DNA from: Argiope bruennichi | Taxonomy: Eukaryota | Assembly: GCF_947563725.1 (NCBI RefSeq) | Contig: NC_079163.1 | Location: 54,822,922-54,886,921, forward strand | Direction: 5' to 3' | Length of the DNA stretch: 64,000 nucleotides | Translations under genes and position numbers: made by a program | The notes under the pieces: generated by a model | What the model saw: the letters and a program-made list of their open reading frames with translations, nothing else | What the model was told of the DNA's origin: nothing | Database searches by the model: none | Part shown: positions 1 to 64,000 of the stretch, piece after piece | How positions within the stretch are numbered: position 1 is the first letter of the stretch | Layout: every line of letters starts with the position of its first letter

Positions 1-522
1 ATATAACTTCCTTGTTAGGGTTATATGGTGTGGAGAACGCGAATTTCCGAATCCAAACGAACCCGGAAATTTCGTAACAATATTAAACAATAATACAAAA
101 CTTTACTGTTATCTCATGGAATGAATGACCCACTGGCATACTTTCCAAAATTGGGGGAGGGGGAACTATACTTCCAGATGAAAATGCAGTAAAAGCTGCT
201 AAGCGTATCTTTCGGACTTGTTAAGTAATCTTGAAATTATCCTACAGTATTTTGAAAGTAACTGCATTTGAACAGAATTTTATTTTAAACAACTTTCAAT
301 TTCTCTTTCAAAGCGATAGTTACTTCATTTCATCGTCTTTTAAATATAAATATAACTATATAAAGAAAAAAAAGCTCAAAACCTTTATATTTTAAAATGA
401 AAGTAATATTTACTGAAATTATATATAATTATGTAATATATACAATTTAAATTTTATCATTATTCAATGCAAATATATTAAGTTAAGATATTCTATATAT
501 TATTAAAAATTCCACGTATCCT

Positions 523-673
523 CTATCTCGAAATAATAGCACAAAAGAATGCCTGATGCAATTCAATATATTTATATATATATTGCACAATATTTTCAGC
601 CATATCCAATTTTGAATATCGTTTCACGGTTTTATTTAAATCTGCACTACTGAACTTCTCCAGAATGATTTCA
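523..673 (-). CDS. Candidate terminal coding segment of the TROVE gene (...EIILEKFSSADLNKTVKRYSKLDMAENIVQYIYKYIELHQAFFCAIISR*). The exact acceptor is unresolved.
   Basis: About 50 codons are open in AT-rich DNA. LDM..I resembles the Ro60 C-terminus GMLDMCGFDTGALDVI. I could not find a phase-0 acceptor, so the boundary is uncertain. Confidence 0.3.
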
Positions 674-1342
674 CTTAAATGCAGTGAGGGAAAAAAATTA
701 ATGCATGCTCAAACTTTCAATTTCTGATTTGAAAGCGAAACGTCACAAAAAAATACTAGTGCACTCAAAATTTGGGAAGAAAAAAAAAAAACTATCATTA
801 ATTGTCCGCGAAGTCTAACGGAGAGTAACATTAAGACGTGTAAAAATATGTCATTCTTCAGTGAGTCGGTTCGTTACAGTCTTTTATGCACTGTCAAATT
901 AACCTGTTTTAGACTTATAATCGATCGGAGATGTTCCCTCAAAAGAAATATGCCTATATCGTACATTTAATTTTTCAACACTTAGTTACCAAAGTTGTTA
1001 TGAAGTGCTTGTATGTACTTTAATAAGACTGCAAAAGTGCTGTTTATACATAAAGAATTACGAAGAAAACCAAAATCAGAAAAATAAATGACTTTAAAGA
1101 AAATCTTTTTTCTTCATAGAACACCATGCCATATTTTTTTTTTTAAATTAATGCTTTACTTTTAGAAAAATAAATTTTTTAAGCCACAATACTAAGTCAG
1201 TGAATATTTTTTATACAACGAGTTTCAAAATTGACTTATAAATATTGAAATTTGACTACTGTCAAGTTATACGATGAAATGAGAAACATATTATAGAAAC
1301 GTACGTTTTATTACAATCGTTCAATCTTTCATAATAACTTAC

Positions 1343-1438
1343 CTTTTCTCTTAAAATAACATGTTGTTTCAGATAATATTCTAGAACATTTTTCACAGCT
1401 TTTCCTGAGTTATTGCTAGTTTTATTTCCACTTTCATG
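1343..1438 (-). CDS. TROVE-gene exon (HESGNKTSNNSGKAVKNVLEYYLKQHVILREK), acceptor CCTTTAG, donor GTAAGTTA.
   Basis: Good splice signals and phase 0/0. Weak resemblance to Ro60 GGTDCSL...HPAIALREYRKK. Confidence 0.55.
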
Positions 1439-1882
1439 CTAAAGGAAAAAGAATAAATATTCAGTAAATAAAAAATATGCAATAGAATAAGAAAAATTAA
1501 AATCTATTATTGTTGATCTGATTACAGTATAAGATTTTCTACATAAATCAAAAAAATGAATAAGCTTTATTAGATCTTTTTTTAATTCGCAAATCAATGA
1601 TATAAAATAGATATTCGACGAGAGGGGAAAAAACTGAGAAAACAGTATAAGCACAGAATAAGAAAAAAATTAAGATACGAAAATAAATAATAAAAATGAA
1701 TAAGATAGGAATTACAAAATATAAAATAAATCTTGAATAAATAGAATCACATCAAAACTGACATTGCCTTACAAAAAACATGGTTGTTTCAGGGCTTTCA
1801 AAAAAACTCAAAGCTTTCTTTTTTTTTTCACAAACACATTTTGATTACATAAAAATTATCACAAACCAAACTAAAAACTAAC

Positions 1883-2038
1883 TTCATATTTTGCACAGGC
1901 GTCCTTTATGGATTGACAAAAAGAAATATCTTCTGATAGCTCAAATGTATCTGAATAGCTGCCGCAAATCACATTCATTTTACAATCTTCACAAGCTTTC
2001 AGACACATCAGTCCCATCATGACACAAAGGGAATACAT
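1883..2038 (-). CDS. TROVE-gene exon (MYSLCVMMGLMCLKACEDCKMNVICGSYSDTFELSEDISFCQSIKDACAKYE), acceptor TTCCAG, donor GTTAGT.
   Basis: Matches Ro60 [34 protein letters not shown].... Phase 0/0. Confidence 0.75.
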
Positions 2039-4461
2039 CTGGAAATAAAATATATAGACATTTATTAAAGATATCTGATTTTAATTCGTTATTTAAAGCA
2101 AAGATGTTTAAGTCATAATGTTAACTAATAGAAATATAACAATATAAAGCTTATTTTACTCGATTTTTACAAAGTCACTAATAAAAAAATAAATTAATCA
2201 CAAGAAAAATGTTTTTCCTTCCTTAAGAATTAAATACACAATCCGCAGAAAAAAACTCTTACAATTAATAATAATAAAAACTCCTCCAAGAGCACAATTT
2301 AGTGTGAATCCTTCAAAATACTTTCCTCCGGTTTATACACCGATTCCAATGCGTCTTGCATAGCCGAAATGGCTTCTGAGAATTATAATTTGAGATAGCT
2401 TGTAAATATCGCATAAGTCTTATCTAGAGTGGAAAGGCGCCCAGTTTTTGGGACGTCTTTGGGGGATATATTGTCCCCCATTCATGACAGTACTATTTAT
2501 AGCATTGAGACAAGTTAAAGCGAAGGTTCCAAAAGCTTGCTGCATAGTTTCTTCAAAGCATTTACCGATGTTATGTTAAATTTCACAGAAAATAGTTGCT
2601 CTTATATTTTTGAAATATAAAACATTTTTAAACACACAATACAGTAGTTTACGTTTCTACTCATAAAACAGTGACAAATCGACGTAGTTCCTTTCGAAAA
2701 AAGAGCAAATGCAAACCCAAGATAAAGCGACACACTGTCATTGCAATAGGGTTCACTAAAGTATCAAAATTGAATTTTTTCATTGTCATAATTTGTGAAG
2801 TAAAATCCTTACTTTCGAATATTCCCCATTAGGAAATTGCGATTATTCTCAGATGATAGCATTTATCCGTCTTACTACAGATTAGAAATAGCCTCCACTA
2901 GTTTTCTTTGTTCAAGATTAATTTTGCTGCAAGGCGGATTTAACCCTATATGGATTCTTAGACAATGCAAATCTCGGAGCTTTCTCTTTCCAATCTATAA
3001 CTTCCACACAAGGAATATTTTTAATTGTTCTTTATTATTTGTGTAAGCAATTTTAAGTAGCAAATTCTGAGCCTTTTCAAGAAAGTTGATTTCTCATATA
3101 TAAAACAAATTAAGATTTAAATTTAAAACTATTTTAAACAAAATTGTAAAAAAAACCTTTGAGCACAATTTAAATTCTATTTAATTATAGAATCGGACAT
3201 TTTATAAAAACATGAAGCAATATATTGTTTAAAGATTTTAAACAATATAAAATTTGTAAAAATAATTATTTAGGAATATTAGAATAACCTTTTAGCCCTT
3301 AGTTAACATTTCATTTGAATTTGAAATAGTTCGCGTACATGGTCCTTCTAAATTAAATGAAAGCATAAATTAATATTCTCAGAAAATATCGCAAAAGAAT
3401 GCATGAAAATTTTGGAGGCCCCAAAGTAGTTGTATACTTTGCCTATTTGATTATAAAACCTTCTTTCGTTTTATAAAGACTATGGTTTACATTTTGATTA
3501 TAAAAATATAGCAAATCAAAGACAATATATAAGTATCGATAAAAGAACAATTTTTTGTTCCTAACCATGACAATACATCCAATTTTTAGTTTTCAGTTCT
3601 GAATTTGTAAATGAAATATGCTAAAATATGCTTTGATAAATAAAAATTCCATTAAACAAATCTCAACACACGTATAGTTAAATAAATTTTATTCAATAAC
3701 TGCACAGAATAAACTAGAAATAAAATGGAAAAGAAGCAAACTATTTAACTTAATAACCCTGCCCCAATTTTATCAAACAGAAAAATTAAAGTAGGAAGAA
3801 ATGATTATTCCTACAAAGTAATAATTTGACACAATGTAAAAATTAAACTACTTGATCATTTAGCTTTGTGAAATTTATTCACAAAGAATCATATAATTAC
3901 TGAATTTTTGATGATTTCTACTGAGTCTTCATTACTTCAAAAATTTTATTAATTTAAAAAATTTTATAACTAATCTACTATACTGATAGTAAAGAAAAAT
4001 TTTTTTAGATATCCTTGTTAAATTATTTAAGTGTTTAGAGATAGACTTTTCAAAAACATGCATTTAAATTAGTAGTTTTTTGTTGAATTTATGATGTTTA
4101 TCTTCCTTTTTCACAACGAATGCCATTACTTCCATGCAACTAAAAGATTCAAAAGGAAACGGCAATAATCCATTCCTCCCTCTTTTTGCAAAGCTTGTAA
4201 GGACAATTGAATAACAACTTGATAATCAAAATGAAAAAGTGAAATGAAATTAATAATGAAAAACCTTAAAAATCAATTAATAGTGTGTACAAGAAGTTGA
4301 TTTTTTTTTCTTTCTTTAACAGTAAGTTTTAATAAGCATTTTGATTTGTGCAAACTTTTTATGACTAAAGATGCTAACATTTTATGACTAAAAATGCAAA
4401 ATAAAACATAATTCCTTCTAAATTAAGAATTTAAAAAAAAATGTATTTTACGAATTTTTAC

Positions 4462-4624
4462 CTTCTTTTTTTTATTCGTCTCAAGCGATGATGGAAAAAG
4501 TATATCACAGATGACCAAACTTTTTCCCGGGATGGGCTGCAAGTTATGAAGTGCAGAGATGTCGAGAGCTTCACTAACAGCCTTTTCGTAATCATCCACA
4601 AGATCGTGTGAAATTTCATTGACT
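4462..4624 (-). CDS. TROVE-gene exon, vWA-like region (RVNEISHDLVDDYEKAVSEALDISALHNLQPIPGKSLVICDILFPSSLETNKKKK).
   Basis: PIPGKSLVICDILFPSS corresponds to Ro60 PTGKRFLLAVDVSASM, the start of the vWA-like fold. Acceptor CTTTAG, donor GTAAAA. Confidence 0.75.
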
Positions 4625-5264
4625 CTAAAGCAAATTTCAAAAACATCGTTAAACAAAATAAGTAACAAAAAAAAAAACTAATTAAATCACAGAATTTTTG
4701 TTCAAAAGCAAAATAATGAATATTTAAGATAATATTCTTCAGATTTACACATGACATTTTTTTTTTTTTTTTAAGATGCTTATAATGGGAAGCTGGCCGA
4801 AAGAAAATGATATGGAAAAATCGCTAAGCTATACAAATAATGAATAGTTTCAAACTTTTGAAATTCATATAAAATTCCAAATATTTCTTTATTTTGTGAT
4901 GTTTTCATTTTAACTAGCAAGTTATAATTGCCAAGTTTTAAGCAGCTTTAAATCAGCGGGAATGGTCTCTCTTAGTGTTTCTGAATAATTCCTCTAATAA
5001 AGGTATCGCCTTATCGTAAATTGCTGACCTTATTGCAAAGCCATGACTACCGCGAATTTACTATCTTTGGAATAGGCGCGAGAGAGTCTTTGTTCTCTTA
5101 TTTATATAACAATAAATTGCAATGTTAAGCAAACTTTATATACGCATATAGTTAAAAGCCATTGGTAACTTTCATGCTTTGCTCAACTTACAATAGCAGC
5201 AATTATTATTCTGAAGTGGGCCGTCTTTGACAACAATGACGGTTGCTACTTTTTGAGGGAGGCT

Positions 5265-5600
5265 ATCGATTTAATATTTAGACTGACAAATGATCTAACC
5301 TTTATTGGATTTGGTCAAAAATTTGATATGGATCTGATACGATAAAACTGTGTACCAAATTTTATGTATCTACGTCTACTTTTTTAGTCATCGTTTTCAC
5401 AGGCACATGAATAGATAGACATAGTGGAAATGGATTCCAAATTCGAAATTTGACAGACATCAACAAATTTGGTTTCAAAACCATATACCAATTATCATCC
5501 TTCTAACTCAATGTGGTTTTGAGTTATCGTGTTGACAGACAGCTATAACTCCAAAAATGTGTTTTTAGGAGAATTAGGGAATTACTTAAGAGAATTACAA
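5265..5600 (+). repeat. Copy 1 of a dimeric interspersed repeat family (SINE/MITE-like). Each half carries GGATTTGGTCAAAAATTTGAT...GTGTACCAAATTTTATGTATCTACGTC...CACAGGCACATGAATAGATAGACA.
   Basis: Homologous copies lie at 57350-57700 (same orientation) and 47620-47930 (inverted). Confidence 0.6.
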
Positions 5601-6129
5601 AATCTCCAGGCCAAATTTTTTGATGATTACTTTCTTTTCATTTTGTATATTTCGCATTTAAACAATTTCGCATTAAAGAGTGCCGATTTTGTTTTTTAAA
5701 ACGACTTCTGGATAGTTGTTGTTGAACCATTTAGATAATATGAAAAAGAATTAAGAATTGAATTTGTTTAAATTAGCATGGGAAGTTGAATTTCGTCTGC
5801 TAAGATGGAAATTAACTTATCATATAATACAAGGATTTAAATTTCTTTAAGAAAACCGAAGTTAGTTCCACTCACTATTCACTATTTCAACAATAATGTG
5901 AAGTGCAAATTCTCCAACATATTTCAAAAATCTGCGCACTCATTTGCGTTCAAAAATTTTATCAAAGTGGATTTTTTTTTTTTTTAAAGTTCTATGAAAT
6001 GAATTCAATTCATTCTTTTTAAAGGAATAATTTTTAAATAATTTTTTGAGGCAGTGCCTTACCCACATACTCAATATAAAATAACTCACAATTAAAAATA
6101 AAAATTTAAATAAATAAAAGTCACATTAC

Positions 6130-6281
6130 CTCTCTATTATTCTGTTTCTTCGTTTCTTTTTCCAGGCTGGTTCACCTCTTCTGTCATCGTTTCTTGAATA
6201 AAAAGCCTGCCTAATTTCGTTAAGGACTTTGAATGCCTCAAAAAATTGAAGAGGGGTTTGTCTACTATTGACAACAGCGCC
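6130..6281 (-). CDS. TROVE-gene exon (GAVVNSRQTPLQFFEAFKVLNEIRQAFYSRNDDRRGEPAWKKKRRNRIIE), acceptor AAATAG, donor GTAATGTG.
   Basis: Corresponds to Ro60 [22 protein letters not shown].... Phase 0 in and phase 2 out, matching the neighbours. Confidence 0.75.
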
Positions 6282-9200
6282 CTATTTCACGAGAGTTAAA
6301 ATATGCATTACAAAGCGTAATACTTACTCAAGCTAACATATTTTTATTTACAACTCACTTAAAAATAAAATAAAAGCGGTTCCCGACACTTAAATGAATC
6401 CAATAAAAATCTACAGAGAAGGGACAAAATAGTAATCAGCACTTTTTACAAATAGCTGAAATATCAAAACAGATACTACAATATATTGCAATAACATAGA
6501 CGCATAAAGAGTGCAAAGCAATATCTTAATACTACGAAATTAAAGTCGAAATAAATTTTAGAAAAAAACCTAAACTTACAAAAGTAATGTGGACAAACGC
6601 TAAAATCCATGACTCATCGCAGCCATGGTATTTAGTGATTTTATTTCGAAAACGCGACGGATAATGAAAACAAACCGATTTGAAATATTTACACTATCAT
6701 CTAATTAATAAAAATGGTGCTTTAAATAGAAGCCTTGATATTTAGAAGCTCTGATATATAAAAACAACAGTATTCCATTACCTTATAACTACATCAAGAA
6801 ATGAGTGATGCAGTGTTAAATTGATTGATGTAAGTATAATTAATAAAAATGGCATTTTAGTAAAGTAATCACATAAACAGGTGAATATCACGAAGAAGAA
6901 AAGTATAAAATAACGTTTTTGAATCCTCATACGTCAGTTATTACAATAACTGCTAATTTATCAGTTTGCTCGAAATGTCGATTCCAAATGAAACATATCA
7001 GTAGAGTATCATTTTATACGATATTAGAGCTGCTCTATATTTTCTTCATTTACCAAACGCTTTTGAGATCAGTTTCCTTACTATCAACGCTAAAGACGCT
7101 GCGATCAATCACAGATGTTACCACACGACAATTTTATTAAAGATAAACAATATTTCTACAATATTAGCTGTCTTCGATTGAATGAAATTTCATTGTAGAA
7201 GGATATATCTATTAGCCTTGGATGGTACCAATATAAAAAAAAATATAATGCCTATAAAGATATAATAAATATAAAGATTTTTTACCGCATTATATTGCTT
7301 TAAATAGGAGTATATGGAACTAAAATGTGAGAGGGGATCTAGATTGATTGCGGTTTTTTATTGTATTAATTGATTTAAAAAAACCGAAAGCACTTCAATG
7401 TATGGAGAACATACTAGGGACACATGATCAATACTATGGACATCAAATATTAAATAAAAATAATTTCAATTAATAAATGGAAGCAAATTTTAAAAATCTG
7501 TAATAATAACACAAACACTAAATGCGTAAAATCGCAATATTCAATATCTGGTTGATAGTTCAAAAATGACCCTCCAAAACTTACCTGAGAGGATAAAGAC
7601 TCTGTCATAATTTATATGCAGAAGTAACAAAGATGTCCCATCTATGGAATATATTTCAGTGCATTGCTAGGAGAAAATACAGTTGTTTTACCAGATAGAG
7701 GAAGTTTGAATTTGATAATTTTCTGCCAAAGAGTCAAGGACTATCATTGCCCAGAAATGGAAGCTGATAATTTTTTTCTTTTATTATCTTATGGTACGGT
7801 ACTGTCAGTAAAACCTACTGTCTAACCTAAACCCTTAATTGAAAGTTCCTCTACTCGTCACAGTTTACCCACTTCTGCTCTCTCAACTGTTTCACCCAAT
7901 CAAGAATCCTAAGATAACAAACAATAACTGTTAAGAACTTATTCCAACTTCAACAAGACCCAAATTTTTCTAGCTCTTCCTGAAGGACAAAATTTCTTTT
8001 AAAACACTTAGCTTTTATAATTTTTTTAGTTAAAAAAAAAACAAAGTTTCAATTCACCTAATTTTTAGGAAAAACTTTTTTATTTACAAACTTAACTTTC
8101 TATCTCCAAAGATTCAATAGAGTTGATGTTATAAGAAGCAATGGTGCTTTTCTTTTATCGTACATAGTTATTATTTTACATTTTAGAATGAAATAATAGA
8201 TCTCATTTATAAATTAAATGCTCCTCTATCTTTGATAATAAAATTAGATGCTGATATTTTTAGCTCGTGAAATAAGCACAATAACAAAAACAATATTGGA
8301 TGAAGAAGTTTTGCTTCGGAGGTTAAGTTGAAGCTATTAATTTATGCAATTGTTTATTTAAATACCCTTGTTTTTGCAAACAAATTACATTTTATTTATA
8401 AGTTAGTAAAAATTTCAGCCTGTTCGTGACATTTGCAAGTGCTTGTTAAAATATAATTTTGGAAATAAACCTAATTTTACAGCAATTTTATAATTAATTA
8501 GTTATTTGTTTTGGTTTTATAATGTTTCATTGTAAAGATATAAATGATATTAATTTCCTATTGATAATAGAAAATTACGAATCTCGGAATTAAGAGGTAA
8601 GTTTAAGTAGTAAAAGCGATCCACATTATCTTTTGTTCAAGTTGCGAGGATGACCAGACGTCAAAAATAACGTCATAACATTACAGTAACCGCCATATTC
8701 ATGCAACAGCTTTTTTCCCCCAAATTATAACAAATTGCTCTAATTCCGGGTTTCCAGTTTTTTCCTGATAACATGTTGACCTTTTTTCTCGCTTTTCTTA
8801 AAGCATCAACCCAGGAGATCTCTTTTGTGTAGAGGTGACTCATGCACTGTGGTAGTAAGAGTGGTGTAATCTATATTATTATGTTAAGTTATGTCTTTCG
8901 GAATAGCTTATATTTTGCCTTTTTAAATTAATTTTGGAAAATTTAAAAATCAATTGATGAAACTAATAATTGAATTTGATTTAATAAAAAAATTTCTTTC
9001 TATAAAAGTTTCCACTTTCCATCAAAAACAGCTTACCATTTCTCGTTGCATTTCCCCAAAAGATTCAAAGCTCAAAAAGGAATAATGTCCATGATGCAAC
9101 TCCATAATCGCCACGCATAAGTCAGTTCTATTTTCATGCATTTCTCATTTCTACCATATTTTCTGAAACTTCACCACACTTCAGGGGAAAATTCATTTTG

Positions 9201-9777
9201 TGTAGCTAACCGATGTACAATTTGCAAATATTTGCAAAATAATGTCTTTCTATTTCATATTGTATCCTAATTTTTACATGATTTATTCAGCAATCAATAA
9301 TTTTGTATATCTATTTTTTTTTATTCTGCATTATATAAATTACTATTATTTAGGATTATAAATATTGGTCCAGTGGAGAAGAAAATATAGATGGCCTGGC
9401 AGCCATGGAGATAAAGCACTAATGCCCGATTTTAAACTATATAACAGGTCAGAACAGGACGAAAAAGTAAATATCCCAGGTACCATTTACTGTTGCCAAA
9501 ACAATGAAGTCAATTGGGGGCGACATAATCATATTATAACCCAGAAGCCACACATTCTCGCCACGATGCAGTATCATCATATTGTTGCATTTTTTTAAAC
9601 ATGGTCAATATTTAAAGATGTTATCCAAACACCAGAAAACCATAAATTTCACATCGTTTACAAATTAATTATCGTTCCTTTATAGTGAAAATAAAAAATA
9701 AGGGGAATCGTTACAATAGTAAAAACCAAAAATCACAAATGGTCTCAAAATATATATTATGTATATAGCTCACTTAC

Positions 9778-9887
9778 TTTACTCTTTAAATGCTTCAGCA
9801 CTTTATCATGATGTTTCTGAGAAATGCCTGATAACATCAAATTTCTTAAATTACGCAGCATCGCCATGTATGGAAGTTTAGAATGAT
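9778..9887 (-). CDS. TROVE-gene exon (HSKLPYMAMLRNLRNLMLSGISQKHHDKVLKHLKSK), acceptor ATTTAG, donor GTAAGTG.
   Basis: MAMLRNLRNLM corresponds to Ro60 LTALLRNLGKM, the TROVE signature. VLKHLKSK corresponds to VCEKLCNEK. Confidence 0.8.
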
Positions 9888-11265
9888 CTAAATATAAAAA
9901 TATATAATAAAAAAATACACCTGACTATATACTCAAATAGTATACTCAAAACTATAAATAAAGAAAAGTCAATAAATTATTTTTGAATTCTATACAAAAG
10001 AAACTAACAATTTATATATCATTAATGGTTTTCCACTAAGCCTAAATTAAACAATTAGAAGTAGGTAAAATGCATTAAAAACCAACAAACTAAAGGAAGT
10101 TTACTGTGTAACTACTTTTGACAAATACATAAATAAATCTTTTAAAATTGGATTATCATTTTTTAAAAAATCTAATTTACTTATCTTGTTACTCTGCTGA
10201 GAGTTTGATGATCAATAAAAATGAGAAAAATGAATAATTTAATCGCGAAAAGAAATGAATGAACAAGCAAGAGAAAGATAAGTCGTGGCTGGACGCCAAG
10301 GAAACCGGTAAAGGACACTGCATAAGTAATTAATTTGTGGATTTGAAGACCAAAAACAACACTTTCTCCTTTCGAATTTAGAGGGATTAGAGCTGCAGTT
10401 CGACAAACTTAAAGCACATGGTACAAATCTTTTTTTTTTTTTTCACTCTCATCTAAAGTTTGCCTTTAATCTTTTTTTTTTTGTTTGTTTGTAGAAACGT
10501 ATTTGGTTTACTGATTATGCAATTTTTAATTAGAAATCATTTTTCTAAAAACGCACAAAGATGATTTTCTAAAAATTATTTAGATGAAAATTTTTATAAG
10601 TGGCAGTCAATTATTATTAATTATTACATATAAAAAATGATAAACATTGCGGATTTTCAAAAATTTGAATTGCAGATTCCATTGCGCCAAATAATTGAAG
10701 ATAAAAATGCACTAGCTCTATGTCGGATTTAATGCCGTTAAAAATTCTTAAAACAAGAAAACCCAGAACTAGCGAAAATTTCAGAGCAAAATTTATTTTA
10801 ACGATTGTTTGTTACGTGGCAATAACGTAAAAAATGCATTATTTTATTTCCCAAATTTATTTTATAATAGAGATTATGTATGAATTGTTGGTCGCATAAA
10901 AGAATAACATCATCTACCTAAAAAGGTGTAAAAGAACAAAAATTTTGAAAAACATTTGAGAAATGTTAATAGATAAAGCAATAATTAGTGAAATCCAATA
11001 TCATACCTGGCTTTAAAATTCAAAAATTTAGGATATTTATGGGTAAACCAGATTTTTGTTTATAAATGCAATTTCTTGATGAATATTTTTTTGCAGCACT
11101 GCTGTTTCCGAGATGACGAGCCACCATCGCGTTAATAATTTTTTTTTTCAAAAAAAAATTGCACTTTATAATATGAAAATTTATCCATCTTATGTTAAAT
11201 ACTTTTGACTTATAAAAAAACCTTTATATCTTTAATATAAAATGAATTGTCAACAAATGCTGTAC

Positions 11266-11423
11266 CTATTAACTGTTCCCAGATTTCAGGTTTATTTCCA
11301 CGAGCTGATATCTGAGTCTCCCATGTTTCCGGTACAGGCAATTTCATTCGTTGTCCAGCTCTTCTAGAATCCCACAAGCCGTCCAATTTAGTTTTCCTAA
11401 ATGCTTCAGCTGTTTCTGGATAT
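11266..11423 (-). CDS. TROVE-gene exon (YPETAEAFRKTKLDGLWDSRRAGQRMKLPVPETWETQISARGNKPEIWEQLI), donor GTACAG.
   Basis: A long open frame in AT-rich DNA. EIWEQLI matches Ro60 EVWKALL. Phase continuity into the next exon gives ...EQLIDHSKLPYMAMLRNL. Confidence 0.7.
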
Positions 11424-11663
11424 CTAAATGTGCATTTTAAGAATAAATTCACCTCATAATATCGAATATGAAATTAATATAATACAAATAATGCTACAGA
11501 TAAATAAAAAATCCATTTTTTTCTAAAAAATAAATTCAAACTTAAATTTTTAAAAATGAATATCAGAGAAAAATTTAGTAACTGAAAAAGTATCAATAAT
11601 ATAGTTACGAAAAATAAAAAAAAAATGTAACAATATTTCAGTTTAAAATAAAATAACACATAC

Positions 11664-11725
11664 TTTTTTCCAAGAAGGCATAAAATTTGATTAGCAGGAG
11701 AATCCAAATGTAGAAGTCGTATCAG
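11664..11725 (-). CDS. TROVE-gene small exon (LIRLLHLDSPANQILCLLGK+), acceptor TTTAAAACAG, donor GTATGTG.
   Basis: It is needed to restore phase between the flanking exons (phase 0 in, phase 2 out). It is plausible against Ro60 KLLKYLEAVEK. Confidence 0.5.
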
Positions 11726-12879
11726 CTGTTTTAAAGTGAAGCCATTTGTCTTTGAGCTTTTCTTGTCTCTATTGTATTTAGCTATAGAAAATATGCAAAC
11801 ATATAAAAAAAAATATAACAGACTCAAAATGTAAAAAAAAAATGTTATTGGTTAAATAAAATAGTACAGATATTTAAAGTGAAGAAATGTCAAAAAATTG
11901 CAATTGATTTTCACACATTTTTTGACATTTAAAAATGTAATGCTTTAATACATACCTAACTGATATTCATCAAATTTTGAAAATGATTTAGCCATAACTT
12001 TTTTTAGAGCTGAAGGCAGAGATCTGTTCTTTAATCTCGAGTCGGAAAACACCTACAAAAAAGATTTTACACATACAGTACACTATATTATCAAAATAGT
12101 TGTAAAACTATCGAAAATAACCGATACAAAATTAATATAAAATTCGAGTCAAGTTCTTAAACACAATTTAGTTGACAAAAAATTTAAATATATAAAACAA
12201 ATTCTTAATAGTTCAACGGGGAAACTGACTGAAAACTAAAAGAGCGTGTGTTCATGAAAAGAACTACCATTTACAAAATGTAAAGGACTACACTTTCAGA
12301 AATGAGCAGAACAAGAATGGATAATTCTACGAGGCTGTAATTAACACCGCATAAATATGCCCTTTACATTTGATTCAGTCTAAAATACTTGTATTTTATG
12401 TCTATTTTTATATTTTAAGTACTTTAAACTTTAACGTTCACATTTATTAAAGGAAAATTAGGCATCTGTTTAATCTATAAAGAATATTAAAAGAAAATGA
12501 CTTTAAAGGAGAGTATTGATAAAACAATCCACCAATACTTAACTTTCTACATCTATCCTCAAATTAACAATGTTTAAAAATATATTTAATTTTACATAAA
12601 AAGTGTGAAAAAGTATTTAACTTTATCTATAACCGATTCAAAACAAAATAAATAATGTTAAATTTAAATAACCTGTACGATGTCAGAAGTATTCGCTTTG
12701 AACAAATTTTGATAATTATGGCAAAGATTTTTTTAAATTGCATCTCCTAAAACTGCAATGGCATGCTATTGCTATAAACTACATTTGTGGTTCAAAAGAC
12801 ATAAATGTGAATGGAAATTTCATAAAATATAAATTATCTTAAATATAGTTTAAAAAATTAAAATTGTAACTTTATTCAC

Positions 12880-13041
12880 CTGATACAATTCAGCAACTTC
12901 CATCCAGTCTGAAGGTAGTCTTATGCATGAATCAAAATACTTTTCTAAATAAGGACGTGTTTCTTCATGGTAAGCAGCATAAGACAAAAGAAAATTAGAA
13001 GCTGACCTAATATGAAGTTCTTGTCGACTAAAAAGAGCAAC
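12880..13041 (-). CDS. TROVE-gene exon (VALFSRQELHIRSASNFLLSYAAYHEETRPYLEKYFDSCIRLPSDWMEVAELYQ), acceptor TTATTTCAG, donor GTGAAT.
   Basis: C-terminal DWMEVAELYQ matches Ro60 GWKEVHELYKEK. It has the same 54-aa length as the corresponding Ro60 segment. Confidence 0.7.
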
Positions 13042-15649
13042 CTGAAATAAATAATCTTTTTAGACTGTATGTTTGCACTTTCATATATTTGATATTTATA
13101 TTATATTAAGAATTATTAATATAGATAAATAGTTAAAAAGCATCTATCAAGAATCATAAGTAAAACTGTAGAAAGGAATATTTAATGACACCCAAAAATT
13201 TTAATTTCATTTCGTTTCATTTTTAAAATGTAATTTATATTTATCATATAATTAACTTTACTTAAAATTTTAAGTTTTAAAATTAAAACCAAGCGAGTTA
13301 GAATAAGTTTTACAAAGAAAGGAAATCAAAGCATTCTGAAATGACTGATACAATGCTATTAATGCTCTTTTATTGAAATTCTTTAGTGCAATTTGTTATC
13401 TTTAAGAAAACTAAACATTTTAAAGAGTAAGTTAAATTTATCCTTCAAATTCATATTCTTGAAGTAGAAGCCTTTTAGCAAATGTACATTTATAATGAAA
13501 ATTGGCGTTTCGTGAAGTGCAATCGTGGGAGTGATGTAACTTTCATATCACTACCACATTATTTGCACTACAACGCAAATTTGCCCTTCTTTGTGTAAAG
13601 GCATTACCTTCGAATAGCGAAAACATCGCATTAGGAGCTTAAGTCATTTTCGTCTCATTTTTCCCTTACGTATTTGAAGATCAAAAATGTTTAATGTAAA
13701 ATTGTGTTGGATAAAATTATTATATTCAAAACAAAATAAATTAATGAATTTACACAATTATCAGAGAATTATTTTAAATTTACACGATAAAAAAGAAAGT
13801 ACACTGCCGTACCTATACACAAGGGCATCTAACTGTGGGCTTATTTTTTGAAAAAACATTTTACTTTACCTTGAGGAAAATATTTTATTAATATATTTTT
13901 GTACTAATCTTCATACTAAACCAAAACCAGTATAATCTAGTAGAATTTGAATTCATCTTCCACAAAAGGAATACATATTCATTTAGTGTGATCCATTGCA
14001 TCATCCAATATTATCAAGTTTGATATTGAGAACTGACCGACCTGTTTCCTTTTCAACCAGCGTTAACAATGTTCATAGAATTTCTTGCTCCAGTAATAAT
14101 TAAACAACTGCGAGTCATTTTCCGCATGGGATGGGGGTCACATCATGTGTCTAGATTAGAACGGTCTGAATTCATTGGAAAGGGAAGCTATGTTTCTAAT
14201 TTGGCTTAAAATTTATAGAATAGTCATAAATCACTGTTGCCTACCATTGAATTTTGAAAGAAAAATGGTATGAACAGAAGAATTATATTGAATTGAGCAT
14301 TAAAGACAGGACTGAAATTCTTAGCAGGATGAAAGTTTATCTACAGTAAGTTAATATAACTCTGTAGCGCTGCTGAAAATTTTACAACTATTTTGTCAAA
14401 TGTAGAAATATCGCGCGCTTTGTGTGTGAACAATAAATGTTGATGATTCCAAAGGGATGGATGTGTAGAAAAAATCCCTCCAATTAACTCTGATATGAGT
14501 CAAACAAATGATATTTGAAACCCAACGTGTAGCATTTTTCAAAATCTTGAAAACAATACATATACAAACATTATATAAGTCAAATGTTAAGGAATAATTT
14601 CAATAAGCAGCAATTAATGGATAATTATTTAAATTGTTATTTTCGAAATAAATTATAAATAGCCCTGCCTTTAGCTTTTTATTTTTATTTGATGCGGTAA
14701 AAATAGTGTTGATGTAATTCAATTTGGTTATTATCATCAATCGGTTAATGTTATCAAAATTCTTAAGTCCCGAAATGATCACACTAAGCGGCAGTTACCG
14801 TATTGTTTTAATTGTTGCAGTTTTCTTCATACGCTCAGAATAAGCTATCATTCTGAATAATGCTATAAAATAATTGATTTCAGAGAAATTTACAAAGCTT
14901 CGTTTCTTTTATAAATGATTTCAATTTTAATAGAAACAATTAAAATTAGTATAGTTATTATAAGCTTCTTTTATATAATTTTGTAAACCATTCTTTATAA
15001 GTAATTATATTATTTGGATGTTTTATTGTTCGGTAAGTTCGTCTTAACAAATGTCACTATCAAATAAAATTTTGGAATCGCATAATATTTCTACCAAATA
15101 AACCTTTAGAATCCCATAATCTTTCATACTGCATTTTCACATCTGGTAGTTTTCCTTATTTAGAAATTTTGTTTTCATACCAAACTTAATTATTTCTTAT
15201 CGAATTTTGCCTTTATTATTTAATCAAATGAAGCGATGTTATAAATCATTGGCTTGTATGAAGATCAATAAAATTAGCAAGATATCTAAAAGTGCATCTC
15301 TCAAAACTGCATTATTTCAAGAGCACATTATTCAATACTAAAAAAATAAACTTCAACAATGTTAAAGCGTTATAACTAAAAGAATATTTCCTTAAAAGTA
15401 AAAAATGTTTCTTTCCCCCCGAACTTTATGAAAGAACTATTTTCGTTCGATATGCGGGCCCCAAATAACTGTTAAACATAATAAAACTTATTGTAAGAAT
15501 TTCAGCATGTTTAGAAATATTTCAATTCCAAATGTGAGATTTTTAAAACTATAACCTAAAAACTAGCAAAATAAGCATTGAACAAACATGACTACATAGA
15601 TACAATATCATATATACATACATTCATACATTTTATATACATTACATAC

Positions 15650-15784
15650 CTTTAAAACAAATTCGGGATCAAAAATCTTTACTTCGTCTGCATATTTCTG
15701 AATGGTTACCCGATAGTCATCCGCAGTGTTTTTCAAATTCGAATTATAAATTAATGCCATACTTGTGATATTCAAGAACTGCAT
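15650..15784 (-). CDS. TROVE-gene exon (MQFLNITSMALIYNSNLKNTADDYRVTIQKYADEVKIFDPEFVLK), acceptor ATTTTAG, donor GTATGT.
   Basis: Alignable to the Ro60 segment [25 protein letters not shown]...FTFIQFKK. Phase 0/0. Confidence 0.55.
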
Positions 15785-18700
15785 CTAAAATAATATTACA
15801 AGCAAGTCATGTAATTTTAAAACAGAAATTAAAAAAAATCGCCTTTCTTAAAATTATAGCTAATGCTTTTTTATCCCTCAGATCTTTTAGAACTCTGGAA
15901 TTCAGTTTAATTAATTATAAGGTATTCGATTAAAATCGTTCACTTGCTTTTCTAAATATGTGCATCAATAACTATTTTGAGATAAAAAATAAATAGAAAA
16001 TTAAGATTTTAACATCTGTTTCATAAAGCTAATAGTAAAAACAATCTTTAAAACACTTTTAATAGTGTACTAAAAAGTAAAAAATCATTCATTTCAGTTA
16101 TTATTTGCTTTTCTGGTATTTATTTTATAATTTTTTTTATTATAATTAAAACAGAATCTCACAATCATTTTCATACTAATTCACTGGTGCCCCTTGAACA
16201 GTACCAAAATTTAATAAAATTATTCGATTACTTCATTATTAATTTCTTATATATTAAAATAGCATACTGTCGTTGGGACTGTCTACTGGGGAAAATGTTC
16301 GATAGTGTCTGGATTCCAGGGAAATTTCAACCATAATATTTAATAAATTTATTTAAAATTATTTTTAAAAGCACGTTTATTCATTTTAATCGTTTTTAAC
16401 TTTTTAATCATTAATTACTATTATATCATTATAAAATCTTAAAATACTTTTTTTTTTTTTTTTTTTTGCGAATTTAGATACCAGATAATTTATATGCCGT
16501 TATGTAGTAAAGGTAAATTGTGCCCGAAATATAATATGTCTTCTTCGTTCCCAGTCATCGTCTTTGTTTAGCAAGGAAAATCGCTCCCAAGGCATGAAAT
16601 AATTGTTTCCGCTCAACGTCGAATTTGACTTTAAAAACTGGTTTGATCGCATTAATGTTTTGTCTCCAAGGCTCCCTCTAAGACTTGCGTCATGGGACTG
16701 CCCTTACTCCTCTGCTGTTACGCCACTGATCACATGGAATTAAATTTTGAATTAATTGATAGATCAATTCATAAATAAATTTTGAAAAAATTAAAATATT
16801 AATTCTGTGTAGTCATAAGAAATACACACCAGTATATAAATTTCATATCTGTGTCACACAACAAGTGAGTGAAAATTTCATTAAAAAGAAATTGCATTAA
16901 TTACATCTACTGCGAATTTCATCGCAAAGTACATAAAGAAAAGAAAAAAGGTAATGTATATCAAATGCGAGACTTATAAATAATTTCTAGATTTAAATCA
17001 AATTTATTATTTTTATTATTATATAGATAACTATAGAAAAGACTTAAATCATTATTTCTGACTATCAAAACTGCTTTAAAAGAAAAAATGTTTAAGAAAA
17101 GCTATTTCGAATAGAATTTTCATACGTCATTATTATATCTACAGTATTCAAAACAAATAAACAAAAAATTTCATTTCCCTTTTAAATTTCTAAACATTTT
17201 CTTTCGTTTTTTTAAATTAATTAATGAAGAACTATTTTAGATACATTATTTTTGCATGAAAATAATGCAAAAAAAGCAATACAAAATAATGACTATTGTA
17301 GAATTTGAATAATATGAAGGTGTTCACAAAAATTCAATTAATCTAAAAATCTGAATTAAGAAAAACTTTTAAATGTAGTTAGATAAAACAACGAATTTAC
17401 ACTAAAATTGACATAGTGATTCATTTATAACATTTAAGAATTTTGATAAATGTTACATAACAAACAAATAAACCACGAAATTTAAAAAAATAAAAGAATA
17501 TTGATAATTTTTTATTATAATTTTATAATAATAATTAGAATAAACGCTTTTAAAAATTTAGATTTTTTTCTTCTTTTTTTTATTGAATAGGTTGAATATC
17601 AATCAAGTGAAAAGATTTAAGAACCTTTAACGGTATTTAGTCATGATCGATGCGGATTATAACTAACGAAACCAACTCGGAAATTTTAAAAAATTACAGT
17701 TTGTAGTTGAGTAGATAACTTTTGACTAAACAAAATAATTTCATCTTACACAAACCATAATTCAATATTATATTAATAGGAAATTCAAACAGTCAGAGAA
17801 AAATTCGAATTGCCTATGAATTAAAAAAGTTCAAATCAGGAAAGATATAAAAATAATAATGATTTAACGCACATTTTGAGAAGCCGGTTTATAGAAATCA
17901 CTACATATATACATCGTTCTGTTTCAGACACAAATCACTTTCTATACCGAAATGGGATTTTTTTTTTAGAATTATGTCCTAATCCTGGTAATAGTTCAAT
18001 ATATTTATCTAATAAGAATTTTCGAAAATTGCATTTTCCGGACAAAAATCTATTAGGATCTGTCTATTTCGAACACATTTTTCGCAAATGTTGCAAACTG
18101 AAAATATATCACCAAATTGCACCCCGCTTCAAAGAAATGTGTATGAGAAAGAGAGAAAGGGAAAATTTTGTCTATGCAGAGAACTGAAAGAATTTCCCTC
18201 GCCATTTATCAAACAAGTAAACAAAATAGCAATAAATTTTATGTTACAAATACACAACCTCATCTAGGCAAGGCCGGGCTGCTGAATCCAGCGGCGAGAC
18301 TAAAGGGAAGTTGTGCCTCAAAGCAGGAAGCGGCGGTTCATGTGAGAGCTGTCTAAACGATGTGTTTTCTTTCTCTCTCTTAATTTTTTTTTTATTTTCA
18401 TTTATTTATTTAATTATTTTGGCAATCGCGTTTCAGCGTAAAACTAATCGCTGTGAAAAAATGGGCCATATAGGTTAGAAGGAAATTTAAACACGAGAAA
18501 ATCTTATAGTTAATGATTTAAAAATAAACTGATGATTTCATTTGGAATAAGTTCGAGTACAGTTTTGTAGACTCTGATACGGGGTCCCTTTCGAGTCGGG
18601 TTCTATTGGAAACAAACGATTCAGTTGGAAAAAATCTGGCTCTGCTGTCATCAAGAATACAGAATTAAGCAAAATTTCAAATTTAGTGCATTAAAAAGTA

Positions 18701-18894
18701 AGTGAAAGGTTGATTACATAATTCCTTTACAAACACAAACTATTTAAATAATAATAATGATAATAAAATGTTAAAAGTCAGCAAAACAGTCAAGAAATTT
18801 CCAGAAAACTCAGTCCTTGCAAATTCAAACACCAATATAATACTTAATAATTCTTCAGACATTATAATGTCATTTTAAATAGAAATTTACTTAC

Positions 18895-19046
18895 TTTTTT
18901 ATTCTTTACACTTCGCGCCCTCTCAAGTTGAAGTAAACTTGCCTTCGAGTCTACGAAACTAAATGATTCAAATGTTTCAGATTTAAACTCCTCTACAGAT
19001 GCAAAATTGTATGCAGGCATCTTGGATAACTCAGGTATCACAGTGG
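18895..19046 (-). CDS. TROVE-gene exon (PTVIPELSKMPAYNFASVEEFKSETFESFSFVDSKASLLQLERARSVKNKK), donor GTAAGTA.
   Basis: 152-nt open frame bounded by an AG acceptor and a GTAAGT donor. Phase 1 in, phase 0 out, matching the next exon. Confidence 0.5.
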
Positions 19047-21027
19047 CTACGTTTAGGGAAAGATATAAAAAAAAGGTATTTACCAATTCAAAAGTAAATT
19101 AAATTACTTAATACCTGAACTCTTAAAAAAGCAATAAGACGGAATAAAAATTTATCATCGATGAGATAGTAGTTACAGGGGGAGAGGGCGGATAATGTCT
19201 AAACTGAAATTCCTAGCAAACTGCTCAATGAGAAAAAGTAAAACATGCTTTTAACTGAAAATTCTCCTCTTGATTTCTCGGTACTATATACATAATTAGT
19301 TATAGTATTTGAAAATTTATTTTAAAACAACTTTAAAATTTAAGAAGACAAAGGCATTCAGATATGGAATAGTAGGTATAATTTCAAATTGACATTGAGA
19401 CAATAGAATGCACAATTTGCCTTCATGGTATTATATAACCTTTATTTTCAAAATTTCTAAAAAAATGCATAAGGATTTTTTTAATCAGAAATTTTACCTT
19501 ATTTTCTCAGAATAATTTGGAAGATTTCACTTATTAAAATCTAAATTAAATCCCTCATTACTTGTAGCAGACAATACTTTCTTCAACAGTACTTTCATTT
19601 CATAACCAATTAATAACCCTTTAAATTAGCAATAATTTTTTTAAGAAAGACTATATAATAATAAGACTTTATAAAACATTCTTTAATGGAACAACTAATG
19701 CATATCAGATACTCATTGCTTGAATATTTAAGTAAAAAGTTTAAAGTAATTAAACTCTATTCTGCAATAGTTTGTTACTTTTAGGAGTTCAAATAGAGCA
19801 AAATGTTCCATAAACGACATGTCTAAAAATGTTGTTTAATTCATGCATTTATTTGAAATGTTTTAAATTAATCTAATTTTTCATCAGGCCTTTTAAAAAA
19901 TATTCCTACTGAATTATTTTGAAAAATAAAGCAGATATTTAATGTTTCCATTCCTGCTCAATTTGGATATCTGTCTTCTCGCCAATTTTTCATAATTCAG
20001 AATCTGCATTTTCTTTATATCTTATCAGCGTAACAGATTTCAACCATTAATTACAAACTCAACACTTTTCCAATTCTAAGTATCTGAGCGTCTCGTTCAC
20101 CTTTTATAGTTTCTTTCAGATGCCATGAAAACAAACTTTTCATCAAGTATATGAACAATATATTCCGAAGGAAAAAAAAATCAAAACTTTATATTCTCCC
20201 TTCCTTATTAGTATGACTTTACACAAAGGTTTGCATCCAGTTTTAGGATGCAACTAATTGATAAACTCGGAGTTGCTTGGAATTAAGATACTTTCACATA
20301 TAATTTTTAAGGTAAAAACTTTGTATAAATTATTACGACTATCCCTTGAGCCTTTGTCACTTTTTTGCAGATAAAGGGTGCATTAATTCTTTCTTTCAGT
20401 ACTTTTAAACATCGCTAAATGACTACTTTAAGCCTAGAAAAATTTTCGAAAAGATATGAAATAGAATTTTTCAAAAATACTGGTAATGTAGACCAAATTC
20501 TCACTGTTACAGTATTTCATAATTTTCACCACCAAATATTTAAAGAATTAATAATGATTAAAGAAAAACTTGCACATAAAAGAATTGAGTGTCATTGAAA
20601 AGGCAAAATTTTGAATTTTAAACCAGTGTTAAAATATTTCTTCTAATATAATTTACTCTGAGGTTTCTGTAGAAAAATGGATACATTTCAATTAATTTTT
20701 AATTAATTCAATATTTTATTAGCTTTTGCACTTTGCAAAGTTGATAGTTTTCTCTCTCTTGTCTTGAAGAAAAAATGTGCAAAATTTGATTGAAATCAGC
20801 CCCATCACTTAGGAGATGCTTAATAAAAATATACGCGTACATATATACAATGACACACAATGATTTTTATTTACATTAAGATCAACATTGGGCAATCTTT
20901 GTGCTGATGATTAAATTTTCAAAATCGATTCCATAGTTTAAAAAAATAAATTCGAGCACAACTCTCAAATCCGGATAAATTACTATCCTAAATAAATACT
21001 ATATAGTACAATGAATATGACACTTAC

Positions 21028-21090
21028 GTGCACGTAAAACCGCTGAGCGAGGAATACCAGGAACAGGTGGCTCGAAAAAGCCCATAGGTG
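21028..21090 (-). CDS. TROVE-gene exon (TPMGFFEPPVPGIPRSAVLRA), 63 nt, acceptor TTATTCAG, donor GTAAGTG.
   Basis: Strong donor and acceptor. The frame is consistent with the exons on both sides. Confidence 0.45.
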
Positions 21091-21183
21091 CTGAATAAAA
21101 ACAAATTATTATGATTTTTTATTAGTTGAAAATTTCAGAGATAAAATAAATCGGTATTATTTTAAGAAAGATAATATACTCAC

Positions 21184-21234
21184 TCTGACGAATAGGAGAA
21201 GCTCCAAAAGCGAAAGCTCTGTTGAGGTTTCCAG
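21184..21234 (-). CDS. TROVE-gene exon (AGNLNRAFAFGASPIRQ), acceptor AATAG, donor GTGAGT.
   Basis: Phase-consistent with neighbours. It weakly resembles the Ro60 N-terminal RFLCFGSEGG segment. Confidence 0.45.
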
Positions 21235-21407
21235 CTATTAAAATTAATAATTCTTGTAACACATACATTTACTCCACAGTTATTCATTATAAAAGTAACC
21301 CGCAATTTTCAATATCAGCATGTTCCAATTATATTCTTAATAATTTTAATCTTAAATAACAACAATTGAAATAACCATTATTATAAAAAGAAACACATTA
21401 TACTCAC

Positions 21408-21458
21408 CGCGACGGTTAGGGACAGATCTAAAACGTTCATTTGGGCTTACATCCGCAG
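21408..21458 (-). CDS. TROVE-gene exon (ADVSPNERFRSVPNRR), acceptor TTTTAG, donor GTGAGT, phase 1 in and out.
   Basis: Only one open frame. The splice consensus sits on both sides and the phase chains with flanking exons. Confidence 0.45.
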
Positions 21459-21794
21459 CTAAAAGTTTAATAAATCTAATGTCAGCTTACTAATCTATAT
21501 TTATTGAAAAGCTATTCAGAATAAATTTATTATAAAATACAAAATGTACTACATGTTCAAGTCAAATTCTTAATAAAATTGTTGAAAAATGAAATAGTTA
21601 TTTATAATAAAATTATTCTAACGTGAAAATCTATTCAAAATCAGATAACCAATAACATATTTCACACAAAAAAAACCCTACTAATTAGCTTGAAAGAATA
21701 TAGAAAAATCTAGAAAAGAGTATGCGATTAAGAAAGCATTGACATAGAAAAAAAAAAGCCGTCGCCAGCGGCGTGTTTGTTTCTCTTTTGTCAC

Positions 21795-21816
21795 CTCCCT
21801 TGCTTCTTCCCGTCAT
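21795..21816 (-). CDS. Candidate first coding exon of the TROVE-domain gene: ATG ACG GGA AGA AGC AAG GGA G (MTGRSKG), then GTGACA donor, phase 1. A 5' UTR and promoter are presumed just upstream in the GC-richer patch 21750-21900.
   Basis: ATG inside a locally GC/CpG-richer patch. The donor phase matches the next exon. The donor is weak (GTGACA), so this is tentative. Confidence 0.3.
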
Positions 21817-22267
21817 ATTTGGTCAAAATCGAGAAACAAAAGCACTAACATTTGTCTTCAAGGCTATATTTACTCATAAGGGCGCACAGGGCATCTATAA
21901 GCCTCATTGCATCCCATCACTACACCATCAAAAAAATACAACAAATTAATCTACCTCTAAATTTATAAAAAAATTAAGACATTAAAATAAAAAAAAAACA
22001 TATTTTCACCGAGAAAACTATATTAATTACTTTATAATATAAATATATATTTCCATTTTCTGTCCCTTTTGATTATATCACCTACGCATTTAAAATAATT
22101 AGCAAAACCCAAAAACAATCCTCCAAACACTATTTTTATTTTATATGAAACCTTATACCTTTAATTTGACATCAATGGTTGCTTGCCTCTCACTAGCCGA
22201 AATTTTCAAGAGTTATATTTTAGAGACACTACCTCACACATTTCTCTATCGGGTAAAACACTGACAA

Positions 22268-22550
22268 AATCCCCAGCCACAACCATTGTACTGATTTCGC
22301 CAATTTTTATTTCATATGAAAGTTCAAGATCTCTATATACGCCATCGATAATCACCTGTCCCCATTATCCTTTCTTTTCCAAAAAATATCCAAAATACTA
22401 CATCGACATATATTTTCTATGGGGGGGGGGTAACACGACAGAATTCCCCCCAACCAAACCTAATGTATCGATTTTGTTAATTTTTATTTCATATTAATGT
22501 TCATGCACCCTAGATACACCAGTAATGGTCATCCTCCGTTTTCGTGAGAT
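22268..22550. repeat. Tandem duplication of about 185 bp in two diverged copies (...GATTTCGCCAATTTTTATTTCATATGAAAGTTCAAG... versus ...CGATTTTGTTAATTTTTATTTCATATTAATGTTCATG...). They are separated by a G10 run.
   Basis: The two blocks align at about 70 percent identity. Confidence 0.5.
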
Positions 22551-23289
22551 ATCATAAAATAAAACTAAAAGAGCTACCAGTCTCGACAACTTGATCAATT
22601 TTGACAATTTTATCCGCCTCTTTGTAATCATAGGTAAACTCATCACAGCAATTTATATTTATTGAGCTGAAGGATAAAAATTGTGAAAGTAGAATTTAAA
22701 ATAATATTTTCTATTTTTATGGTAAGATATAGTAGATAAACATTGGTTGATATGACACGATTAGTACTATTATTGTGGTGGGTGAACTCCTAGTCGCCCA
22801 GAATGGCTAGCATTTAAAGCTAAACACCAGCAATCAGTTGTTCAGGCCGTATTTCTGTTTCATTCGTATTTGGTACATTTAACGCTTTCGGCTAAACATA
22901 AACTCATCCAACACTCGGAAATGAAATTATTAATCAAAAAAAATAATAATAAATATTTTCTCATTTCGGAAACTCAAAAATGAGCCAGAGCGCTGTTAAA
23001 TAAATACTGCCCTGATTTGTACTACGCATTTTGTTCGCATTGACTTTTTCAAGGCGAACTTCAACAATGTCACGATCTGACTTTGGTTCAAAAAGAAAAA
23101 CCTGGCTAAACAATTGATAGCAGGGTTAACTTTTATTTTACGTTTAAGATAATTCACCAATAATTTCCCGAAAATAGCAATAAAAATTCATCGAAAATCA
23201 GGAGTCTGATTCATAAATGTTTTATTTCTCATGCACATAAATTGAAAAGCATTTATCGAGTTTTCGTCCAAATCCTAAAATAGCATTCG

Positions 23290-23940
23290 AAATGTCAAGT
23301 ATTAATCATTGGAAATCACAAGTATTGATAAAGTATTTCGGAAATGGAACAGATTTCATGAGATCGTCTTCACTTTTTCTCTTCTTTATTTATTCAAGCA
23401 TACAGTTTAAATCTGTTAGTGGTTATCACTATTTTTGGATCCAACCTTGTACTTCTCATGAATTTCTTAAACGTAATCTGCGATCCACCTCTTCATTCGA
23501 AATATTCCTTTTGTAACGTTCCCCCTTTCCCTCACCTGATAATTGGCATTCCAGCTAGATGTAACATCACCTGTTTCGCCACACATCGTTAAGTGCCTCC
23601 GGACTGCCAGATGGGGGATCCTTTTAGCCAGTAGTCATTGTGCCTGGGCATTTTTTGAATCCAGACAAAAGAACCACATATGTTGGTTTCGTCGTTTCAA
23701 AGAGATCCATCATACTCCTATCTTCAAGGGGGAAGAATGTCAAAACATCCAGATGTTAAATTTTTTTCCATTATAAAGAGATTCTTCCCATCTTCGAGGA
23801 ACGTTCAATCACCAGCCACTGTTGCCATTAAGTGTCGAAGTCGGATGGAGTTTAGCCGGTGTTATGAATCATTAATAAATATTTCCATGATCGACTGGAG
23901 ACCACTGAGGAAGCACTGCTGAGCTGCTATTGGGCGATAA
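23290..23940 (-). mobile_element. Possible mariner/Tc1-like transposase remnant.
   Basis: Minus-strand fragments KGIFRMKRWIADYV* resemble the mariner C-terminus GI.KL..RW.KCI..NG.YFE. CFLSGLQSIMEIF resembles HLFRSLQNFL. The remnant is heavily degraded. Confidence 0.3.
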
Positions 23941-23977
23941 TGAGCTCAAGTTCCCCAATGAGAAAAATCAGTAACGG

Positions 23978-24184
<207 letters not shown>

Positions 24185-27100
24185 TTCTCCGAATTGATAG
24201 AGGAACTATTTCATGATTAACTTTCAACTGTTGTGCATATTTTGTAAATAATATTAACCTAGATGAGAACAAGTTGTTTTGTGTACATATATAAGGCTGT
24301 AAATAAAAGAATTGTTTGTTACACTACTCTCTTATTTGATCCGTCAGGATCGACACATTAGACTTTAAAAATTCTTATTCCAAACATAGCATTTTTTCCA
24401 TTTATAATTAACTTTAATCTCTGATTTCAAAAATATGTTCATTTTTCACTATTTTTATCAAAGAAAAATTTGAGGCTTTACAAAAAAGCATAACTTTTAG
24501 AAGACAAATTTTCAAAGAAATGCATGCGACAGGTTTGGCGTAATTCTTTCATAAATGAAGAAATGAAAATATAATAATTATTTTGCATCAAAACAAAACT
24601 TAAAAAGATGCCCTGGTTCGTTTTTGAACTTCATATTTGTTGAAAGAAATTCCTACATTTTAGCATAGTTAATTTTATATGTCTGATAACAAACATATTA
24701 TTATGAAACAACTGATTAAGAGTGTTGCAAGAAAGAGATAAATAGCATTGAATCTTGGTCAGATAATAAAGTACACACCACAAAATGAAGACATTTATCG
24801 TCTAAACTAGAACTAACAACATAAATAAATTATATATCAGCAACAAAAGATCTTTAGCGGAATAGTTATATAATAACCATTCATTGCAAAGTTACAACTC
24901 TCTTCCTTACTAAATCACATTTAAGTACCAACAATATCGTCAACATTCTGACTAGGCAGACAGTAACCAGAAAGTGTTTCTCCAATCGGGCTCAAATGAG
25001 TTTAAATCCAGAGAATGGGATGGCGGTTTCAGAACTTCTTAATAGTTACTGAAACACTAGAGACGAATGTTGCGAGCTGTATGCTTAGAATCGATATCCT
25101 TCGTTAGGACTTTTTTAAAGTTGTTTCCAAATTCCAAATTTTAGAAAATAGATGTTTTTTTTTTTTTTTGTTTTTTTTTTACAAAGCAGCTGTGATTTAT
25201 AATGACATCCATAAAGTCCATCCTTTTTTTTTTCTCCACGCTATTGCACGCCATTTGTAATCAAAAATTTCAATTTGTTCTAATCTGCAGACAGGACGTA
25301 AGCCTAAAAAGATATTACTTTACTCATTAATGATTTCGAGAAGAAAAGTTAGATCATTCAGTTCATTCTCACAAAAAAATTATCTTCTGGCTGGATACGC
25401 ATGTTTATCTCAAGATTCGCACAGTTTCTAATGAAGCTGAAGTAGAAAAGTTTTCACTAAATTCTGCAGAGATTTTTAAAGCTGCCGACAGTTGATTCTT
25501 TGCAGTTTTTTCTCAAAATAAATCTCTGCTTACAACGAGGTTTTTAGCTTTGTAGAATTTCCGATTCGATTTTCTTTTCCATTATTTATCACATAATAAA
25601 CAGTTGAATACGATAAAATTTATCAGTTTAGCAATATTTAATACTCATTTAACACTTTTATGATGAAAATAATTAGATTTCTAACATCATCCATTGTTTC
25701 CTTAAGCTTAGAAACATTTTTAAACTACGAAATATTTTTTAAGAAATATAGAAGCAAAGATAAAACCAAACTACATTTAATATGTAATAAAAAAACAACA
25801 ACTACCAAACGATATTTAATATATCGTCATTACAAAACTGGAAAAGGAAAACAATTGACAATACTTTTTTTTTTCAATGAATTCAACCGAAAATGTATTG
25901 CTATTCGAACATTTTCATAACTTGTTTTTCTCTTGTCTATTTTGGTTTTTAGAATAAAACGATATCATCTTCAGATTAAAAAAATCATTGTGGTTATGCC
26001 TATCTATCTATGTATATATAGGTTCCACATCCCCACCTAAACTTGATCGAGTTCGACGTAATTTTGCACTTATTATTTAAGGTAAGAGAAAGAATACTGT
26101 TAACTTTTCAACGATCACGAGTTAATTAAAAATTCGATTAATAAGAAATTAACTAAAATTCGACCCTTTCTACACAGTAATTTCTGGGAAAATTATTCCA
26201 TAAGAAATATTTTAAAACCATTTTAATATTCAAAAATTTACAATTTCAATGATAATTTTATTTAAAATTGTAATTTTCGATTACCCATTTTTTAACATAT
26301 TTACAGTGGGAAATTTTTTTGCATGTTTAAGTTCTTTAGTGATTTGAAAATTATCTACTTCACTGTCTTTTTTTTTTTTTTTTTTTTGCAATTTGAGTTT
26401 TGAAGTAGAAGTGGAGGTACAAAAAATTAAATATATGCACAGCAACATGATTACGCAAACGTATACTTTCTTTCGTAACACAATTTAAATCAGCATTTCA
26501 GACAGCAGTTTTTTAAAAAAATTATATATACTACAAAAATTGGTTTTTCTGATCCCTTGTGGTTACTTAAATAATTGTTTTCAATATCGCTGCATCTTTG
26601 ATGCTCCATACAAAACAAAAACGCTATACACTTGACACAAACATCACTTCCATAACTTATACTCGTCTTTTAATTTTTCAGAAGAAACTCGCTTTCTTTT
26701 TGGCACTTTCGAAAAATCAATACTTATACAAAAAATTGAAGGAAATAACGAGAGATAAGTAAGCGATTATTTTGTTACACAGGAATATATATATATATAT
26801 ATAAGGTTGCAACAAGTGTGTGTGTACACAATGTTTTCTTTTATTGGCATTAATGACGAAAACTTTTTCAAATAAGTCGGATATTCCAAATTACAAACAA
26901 AATTTTCTCTCACAATTACTTCGGGCATTTTAGAGCTACACAAGTTTGAAAGCGGGACATATGATAATATTATTATAATCACTAATAACAAGAAATTTCT
27001 GGACAAAGTTATTATAAAAATATATTGATTAGTACTTAGAATACAATTTAATCGCAACACGTTTTATTTTTAATATTTCCTCAAAAAGCCTCTTCATTAC

Positions 27101-28739
27101 CATATAAGATACAACTGTCAAACTTGAAAGAAGCAATTTGAATTTGCTCTTCTTTCAGAGCAGCTGTTCTAATTTTGATCATGTAAGTGCTCCCCTTTTT
27201 TCCATAGTTGTTGAAGAAATTTAATATACACTCGAATCCGATATAATTTTTAATGTTCTTCTAAGATATGCAATGCGTTTCCTTAAAATATTTATGGTTC
27301 TTGCATGAATTGCAAGAGAGTTCATAAATTTAATTATAGAGTTAACGGCTATAACAATTGCATGCTTTTATTCCTTTAAACTTCAGAAACTCGTTTTGTA
27401 TAAATCCCTATTTTGGCTTATGCGTTTTTCTCAATGGTTTCAAGCTTTTTGAAAATTTGTATTGATTAAAGCGTTTTGGAAAGTTGTACTTATTTATTTA
27501 TTATTACATTTCGATATGAATAAATTTCTTCATAAAAATAATAAACTTGTATTTTCATCACTTTTTTTTTTAAATATAACGGATATTTTCTCAATAAATG
27601 GATTTATTGTGAAAAATAGGAAAATAACCTTATGACTTTTATTTTATTGCTTTCAAAAAAGATGTTTTGCGAACTTTTAAATGTGAAAGTGAAAAAAAAA
27701 TTAATTAAAAATACAGTAGCACTAACAAACATGCATTTTTCAGTTTTTCAACATTACAACTACCTTCACAATTTTAGCTTGAAATGAATGGTTGTTTTAC
27801 CTTCAAGCATCTTAAATTAAATCAACTTACTATGCATGAATTTTGTTTATATGGTCCAATAAATGGATATTCTTTCAATTATTATCCCTAAACAGAAGGG
27901 ACAGCTACATGTGATTATGCTAAATGCTTCATATAATATATATAAAAAAAATTAAAAATTTCGTACCAAATGTACTAAAGTACGGAAGAGGTTCTGGGGG
28001 TATATTTCTTTCCGATTCTGGAAAATCAGCATCTAAAAATGTATAAAATACTTCCATTAGAGTGAACGCAATTTTATTAACAATCCATTCAATTCAAATG
28101 CACACAAAAAATAATCATTAACATTTTCTTAAAACGCAACAAAAGAAAAGATTTTCAAAATTATAAATATTTAATCAACTTTAAATTAAAAAAATCAAGT
28201 TAATAAATAACGTTACAAGTCAAATATTCATAATTTCAGAGGCGGAAACAAAAGGACAATACTTAAAGGTACACAGGGAATAATGTCCTTTTGTAATTTC
28301 TTAATTGATCATAATATAGAATGTGAATTTATATTTCAAAAAGAACACAGTGAAAATTCCAAGAATAGGAACCACATACACACAAGAAAAGAAAAAAAAA
28401 AAAAAAAGGAAAAGGAATTTTATATCATAAAAGTTGAAAATATAAATATTACACAATATACTATTTTTTAAAGTGAATTGCATTTTTATAATACATGATT
28501 ATCAAAATATACTACCGTATTAAAATTATCTTATTCCTTGCGATGCAATAAATTATAAATGTACAGTTAATAAAAGATAATTTGAATGGTAATGAAAAAA
28601 TCATACCAGAAGAAACATTGTTAAAATGAGACATATAATAATGTCTAAAAATTTCGTTAGTCTCTTATATTATTACATTTAACCTTTCTAAAAGAGAAAA
28701 TTATTCAAATACAAAGCAAGCCCCAGTCATTTAAGATCA

Positions 28740-31440
28740 CATAGAGATGTGTGATGCGAGGTTTTGAAGAAAATCTTCTTTTATGCAAAAAAGAAACTTG
28801 TTTCATATGGCTTTGAAGTCTGGTTCAATAGAACAATTTACGTAATAAAGAGCTAGGACTCCTCCTGATTCAAAATTATGACGCCTTGCCAGATCCTTCA
28901 GCAAGGACCAGCCTCAAGTGGAAAGCTGCAATATTGCCCTTGACTCTGATGGTCGAATTCCTCAGGATAACAAAACAGCTGCGAACATATTGGGCAAATG
29001 TTATAAAAGCATAAGCCACTTGAGCTTTGCCAGAGATGACAAACAGTTAAGAAACAAAGCCAAAAAAATGGTCCATAATTGCTCTTTTGGGAAGTCCCAT
29101 TTTTTATGATCTATTCATGATGCACAAAATGGATGTTCCCCTTGAGGCAATGGACAATAGAAAATCTCCGGGACCAGATAATATCCATGGACTTATGGTT
29201 AAACAACTCGGTACTCAGGGAAAAGAAAGACTTTTAAAGATCTTTAATCTTTCATAGAAACTGGGCAGATTTCCACGGGAGTAGAAGCGGGCTATTATTA
29301 TCCCTTTCCTAAAACCTGGAAAGGATGCTAGCTCCGTGGAGAGCTTTAGGCCCATATCGTTGACATCTTTCGATTGCAAGCTCGTGGAGAGGCTTGTCCT
29401 GGCCAGGTTGAACTTTTATTTGTCCTCAAATGGACTGCTCCCAAAGGAGCAATATGGCTTTAGAAAAGGACATAGTACTATTGATCAGGTATTATTCTTT
29501 TGCCAGAACGTCAGAGATTCTCAAAACTTAAAACCAACAAACCACACTGTGGCTGTCCTTTTGGACATGAGTAGAGCTTTTGACAGAGTCTGGAGACAAA
29601 AGCTCATTACGAAACTTTATGATGGAAGGAAGAGCTCTGCCTTGGATTTCTGACTTTTTACAGCTCAGATCAATAAGAGTAAAAGACAAAAGTACTTTGT
29701 CTGACCCTTTTGGACTGAGACATGGATTACCTCAGGGGTCAGTATTGAGTCCGTTATTGTTTTCTCTATATATTGCTGGTATCGAAGAGGTAATCAGTAA
29801 TTACTGTAACGTGGGACTTTTTGCCTCTAACCTCAACTCTGCACTTACCGAGGTAATTGTTTTCGCTGAAACACATAAACTGATTTATCAGAGTCCTTGG
29901 TTACTTTCTTTACTACCAACAGACGACTTTATAACTACCACCCAGGTGTCTTAATGAATGGCTGTCAATTAAATTATGCAAAAAATGCCAAATACTTGGG
30001 CTATGTTCTCGATCAAGAGATATTGAGCAACAAACATATAGAGGCTCTTGTCAATAAATGTAGGAAAAGACTCAACATACTTAAATATATTTCTAGACGA
30101 GATTGGGGTGCAGATGTTAATACACTGAGAACCACCAACATCTCTCTGATCAGATCAATTCTAGTGTATGGTTTTCCAATTTACTTTTGTGCCTCAAAAG
30201 CTAACTTAGACAAACTTGAAAGAGTGCAATTAAATGCTTCAAGAAAAATTACTGGCCTTCGTAATAGCTCCACTAATGATATTGTACTGTACAAGAATGA
30301 ATGAAACCACCTCTTTCTCTGAGAAGAAGAAACTGTCTTTCAAAATATTACAACAAGATCTTTAGCTACAATGATCAGCACAGAACTTCTGCTTATACTC
30401 ATTCATGGCATAATAATAAGCGTTTAAAGAAACACCGCCCTTTTTTCTTCGCAAAAGAGATGAGTCTACCTTCTGGAGATCTGGAACCACATTCCTTAAA
30501 GCCTTATTGGAATTTTAAGTTTCACCCTGATCGAATTCATTTCCATACTGATCTCTTGGCCAAGATTAGCAAAAAGTTAGAGTTACCTGAATTATTAGAC
30601 AAATGTCTCTGGAAACAATTCATAGCATTCCATCTTCAGCTCTGAAAATGTACATTGATGGCAGTAAAGGAGATGGCGTGCACATTGAGACTCCTGAAGG
30701 AGCTACTGATATTTTGATTAGAAATCCTGTCAACTGTATTCAGGTCCGAACTTATTGCAATCTAAAAGGGACTTCAATATATCGACACGTTCTCTGAAAT
30801 TGTCTTCGGGAACATTTGGATTTTAACGGACAGTTGTGCCTCTATACAGCACCTTCTCATTGGACGAAAGTGGGGGACAAGATTAGCATGAATATCTCAG
30901 ACCTTATTGCCAGGCTCTCCGCTGAACATTCTATACACTTTCAGTGGGTTCCCTCACAAGTTGGTTTAAATGGTAATGAGACAGCGGATAACTTAGCTAA
31001 GACTGCCTCAGCTGACATATTTCATGGTGATGCAACCCTAACTTATTCTGAAATTTCACCTATCAAAAAGATGGAATCGAGTGCACTTTGGAGAGTCCCA
31101 CCTGCCCACCCTTGGTACTTCGGTAAGAGTCCCGGTTGGTGTCATCGTCCGAATATCTCTATAAAACAGCAAACGGCTGTCTTTCTCGTTTTTTGAGTGG
31201 ACACACCAAATCCCTCACCTTCCAACACGGATGAAGGATCTTTGCTGAATGTCCTTGGTGCAAGGCAGATCAAGCCTCCCCCAATCATATTCTTAAATGT
31301 TTAAATTTTACAATTTTTGAGATTTTAAGGTATCCGCTTTCGTTTTTAGACTTTTTAGAGATCTTTGGTTTCATGTAGGTGGTATAGCGCAGGCTATACC
31401 ACCTGGGATCAGAAACAACAACAACATAATAAAGATGTTG
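28740..31440 (+). mobile_element. Degenerate, 5'-truncated non-LTR retrotransposon (LINE, I/R1/LOA-like clade). It carries a reverse transcriptase, RNase H and a C-terminal Cys-His motif, with multiple frameshifts and stops.
   Basis: RT motifs SPGPDNIHG, AIIIPFLKPGKDASSVESFRPISLTSFDCKLVERLV, FRKGHSTIDQ, AVLLDMSRAFDRVW and YLGYVLD. RNase H motifs YIDGSKGDGV...ADNLAK. C-terminal ...HTKSLT...ECPWCKADQASPNHILKC. The ORF is broken across at least six frames. Confidence 0.8.
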
Positions 31441-33544
31441 AAAATGCTCAGAGAGATTAAAAAGCATAACAAACATAAAACACTGTGTATACAAAAGCAA
31501 TGCAGATATTATCCGTCTATTTGCCCAAGTGTGAAGGATAATATTAAATATAATGAACTACATTTTTTTAAAAATAATAATAGATGAATAAATAAAACTT
31601 TTTGAAATGTTTCTCTAAAAAGTCATGCATAGATTTTGATAGCAATAAAGAAGTGGAAATATATATATCAATGCTGCCAAATTAGATAGGGAAATTAGGG
31701 AGGGTAATAGCCAAATGCAGACAAAAGGAAATTGCCAAAGAACAGAAATCCAGGTAAAAAAGGCAAACTTCAGTTCATTTATTCAGCTGAAGATAATACG
31801 ATTTTCTAAGTTACTAAGCATTCACCAAAATGAGAAACAATGAAATAGACCTATAATAGGTGGGCGCACAAACTTGTAAAAGGACAAGATACAAAAGCTG
31901 TCTGTCGATGAAATATATAAAAATTTGCAAATATAGGATTTTATTAATACTAGGAAATGCAGAAATTATCTTTTTGGTTTGATGCCAGAAGTAAATATCG
32001 ATGTTGTAAAGGATATTTCTTTTATAAACAAAATTTGCACATCTAACAACGGTTTTTCATTTAACTACTATATATATGCCTATATATATATATATTATTA
32101 AGCCTTAACTCAACACCTAATGCAGGCAAATCATATTTATTTGTAACCATTTCTTAAAATTTGAGAAATAAGTCGCAACAGAAATTTTAATGTGAAATAA
32201 ATAATTCAGAAATTATTAAAAACTACCAGAAGCACTAAATAATCATCCAAATAATAAAAACTCGCTTATTAGAACAAATAATGAACAGCGATTGAGATTA
32301 AATATCATCTTTTTCTTCAAAACTGTTTTATACAAATGCTCATTACTGTTTCTGTCCAATTTGTTCCACCTTTTTCATTCATTGCACAAATTATGTTTTT
32401 TTGCAAAATCTTTTAGTTCCTTTTTATATTTCACTTTTCACTTAAAAATGGTTTCTGGATTATTTTTGAAATATAAGATTTTTTTAATTTTAAGTAAAAT
32501 TTGTATTAATATTTTTCCATTCACAGTTATTACTTCAAAACTTATCAATTGATAGTTATTATTTTGTAAATTACGAAAACCTTTGGGTGAGTCGGAGAAG
32601 CCATCGTATTATACACATCAGTTTAACACATATTTAAGATGATTATCTTGAAACAAGTGGCACAAAAATTTATATTCGGCCATTTTAATCTCTCCTATTG
32701 CCAGAATTAATTACTAAATTAAAATAACTTTTTATTCATCAATACTAAAAATTATTTTTAACATAAATTTTTTTTAAAAAAATCAAGAGAAATATTTAGG
32801 CATAAGAACAATAATTCAAAATCTGTCATTTGAGAAATGCTACAGACCAGAATAGTTTTAAAGTTTTCAACACATTTCCAATGCTTTTAAAATATTTTGT
32901 CACTAATCCGAATTGAAAATTTTGAAAACAATTACCATCTTTCTCTAATGCATCACTAAGTCAAATCTTAGTAAAATAGAATAAGCACTAAAGAATTTAG
33001 GAAAATCATTACACAATTAATCAATGATTTCAATAATAAACTTTAATGCAACATTAACAATAAAGGAAATTGCTATTCCATTTTATATGTCAGAATACTA
33101 CACTACATATATCAATACCATCAAATTAAGAAATAAATTGTTATTAATTAATTAAATGATTAACTAAAATTTAAGTATAGCACCAATTTTTCTACTAATC
33201 AAAAACAAGAAGCTGAATACTTTTCTCTAGTTTCTAAAATAATAATAATAATAATTAAATGAGGGTTAAATCTTTGTTTTCTGAGCGATTTCACATTTTC
33301 ATGATGCTTAGTAATAAATTTTTAGAGTATAATACTGCCATATATTAAGTGTATTCAAACTAAAAATAAAATTTAGCTCTAATAAATAAGTTATTTAGCC
33401 TGCACTAATTCAGTAATAAAATTTGACTTGATTTAAGTTAGAGCTATACAAGGACTATTTTGAGATGGACCAACTAATTTTGGCCTATTTCAAATAACAA
33501 GAATACCATTTGAGCCAAATCTCTCTCAAAACCTCCTAGGCAGC

Positions 33545-33690
33545 ATCAAGAGGGGAAGACATAATCTTGACAAAATTAATGTGCACTAAACATACACACA
33601 TAAGAGCTCATTGGCGGAAGCAGGAATGAATCTGCAATCTTCAAATCCCCAAGATGAGTCTACCACCAAACTACTATAAATGGGATAAAA
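33545..33690 (-). other. Degenerate tRNA-like or SINE-head sequence (...GGTGGTAGACTCATCTTGGGGATTTGAAGATTGCAGATTCATTCCTGCTTCCGCCA).
   Basis: The T-arm-like GCAG/CTGC stem and the CCGCCA tail resemble a tRNA 3' half. There is no matching acceptor 5' strand. Confidence 0.3.
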
Positions 33691-34154
33691 GATGCAAACT
33701 AATATAGCTGAAAGCAGATTCAGGTTCATATTAAAAATAACTCATCAATATTTTCAGCATTTTAATGACATATCTCATATTTTATCGATTTGCAATTAAA
33801 AGATTAAATATTTTTAGGAAATTAGCTATAAAACAACGTTCCACAACAAAAATAAGCAAATCAATTCACAATAATAATAGTGCAACAATCGACAGTAGAT
33901 AGTGGTGTAACAAGGATAAGCATCAATTAAAGATGTTTTTCCCTCCTAGCCATTATCAATAATAGCTTAGAAAGGATAAATGGTGCCAGGAGCTTGTTAT
34001 TATTTTTTCATCACCTCATCATATCAGACTAAAAAGTGGAATAAACACAATAACGTTTCAACTACATGGTAACCCTAAGAACAGCGCATGGAACATTTAT
34101 AACTCCCTTGCCTTCTAGTCGGTAGAACTCTGGTAGTAGAATTATTTTTCCTCA

Positions 34155-34342
34155 CTAAAAAGACTCACCCCTATATCTGATGTATTCAGGAGCCTTAGAG
34201 CAGTATGAAGGAGATGCAGGACTATATGAAGGAGATGCTGAACAGAGAACAGCTGTTTGACCAAACACAGCAGGGGCAGCTGTTTTTGAAAATTTTGATG
34301 ATGGTACATCTGCAAATCGTTCTGCTGCATAATCAACTGCAT
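34155..34342 (-). CDS. Unassigned gene, exon 4 and apparent stop (YAVDYAAERFADVPSSKFSKTAAPAVFGQTAVLCSASPSYSPASPSYCSKAPEYIRYRGESF*).
   Basis: Acceptor CTTTTCCAG. The frame reads through to TAG at 34155. An alternative GGG|GTGAGT donor at 34167-34166 would instead continue the gene downstream. Confidence 0.55.
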
Positions 34343-35039
34343 CTGGAAAAGAATTCGTCAATAATTGAGTATCTTTTTAAATAATTTTCTTTGGAGAAAA
34401 TATATAAATATTAGCATAATGTTAATAAAACAGTCGACATAATTATCATGCAAAAAATTAATCCTAAAAATAGGGAAACTAATCAATAAATATTTAAAAG
34501 AATTATTTATAAAAGTCCATTGGGTAGTTAGGTTCACTAAAAGAAAAGAATGGTGAATATATGATTTAGTATAGAAAAGTAAACTATTACCATCATTTAA
34601 TGAAAAGCCACAAGGTTCACCAAACTCCAATTCATCAGCATCTATTTATATATTTAAAAATCAGCCATGAATCATATTTACATACGAAATGAAAAAAAAT
34701 TAAAAGGCAGTTTAACAGATAAAAGAAAGCAACATTACATGAATTTGCGTTTAAAGTTCTTTCTCATACATACAAATTTCCATTCATAAGGGAGGTGGGA
34801 GAGGGTGGATAATGCTTATACAAATTAATTTTGTTAGTTAAAGTAATATCAATAATTTTAAGATAAATATTGAAGGCAATTTTCAGTTAAGATCTCATAA
34901 AACATGAACAATTCTAAAATAATAGCATATTTTTCTTTTGACAATACATTCAATGCAAATTAACATATTTCATTTTTAAAATTAATATTTTGTACAAGAA
35001 ACATATGTAAGAGCAAGCCTTTTGATATATTTTGTTAAA

Positions 35040-35155
35040 TTAATTTATTTAATTGTTAAATTGGTAATTTATTTATTTCTTAAATTACTAATTTATTTAT
35101 TTGTTAAATTACTAATTGATTTATTTGTTAAATTAATTTATTTAATTTAATTAAA
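35040..35155. repeat. Minisatellite of about 4-5 units of about 25 bp (TAAATTACTAATTTATTTATTTGT), in intron 3 of the unassigned gene.
   Basis: Directly visible. Confidence 0.7.
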
Positions 35156-35222
35156 CACACATATACAGCTTCCATACAACATGTGCTACTCAATGACAAC
35201 ATTTCAGCAGACATCAACTTAC

Positions 35223-35360
35223 ATGTATCTGAAACTGACTCCCTTGACCTTGACCTAGACATGGAACGAGCACATAGATATCTATGCCTCGTGCGACGGT
35301 ACATAAGTTTCTTCTTCTTCTTTTTCTTAGCAAAGATTTCTTTCTTTTCAAGAACTGGAG
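35223..35360 (-). CDS. Unassigned gene, exon 3 (PPVLEKKEIFAKKKKKKKLMYRRTRHRYLCARSMSRSRSRESVSDT), acceptor TTTATAG, donor GTAAGTTG.
   Basis: Phase 1 in and out. Encodes a Lys-run followed by an RS-rich segment. Confidence 0.6.
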
Positions 35361-36369
35361 CTATAAACAATATGATAACATTTTAATAATCTAATAAATA
35401 TGAAAATATAAAAGGATAAATCATTATTATATTTTGCAACAAATATTTAAGAAAGATTTGTAATACTTATATATGTTAGGACTACTTAATAATTTGCATA
35501 AAAGTTTATCTCAAATGAAATTTTTTTTAAATTTTACTATGAGAGAACAAAACGGATATAGTAAATATGAGGTTAAACTAACTTTTGCACAAGAATTCTG
35601 ATACCACCAGAGCATGATGACTGTAAAATTATTATATACAAAACACTGGAAAATTTCAGCAATAGTTATGCATCAAAAATAATGACCACAGTTATAAAGA
35701 AATTTCAAAGACAAATCAATTACCTGGATGTGTAGAATGCTCAAAAATTACGAATGCAAGAAAAATACAATTTATACAAAACAGAAATTTCGCTTATACT
35801 TTGACATTGATAAGTATAAATATATATTAGAAATTAAAAACATTATTTTCAAAACGGTCACAATAATTTCCAAGAAAAGTATCTCAAGATTCTTTAATTA
35901 TTATACAAAATAATGAATGTTGCCTAAAAATAATTTTATTTGCTAAAACCAGTGTAAGGGAATTAATTGGAAAAAAAAAGTAAGGCACGAGGTTTCATTT
36001 CAAATTAGTAAAAATCTTTTAAATATAATGCATTTAAAATACAAACCGAGGGAAATATTATAAAAATGATCTGCTTTCATTAACTTATTACGAATACAAA
36101 AAGTTCCGCATTTTCTTTTAAGTCTGCATAGGAAATAAACTATATGATTGTGAAACATAAAAAAAATTGCTACTATCTCAAAATAAACTATTTTTTAAAA
36201 AATGCTTTAATTCTATCTAGCACACAAAGTCTTTTTCTATAACAGAAATGAATGAATTATTAAAGCAAAAGTAGATTTATTCAATTAAAACATTTACAAC
36301 AATGATTGGGTTGTTAAAATCCCATTTAATAATGACACACCAAAAAGGTAAACAAAATAAATGTCTTAC

Positions 36370-36497
36370 GCTTTGGCAGAAACTTGTTTACAGTGCTTGT
36401 TAATGCATTGTTTTCATTTGTTAAGCTTTCTAAATAAGATGAGTAAAATTTCCTTTTCCTAGAAGGAATAGCAGTTCCAGATTTCAGATTACAAATG
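36370..36497 (-). CDS. Unassigned gene, exon 2 (SICNLKSGTAIPSRKRKFYSSYLESLTNENNALTSTVNKFLPK), acceptor TTTCATTACAG, donor GTAAGAC.
   Basis: Single open frame. Phase 2 in, phase 1 out. Confidence 0.6.
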
Positions 36498-37921
36498 CTG
36501 TAATGAAACATATCTGTTCAATTAATTATATATAAAACTTGTTTAAATTTACCAGACAAATGTTATACATTTTGGTAAAAATTTTATTTATTTTGCCTGT
36601 ATAAATTTTAACAACAGAAACACTGCTGAATTCCTTAAATAATAATAATAATTAAAAAAAATTACTTTACATGCATAAAATTAACCCAACAAAGGAACTA
36701 AGACAACATATTTCTAAAACAGCATCCTCATTAATTGCTTACGTTAATTTACATTTAGTATAATAAATTTAATGACACACTTATGCAATCAAGAATCAGT
36801 TTCTGATTTTTTTAAATCCATTGGAAAAGATATGAAAATAAAAGTAAATTATTAAAAAATAATTACAATTCAATAAAACAATTTCAATTATGTTGATAAG
36901 ATTAGCATTTTAAAACAACCATCTCATGCATTTACTCACAGCATATCTAGTGGTAATAACTCTCCTTTCTGAACTCTTTAACTCCTCTAACTCTCCTTTA
37001 TGAAATTTTAAAGCATAAGAAGAAAAATACAACATAGTTGAAAGATATACAAGAAAAGGTTAAATATATATGAAGTGTGGATATACATAAATGTATGCTG
37101 GTGCTAAGATAACCAAATTTGGCATATATATAATTTGCAAGGTGAGAATTTATTTTTTTAAATTTCGGCAAGAATTAATAAAAAATTAAGTGAAAGTTTG
37201 GCATTTTCCTATGAAAAGCTTTGAAAATATTACTGTAAAAAAGGGACTTCTATAAATTCTTAAAATTCAAATATAAATAATTTCGATGAAATTAATTCTG
37301 TTATAAAGTTTTTTCCTTAATTTTAATAACTTTTAAAAGTATTTAGAAGCTATACCTTTGACTGTTGTAATGAAATTCAAATTGTTTTTTCTGCTGCTAC
37401 AAATATTTTATCCCGAGTCTTTCTTCAATTGTTGATAACCAAGGTATGAAGATTTGACTTATTTTTTTATATATTGACTCAGTTTCTTTCAGCATTCAAT
37501 AAAATTTTTGAAATTTTTAAAAACTTAATTTTATAGCAATAATAAATCAAAACTTCAGAAGTAAGCAATGATGACATTTTTTTTTTTTTTAGAGATTGTC
37601 TATTTTTTTAAAAACAATGTTGCTTGTTCTAGTGCTATAACAGGATACATAAAAATACATTATTGCTATTTTAGATTGAAATTTATTATTGCTGTATTAG
37701 GTTGAATTCTTTTTTATTGCATCACTTTAATTCACTTAATGACTTAAATTCTTTGAAATATTACATAAATAATAAAATATATTCAATAATAGACACAAAA
37801 CTTCAATGTTAAATGAGTCCATTAATTATCATATCTTTTTATGCTTCATTCAGTAAGAAGTTACTGGATTAGTTGATGTTTAATCTGTTTCCATTCAGCT
37901 TTAAATCTTAAGATATTTTAC

Positions 37922-38046
37922 CTGTTAAAGGTAGCTCCGTCCAGTAATAAATTTCCTGACTCAGGTTCCAAGAGGAATTTATTTTTTGTAGATGTTAGAG
38001 GTGTTTCTTTCAATAAAGTACTTTCAAATGATGTGTTAGCCATCAT
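37922..38046 (-). CDS. Unassigned gene, exon 1 CDS (MMANTSFESTLLKETPLTSTKNKFLLEPESGNLLLDGATFN), ATG at 38046, donor CAG|GTAAAAT, phase 2.
   Basis: ATG with upstream non-coding sequence. A strong donor sits on it and its phase matches exon 2. Confidence 0.55.
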
Positions 38047-41000
38047 GATGACACTGAAATACAATAATAAATAGAAGAATCAGAATTTTAAAATATTAAA
38101 AATTATAATAAGAAATTCAGCTATAATTAGTTTATAAATTATATGAAACAAATTCTTGATGGAAAGCAAAATTTTTAGATTTCAATTTTAAAAAGATGAA
38201 AAAATTTGAAAAATTACCAGGCACATAAAGAAGTGTTACCATAATGGGATATCTTAAAACATGTTAACTCTTTTCTATTTGCAAGTGAAATAGGGGGGGG
38301 GGGCTATATATAAATGCACCTTAAAGTAAGGCTTTTTATTTTTAATTAAGAGTTTTTCAAGCTTCTTTAATCTATTCAAAAATAATTAAGAAAACAATTT
38401 TCACTGAAAAGATTCCATTAATTTAATTAAATTCCTAGCTTAAATAAATTTTCATAAGTTCATTAAATAAATTTTATTTCATTTTCCTTCTTTATATTTT
38501 CTAACTTTAGGATAACAAACTTTTTCGTAAAAAAGACTTTCAAAAATTTTTTACATACTGAAAAGAGATTTCAAGAGTAAATGTTCAAGAAGCCTAGATA
38601 CAGATAAATAGAGAAAAATGAATAATAGAATAACAAAGAAAGTAAATGCCATTAAAATTTAAACTATTATTATTATTATAAAAGTTTATTAAAGTTTAAT
38701 ATTAGAGTATTATTATTAAAGTTTTTTAACTATTATTATTAAAGTTTAAAGAGAGAGAAAAGTTTCATACCTTTTGCATGCTGAAATGGCTCTTGTTAAT
38801 AACCAAAGAACATATGTTTAGTAAGTTTACTAGTAAATAACAGTTTCAAAAATCTTACAAAGAGGATAGAAATAACTAAGTTTTTATGCTAAAAACAAGA
38901 GTGGATTAAGCCTCCAGGATGTTCTAAGACATTGCAAGTTTCAAGGTCCCAACTTTCAAAGATATTTTTTTTTTTTTTTTTTTTTTTTGTTTATTTTAAA
39001 TATATATTGATATAAGTAGTTTTATACAACAAAGTTTGACAAACTGGAACTGCAAATTAATTTCAAAAGAGTTGGTTTCATCACTTTGTGAATAAGAAAA
39101 TTTAAATTTAAATGTGATTTTTAAAAAAAATACAAAATCGATTGGATATTTATTTAAAAATAAAGAATCACATTTTTTTAGAATTAGAAAAAAAATAATA
39201 TAAAACTTACAGAGAGTAATTAATTCAGAATGTTACTAGAATAATGTTCTAAAATTTAAGTAATATTTGATTTAAATTTGTGTAAGTTTAACTATATGGC
39301 CTTTATCATTAAATAACAGCAAAAAAAAAAAATTTTCTTTTAATTCAAAACATCATAAAAAGTCTCAAGGGTTAGATGTTCCTTAAGTCTTTTGAGCCTT
39401 TAGACAATTAATTACCTACTTTAACTATTTAAAAATCCAGCTCTGACCAAGAAAAGACTTAAATCTGTCCTTTGTAATTAAAACATTAAAGGATGAAAAT
39501 GCAGCAATTTCTATCAATGTAAATACTATCACAAAAGATCACTTTATAAATAAATCTAGATTTAAATTTATACTCATTTATTTACTTCAATATTTATACA
39601 AGAAAAATCAGTGATTTTTTAGACAGAATTAAACAAATTTTGTAATGAAAAAAGCACTGTGCATTACTAAAAAAGTAGTACAATACATCAGTATAACCAC
39701 TCTTCATCTTCAATTAAAAAAGTATAATTCAGTTACAACTGAAAATAATAAATTCACATACATGAAAGCAAATTTCAAAAAATCCTGTCATACTACATAC
39801 TATTACTAAACTATTGTTCTAGATCAGATAACTGATTTATATGAGAAATATAAATTTTTTCTTCAAGTTACATTTTCAAACCAAGAAAATTTTCTCAGTC
39901 ATATTGAAAGAATCCAAAAGAATGAGATCCTGTAGTAATTTTTATGATTTGTAATTAGAGATTTTAGTTCTTGATTTATCTGCAGTGTTTGAAATTCCCT
40001 ATTTATTAAAAATAATTTTAAAATAAAACTTTTTTTTTTAATTTTAAAATTTTGGATTGCACTGATGCAACACATTAATGAAATCTTACTCTATTTCTTT
40101 ATAAAAAATAAATAAAATTTAATAAATAAATTGATAATAAAGTGATAAGTTTGTTTGAAACAAAGCCTTTAAACGTGATAACATTGATATAAGTAATTTT
40201 AATATATTATAAATAAATCAATATTTATTCAGAAATAACAAATTTTCAAAATGATATAGGCACTTTCATCCATCAGTAATAAAATAATACAAAAAGTTAA
40301 CATATAGTTAACAATACAATGCAGGTATATAAATAATCTTCAAATATAAAATTTGAAATAATAAAGGACTTAAAGCACACTTAAAATGAGGAGAAAAAAA
40401 GACTTTCATTATAGTAATACAGATGACAATGGTAATTGCTGCAAGGTCTGATTCTAAAGAATTAAATATAAAATCTTTCACAAACTATCAAAAATTTATT
40501 CAGCTGGAATATGTTCTCATAAATCAATAATAATGTCATTTTTAAAAATATAGACAACTGATATGCAGAGAAATCTAAACTAAAAAAATTAACTAATAAA
40601 GAATAAACATTATTAAATAAACTTTAGAAAGTCTTGGTATTCTTTTAAATGACTTAATATTTTTTACTATTTTACCATTTAAAAATTTATTACATGGATA
40701 GCTATTGAGGAGTTCTCTTAAGAGTATTTTATTAAAACTCTAAGACACAAACATAAATAAAAGCTGACTTAAGCAGTATGATAGTTTATAATATTGTTGC
40801 AAACACTGAATATCATAAAAACATTAAGCAGAAAACTTCAGCAACAAAGAGCCTTGAAAATATATAAATGCTGCATATATATAAAAATCACTATTTAAAA
40901 ATGAGTAAGAGAATTTTCACAAATAAGTATGAAATATCAAGGCAATGCCTCAATTTCTTATTCCTGTATTTCTTTGTGAAAAAAATGCTGGAATGAAGAT

Positions 41001-42104
41001 TTTATATATCTTCCTGAAATTAAAAATTCCTTAAATGAATAGATCAATGAAATAGTTGAAGATTGGACAACTACTCATTTTTAAATTAGTGAAAATGTAA
41101 TTTTAAATGACAACTTAATATTAATAAACATTGCTGTCATTTAAAATATTTAATGAAATGGACAGGCATTTTGCAACTATGAACAACAATTTATAAAATA
41201 ATTACAAACAGAAAATATTACATATGTTTTGTTTACAAAATAACAATTCTTCGGTTTAAACCGAGCAGTATAAACACTACAATTAACATTTTGACACACA
41301 GCAGCATATTTGAAATTTTATGGGGGGGGGGATTTAAACATTAAATTTAAAAACATTATTTTATTTCAATTTATTTATTCAACGGATTTGTTCTTCTATA
41401 TTTAAAAAACGCGAAAAAGATAAAAACAGAATTTTAAAAAATTCACCTGACCTTATAAATGTTGATAAGATGTTTCTGAAACAGTTTTAGAATAAAAATT
41501 CGATGCAATTTTTTCGTAAATATAATCTTTTAATGGCAATTTATTTGCAGATTTTATACAAAATAGCTACTAACAATAATTTAAAGATTAATTTAATTAC
41601 TGACCTATAAAACTTCTTCCTTTTTTCGTCTAATTAAAGAATCAAAACACACCGGCAAGGTGTTTCGTCTTGCATCACTCGGATGTAATCGAAAACAAAC
41701 AATCGGAAGCACCGCCCATGCTTGATGATAAAGCTACAAGATATACCCCAAAGGTCAATAAAAATATGCTTCTTTTTGTTGCTCTTTTATAATTACAATA
41801 AAATAATAGTCATTTTTTTTTTTTTTTAATATCATAGCACTGAATTTCCCCCAAGAAATTTTAGATACCCAAATAAAATAGACACAAAGATATCACAATA
41901 TACAAACTTCGTTATGAAAAAGTCATCGTTACAAGAAAACAAACTGAAGTCAATTATTTGTCTACAGAACCTGCGCGTTGTTGTTCCTCCTTCTTTATTT
42001 GGCTTCTGGCAGATTTTAAAATTTTTTGTGATATTCGAGTTTTGATTTTTGTGAACCCGGCACAAGCTAAGAATCCGTTCAGGAGCATACGCCGGAAAAC
42101 ACAC

Positions 42105-42128
42105 CTCATTCCTTCCTTCCTTCCTTCT
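42105..42128. repeat. (TTCC)n short microsatellite.
   Basis: Directly visible. Confidence 0.9.
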
Positions 42129-44279
42129 TTATTTTTCGAATAAGAATTATAAGCTTTGAACATTAAAAAAATGTATTTTTTATTTCCTATACTAAGTATT
42201 CATGTTATAATTTTACATTGAAATTATTTAATTTTAATATACTTTGAAATCAATATAAATTTCAAATAATCATTCTTTAACATTTTCATTTTATTTATGT
42301 TGTGATGCGTTATGCCCATGGCATTAAAGTTTGAATAAAAATAAAATATTGAATAAAAACTTCAAAATATGCCTTGCTTCACATTTTATCATTTCATGAC
42401 TTCAATATATATATAAAATAATAACAAATTTTAAATATAAAAAAAATATAGATTATTGTGAGGTGATCCTGCTTTACCTGCTCCATTCGTCCCATTATTT
42501 TGTTTTCAAAAATTAATTTCCAAAAGAAAACAGGCATAGTCTTATTTATTTATTGCCATATACTCATAATTTCAAATAAATAAATACTGTTATTTATCTT
42601 CAGTATACTATTCAGTTGATCATGATTTTGGCTCATGTAACATTGACAAACGGCAATATCATGGATAAGAATTTGCTATCTTTCGAAACTGCGTTACCTG
42701 TCGTAATTGAGGTAATTTTCTTTATCCTTATTTATTCTCTTTCGAAATACTGAAAGAGACATTCCCATTTCTAATCACAAAGTATTTCTGGAGACGGAAC
42801 AAGGAATAAAATATTAATGCTTATTGTGCTCACTAGATGGCTGCACTATTATAAAATGCTCCTACTGTAATTCGAAAATGATGCTTTATTCTGCTTCCTA
42901 TATCGTAGACTTTTTTTTAAAAAAAAAGATAATAACATTTCCGCATTTTTTTTAGCAGTAGGAAAAAGACAGAGATTTTCAAATTAAAATAGAATTATTC
43001 TGATATAACTGTTTAAATTTGATTAATTGTATGAGTTTGTCTCCTTAATTAATAATCGATTGCTAATCAATAATAATTCAATCGGTTATTATTTAAATTT
43101 TACTTATTCAAATAAACTCAGTGCATTGATTGAAATGTACTATTATTTCAAGGTTATGGATGAAACAAGCAAACGAAAAATTTTCAAAAGAGGAAATTTT
43201 GAATTTCGCCTTTTTTTATTCTCAAAAATTAAATTGATATTATATTTTGGCTTTAATTTCTCAATTCAATTAATGCAAGTGTAACAATGCAAAATGTAGC
43301 AAATGTGTAATAACCCATTAAGTTACAGTGGCGATCAATCATATTATTTATCTTAAAAATGCTCTGATTCAACGCAGTTCCAGTTCAAATAATTACTTCA
43401 TCACAACTCCTATATTTTCATAAAAACTAAACTTTATTTATTAATTTAACGGATGGTTTAAAAATGTAAATTGGTTCGTTACTATGAACACACTATTTTA
43501 TTATACTTACTAACTTAGTTCTTAAATCGGAAGTGTGCCTATCTCAATTGTGTGAAAATATATATATTATTATTAGTCCAGTTTATTAGAGTTTTTAAAA
43601 AATATGGAAATATGATAAAAGATTTGTTGTAAAAATCTCAAAGAGTAAATGAGAAAATAATAATAAATGTATTTACTTCCTAACAAAGATAGTGACAACC
43701 TTGTGTTTGAAAGTATTGTGTTTACGCGGGAGGGGGGGGGGGGTACTTTTATGTCATATTCTATACAATCTTAATACATTCAATAATTTGAAATAAATAA
43801 ATAAGAAGATTATTGTGCTTCTTTTCAAGTTTGCTCTTAATTTTTTGAGAATTTCTTTACAAATTATGGCTTTTAATCGATGGTAATACTTCAAAAATTT
43901 CAAACTAAGTATCAGGTTTATATATCGAGGAAAAAAAACATTTTAGTCTCACATCTTCGATATCATCAGTGAAATTTCAAAGGAATAATTTATCTTTACG
44001 TTTATATCGAAAAATTTATAAAGAGAGCTGTCAAAAACAGACTTTTCGGAACCACTCATTATGGGCGACTGATTCAAATGACTTTCAAGTAATCAAATTG
44101 ATAGTTTTAAAAATGAAGAACATCTCATCCCTGGATTGACACTATTGTAGTAAAAATAACAATTTAAATATATATTGAGTTAAAGCCCAGTAAGACAGCT
44201 TGAAATAAGAGAAATAAATGTCATGGAAGTCGCTACTGCGTGATCTATCATAGCTGCAAGAACTACAATCAGATTTTTT

Positions 44280-45480
44280 CAGTTTCAATCCAATAAGGTG
44301 TCAATACAAGTTTGTTTACTGTGGATTAGAGGAAGTAATATTGAGTAGGAACCAGCTCGCAATGTTGGGATTTGTAGCCGAATAACAAAATCACTAGACA
44401 CAAGTGTACACGCTGGTCCGGAAGTTGTTATCTGGCTTATAAGTTTCACCACAGATTCAACTCAAACATTTACTTTTTTTTTTCTTTGTGATAGTATTCT
44501 CAGGGAAAAAATCTATACTGTAAATAGCGAGAAACAAATTGAAAAGTATCAACATTGGAAGCCGGTTTTACTATAGGTGACATTAGGCAGTCGGTCACTG
44601 GCGCCATAACAATGGGGTATTTGCTCACTAAACGAAAATTTCGTTTCATCGACGGACATACGTCTCTTATAATAAATTTTAATACCAACATGTTTTGTAA
44701 CAAAAATGAACTAATCCCATCCTGCCTGAGCATCTGGAATGATCCAAATGATTGACGTTGCGATCGTAGCAGGTGGAACTGTGGTTGGTGTTCCAAAGGT
44801 CAGGACTGAAACAGTCGTATTCACAGCCGCTGTCCAACCCAACCTATGAGAAGTATGTCTAGTAATCGAAGTGAAGATAACTTGATCCCACAAACCAGGG
44901 ATAACTTGAAGTTCAAACCAGGGAAGCAAGAACCTGCTTACTTATACAACAGATTTTTTATACACGTTTTGGTGGTGAGATAGATACATCACAATCACAA
45001 GGAAGTTGTTCTCTCCAAAGTAGCATCCGATGAAATCTAAAAACAGTCGCCGCGATAGCACAGAATCAGGTTCTAAAGTTGAATTCGAAGGGCCATTACC
45101 GGCCTTGGCGCTACCTCTTTAATAGGCGTACGTCCCGTAATTAGAGTGGAAGTAACCATACTTCAACCCGCCCGAAGGCACACGGAAATGTTAAATGATC
45201 GGAACGCCGCGATAATATGGTTCATTCCTAAGGGCCACCATGATCACAATACAAACCCTTCCGCAGAAGCATGTCCCGTTGTCGTTAAGGGGTATCTAAC
45301 CCCTCATCTTTTCTGTACCCATCAACCCTGTTACAGGGAGCTTCTCATTACCATATCTGAGGTGCCCGCAGCAGGGATTTAGAATTTGAGTAACTCGACT
45401 CCTCAATTCTGCTTTTCCCACAGAGGGAGTCTTATTATACAGCAGTCTCTCATTCGTGTACTGGGGAAGCATACCTTGTG
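44280..45480. other. Compositionally distinct GC-richer block of unknown origin. No recognisable ORF or rRNA motif. It contains a 12-bp imperfect inverted repeat GCCGAATAACAA...TTGTTATCTGGC.
   Basis: GC content is clearly above the flanks. The ORFs on both strands show no homology I can recognise. Confidence 0.3.
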
Positions 45481-45769
45481 GGGGTTAAATATAAAGTATA
45501 AATTAATAATGTTTGAAATGCAAGCAATTTAATAACTGATTTTTTAAAAACTTTTTTGGCTAATTAACATATTTCGTTAACTATAAACAAAAATTATGCC
45601 AAATGGGTATATTTGGTTATGTAATTGTAAGGAGTAAATAAAATATCTAAATTGGTCAGTAGTTCATACAATTTTGATTAATTAAGGGCGCTAGATATCT
45701 TTGCAACGGCCTTGGTAACAGATATGTAATAGATATAAGTGCACAAATAATCTCATATTGAAGTTTAAT

Positions 45770-45965
45770 TTACTTATATCTTGTCTTAAAAAACATGCAG
45801 GTTATTTCGGGACAGACCTCATAATTTTGGGTAGTGGTCAGATGATCAGGATGACCCTTAAACCAAGCGCCATCCTCACCAAATTTCCAAGCCATATCAG
45901 CAGGCTCACATCTAAAGGCACTTTGTCTAACGTTGTACAGACATCAACAACAACAAAAAAAAAGT
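45770..45965. mobile_element. Second, truncated copy of the same SINE-like body (GGGACAGACCTCATAATTTTGGGTAGTGGTCAGATGATCAGGATGACCC...). It ends in an A-rich tract.
   Basis: Alignable to 61020-61180. It lacks the tRNA-like part. Confidence 0.5.
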
Positions 45966-46689
45966 GGGACAGCTCTGTGACTTTGTTATTTATTATCGCA
46001 TCTTCGCATAATTAATTGGTGTCAATAAAAATTACTCGAGGAAATAATTTTATTTAGGTCGATTAACTGATTAATCAAGTTAATCAAAGTAATCTATTAA
46101 TTAATATTTAGCCTTTTCCCCATTAAAAAATCCGGTGATGGTTTTTTTTTTTTTCACATTATTCTATATGTGCATTAAATTTCATTCCAAAATTCGCAGA
46201 AGTCCTTACGGTATAGTTAAATTTTTGTTTAAAATTCTGCCTGTAATGTGCAAACCCATTAAAGATAATATTTTAAGTAAATCTCAACTTGTTAAACTCA
46301 AAAAAAAAAAAAAAAAAAAAAAAAAAAGGAATTTTTTTAAGCTTCGACATTTCCATTTAATTAAACCTCATTCAGAGTGATCTTTAACATGAACATTCAT
46401 TTCCAAATTCCAACTAAAATATGATTTTTTTTTGTTGGAAATTTAACCATTTCCTTATTTTAAAAATATTTTAGAATCAATCTTTAATGTCGATTCAACC
46501 CTAAAAACATTTCAGAAACACCAAGAAATTTTTATTGTGAATGACATACATTGATTCCAATGTTTTTAAATAAAATGTAACCTCATTGGTAAGAAACTAA
46601 TGCGAGTAATGGCATTTTAAACCATTTAGGCTTTGTTTTAAAGGTGAAATTCTATTTTCAGTTCGAAGGGATTGTTAATCGGATATTGA

Positions 46690-47285
46690 GTGCATTGAGA
46701 AGTACTTCTTTTATGAATTATAAAGATATTAGACACTTGATTTCAAATAGATTTTGCCAATATTTTAATTAGATCAACATAATAAGTAAATGTCAAGATT
46801 CTAACATTATTTTCCGGAAGAAGACTTAATTGATGCCTTACGATTGATAGAAGCATTTCATTTATCAATAATATTAATTATTATTTTAATACTGAGAAGT
46901 ACTTCATTTATTAACAATAAAGATATCAGACATTGATTTCAAACAGATTTCTCCAATATTTTAATCAGATCAATAGAATAAGTAAATGTTAAGAATCTAA
47001 GATTAATTTCCGGAAGAAATTTCAATTGACGTTATGCGGTTGAAACAAGTACTTCTTTTATTAAAAATAGTTATTATTATTTTAATTATTAATATTAATT
47101 ATTATTTAAATACTGAGAAACACTTCTTTTATTAACAATGAAGATATCAGACCTTTGATTTCAAATATATTTTTCCAATATTTTAATCTGATCAGTAGAA
47201 TGAGCAATTGTTAAGATTCTAAGAGTAATTTCCGGAAGAGAATTCAATTGATGTCATGTGGTTGAAAGAACTATATACGGGCTAT
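46690..47285. repeat. Tandem repeat of about 195-220 bp in three copies. Each unit has the form ...GAGAAGTACTTCTTTTAT...AAAGATATCAGACATTGATTTCAAA...CCAATATTTTAAT...ATTTCCGGAAGAA...
   Basis: Three successive units align with about 85 percent identity. Each carries a TTTCCGGAAGA core. Confidence 0.8.
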
Positions 47286-47457
47286 ATTTACAATGATGAA
47301 GCATATCACTGGAATTAACATTCTTTATTTTTCTAGATTTATTTATTTATCTGTTTCAACTTTCTCATACAAAAAAAAAAAGCATTGTAATAGTTAAATA
47401 ATTTGACCTCGAAAATTTACTGAAACTTCATGCTTTTAACCTCTCTAAATTTAAAAC

Positions 47458-47495
<38 letters not shown>

Positions 47496-47619
47496 ATGTC
47501 TACCTAAACTAAAAAATGGAATGAATTCGAGCCATGAAATTTCGTATTTTGATCTTTACACCAAAAATGTAATACTGAATCAAGTTTTAAGCAAAATCTG
47601 TGTAAGGGAAGTCATTATG

Positions 47620-47930
47620 TCTGTCTATCCAACCATGTTAACATGAACATGGCCGCTGAAAAAAAGGTTAGATGGATTAAATTTGATAAAGAGTTTATCT
47701 TAATACTTAAAAACATATGTCAAATTTTTGGACAACTCTATTAAATGGTTGAAAGAACTATATCAAATGTTGCCTGTCAGCCTGAGTGTTCATATATAAA
47801 CGCTTAGCAACACGCTATATATATGAAATTTGGTATGTAGTTTTGAAACTAAAACTATAGTCCTGTATCGAACTTTCGATTTAATCAGTTTATGTCCAAA
47901 AGAACGTACTATATTTCTTTTTTTCTTACT
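47620..47930 (-). repeat. Copy 2 (inverted) of the dimeric interspersed repeat family.
   Basis: Contains reverse complements of the family motifs: TGTCTGTCTATC, TCAAATTTTTGGACAACTC and GAAATTTGGTATGTAG. Confidence 0.5.
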
Positions 47931-48719
47931 ATCAAGTACCTAAAACATCATTTGCTTTCCCCCCACCCCTATTTCAAGTAACAGTAATCAGTTGCAGTCC
48001 AGACACAATATTGCATGTAAATATCAGGGCAATCACAAATTTAAAAAAAGTGATCGTTAATTTGAGCTTTACGATACTGAAGCTTTCTATTAGGATGCAA
48101 CTACAAATATCAAAACTGTTGCTTGATAATGCACACAATTAGCAGAGCTGTATCACATATGAGCTATGATATCACCGATTTTTTAAATACACTTTTGGGT
48201 AAACTTTATTAAGTTTTATCTTTTTTCAAAATTTATTTTAGTTATCTTCGGGCAATAATATTATATGAACAAAGCAAGAGACTTACTATCTAGCTTGAAT
48301 GAAATTGACATTGATGATGTTATTGCTCATCAGGCTTTACCGAATTAACTTGAACACATAAAAGGCAATTACTGCAGAGGCATAGAATAAAAGATACAAT
48401 GAGAATATATGGTTCAATGAGACTCAGGCGAGGCATAAAATGAAATACATTTGAACGAAATCCACATTCTCGTCACATGAGAGAAAAATTATCATAAAAC
48501 TAGTTAGCTTGTAGCGCTTTTGATAGACATCATCACATCTAGTATCAGAATTCCAAACTTCTAAAATGAAGCTATCTGTAAATGTGTTCCAGTTCGAAAC
48601 ACGAACTCTTATTTTGCGACAGAAAAAGTGAAGATAAATTTTATTTTCATTCCTTGTTGTTGTTTCTTAATGGCACTTGTCATAGATAAGTCCACTGACT
48701 TTAGAAGTCAGTGATTTTA

Positions 48720-49075
48720 AGCCATGGGTTTCGTCTCTTGTTTTTTTTTCAGTAGCGCCATCTAGGGCCAAGAGTACGGCTTAGCTACACTCACGTCACA
48801 ACCCTTTTATTTGGGTGTACTTCATTCACTCATCCACAGATTGTAATTTAGACCTGAATCAGAGAACGATCACCTCTGATCCAGTACCCCCAGTGATATT
48901 CCTCTCAACATGGAGGATTTTGTGACCACGACAGGCTTATGCGTGCGCCAGCAACCACACGCACGGAGAGTCTTCGGCCGGTGGGGTTCGATCTCGCAAA
49001 ACAAGGGACGCGAATTCAACGCTCTACCAACCAGGCTATACTTGCCTATTCATTGTAATTGGTTGAGCCTTATTT
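48720..49075 (-). mobile_element. GC-rich SINE-like retroposon. Box-A-like TAGCCTGGTTGGTAGAGCG lies on minus, box-B-like GGTTCGATCTC lies on plus, and a poly-A tail is seen as T10 on plus at about 48738-48748.
   Basis: Composition contrasts with the flanks. It has tRNA-like promoter boxes but no foldable cloverleaf, and it carries a terminal A-run. Confidence 0.45.
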
Positions 49076-51637
49076 TACTTGGATGTAGTAATAAAGACTT
49101 CTATGAGTAGCACTATCTTAATTTGCAAATTTCAGGAACAGAGTAAAATCCTATTTGAGGATATGAAGAGTAATTTCAAATAATGGAGCATCTTAAATAG
49201 ATATAAATTAGCATTCTTTTTAATAGTTTGGTTAAAAATTGCTTTTCAATATGCAACCCAAAAATCTGTAGCTATCTTTGACTTTCCTTTGTGAATATCG
49301 TAATGTTCACACCCTTATTTGAAATCCTTACGTCAAACGAAATCTAAAATATTCAAAATATATGATCTGATGTTAAATTTTAATTAAAAATTCATAAATA
49401 TGCATAACATCCACAACTAGTTATTGCTAATAAAAGCTTTATAAAGATAATCGATTGATGGATGAATAATAAAATATAAATGATTTTATAAAAACTCGTT
49501 TCAACAGCATAATTTTTTGTTTTAATAAAAAATTCTACTTTATATTATTTAATTTTTATATCTAATGATTAATTATATTTATATAAGAAAAAAACTCTTC
49601 TTTATATTAAAATCAACTGACCGGGAAATTACTTGACAGCCATTTTATAATGATATTTGAATCTCGAGTTTCAGAACGAGTCGATCAATCGAAATAATTA
49701 GAAATTATATACTGTCCGTCAACAAGTAGGCGCATTAATACGTTACCGCTAGACAGTGGGAATTTCGCATTTTTTTTTTTTTTTTTTTTTTGTAAATATT
49801 TCAAAAATTATTACAGATATGCATGTAATATGAATATTATTGTGTTAGGAAAAATGAACTGACATTTTTTTTTCAAAGGAAAGAGAAAGCTTTTGTCGCC
49901 TTTTGATTAAGTTTCCAAGTTTTTACGCATAATTATTAACTGTTATAAAAATAAGGCAATATTTTTGCAGGAAATATGCTTTAATAAATTTAATAAAACT
50001 GTTTTTTAAAACTTTTTTATTTGGGTTTTAAAAAGTACTTTTTATTTTAATTACTTTTTTTGCGAATTATTTATAAAACACATTTATAAATACCATGGAT
50101 TCTATGGACATATGGTTTTTACACAAATTACCAAATAACATCAGTCGTGTAAAATTAAAATTAAATTAAATTAATTAATTGATTTGCTGATAATTACATT
50201 TTGAAAACATTAAAATAATATATCGCCATAGAAATATGTATAAAAGGTTTTTTAAATAGTTTTTATTCTGTGCATTTCTTTAATTATTATAAATGAATGA
50301 ATTAAATTATAAGGTTCTAATTTTCTAAATATATACAGGTATTCATTCTTATCATGGTCCAATAGTTAATTTTTAAATCGGTAGAGATAGGCTTATATTT
50401 CCAATTGGAAAAATACTTAAAACGACGGAAAGTGTTATATTTTATATTCCATGTTGATAAATATATTTCACAAAAAATTATGCATTTTAGCATTTTATAC
50501 AACTCTTTTTATAATTCCTCTTTTTTTATACAAATCTCAATTGTCATATTTAGTTAAAAATTGTCGACATTCTAAAATGTACAAATGAAAAAAATCTCAT
50601 CGTTTTTTTATTAAAACTGACCGAGTTACAGTTGTTTAATCTAAATGGAGGGAATATAAAAATTTATTTTAAGGATCAATTTGAAAAAGTAACACGATAA
50701 TTTCAATTTGAAAACGATCCCTTAAAACATTTCTTGAGACTTTCAAACTATCGATAAAATAGTGGTTTTCAACCTTTGATACGTCAGTGAGTTTTGATTT
50801 CAGAAGAGCGGTTTTTTGTTTTGTTTGTTTAAAATGTTATTGTGTTAAGAATATCTTACTAAATATGACTGACAGGGCCGTGGACAGCATAAAAAGTTAA
50901 ATTTTGTAATTTTTTTGAGAAATATATTTATTGACTCAAACAACATAAAACAAAATTCTTCCCATTATTTAAAGCATTTTTTCAATTTTAATTATGTGTT
51001 TCCCTCCTATGGTTTAAAAATTTGCTATTGGGTCAAGACAGAAGTCGATACCCTGTATATATATGTGAAAAGAGAATAATATTTTGTATAAATGAAAAAT
51101 TTTCTGTAAAACCAGAGATAAATTTTTATCTTTTTACCATTATTTATATTTATTACCAGGACATTTAACCCTGCTGGCAGTACTGTAAACAGAACATTTC
51201 TAAAACCATGGCGCAAAATTAAAGAGTAGACCAGGTAGTTAGAATTAAAATAGAGCATACAATCGCAGCCGAAAAAAGAGAGGCTGTTATAGCTGCTTTG
51301 TTAATGAATAAGTTACAAAGTGCCTGTAATGAAGCTTGCCTTCATACACGATGGTACCGAAAACAAGCGTGTAAAACACAATAAAACATTTTTTTTTTTT
51401 TGCTTCTCTTCAGTCTTTTATTGTTGTTTTCAATGTTTTCTTAATCTGTTCCGTTTTCCGTACTGCAGGTACTGTTCTACTGTCATTTATGATTCGATAT
51501 TATGAAAATTAGAATTCCGCCAAGAAAAAAAGAAAAAAAGGCATTGCCATTAGAATTGCCATTTGCGAAATTTTATCTCTGTTGCCGTAACTGTAAGAGT
51601 TGGACTGTTGTTTTTGGCATCATTCTTGAGCGCATAC

Positions 51638-51643
<6 letters not shown>

Positions 51644-51682
<39 letters not shown>
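51644..51682. repeat. (AT)n microsatellite, about 19 units.
   Basis: Directly visible. Confidence 0.95.
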
Positions 51683-51683
<1 letters not shown>

Positions 51684-52379
51684 ACGATCATTTCAAAAAT
51701 ACTTTTAAAAAACATGCCATAAATACAACTAATCAATTTTCATAGTTTTTATTATTATTATTATTATTTTTAATTTCTTGGTTTTGAAAATATGCACCTA
51801 TGGCAATAACACGAGGTTTAAAGGAACGAGGTTGATTGTAAATAAATAAATAAAAATTGTAGTTTATCGAGAACTGATCATAAATTAGTGCAGTACTGAA
51901 ATAAATAGATAAACTTCTCAAAAATTTCTTTTGCTATGGGTAGACTGTTATTGCTTCAAAATTGCTTTAAAAAATAAAATTGTTTAGATTACTGTTGGCA
52001 GTCGTTATGACTTTTTAGGCATTTTTATATAACACAGCAACAATAAGTCATAAGATATCTTTTGTCAAAATAAGCTTTAAGATATCTTTTGGTATTTGAG
52101 ATTAATAAAATGTAACCATTGATTTCCAGAAAAGAAGAATTGAATTAAATAATCTAAATTAGTTTTTATAAAGAATAAATTAGGACCTTTTTTCAAAAAA
52201 ATTGCGAGGAGTTTTTAAGAAATTAGCTTTACAAGACATAATTTATAATTTATAATATTAAACAAACTGTTATTTTATCTTAATATTATTGTCATAATAA
52301 AAGTATTGTCACCCTCCCTGCATATTTATTAATTACTACTCAATTTCTAATATATACATTCCATCTGTGCAAAATAAAT

Positions 52380-52607
52380 AGTAATAACAAAAAAACTTGG
52401 GACAGGTGGCAAGAAGACAAGCTGACGAGCGTCGTATACCATAAACGGCGAACCCCGAGGCCATTCAAGTGATTTCCTGACTATCGTAGGTGGAAACAGT
52501 GGTTTCGACCCACTTTTTCCTTAGTCTGAACTTGATTTCCAATCAGCAGCTGAGCAGAAAACGACCCCACAGTTGTTTTTCTCCCCGACGATGATAGTGT
52601 AAATATT
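52380..52607 (+). promoter_or_regulatory. Probable 5' UTR and core promoter of the agrin-like gene. It is a locally GC-richer segment immediately upstream of the ATG.
   Basis: Composition shifts relative to the surrounding AT-rich DNA. There is a short upstream ATG-TAA uORF. No TATA box was confidently identified. Confidence 0.35.
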
Positions 52608-53040
52608 GTGGTCAATCGTGTCAAGATGGGTTCATATCACCTGTGTTTGTTATTATTAGGGATAATCGTTTTCCAGCTGAGTTTGGTTGCCGCACGTCGC
52701 AGACGTTTTAGAGAATGCCCAGAAGAAAGATTGAAAGTGAGGGAAAACATGGCAGATGTAGTACTTACCGGCACTGTCAAACGACTATACGGTGGCCAAG
52801 ATGGTTTGTACAGTGGTGAAGTGCTGGTGAAGAGAGTGGTAAAAGGTGGTCATTTGAGACCTGGTGAATCGCTTCTTGTGGAAGGTTTCGGCAATTCTGA
52901 TATTTGTACCAGTAAAGTTATTGCGAGAGATTCGAAAATATTTCTTCTAAGCCAATTAGAAACCGGGCGTTTCAGACTTAACTCAAGCATGGTTCGAATC
53001 AATGCACCGAATTTGGATAAAATAACTGCGACTGTAAAAG
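52608..53040 (+). CDS. First coding exon of an agrin-like gene, secreted LN-type N-terminus. It encodes a signal peptide (MVNRVKMGSYHLCLLLLGIIVFQLSLVAA) plus an NtA domain, and ends in a phase-1 GGT|GTAAGG donor.
   Basis: CPEERLKVRENMADVVLTGTV / VEGFGNSDICTSKV / IFLL / LNSSMVRINAPNL aligns over its full length to chick and human agrin NtA (CPERELQRREEEANVVLTGTV...ISGFGDPLICDNQV...IFFV...LNSSLMRITLRNL). A hydrophobic signal peptide precedes it. A consensus donor ends the exon exactly where the NtA domain ends. Confidence 0.85.
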
Positions 53041-53265
53041 GTAAGGAAATTTTTTATTACTCAAAATAATGCAGGGTATTATAATACTTTGCAATATGTA
53101 TTAAACTCTAAAATTGTAATATTTATTATTAATTAATCATCATCATCATTATCATTAACTAACGGAGCAGCAAGCAAAATAAAATACTATTAAGAGATAA
53201 GAAACATGAAACAAAGAAGTTGTAATTAAAAATGTCCTCAAATTTAAAATGCATATGTTTTTTTT

Positions 53266-53267
<2 letters not shown>

Positions 53268-53357
<90 letters not shown>
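53268..53357. repeat. (TA)n microsatellite, about 45 units, located in intron 1 of the agrin-like gene about 228 bp past the donor.
   Basis: Directly visible. Confidence 0.97.
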
Positions 53358-53358
<1 letters not shown>

Positions 53359-56300
53359 CAGCCATTGGCTGAAAGAATATTTTTTGTTAACATTTTTTTT
53401 CTTTTTGAAATCACTGGACAAATTGCCGTTTTATTCAATATATTATTATAAGCATTTATTTGGCAAATCAGAGTAAGTAACTAACTGGAAATATATGTAA
53501 CATTTATAAGAAACATTTTCTCTTGTTTGATATAAGCACATTTTTATACCCTTCTTTTATTTGCCTTCATGTTGTATCGTTTGAATTACAACACAGCAAA
53601 AAAGTTTCGGTGTTACAAAAAGATTCATTAATTTTATACAATGATTTTAATTTATTAAAACACTGAAAAATTGTTTTTTTATTACTTGCAAAAACATTGT
53701 TGCGTATTGATAAAAATTAAAAGAAATCTACGTGAAACATTTGAATGCAGAATCCTTTCAATATGTACGAAAAAATGATTAATAGTGGCATATATATATT
53801 AATTATTTTCAATTCATATTAAGAACACATTTTTTCTATGAAAGAAGAATGTACGATAATGTCTGCATACATTCGTTATTATAATTTACAATGTAATAAA
53901 AATGTAACTACATTTGATCGAGCATAGCTAAAAGAATTTCATAAAATTTTAAATGAGAACATTTCCACAGGTTGATTTAACATTGAAAAGTGACTACAAT
54001 TATTATAATATTAACACAAAAAATTTCTGTGTTATTATTTTAAAACCGAATTTTCTTATTTACAAGAATATTATAGAAAAAATATTTTTTATTATTTTTT
54101 AATAAATAAAATATATCAACTTCTGTATGATTGTTGGTTTAATTTTCATGAACGATAGATTAATCTTTGAAACATAAATTCTAGCAGAATTTGATGGGAA
54201 TAAAATATTTTTGATGCTATGCACTTTAGTCACTCGTACTTATCTGCTTTATGTTTGAATCAGACTAGATAGAAAGCGTTTAAAGCATTAGAACGAATAC
54301 TTGTATATATGTGAAGCAAATAATGCCCTTACTTCCCTTAAGATGTTTTTGACTCTATATTCTTCGAATTTGAAACAATTTTTTTCCCTTTATTTTTGTA
54401 GTTTGTATTTTTTATCTTTATATGATGCATCGTTTTGGTTTTTTTTTTTTTTCATAAATAAAATTGCAGAATTGTAAATATAATATTGTTCAGTCATAAA
54501 TAAAATGACGTCTATGAAGAACTCTAACATAACTAGAAATTTTAATTGATTTCATTCGAATTCGAATTATATTAGAGATTAGAATTTAGATCAGGAGGGA
54601 GAGAGAACCAGATTTGGCTCAGTCGTGCCAATCACAAGGTAAATATTAAAATTCCATTGTGTTTTAACAACGGAAGAGCCTTTTTGATGTCAATTAATAG
54701 CAGTTTGTCTGACTTTTTAATTTACAAGCACGGAACTTTCATAGAATTTCATTTATTTGGATTCTCAATTCGTCATACTATTAATTTTATTCTGAAACCT
54801 GCTGTTTTATAAAAGAAAAACAGCTGGGTAGCAAGCTGAAGTAATTTTCGCAGTGTGTGGAAATGCGAATCACCACCCTCCCTAAAAGGAAGAAAGATAA
54901 TTTAAACATTTTCGCAATATCAAATCAGTATGTGCGTTGAAGTTGCATTTCGTAAATTAATTCCCGACATGCCATACTTTTATGTGCACTAGAAATATTC
55001 AGTTAGAAATATTGCGATGGTTTTGATCATTTTTTTATATATATTTCGTATAATTCCTATCTCTTATTAAAAGACTCATTGAGTTATTTTTCTTTATTAA
55101 GAAAATATAAGCGTATAAATTAGGGAAAAAATAAAGACCGTTGAAATTTCTTTTGAAATGAAGATGTTTAACATAACTGTTTTAAATATAATTTATTATG
55201 CGATCAACTAATGCTGTCACTTGATGCATGTTAAAAAGACCGCTTAATTTCGGAATCCGGTGCGGCTCTTGCAGAAGGAGAAATGACAAGACGTCACTGT
55301 ATAGTAAAAGATGGCATGCTATCGTAAAGCTTGCACAGATGACGTATACCAATAAGCTGTGATGACACCTGAATTAGGCCCATTTTAATGACTGGATTCC
55401 ATTTTCCTATTAGGCTGCATAGATTTAATCCAAATTACTTTCACATATTTCAAAAAATTAAACTAACAATAAAATCACTAAGATTTTCAATTTATGGTAG
55501 CTCATAAAAAATTTCAAATAGAGTAATTTAAAGTGATGTCACAGTTGAATAACAATGCAATTGCAAACATCATGTATCTAAATGTTATATTGTGTAACAG
55601 TGTGCCAGAGCCTATCATTCCATATTTTAAAATGTGCTTATATTTTAATGGAAAGGATGAATTTTAGACAACGTTCCTGATTTTCTAAAATGGTTTTAAT
55701 TCTTATTACGCACTGTTATAATACGAAGAAAAAAGTGAATACCTTAAGAAAAAGTTTTTCAAATTTCCACCAAAAGTCTTGGGTTATTAAAAACGTAAGC
55801 TGTAAAATTCAAAATTAGTTTTAAACTTACATTTTACTGTGCATTGCATTCTTTTAAGAATTGCATTTTTCCCGATAATGGATGTCTGTATTTACTATAA
55901 TATAAAGAGAATTTAATCAATATTCCAACTGAAATTAATTGAACACCATGTATTTGAGAGTAATGAAGCCACTTAATGGTTTCAGTATTAATTTAGCTTT
56001 CATCAAAAATAACCCCTATTATCTTCGAAAGAAAACCAAAAACATTGTTTAGTAGCACTTCGAGTTAAATTAATCCAATAAACTTTACTTTGGATGAAGA
56101 AATCTGTGTTTATATGCCTTCCAGAACGGCTGTTTTTATTTTGATTTCTTAGGTTTACGTGTCGTTATTGAATTGAAAAAATACGACGTGTTATTGAATC
56201 TGATAAAATATAAATAATGAGTAAAGAATCTGCTAAAATTTAAATAATGAGTTTTAATGATGAGTAAAGAATTTTCTGGAACCATATATGGTTCTTTCAT

Positions 56301-57349
56301 GAATCACAAAATATTCCAAAACCTTAAAAGTAGAAAAATAAAGCTGTTAGTGGTTGTCCTAACTTCAAGCTGTCATTCTAGAATCTCTCTCTTTTTTTTC
56401 TTATTTAAATAATTTTTTGTTCTAACTCGTGTTTTTTGTCGACGGTTTGAAGCATTTAACTTGTTCAATTTTTGACAGTATTTGGAAAGGGTTTTTTTTT
56501 TTGGGGGGGGGGTATTTGCATTCAAATGATTTAAAATACAAATAAATAAATCCTAAAAAAATATTATGCTTTTTTATTACTTTTTTGATTTATTGAAATA
56601 AAACTCAATGGAAATGAAATTCTTGAGAAACATAAGATAGTGGTCGAATTTTCTCCTTGGCCATATCACCTTAAAACTATATTCCGCGAAATTTTAAATC
56701 TGGAAGTGAAAATCAAAACTGAAAAAAAAAAGTCTTTTAAACAATTGAAGAGGATAATAACAATCTGTTTTTGTATTTTTTGCAACACCGACTTAATCCT
56801 CCCAATTTTAGTTTGAAGTAAAAGGGGCTGTATTACACTCACGCACCTTATAATAAATTCGAAAAATATATCAATATTAAATCATCAAAATTTTGTCTGC
56901 ACTGAAGCAAAGTTATTAAACAGATAACATTTAAGAGTTAAAAAAATGTTAATTAGTTAAAAGCCGGGTAGGCACAAGAGACATGGCGCTTCAAAAAGGA
57001 ACTAATGGAAGTGGTCTCCCAAAATCTTTCTCGCATACTCTTCAATAAAAATGTTATCAATATTTTGCATGACATCGGCGTACAATAGTTACGAAATATT
57101 AATCTTTGGCGTGAATTTAACCCTTTTACTGAATTTTTCGTATGATCCTTGGCGTAAGTTTTGGCGATTAATTCCTGGTATGCAGTCAAATGTATCCAAA
57201 AATGGAATCTGGTTTTCAGACGTGTTCTTCCCACGCAATTGAAACAAAATTTGACGTAAAATTACACTTGAAGTCAAAAAACACGTAACAAAATTGATAT
57301 GTAAAAGTCATTGCCTTTTTTGAGTGATCTTGTTTGCATATTTCTAAAA

Positions 57350-57700
57350 GTACAGACAGTTCAACCCCTTATTGGATTTTGTTCAAAATTTGATAGGCTC
57401 AGTATTAAAGATGTTAAATCTGTGCATCAAATTCTATATATCTAGCTCTCTTCCTTTTGTAGCAATCGTACTAACTGATATTCGAACAGCCGGGCAGACA
57501 GAATTCCTCTTAACGGTATTTGCACAAAATTGGATAGAAATCTACATATTTGGCTTTAAGCATGTATACCAAATTTCATACGTCTAGCTGAAAGCATTTT
57601 TGAGTTACCTTTGTCACAGACAGACAGACGGACGGACATTTTCCAAAAATATTTTTTCGGGCTCTAAAACGTGGATTTTCTTCAAAATCTCGAATTCGAA
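57350..57700 (+). repeat. Copy 3 of the dimeric interspersed repeat family. It ends in a (GACA)n-like tract CACAGACAGACAGACGGACGGACA.
   Basis: Shares GGATTTTGTTCAAAATTTGAT, GTATACCAAATTTCATACGTCTAGC and the ACAGACAGAC ends with copy 1. Confidence 0.55.
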
Positions 57701-57914
57701 TTATACTTTGTATACGTGACAGTAAAAAAAGGTAAAAAAAGAGTGGTTGATCTAATTTTTCCTTCAAATATCCAGTGGAATTTTTCAAAAATAAATTTGA
57801 AAAACGCTCAGGAATAGTTACTCCTTCTAATAAAATAATTATATTTACTTTATACTTTATATTTTAAATAACAGTCATTACATCGTCTATATTAATAATT
57901 CTTTCTTCCTTTAG

Positions 57915-57950
57915 GCATCCCTTACAGAAGAAGACCACCGATAAATGACG
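57915..57950 (+). CDS. Candidate 36-nt microexon (G-IPYRRRPPIND-G), phase 1 in and phase 1 out. It is compatible with the agrin exon-1 donor as an NtA-to-follistatin linker.
   Basis: A strong acceptor (TTCTTTCTTCCTTTAG) and donor (GTAAAT) flank a 36-nt open segment in the right phase. There is no homology support. Confidence 0.25.
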
Positions 57951-60900
57951 GTAAATATATTTATTACTAATTTTTTTCGCCTTTGTAATAAATTTCTATG
58001 TCTAATTTATTTAGCTGTTTTCCTTTTAGTTTCCAACTTTTTGTAATTTAGAAATAAAACTCATAATTGAAAATTTTAAAGAAAAGTTTTGAATTGATTT
58101 GTCCATACATCATTTCAAGCTTTTCATGGCATTATTGCTACCCCTATCAAAAGTTTAATTTATTATATATTTCTTTTGAAAGAAATTGCTTTGTAGTCTG
58201 CTTTTCCTTTAATTTATATGAACCCTTTTTCGAATAAATGACGTTAACATAAAATTTTATGGATTTTAACTGCACGATTCTTTGAAATTAAGAGAATTTT
58301 ATTATTTTGCTCATTTCTGATAAACTATCAGACATTTAAATTTGTTAGCTTGATAGAAATTCTGATAAATTATTAAAAATATTTAAGATATCCGACTAAT
58401 TTCAGTGGCTATTAATAAAAAAAAATTTAATCCTTATAAGATGTTTTTTATTAATATAAGGATAAAATGCTGAATAAAAGAGAAATTATTTAAATATACC
58501 TATAGCTTTTTAAGAAAAGGCATATTTTGATGTAAATTTTAGCATTTATTTACAAAAACTAAGATTGTTCCAGAGAAATTGTTTTTTTTTACAATTTTTC
58601 ATTTTTCTTTAGAACATTACATGCGTGACATATCTTGGAGTGTAACTAACTATTATGTAAGAATTATATTCAAAAATAAAATTTTTGTGTGTAATATATG
58701 ATATTATCAACGAAATTCTGAAATTTTTTCAACAATATTTACATTAAACAATAAAGACATCATTGGAAACAGAAACATGCCCATTTTTTGAAATTGCCAA
58801 AAAATAAAAATGCGAATTTTCATCCAAATGCATATTTTCAACCTAGCCAGGTATCTTAAATAAAATTTTATTTCGATATACAGTTATATACTGGGAAAAA
58901 TAATAACTTGCAACAATCATGGTTTGCCATCAGATCGTTAATAGGTACTATCAGTTCAGGAATGTCCAAAAACCCTGTTCTAAGATCAAACAAAAAATTG
59001 ATATCGTAACATTCCATCTAACTGGAAACGAGGTAGTTAATGAGCATGTAGAAATTGATGCTACATCAGCAACAAAGTTGTTTTCAGTTCCTGGATAGCA
59101 GATAGCAATCAGCAGTTTCCCAAGACAATAATTTTCTAAGCACATTCAATAAAGTTTAGACTGATTTATCAATCCATCACATGATATCCTCATTTTCAAG
59201 ATAATCATAAGCAAAATAAGTTTTACGTGATTAACATGCTTTGCTTCAGATTTTAAACTAACTGCTACAGAAAAATTGCAACTATTTCTTTTTCAGTCAA
59301 ATATTGAATTGTAGGAGGAACTATTCTTTATATTAATATTTTTTTGATCTTTTAATGTGAGATTTGGACACTCCTCCTCTATTGTTTGATTACTGAAAAA
59401 CGGCAGGGCTCACGGAGAGCATGAACTCGATGGTTCTCAGCCTTCAGACATTGCTTACGTTTGGAAAAAGTGTTATTACAATTCAAATACTTAACAAATG
59501 TATTATTGGTGATCATTAGTATTTGTATTATACTAAATTTCATAATAATACATTCATAAATTTTTCAGAAGAATTGCTGTAAGTAATTTTTTAAATAGTG
59601 ATTTTTTTTTTTTGAAATTTTTGTTATTATTTTAAGTTATAAAAAAAGTAAGCAAAATTTCAATGTTTTTGGGTGCTAATTTTTGAAAATGCTATCACAG
59701 AAAGATAATTTCCGCTATTTTAGAAAAGTTGAAAATATTTTTAAATATGAGTTGCAACAGCAGTTCTCATGATTGAATTTAAAATCAAGCCTGCTTTATT
59801 GTTACTTACATATTTTATCGTTATTTTATTATACTTGCATATTTCATTGTTATAAAATTTAAAGAGTCTGTACCTTTTAATTTGTTATTTATTTATACGA
59901 TATAATTAAACAAAGTGATTAAATTTGATATGTACTGACTGCAATATGACTAGATTCCGTATGTAATTTCTAATTATCCAATAAATGCACTCATTGTAAC
60001 AATCATTAGAATCATAATTGACTTTAATGACTAAAAACTTATATATATTAAGCATATTTTTTCCCCCGTGAATGAATCTTTTAATAACATAAAATAAGTA
60101 GTATTTCAGAATTATATTTGGCAAACTATGCATTTTTTATATAGATTAATAATTTAGAAAATTCCTTTGACTTGTTTTCTTTATTTTCTATATATAGCTA
60201 GTTAATTTCATAAAATGGTAATTTTGTTTCATTTCAAGATAAAAAAACATCTGCAGCATTTAATTTATTCATCAATTATGCCTTATAATTAGATGAAATA
60301 GGAATTTTATATTTAGCTGATTAATGTGCAATCATTGCAATTTAAACTAAATTCATTCGTGAACAAAACGGTAAATGATCGTTATTAAATTTCAAATCTG
60401 ATAACAGTCAAATGTAAGGAACTAAATCATTGACTTCATTAGTTGCCAATCCTTCAGTACATTTTCGTTCTGTTAATGGATCAAAATTTATAGGTAATAG
60501 ATTTTTGTGCATTTATTTTCTATTCATATTTTTAAATTTATTTCGTAGTTGTTAGAAGCAATTGATGCTTTCGGTATACTAAAAATCAAATTAATTCAAT
60601 AACTGTATTAAACACGGTTGCATTACGAAATTGAAATTGATACAATTAGTTAAATGATAAACTAGTAATCGTCGAAGGAGTAACTAAATCATATATACGT
60701 AGGTTTAACTGCAAATTGTTATTTCAATCTTACCGCTCCTTTTCTTTAAGACTGAACAAAGGGGAACGGAATTGCTATGGAATATCCCTGGTACCGTTTT
60801 ATGTATTTATGTCTTTGTGTACATATTCTTAATGTGTTAAACAGTGAAACGTAGGTAATGTTTAAAATTGTGAATGGTTCAGGATAGTAACGTATTCAAA

Positions 60901-60999
60901 AAATTTGCATAAACACACAAATATCGGTTTAATTAATGCATGGAAGTAATATTTCCACATATACATCATTAGAGCTTTCATGTTTAGGTTTTAGTTATA

Positions 61000-61290
61000 T
61001 TAACGTCCCGTTTGAAGCAACACTAGGGATATTGTGGGACGGACCTCGTAATTTTGAACCGCGGTCAGATGACGAGGACAACACCTGAGCTGGCACCCCC
61101 TCTCCACACCAGCGGGAGGACGTTTGGTCAGGACAGATTTATCGTGCAACAGACCCCCTTGCACGACGGTTCTTAGGTTGAATTGGGTCTCGAACCTGAA
61201 ACCCTCCGGTTCTGAAGCCGAGACCTTACCACGAGGCCACCGCGGCCCTATCAGAGCTTTTATATCAGTGCCTCGTGATTTTCGAAAAAT
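61000..61290 (-). mobile_element. SINE-like element with a tRNA-derived head. Its minus-strand 5' end is at about 61262 (GGGCCGCGGTGGCCTCGTGGTAAGGTCTCGGCTTCAGAACCGGAGGGTTTCAGGTTCGAGACCC).
   Basis: An acceptor-stem, D-loop-like and T-loop-like (GGTTCGAGACCC) arrangement is followed by a body homologous to 45770-45965. Confidence 0.55.
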
Positions 61291-64000
61291 CTGAGGATTT
61301 CACTGACACGTTGCATCATTTGCAATTAAAAGCGTTATGGAATAATAAAATTAATAATAATGATATTTTGAATTAGGGAAGATACTGTGGTGAAATATCC
61401 GCTCTTCCTCTAATATCTGCAAGCCGTTCTCCACTTTAGACAGAGTTCCATGCTGACTGATTGACCGTAAGATGAACTGATTTCAAATCGAATTTATATT
61501 ATTAGCACTATTTTCATTCAAACAGGCTATAAAACTGTACATTAATCTCAAAAATTCCATTTATGTCCATGTAAATAATATGAAAATGCGTGAAATGTAG
61601 TCTATTTTTATTGCAGACACAAATATAACTTGAAATTACATAATATACTCATTATTTAGTATATTTGTATTGAGTTTACCATAATAAATTGATGTATTAA
61701 TTCTTTCTATCAATATAAATTCATCCAGTTATCTGGATTATAGTTGTGAATAAGGTTTATCAATTGTAGATCTTGTAACACTGATACAGTTGTAAATTAA
61801 TGTCACAGTACAGTTATAATTTAAAGTGCAATGATAATTAAGTATAATAGTCATAAATTAATGTCTCCGTGAATATAAATTCATCCATCCTCCGAATCAG
61901 AGTGTAAATGATATCTCTTCAGCTTCTTCCTAATAGAATTTGTATTCCTGGGCTAGACATAAATAACCATTTTGATAGTTTCTAACATTGTAAATTTATC
62001 TGGTTTTGGAACAATATCTAGTTTTTCCAGAAAAGTCATAAATGTGTCGGTTTCCGTAATTTTTCGATCCTATAAGTGTAATTATTTTTATTTATTTACT
62101 ATTTTTATTTATTTATTTTTTATGGGCGTAAATGCGAACGGTCATAAGTCGCATATGTCATAAATTGAGGAAAATCGTATGCACCGAATCAGATAGAAGT
62201 GACGTGAATTCTGTAGATAAGCAGTGGTGTTAAGATGTTTTGTTTCTGCTTTGACATTCAAAAAATTAAAATTAAAAGAAATTGCAAGAAGTTGTCAAAT
62301 GTATATTTTCAAATAGAACTGACAGATCATTTTCAAATTTTTTATATGTTTATGAGATATCATCTTTTCGCTTGTTGTGTTATTTTCTGTGTTTTTACCA
62401 TTCAGATGCAGAAATATATTGAATGTTAAATTCAATTTTATTTGTTAAAAACCTTCGTGAATAAGAAATTGCGGTAATTATCAATTTGTAGAAGTAATTC
62501 ATGATTCATTTAGTGGTTGTACAGTATATTATCTTGCTAAGACAATATTTATTCTTTTTCAAGTGACATATTTATCTGCAATTATCTTTAAAGTTTTTGT
62601 AACCTATTTATAAAACTGCGATAGCAAACCATTTTGCATTATTTTGAACAATATTTATTTAAAGTAACAATTTTCTAAAAATAGAAGGCTGATAAAATTC
62701 CTACTCGTGCCAATGGTTCGCTTCAAAATAACATCATTTTCACTTCCTTTCGTTACATTTATGCTAGTCTGCAGGAGAGCACTTCCCTTAAAGCGTTCGA
62801 ATTGAGTTCCTTAGCGAAAAGTAGAATGTAGGTCCCCTAGGGCCACTAGGGGCACTTAAAAGGTGTTAAAAACAAGTGAGAGTTTTTTTCATTCATATAT
62901 CGTGTCGTGTGGTGATATGAATGAACTTTCAAAGTGGGTATTCTGGTGAAATGCATACTGAAACTTAAGAAAAGGACAACAACAACAACAAAAAAAGTCA
63001 TTTAAAAGGAGGTTTGCTAGAACAATATGGTTACAAAAAAAAAAAAAAAAAGAGTTAAAATTCTTGTGAAAGATTTCACATCTTACTTGATTCTAATCAA
63101 GTTTATTACTTACATTGCACATTAATATAGGTTTGCATCCTTTTCATTTTAGTCTCTTAAATTAATTCTGATTAATTCAGAGATTTATTGTTAAAATAAT
63201 TTGCTTATTACATTTTGGAATAGAAGTAAGAAAGTTTTTATAAGGAAATTTAATTGGGTTGTTGTAATTTTTAGATTATTTCAATTTAATTAAAAATTGA
63301 TTCTAAAAATTAGTTTTTTTTCCCATTATTTTTCTCACATTCTTTGCACATATTACCTTGCAAAGGTAATTCTTTATATTACCTTGCACATTTACATCGA
63401 ATTTTACAATTACATTTTAAAAATAAAAGATCGCGCTTAAATTTATTTAAATTATTAAAATATGATCCAAAAGATTAAACAAATTGTGAATATATTTGAT
63501 AATACTGTAAAGTTATCTTCTTTTAGTCGTAATGTATATGAAAGACGAGTAAAATTCTTTGTGATAGTTTTATATTATCTTTCTAAATCTTTACTAGCCA
63601 CCTACGGCTACCAGCTGTGCATTCGCCTTATTTATAGTATTAAAAGCTTCAAGATTAATGAGCTACAACTTATCACAACAAAAAAAAAATATTATATTAA
63701 ATTTTGTTAATTTAATAAATATAAAGCATTCTGAGCCGTAATAATTATGTTAGAAATGTGAGAAGATAAATTGATGAAATACACGAGAAATAAAGGAGCG
63801 ATATCGACTACTCTTGAGGGCTTCATTGAGAGCTAAGGGAACACTGCTGACGCGTCTGGGAAGGAAGGGGTTTCTTGAACCATCATATAAAATATAAATC
63901 AGCCGAATCAGATTTACAATTATATAAATATATATATTAACATTCAAGTTAAGCTTAATTAAATTTCCTAATTTTTAGCTCAATTCAACACATATTAACT

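Follow-up and report, generated by a model that had tools for sequence, protein, structure and literature searches.

TEP1 (telomerase protein component 1) is a vault-associated protein with TROVE, NACHT and WD40 domains that binds RNA in both vaults and telomerase. The mammalian-type protein carries four 30-residue repeats in an N-terminal extension, and the Pfam accession of the model for this repeat is presumably PF05386. The TROVE fold is also found in Ro60 and the bacterial Rsr proteins (e.g. PDB 9l5y, 9kop), which differ from TEP1 in having no N-terminal extension. Recent reports describe the DUF4062/TeTIR domain of TEP1 as a TIR-like NADase (bioRxiv 10.64898/2026.05.01.722283; 10.64898/2026.09.21.753143).

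The window analysed here, a 64-kb stretch of DNA from an araneid (orb-weaver) spider, contains four minus-strand exons that are, with little room for doubt, coding exons 1–4 of a spider TEP1 orthologue, with exon 4 ending at 34169 and the ORF resuming at 19046 to continue into the TROVE domain. The identity of the gene is thereby one already known, and the exons do not represent a new family. As in mammalian-type TEP1, the encoded region is a poorly conserved, repeat-bearing N-terminal extension placed directly before TROVE in a gene of the same identity, but the spider protein has two short motifs of ~12 residues in place of the longer repeats. The sequence-only reading had regarded these exons as a complete 192-aa gene of an unrecognized, possibly lineage-specific family, whereas their product makes up the N-terminal extension of TEP1, which is poorly conserved and forms one ORF with TROVE.

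Two TEP1 proteins are used for comparison throughout. P0032 (GFS98075.1 / UniRef A0A8X6N736) is annotated as 'telomerase protein component 1 [Nephila pilipes]' and is itself a gene prediction. P0078 is a 2612-aa ORF from an intronless 8.3-kb transcript contig (Logan SRR2155568) of another species, an arthropod; it has in-frame stops 5' of its ATG and the architecture TROVE-DUF4062-NACHT-WD40. The window itself reaches only as far as residue 688 of the orthologue.

Structure of the first four exons

The minus-strand exons 38046-37922, 36497-36370, 35360-35223 and 34342-34155 sum to 579 nt, and translating the chain from the ATG at 38046 reproduces the previously quoted 192 aa exactly, followed by a TAG. 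Each of introns 1–3 starts with GT and ends with AG, with a pyrimidine tract before the AG. The four exons, their frame, the ATG and the splice phases had thus been read correctly. The GC content of the exons is 0.32–0.42, compared with 0.23 across introns 1–3, a contrast that is typical of real exons in a genome with a GC content of 27%.

Exon 1 (37922..38046) encodes residues 1–41 and supplies codon 42 with its first two bases; it has a second ATG at 38043. It is 63% identical over 27 aa to residues 24–50 of Nephila pilipes TEP1. Residues 17–28 (37963..37998) form the first copy of a short motif, LTSTKNKFLLEP, which corresponds to PLTCTKNKFL in Nephila and to PLTNTKNRLLLE in P0078. Upstream of the ATG by 7 nt, a strong acceptor AG can be read from the sequence (38054..38055, ttgtatttcag), and this probably marks the end of an intron in the 5' UTR. 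Exon 2 (36370..36497) is entered in phase 2. The motif of exon 1 returns at the boundary of exons 2 and 3 as LTSTVNKFLPKP, with 9 of its 12 residues identical. This second copy, LTSTVNKFLPK(P), comprises residues 74–85 (36370..36403), its last codon being finished by exon 3, and the collinear Nephila counterpart is NALLSTKNKFL. Exon 3 (35223..35360) contains a run of seven lysines (35328-35308) and the RSMSRSRSRESVS patch (35268-35230). The three aligned TEP1 proteins all keep the lysine run, and Nephila also keeps SRSRSR-SVS. Exon 4, by its most likely splicing, occupies 34169..34342 (174 nt), ends AGG G/GTGAGT and leaves in phase 1; its TAAPAVFGQTAVL aligns to 'APSAVFGS...AQTAVFGS' of Nephila.

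The recurrence of the motif bears on whether the chain is coding at all. Single stop-free runs of 50–80 codons do occur randomly in 64 kb, and fitting GT/AG pairs can be picked out by a reader, so that reading frames and apparent splice sites might be imagined to have lined up by accident in AT-rich DNA that codes for nothing. However, the 9/12 identity was reached by none of 2000 shuffles, and at seven of the nine identical residues the codons differ between the two copies, including Ser TCT versus AGC. The motif has thus been kept with different codons, which together with the shuffles places the frame of exons 1–4 beyond chance. The exons are also richer in GC than their introns, and they show collinear homology with two TEP1 N-termini. 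The probability of a chance chain is consequently next to nil, and this explanation is effectively refuted already.

Probable continuation of exon 4 into the TROVE domain

The donor at the end of exon 4 had been considered before as an alternative, at 34167. The present analysis favours this donor, with its position corrected: the GT lies at 34168-34167 and the exon ends at 34169. The TAG previously taken as the end of the gene (34155..34157) is intronic, 12 nt into intron 4, and would be read only on retention of that intron. Intron 4 (19047..34168) is 15.1 kb long; within it lie a fragment of a non-LTR retrotransposon in antisense orientation and a (CA)n microsatellite.

On the far side of the intron, exon 5 (18895..19046) follows the acceptor ccctaaacgtag, is entered in phase 1 and encodes ATVIPELSKMPAYNFASVEEFKSETFESFSFV; it is 51% identical to P0032 residues 274–320 (E=1.6e-10). 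The phase-1 donor at 34169 fits this phase-1 acceptor at 19046, joining exon 4 to exon 5 in frame. Exon 6 (15650..15784) encodes the N-terminal part of TROVE and is 72% identical to P0032 residues 320–365. The domain continues through exon 7 (12880..13041), which by itself matches Pfam TROVE with E=5e-14, exon 8 (11956..12052), exon 9 (11664..11781) and exon 10 (11266..11423). These are followed by exons 11 (9778..9887), 12 (6130..6281), 13 (4462..4624), 14 (1883..2038) and 15 (1343..1438), all on the minus strand, and the gene runs on beyond the left end of the window.

Joining the 15 exons as a GT-AG chain from 38046 to 1343 gives a 688-aa ORF with no stops that leaves the window at the left. 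Pfam recognizes TROVE in this joined model from residue 233 onward (E=9.6e-59). The proposal that the donor near 34167 is used and that the gene continues downstream, previously offered as an alternative, is supported by this ORF, by its TROVE domain and by the alignments to P0032 and P0078 described below. Phase, splice consensus and orthologue collinearity together suggest that the 34169→19046 junction is used in vivo.

The length of intron 4 raises the question of a second product, in which full-length TEP1 would be accompanied by a short isoform ending ...RYRGESF, in effect the N-terminal tail of TEP1 on its own, made by retention of intron 4 or by polyadenylation within it. Very long introns generally favour premature cleavage and polyadenylation, this one measures 15.1 kb, and the retained-intron frame stops four codons on. 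However, by eye no canonical AATAAA is seen in the first ~1 kb 3' of the TAG, a word-indexed search of the protein collection gave neither a copy of the 192-aa product nor anything resembling it, and the other species give no sign of such an isoform. A short isoform is therefore considered highly unlikely.

Similarity to TEP1 of other species

An exhaustive protein search with exon 10 as the query gave P0032 as the best match. Aligning model residues 1–688 with P0032 residues 26–767 gives a single HSP with 52% identity; it emerges with composition-based statistics switched off and also with Smith-Waterman, while BLASTP with composition-based statistics reports the N-terminal HSP alone. Taken by itself, the 192-aa product matches the N-terminus of P0032 with E=4e-6, and the identities for exons 1–4 are 17/41, 15/42, 21/45 and 22/57. 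The match to P0078 extends from model residues 9–688 to residues 6–727 (E=1.8e-142). The opening residues of P0078, SLLQKRSPLTNTKNRLLLETE, match STLLKETPLTSTKNKFLLEPE of the window, and its N-terminus begins at the position equivalent to the ATG at 38046. Collinear counterparts exist for every one of the four exons: the MMA start, both copies of T-x-NKFL, the run of lysines, the SRSRSR-SVS patch and AVFG/QTAV.

The Nephila protein and the window model are collinear from the MMA start through TROVE, with both copies of T-x-NKFL, the run of lysines, SRSRSR-SVS and AVFG/QTAVFG in common. The Nephila protein differs in having 25 more N-terminal residues before the shared MMA, two blocks with ~80 more residues in the low-complexity part that leads from exon-4-like to exon-5-like sequence, and three xAxFGS repeats in the place taken in the window by the SPSY duplication (see below). 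Ahead of TROVE the two proteins are only ~40% identical. P0078 similarly shares the N-terminal start and the lysine run, has three N-[KR]-[FL]-L motifs, and then continues with NKMPVYHFAS and TROVE; its overall identity is lower (38%) and it lacks both the RS run and the SPSY element. The TROVE fold common to Ro60 and Rsr corresponds to model residues ~273–518, and the PDB comparison gave no match to model residues 1–272.

The differences from Nephila could mean that the TEP1 model still lacks coding exons: at least one small one between 34169 and 19046, or one 5' of 38046. The 25 residues ahead of MMA in P0032, its extra blocks and the strong acceptor 7 nt 5' of the ATG would all be in keeping with this. 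Nevertheless, when the corresponding stretches of P0032 and P0078 were compared with intron 4 by tblastn at permissive settings, nothing rose above noise (best E=0.13, on a lysine run) and no intermediate exon was detected there. The direct 34169→19046 join is in frame, and P0078, which is transcript-derived and has stops upstream, begins at the equivalent of the window ATG. Missing exons are for these reasons thought unlikely. Across the full 64 kb of the window, Rfam and tRNA scans gave no hits.

When the 192 aa were compared with 5.8 billion proteins by word-indexed search, nothing came up at E<=1, and exact-ORF look-ups of the window ORFs gave no matches. The result of the word-indexed search is not taken as evidence for an orphan protein, because a TROVE query with the same tool also missed spider TEP1.

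Position relative to agrin

In Nephila the start of TEP1 lies 2.5 kb from a divergently transcribed NtA/Kazal agrin gene, with no gene called in between. In the window, too, agrin and TEP1 stand head to head, the agrin NtA exon lying at 52608-53069 on the plus strand. TEP1 5' exons are absent from the 10-kb (or 5.4-kb) upstream flanks of agrin in Larinioides, Caerostris and Trichonephila clavipes. The TEP1 gene of Nephila spans 104 kb.

This arrangement, with the homology above, bears on the reading in which the four exons form a stand-alone gene that stops at the TAG at 34155 and encodes an orphan 192-aa nuclear protein, separate from a downstream TEP1. The ORF does end cleanly in that TAG, the GC content is mildly raised for ~700 nt further downstream (33.4–34.2 kb), as it might be in a 3' UTR, and Pfam recognized no family in the product. 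However, in Nephila and in the transcript contig of the other species alike, the homologues of these exons open the TEP1 protein and share an ORF with TROVE, and Nephila has no annotated gene between agrin and TEP1. The TAG follows a consensus donor whose phase fits the next TEP1 exon. A separate gene would also leave TEP1 without a start, since no credible initiator lies upstream of exon 5 and the protein extends further towards the N-terminus in the orthologues. We consider a stand-alone gene extremely improbable and retain the assignment of the exons to TEP1.

The SPSY duplication and other resemblances

The 'CTD-like' element of exon 4 is a direct duplication of 21 nt (34197..34238, minus strand) in which 17 of 21 positions are identical, the units being 34238-34218 and 34217-34197 and coding for ASPSYSP/ASPSYCS. 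What had been described as SPSYSPASPSY repeats is thus merely two copies of one unit. Tandem Repeats Finder reported nothing in exon 4, the pair being too short for reporting. In the alignment the duplication is present in neither Nephila TEP1 nor P0078, and it is a species-specific event.

Three families were examined as possible sources of these resemblances and rejected. For the heptads of the RNA polymerase II CTD, Pfam RNA_pol_Rpb1_R scores 10.7 bits (E=0.73) against a cutoff of 20.3, and the two copies stem from one 21-nt duplication that neither orthologue has. Membership of the SR proteins or RS-domain splicing factors is not indicated, as the 192 aa contain no RRM or other Pfam domain; the RS stretch consists of four dipeptides within the SRSRSR-SVS patch conserved in TEP1. 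Similarly, for the SPT2 chromatin protein the N-terminal domain model PF22878 reaches 16.8 bits (E=0.012), below its cutoff of 26, and it is the lysine-rich stretch that is matched. With Pfam scores below the cutoffs and no RRM, no family membership follows from the 'CTD-like' and 'RS' likenesses that had been pointed out.

The N-terminal extension and its motif

Exons 1–4 encode a low-complexity N-terminal extension of ~190 aa before TROVE, containing two short T-x-N-K-F-L copies, an NLS-like lysine run and an SR/acidic serine patch. The folded TROVE/vWA module of TEP1 is the part that binds vault and telomerase RNA. The tail is most likely intrinsically disordered and may present short docking or regulatory motifs; both the disorder and any function of the motifs are predictions.

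The Pfam model of the TEP1 N-terminal repeat gave no listed match at E<=10 in the protein of the window, in P0032 or P0078, or in eight further TEP1 N-termini. The human repeats contain S-L-E-N-R-C-L, which resembles an N-x-[FLC]-L core. In 29 TEP1 N-termini the core N-x-[LFCIM]-L, a pattern picked after inspection of the data, was observed 68 times against 11.5 expected. It is a tentative suggestion, rather less probable than its opposite, that the tails preceding TROVE in animal TEP1 share an ancient, recurring short linear motif, of which [ST]-x-x-N-x-[FL]-L would be the version seen in arthropods. The function of the N-terminal repeats could reside in this same motif, for example in docking to the vault or another partner.

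Implications

The candidate 'orphan' gene is struck off, and the TEP1 model in the window gains its 5' end: a start codon at 38046, a fourth intron of 15.1 kb and at least 15 coding exons over 37 kb. The case illustrates a common trap, in that fast-evolving N-terminal extensions of large conserved proteins score below the thresholds of domain databases and, where a stop codon follows shortly after a splice donor, such an extension can be mistaken for a separate small gene. Among arachnids the N-x-F/L-L motif, the lysine run and the serine/arginine patch are the sole conserved features of the TEP1 tail, and this narrows the place in which to seek its function. If the suggestion of an ancient motif is true, [ST]-x-x-N-x-[FL]-L would give a concrete, mutable handle on the TEP1 tail.

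Exon structure and coding signal

The four minus-strand exons at 38046-37922, 36497-36370, 35360-35223 and 34342-34155 were re-derived from the sequence. Together they comprise 579 nt and translate into exactly the 192 residues reported by the sequence-only reading, followed by a TAG. All internal exon borders follow the GT...AG rule and have pyrimidine-rich acceptors, and the GC content of the exons is 0.32-0.42 as against 0.23 for the three introns (whole window about 27%). The exon 1 motif LTSTKNKFLLEP reappears as LTSTVNKFLPKP spanning the exon 2/3 junction; the two are identical at 9/12 positions, a value attained in 0 of 2000 shuffles. Seven of the nine identical residues use different codons (Ser TCT vs AGC; AAT AAA TTC CTC vs AAC AAG TTT CTG), and the recurrence is an internal signature of protein-level constraint in the exon frame. 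Exact translation, splice borders, GC contrast and a motif recurring with diverged codons thus confirm the exons, borders and frame originally described, which are not a chance chain.

Homology to TEP1

Minus-strand open segments below the four exons resemble the TROVE domain of TEP1, telomerase protein component 1. The exon at 13041-12880 (minus) matches Pfam TROVE (E=5e-14) over profile positions 62-119. As the match begins at position 62, some 60 TROVE positions and the entire pre-TROVE region had to be encoded farther up the minus strand, in the direction of the four exons. An exhaustive protein search with one contiguous TROVE exon of the window returned as top match P0032 (GFS98075.1, 808 aa), annotated as 'telomerase protein component 1' of Nephila pilipes. 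Another match, P0078 (2612 aa), comes from an 8.3-kb transcript contig that lacks introns and carries stops ahead of the P0078 ATG; the protein contains TROVE, DUF4062, NACHT and WD40/TEP1 propeller domains.

The sequence-only reading had proposed a homology search of the 192-residue product and recognised no family for it. In local BLASTP against 178 retrieved proteins the product matches only P0032 (residues 26-86, E=4e-6) and P0078 (residues 6-69, E=0.005), and since these are TEP1 N-termini the family is no longer unrecognised. In a three-way alignment of these proteins all four exons have collinear equivalents, which comprise the MMA start, '(L)KETPLT-x-TKNKFL', KRK and a second 'NALLST-x-NKFL', and further on a lysine run, 'SRSRSR-SVS' and 'AVFG...QTAV'. 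The exon 4 blocks are followed by 'KMPxYxFxS...ESFSFV' (window ORF 19046-18895) and then by the TROVE domain. On this homology the four exons are the 5' coding exons of TEP1. The exon 4 region (34145-34357, minus) also holds a second open frame of 71 codons (MQLIMQQNDLQMYHHQ...), taken as chance because homology to Nephila TEP1 backs only the frame first described.

Three other family hints were rejected. The 'CTD-like' SPSY element consists of a 21-nt unit present twice (17/21 identical); it is absent from P0032 and P0078 and scores E=0.73 against Pfam Rpb1_R. The RS run amounts to four dipeptides without an RRM. Neither resemblance, both raised previously, denotes family membership. A match to Pfam SPT2_N is under threshold.

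The TEP1 gene model

The donor GGG|GTGAGT, already flagged as a possible alternative near 34167, ends exon 4 at 34169 in phase 1. Its phase-1 counterpart is the acceptor ccctaaacgtag| at 19046, through which the exon matching P0032 residues 274-320 is brought back into frame; we therefore infer a 34169 to 19046 junction for this species. With exons beyond exon 4 placed by GT-AG sites under tblastn guidance, 15 exons from 38046 to 1343 give a stop-free ORF of 688 aa. This ORF matches Pfam TROVE (E=9.6e-59), P0032 in one HSP (1-688 vs 26-767, 52% identity) and P0078 in one HSP (9-688 vs 6-727, E=1.8e-142). Identity to Nephila TEP1 is 17/41, 15/42, 21/45 and 22/57 in exons 1-4 and 48-81% in later exons. 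Continuation of the gene through this donor is thus supported. It was instead read as a complete 192-aa gene, which does not hold, as the exons form one ORF with a TROVE domain and, given the 34169 to 19046 splice, the TAG (34157-34155) sits 12 nt inside a 15.1-kb intron. Retention of this intron 4, or polyadenylation within it, might yield a minor short isoform besides full-length TEP1, which we consider very improbable.

A permissive search of intron 4 for a missed exon gave only noise. The intron carries a fragmented non-LTR retrotransposon at 29336-31196 on the plus strand, antisense to TEP1, inside a GC-rich block (about 28.7-31.3 kb); its ORFs are frameshifted and match Pfam RVT_1 (E=6e-17) and RNase_H (E=3e-5). 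A (CA/GT)n microsatellite of roughly 120 dinucleotide units (about 23950-24200) creates spurious ORFs of 80-125 aa in several frames. At the 5' end, a strong minus-strand acceptor (ttgtatttcag|, AG at 38054-38055) precedes the start codon by 7 nt, which implies a putative untranslated first exon upstream of 38055.

The agrin neighbour

An agrin-like gene has its first coding exon, encoding a signal peptide and NtA domain, at 52608-53069 (plus); it was recognised by protein identity to spider agrins (95% to the orb-weaver Larinioides sclopetarius, 83-85% to Trichonephila and Caerostris). These identities assign the window to an araneid spider. Window DNA at 52068-53073 is 82% identical to 9444-10448 of the Larinioides agrin locus (L002). 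Agrin and TEP1 are transcribed divergently, as in Nephila pilipes, where 2.5 kb separates the TEP1 start from a divergent NtA/Kazal agrin gene and no gene is called in that gap; the intergenic region in the window is 14.5 kb. This synteny agrees with the TEP1 identity suggested by homology; both the gene and its arrangement are already known.

Within the intergenic region, a GC-rich island at 44200-45400 (GC 0.36-0.48) has ORFs of 70-100 aa on both strands and no match in a Pfam search, and could be a degraded repeat or promoter-associated sequence. Just outside it, a 109-nt stretch (45788-45896) is probably a dispersed repeat, matching at 73% within a Larinioides agrin intron (L002, 32624-32730). 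Immediately 3' of the agrin exon, a (TA)n simple repeat (53155-53476) produces mirror-image ORFs on both strands.

The N-terminal tail

In TEP1, N-terminal repeats precede an RNA-binding TROVE domain, vWA, NACHT and WD repeats; the protein binds vault RNA, whose association with vaults depends on it, but telomerase activity does not require it (PMC7916137). Recent preprints report that the DUF4062/TeTIR domain of TEP1 is a TIR-like NADase within a STAND architecture (bioRxiv 10.64898/2026.05.01.722283 and 10.64898/2026.09.21.753143).

The product of the four exons is the spider counterpart of the TEP1 pre-TROVE tail. The motif N-x-[LFCIM]-L, a pattern picked post hoc, occurs 68 times in the pre-TROVE regions of 29 TEP1 proteins, where 11.5 occurrences are expected, an enrichment of about six-fold. 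No match to the Pfam TEP1 N-terminal repeat was listed at E<=10 for the window protein, P0032, P0078 or eight other TEP1 N-termini. For both reasons, homology of the spider motifs to the mammalian TEP1 N-terminal repeats is a lead and not a result.

The spider tail is basic (pI 9.9) and rich in S/T and K/R, and matches nothing in the PDB. By charge and hydropathy it lies just past the boundary into the disordered range, with the TROVE part on the folded side. The tail is most probably intrinsically disordered and would present short motifs, namely two T-x-N-K-F-L elements, a K7 run resembling an NLS, and an SR/acidic-serine patch.

Follow-up and report, generated by a model that had tools for sequence, protein, structure and literature searches.

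The closest described counterpart of the protein discussed here is the secreted LN isoform of vertebrate agrin (human, 8S9P; chicken, 1JB3, 1PXU and 3I70), in which a signal peptide, a laminin-binding NtA domain, a short linker and the first follistatin-like domain (FS1) follow each other in the same order. In chicken NtA, Cys2 is paired with Cys74 (PMC3439447), and the laminin epitope lies in helix H3, whose residues Leu142 and Val149 are packed against the coiled coil of laminin (PMC3439447). The two-domain unit NtA-FS of chicken has been produced in recombinant form; it is stable and secreted, binds laminin in vitro in a dose-dependent manner and does not inhibit MMPs (PMC3439447). It is the same unit as is encoded by the spider gene. 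However, chicken NtA-FS and mini-agrin are laboratory constructs, the latter with added C-terminal LG domains that bridge to dystroglycan, whereas the spider protein is encoded by a natural gene and lacks those LG domains and, with them, the receptor-binding half. Neither the domains nor the mechanism come as a surprise, since in vertebrates the two domains, and NtA-FS as a unit, have been well characterised.

Outside the vertebrates, agrins of invertebrates, their ancestral N-terminal laminin-binding domain and the absence of agrin from Drosophila have already been described (PMC2874008), and AGR-1 of C. elegans was reported to be without NtA (PMC1939731). The initial annotation of the DNA analysed here regarded an NtA-bearing agrin in an invertebrate as noteworthy; the NtA is indeed present, but in view of these earlier descriptions (PMC2874008) its occurrence in an invertebrate is not news in itself. 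The long agrins of arthropods (the insects Laodelphax, Cryptotermes, Apis and Tribolium, and the spider models P0200, P0225 and P0226) have a linker and FS1 start that resemble those of the short spider gene in motif. Unlike the short gene, they encode proteins of 1500-2300 aa with many FS, laminin-EGF, EGF and LamG domains; the genes span over 100 kb at other loci, and the NtA attributed to them is about 50% identical to that of the window. More distant likenesses are found in the FS domains of FSTL1 and WFIKKN2 and in Fs1 of follistatin, which have the 10-Cys FOLN plus Kazal layout in common, in sequence and in fold, with the C-terminal domain of the spider orthologs. None of these proteins carries an NtA laminin anchor, and their ligand specificity is not transferable. 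The N-TIMP/NTR modules share the OB-type beta-barrel fold with NtA and give weaker fold matches. In a TIMP, Cys1 is a free N-terminal residue and at least two disulfides clamp the inhibitory ridge, whereas NtA has a single disulfide and no free N-terminal Cys. The spider NtA, with seven residues (RRRRFRE) between the predicted signal cleavage and its first Cys and only two Cys in all, is not of the TIMP-type metalloproteinase inhibitor kind.

The window, i.e. the whole stretch of 64,000 nucleotides of Argiope bruennichi DNA that was analysed, is AT-rich (about 24-38% G+C in 2-kb blocks) and of clearly eukaryotic character, with microsatellites and long AT-rich stretches. A Pfam scan of its other long open frames returned retrotransposon remnants only, and revealed no neighbouring host gene in the 52 kb ahead of the first exon. 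The output of a sigma-70 promoter and terminator scan of 52000-52700 was disregarded, being meaningless for a eukaryotic gene. The coding part of exon 1 occupies 52626..53040 on the forward strand: the frame opens with an ATG at 52626 and runs to 53040, i.e. 138 codons and the first base of codon 139. The count of 144 codons given in the initial annotation stems from an in-frame GTG at 52608, upstream of the ATG. The translation begins with MGSYHLCLLLLGIIVFQLSLVAA, which displays a hydrophobic core and the small residues V-A-A ahead of the predicted cut. Residues 1-23 (52626-52694) constitute the predicted signal peptide, a call that is based on hydropathy (Kyte-Doolittle means over 11 residues of up to 3.4). 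The cut would leave the basic stretch RRRRFRE, with the RRRR motif at residues 24-27 (52695-52706), directly ahead of the NtA domain, which extends from Cys31 to Lys138 (52716-53039).

The exon ends two residues past the conserved Val of NtA helix 3, i.e. at the domain boundary, and the donor G/GTAAGG follows directly after 53040, with the GT at 53041-53042 (here and below a slash marks a splice junction). The Pfam profile NtA (PF03146) matches residues 31-130 over its full length (profile 1-115/115) with 73.4 bits and E=1.7e-20, well above the gathering score of 25.1 bits. The claims that a signal peptide and a complete NtA domain share a single exon, and that a GT donor closes this exon at the domain boundary, have thus been borne out, and all of the motifs that had been quoted in their support (CPE..L..RE..A.VVLTGTV, GFG...IC, IF and LNSS..RI) were recovered. 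Among PDB sequences only the agrin NtA structures 1PXU, 3I70, 1JC7 and 1JB3 and human full-length agrin 8S9P were matched (E ~3e-9).

Residues Cys31 and Cys94 align with the Cys2-Cys74 disulfide pair of chicken and are invariant in 17 orthologs. The predicted helix H3 comprises residues 127-138 (53004..53039), as judged from agrin alignments and an AlphaFold model of an ortholog with 95% identity. It contains Leu130 (53013-53015) and Val137 (53034-53036), the counterparts of Leu142 (Leu117 in mature numbering) and Val149 (Val124 in mature numbering) of chicken agrin. Both residues are invariant in the spider alignment A1 and align to those of chicken, human and invertebrate agrins; over the 17 orthologs Leu130 is conserved in at least 90%. 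The AlphaFold2 model, made from the 17-sequence alignment with a mean pLDDT of 83.6, has the strands of a beta-barrel at 45-118 and a helix at 127-138, and its C-terminal domain is compact and rich in Cys. In a Foldseek search with this model the chicken NtA structures 1pxu, 3i70 and 1jc7 came first (TM 0.77, rmsd 2.2-2.3 A, E=1e-9), ahead of the FS domains in FSTL1, follistatin and WFIKKN2; TIMP/NTR modules were matched distantly. The domain encoded in the window is a bona fide NtA, for which a fold of an OB/TIMP-like barrel with a C-terminal helix is predicted. Compared with vertebrate agrin, the spider protein and its model have kept the Cys2-Cys74 pair, both laminin-contact residues of helix 3 (Leu and Val) and the fold (TM 0.77, rmsd 2.2 A to chicken NtA). 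In contrast, two of the NtA loops are about seven residues shorter, Cys123 of chicken NtA is missing, and the first Cys is preceded by the basic extension RRRRFRE.

Exon 1 is followed by an intron of 4874 bases (intron 1, 53041..57914, GT...AG, phase 1) with its acceptor tcctttAG/ at 57913-57914; the junction agrees with that in an intron-free mRNA contig (L003). A (TA)n run lies within this intron at about 53265-53360. Next comes a micro-exon of 36 bases (57915..57950, forward strand, phase 1 to phase 1) that encodes the linker (G)IPYRRRPPIND between the NtA and the follistatin-like domain, in the context tcctttAG/GC ATC CCT TAC AGA AGA AGA CCA CCG ATA AAT GAC G/GTAAAT. In a tblastn comparison its translation is identical to residues 139-150 of the Larinioides protein P0001 at 12 of 12 positions, and the same micro-exon is found in Larinioides (29919-29954 of the genomic sequence L001), Parasteatoda and Oedothorax. 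The remainder of the window (57951..64000) is the 5' part of intron 2.

When 18 relatives were used as tblastn queries against the whole window (word size 2, E up to 10), the only accepted matches were those to exon 1 and the micro-exon, and downstream of 57950 there was no match to ortholog residues 150-225, which exon 3 would encode. Weak matches recurred at 1915-1995 (forward strand) and 13480-13623 (reverse strand); their translations contain stops and lack the Cys pattern, and they were put down to chance. Within intron 2, window positions 61439-63320 are colinear with 30869-34277 of L001, in which exon 3 begins at 40987, i.e. 6.7 kb further on. By extrapolation, exon 3, with the follistatin-like domain and the stop codon, is therefore expected about 6-7 kb beyond the end of the window.

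A search of 5.8 billion proteins with the window protein returned arachnid relatives only, the best being that of Larinioides sclopetarius (95% identity; residues 1-139 of P0001 over exon 1), and others stemming from Caerostris, Trichonephila, Stegodyphus, Oedothorax, Uloborus, Parasteatoda and Liphistius, which we take to be an early-branching spider. Ten relatives are full-length, with an NtA and a single Kazal domain, and every relative that is not an obvious fragment measures 220-232 aa. They share the layout of a signal peptide, RRRR, NtA, a 12-residue linker with the motif (G/D)xPYRRRPxI, one follistatin-like domain and the C-terminus. Fragments of 108-153 aa represent exon 1 reading through into the intron. 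The C-terminal domain of the orthologs, for which the encoding exon lies outside the window, was scored with the Pfam Kazal profiles PF07648 and PF00050; it reaches 38-47 bits for Kazal_2 (cut-off 22.8), also exceeds the cut-off for Kazal_1, and displays the 10-Cys FOLN plus Kazal pattern with all ten Cys invariant. No EGF or laminin-G domain was detected in any of the 17 short orthologs. The orthologs also have no tandem FS array and no laminin-EGF domain, but exactly one FS and then the stop.

This architecture could be followed at the level of the gene and its transcript. In Larinioides, exon 1 (10001-10415 of L001), the micro-exon (~29919-29954) and exon 3 (40987-41214) with a TAA stop make up the gene, and in Parasteatoda (L002) the same structure of three coding exons, with the stop in the third, fits within 14.9 kb. 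The RNA-derived contig L003 (Logan SRR21676480, 1370 nt) holds an uninterrupted ORF of 223 aa with the same exon joins, followed by a TGA and a 660-nt AT-rich 3'UTR filled with stops. The gene that comes next downstream lies on the opposite strand in both Parasteatoda and Oedothorax, 6-7 kb off. The stops of the orthologs, the mRNA contig and the opposite-strand neighbours together imply that the product is short, and not the start of a 2000-residue protein. A profile search with an alignment of NtA only (1.84 billion representatives, 291 matches at E<=1e-3, plus cluster look-ups) revealed the same short architecture in the horseshoe crabs Limulus (XP_013778652, 230 aa) and Tachypleus, the soft tick Ornithodoros (225 aa), the mite Halotydeus and the pseudoscorpion Cordylochernes. 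For the gene of A. bruennichi itself we infer the short architecture because orthologs are 95% identical to it and the intron sequence is colinear. The window thus very probably holds the beginning of a small gene of three coding exons for a secreted protein of about 225 residues, made up of NtA and one FS domain; this gene would be a paralog of agrin, most likely an ancient partial duplicate. By its domain content this short NtA-FS protein is not agrin proper, as it is without the FS array and without the EGF/LamG half.

Exon 1 and its Larinioides counterpart differ in 10% of the bases and in 5% of the residues, which by the method of Nei and Gojobori corresponds to a dS of 0.43, a dN of 0.034 and a dN/dS of 0.08. 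The latter value indicates strong purifying selection on the short gene. The span of the clade, from horseshoe crabs to spiders, suggests that the gene has probably been kept in chelicerates for several hundred million years.

A role outside the matrix should be considered, since the ortholog in Liphistius is named U21-Liphistoxin-Lth1a_1 in UniRef, and the source of this entry, judged by its name, was presumably a venom-gland data set. The protein could accordingly be a Kazal-type protease inhibitor of venom or saliva with an NtA-like N-terminal domain. Indeed, the C-terminal domain scores above the cut-offs of both Kazal_1 and Kazal_2, small Kazal inhibitors are among its matches in the PDB, and its C-x7-C loop spacing is Kazal-like. 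Toxin families, however, are expected to diversify rapidly, whereas this gene is strongly conserved (66-95% identity among spiders, next to the low dN/dS) and is represented by a single locus in each of the three spider genomes examined. Moreover, it is present in horseshoe crabs and mites, which are not venomous, the P1 residue of the Kazal domain varies among the orthologs (E, H, W or R), and the domain as a whole shows the follistatin layout with ten Cys. A literature search for Liphistoxin and for agrin-like venom-gland proteins of spiders yielded nothing on the short protein. On balance we consider a function as venom or salivary inhibitor unlikely.

Still less probable is the view put forward in the initial annotation, that a large agrin gene of many exons begins with this exon. 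In this case it would be an alternative first exon of the LN type, and about eight FS domains, laminin-EGF, EGF and three LamG domains would have to follow beyond the window. Agrins of vertebrates and molluscs do start in this way, often with the NtA exon far upstream, the introns at this locus in spiders are large (5 to over 19 kb), and exon 3 is located outside the window. On the other hand, the orthologous transcripts and gene models end after FS1, with the stop in exon 3 and a 3'UTR behind it in L003, and the neighbours downstream in Parasteatoda and Oedothorax are encoded on the opposite strand. The gene does continue past the window, as had been proposed, in that its exon 3 is expected there; Kazal repeats, laminin-G and EGF exons are not, the orthologs being 220-232 aa long. 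In addition, the ortholog of Larinioides is colinear with human agrin in one block (71.6 bits) that covers residues 30-243 only, i.e. NtA, linker and FS1, and its matches to the other FS domains of human agrin are secondary. The spider protein thus ends where vertebrate agrin continues with further FS, laminin-EGF, SEA, EGF and LamG domains, and does not have the parts of the latter that bear the dystroglycan, Lrp4/MuSK and heparan sulfate functions.

A further argument against a long product of this locus is that spiders have a long agrin gene elsewhere. In Uloborus the long gene (P0226) resides on a contig of 172.9 Mb and the short gene on one of 139.2 Mb, and in Oedothorax chromosome CM033272.1 carries the long gene (P0200, 1554 aa, with a gene span of 145 kb) and scaffold JAFNEN010000097.1 the short one; a further long agrin was found in Nephila (P0225). 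A second NtA exon, here called type B (...YRGVVKVKRVVKGD...DTRIFLV...), was detected in Trichonephila, Nephila, Araneus, Argiope, Caerostris, Oedothorax and a trombidiid mite. With the exon in the window it shares about 50% identity, the SP-RRRR-Cys start and the VKG/ exon end. In Oedothorax this distinct exon (P0251, JTE90_005567) is located on the long-agrin chromosome, where the long gene carries the tag JTE90_005560. The models of spider long agrins open abruptly in the middle of an FS domain, which suggests that 5' exons are missing from them. The shared chromosome and nearby locus tags in this one species, together with the long models that start mid-FS, indicate that type B is probably the NtA exon of the spider long agrin gene.

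As to the origin of the short gene, long agrins with an NtA domain occur in oyster, abalone, chiton, a nemertean, Ptychodera, Trichinella, Haemonchus and the vertebrates; that of oyster (1490 aa) has an NtA, five Kazal, laminin-EGF, EGF and three LamG domains. Within the arthropods, the linker and FS1 start YKPRPPIIEEPCEKT of insect long agrins is nearly identical in motif to its counterpart PYRRRPPINDEPCEKK in the short spider gene. In the insect Laodelphax this segment is preceded by a divergent NtA, in the insects Cryptotermes, Photinus and Onthophagus by a type-II transmembrane N-terminus, and a divergent NtA is likewise present in the long agrin of Pollicipes. The lists of Pfam domains, in which arthropod long agrins appear to be without NtA, had raised the possibility of gene fission. 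This was rejected: several of the cluster representatives are of the type-II transmembrane kind or truncated at the 5' end, and the NtA in the long agrins of Laodelphax and Pollicipes and the second NtA exon of spiders speak against it as well, a partial duplication providing a better fit. Most likely, therefore, the first three coding exons of agrin were duplicated in a chelicerate ancestor, while the long gene kept an NtA exon of its own; a neighbour-joining tree of the NtA domains (rough, with ~110 columns) did not resolve the date of this event. That the copy is a decaying pseudogene fragment without function is hardly credible: the gene does look like a truncated copy of a larger one, and several database models (P0002 and P0004) are fragments reading into the intron, but the frame is intact, the splice sites are canonical, there is a contig of spliced mRNA, the architecture is conserved from horseshoe crabs to spiders, and a dN/dS of 0.08 was obtained at a dS of 0.43.

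Annotations of the short gene should consequently neither lengthen it into a giant agrin model nor fuse it with one. The many "agrin" and "agrin-like" fragments of spiders in the databases come from two different NtA loci, and short proteins are already found there under these labels (e.g. Parasteatoda P0012, 'agrin' at NCBI). No paper describing a stand-alone NtA-FS gene was encountered in a literature search of incomplete coverage, which is absence of evidence only. In the Chelicerata the laminin-anchoring module of agrin constitutes an independent and strongly constrained gene.

With respect to function, the sequence suggests a secreted, laminin-tethered protein that carries a single FS domain. 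The predicted signal peptide would direct secretion, and NtA is modelled in the OB/TIMP-like fold, with the two hydrophobic laminin-contact residues kept on its C-terminal helix. The protein could then dock on the coiled coil of the laminin gamma chain in basement membranes, where the single basic FS domain would be displayed. With a pI of 9.3 the mature spider protein is basic, and its N-terminus, linker and FS domain each contain clusters of Arg/Lys. The FS domain may bind ligands of the BMP/TGF-beta type or heparan sulfate, or may inhibit a serine protease. Since the short protein would occupy the laminin site of agrin, it could also compete with the long agrin. A rather tentative possibility is that the stand-alone NtA-FS protein acts as a soluble regulator in the basement membrane, either as a decoy against long agrin or as a laminin-tethered trap for members of the BMP/TGF-beta family. 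If so, evolution would have turned the laminin-binding half of 'mini-agrin' into a signalling component in its own right. The short gene provides a simple natural system, accessible to RNAi in Parasteatoda, in which the role that the poorly understood N-terminal part of agrin has by itself can be studied.

Finally, the sequence ahead of exon 1 is also conserved. The 240 bases 5' of the ATG (52386..52625, forward strand) are identical to those of Larinioides (9761-10000 of L001) at 208 positions (87%), and probably represent the 5'UTR and the core promoter. Over the first 300 bases of intron 1 the identity is less, with 207 positions (69%). The blastn block that includes exon 1 (52068-53073) is 82% identical to the Larinioides sequence.

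Spiders and mites have a second, distinct kind of NtA exon, type B (proteins P0021, P0024, P0025 and P0248-P0251). In Oedothorax it lies on CM033272.1 at about 26.26 Mb (positions 10001-10399 of the extracted locus, L004). The databases annotate this exon as separate tiny 'NtA domain-containing' genes, but it is probably the long agrin gene's 5' exon, left unjoined in the annotation. If type B does belong to long agrin, many spider models of that gene are truncated at the 5' end.

Vertebrate agrin has alternative first exons, which encode either an NtA domain or a transmembrane segment. The long insect agrins P0195, P0198 and P0202, all cluster representatives, are type-II transmembrane isoforms, in which the YKPRPP-IEEPCEK linker and first follistatin-like domain (FS1) directly adjoin the transmembrane segment. 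In Laodelphax (P0196), and likewise in Pollicipes, a barnacle (P0201), the protein carries a divergent NtA domain that the pre-computed Pfam lists omit. Since both kinds of N-terminus occur among arthropod agrins, alternative NtA and transmembrane first exons seem to be present in arthropods too, as in vertebrates. An NtA domain is also encoded in the nematode agrin models of Haemonchus (P0227) and Trichinella (P0078), but it was reported to be missing from AGR-1 of C. elegans (PMC1939731); the loss within the nematodes would then be lineage-specific.

In RefSeq, the agrin-like NtA-FS gene of the horseshoe crab Tachypleus has an isoform X2 of 160 aa (P0168), versus 230 aa for X1, and a second horseshoe crab locus also has a product of 230 aa. 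The shorter isoform and the second locus suggest that alternative splicing or alternative termination may occur, and that the horseshoe crab lineage may have a duplicate copy of the gene. At the 3' end of the Larinioides ortholog of the short spider gene (locus L001, 41175-41900), a unit of ~258 bases is tandemly triplicated. The unit takes in the final ~40 coding bases and the beginning of the 3'UTR, and the copies encode NIYKQHEGLCSRAE or ..SR, each after an AG. These copies could be alternative terminal exons, or merely a tandem repeat of the 3'UTR.

An interspersed repeat on the minus strand of the window (61003-61299) carries a pseudo-ORF (...RWPRGKVSASEPEGFRFETQF...GVERGCQLRCCPRHLTAVQNYEVRP...) without a Pfam match. 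Further copies are found in L001 (6964-7098, 30401-30516 and 32603-32709), and intron read-through into this repeat gives two database models, P0025 of Trichonephila clavipes and P0248 of Araneus ventricosus, their spurious C-termini. A frame-shifted remnant of a non-LTR retrotransposon lies on the plus strand at 29285-31193, where reverse transcriptase (RVT_1) gives two Pfam matches, with E=3e-17 and E=4e-6, and RNase H one, with E=3e-5, in consecutive, shifted frames. Between 44000 and 46000 the G+C content rises locally to 0.38, against ~0.27 in the surroundings; several open frames of 70-100 codons occur there on both strands, none matching Pfam or the related spider loci. Long microsatellites are found at ~23950-24200, (GT/CA)n, and at ~53265-53360, (TA)n, the latter in intron 1, shortly 3' of the NtA exon.
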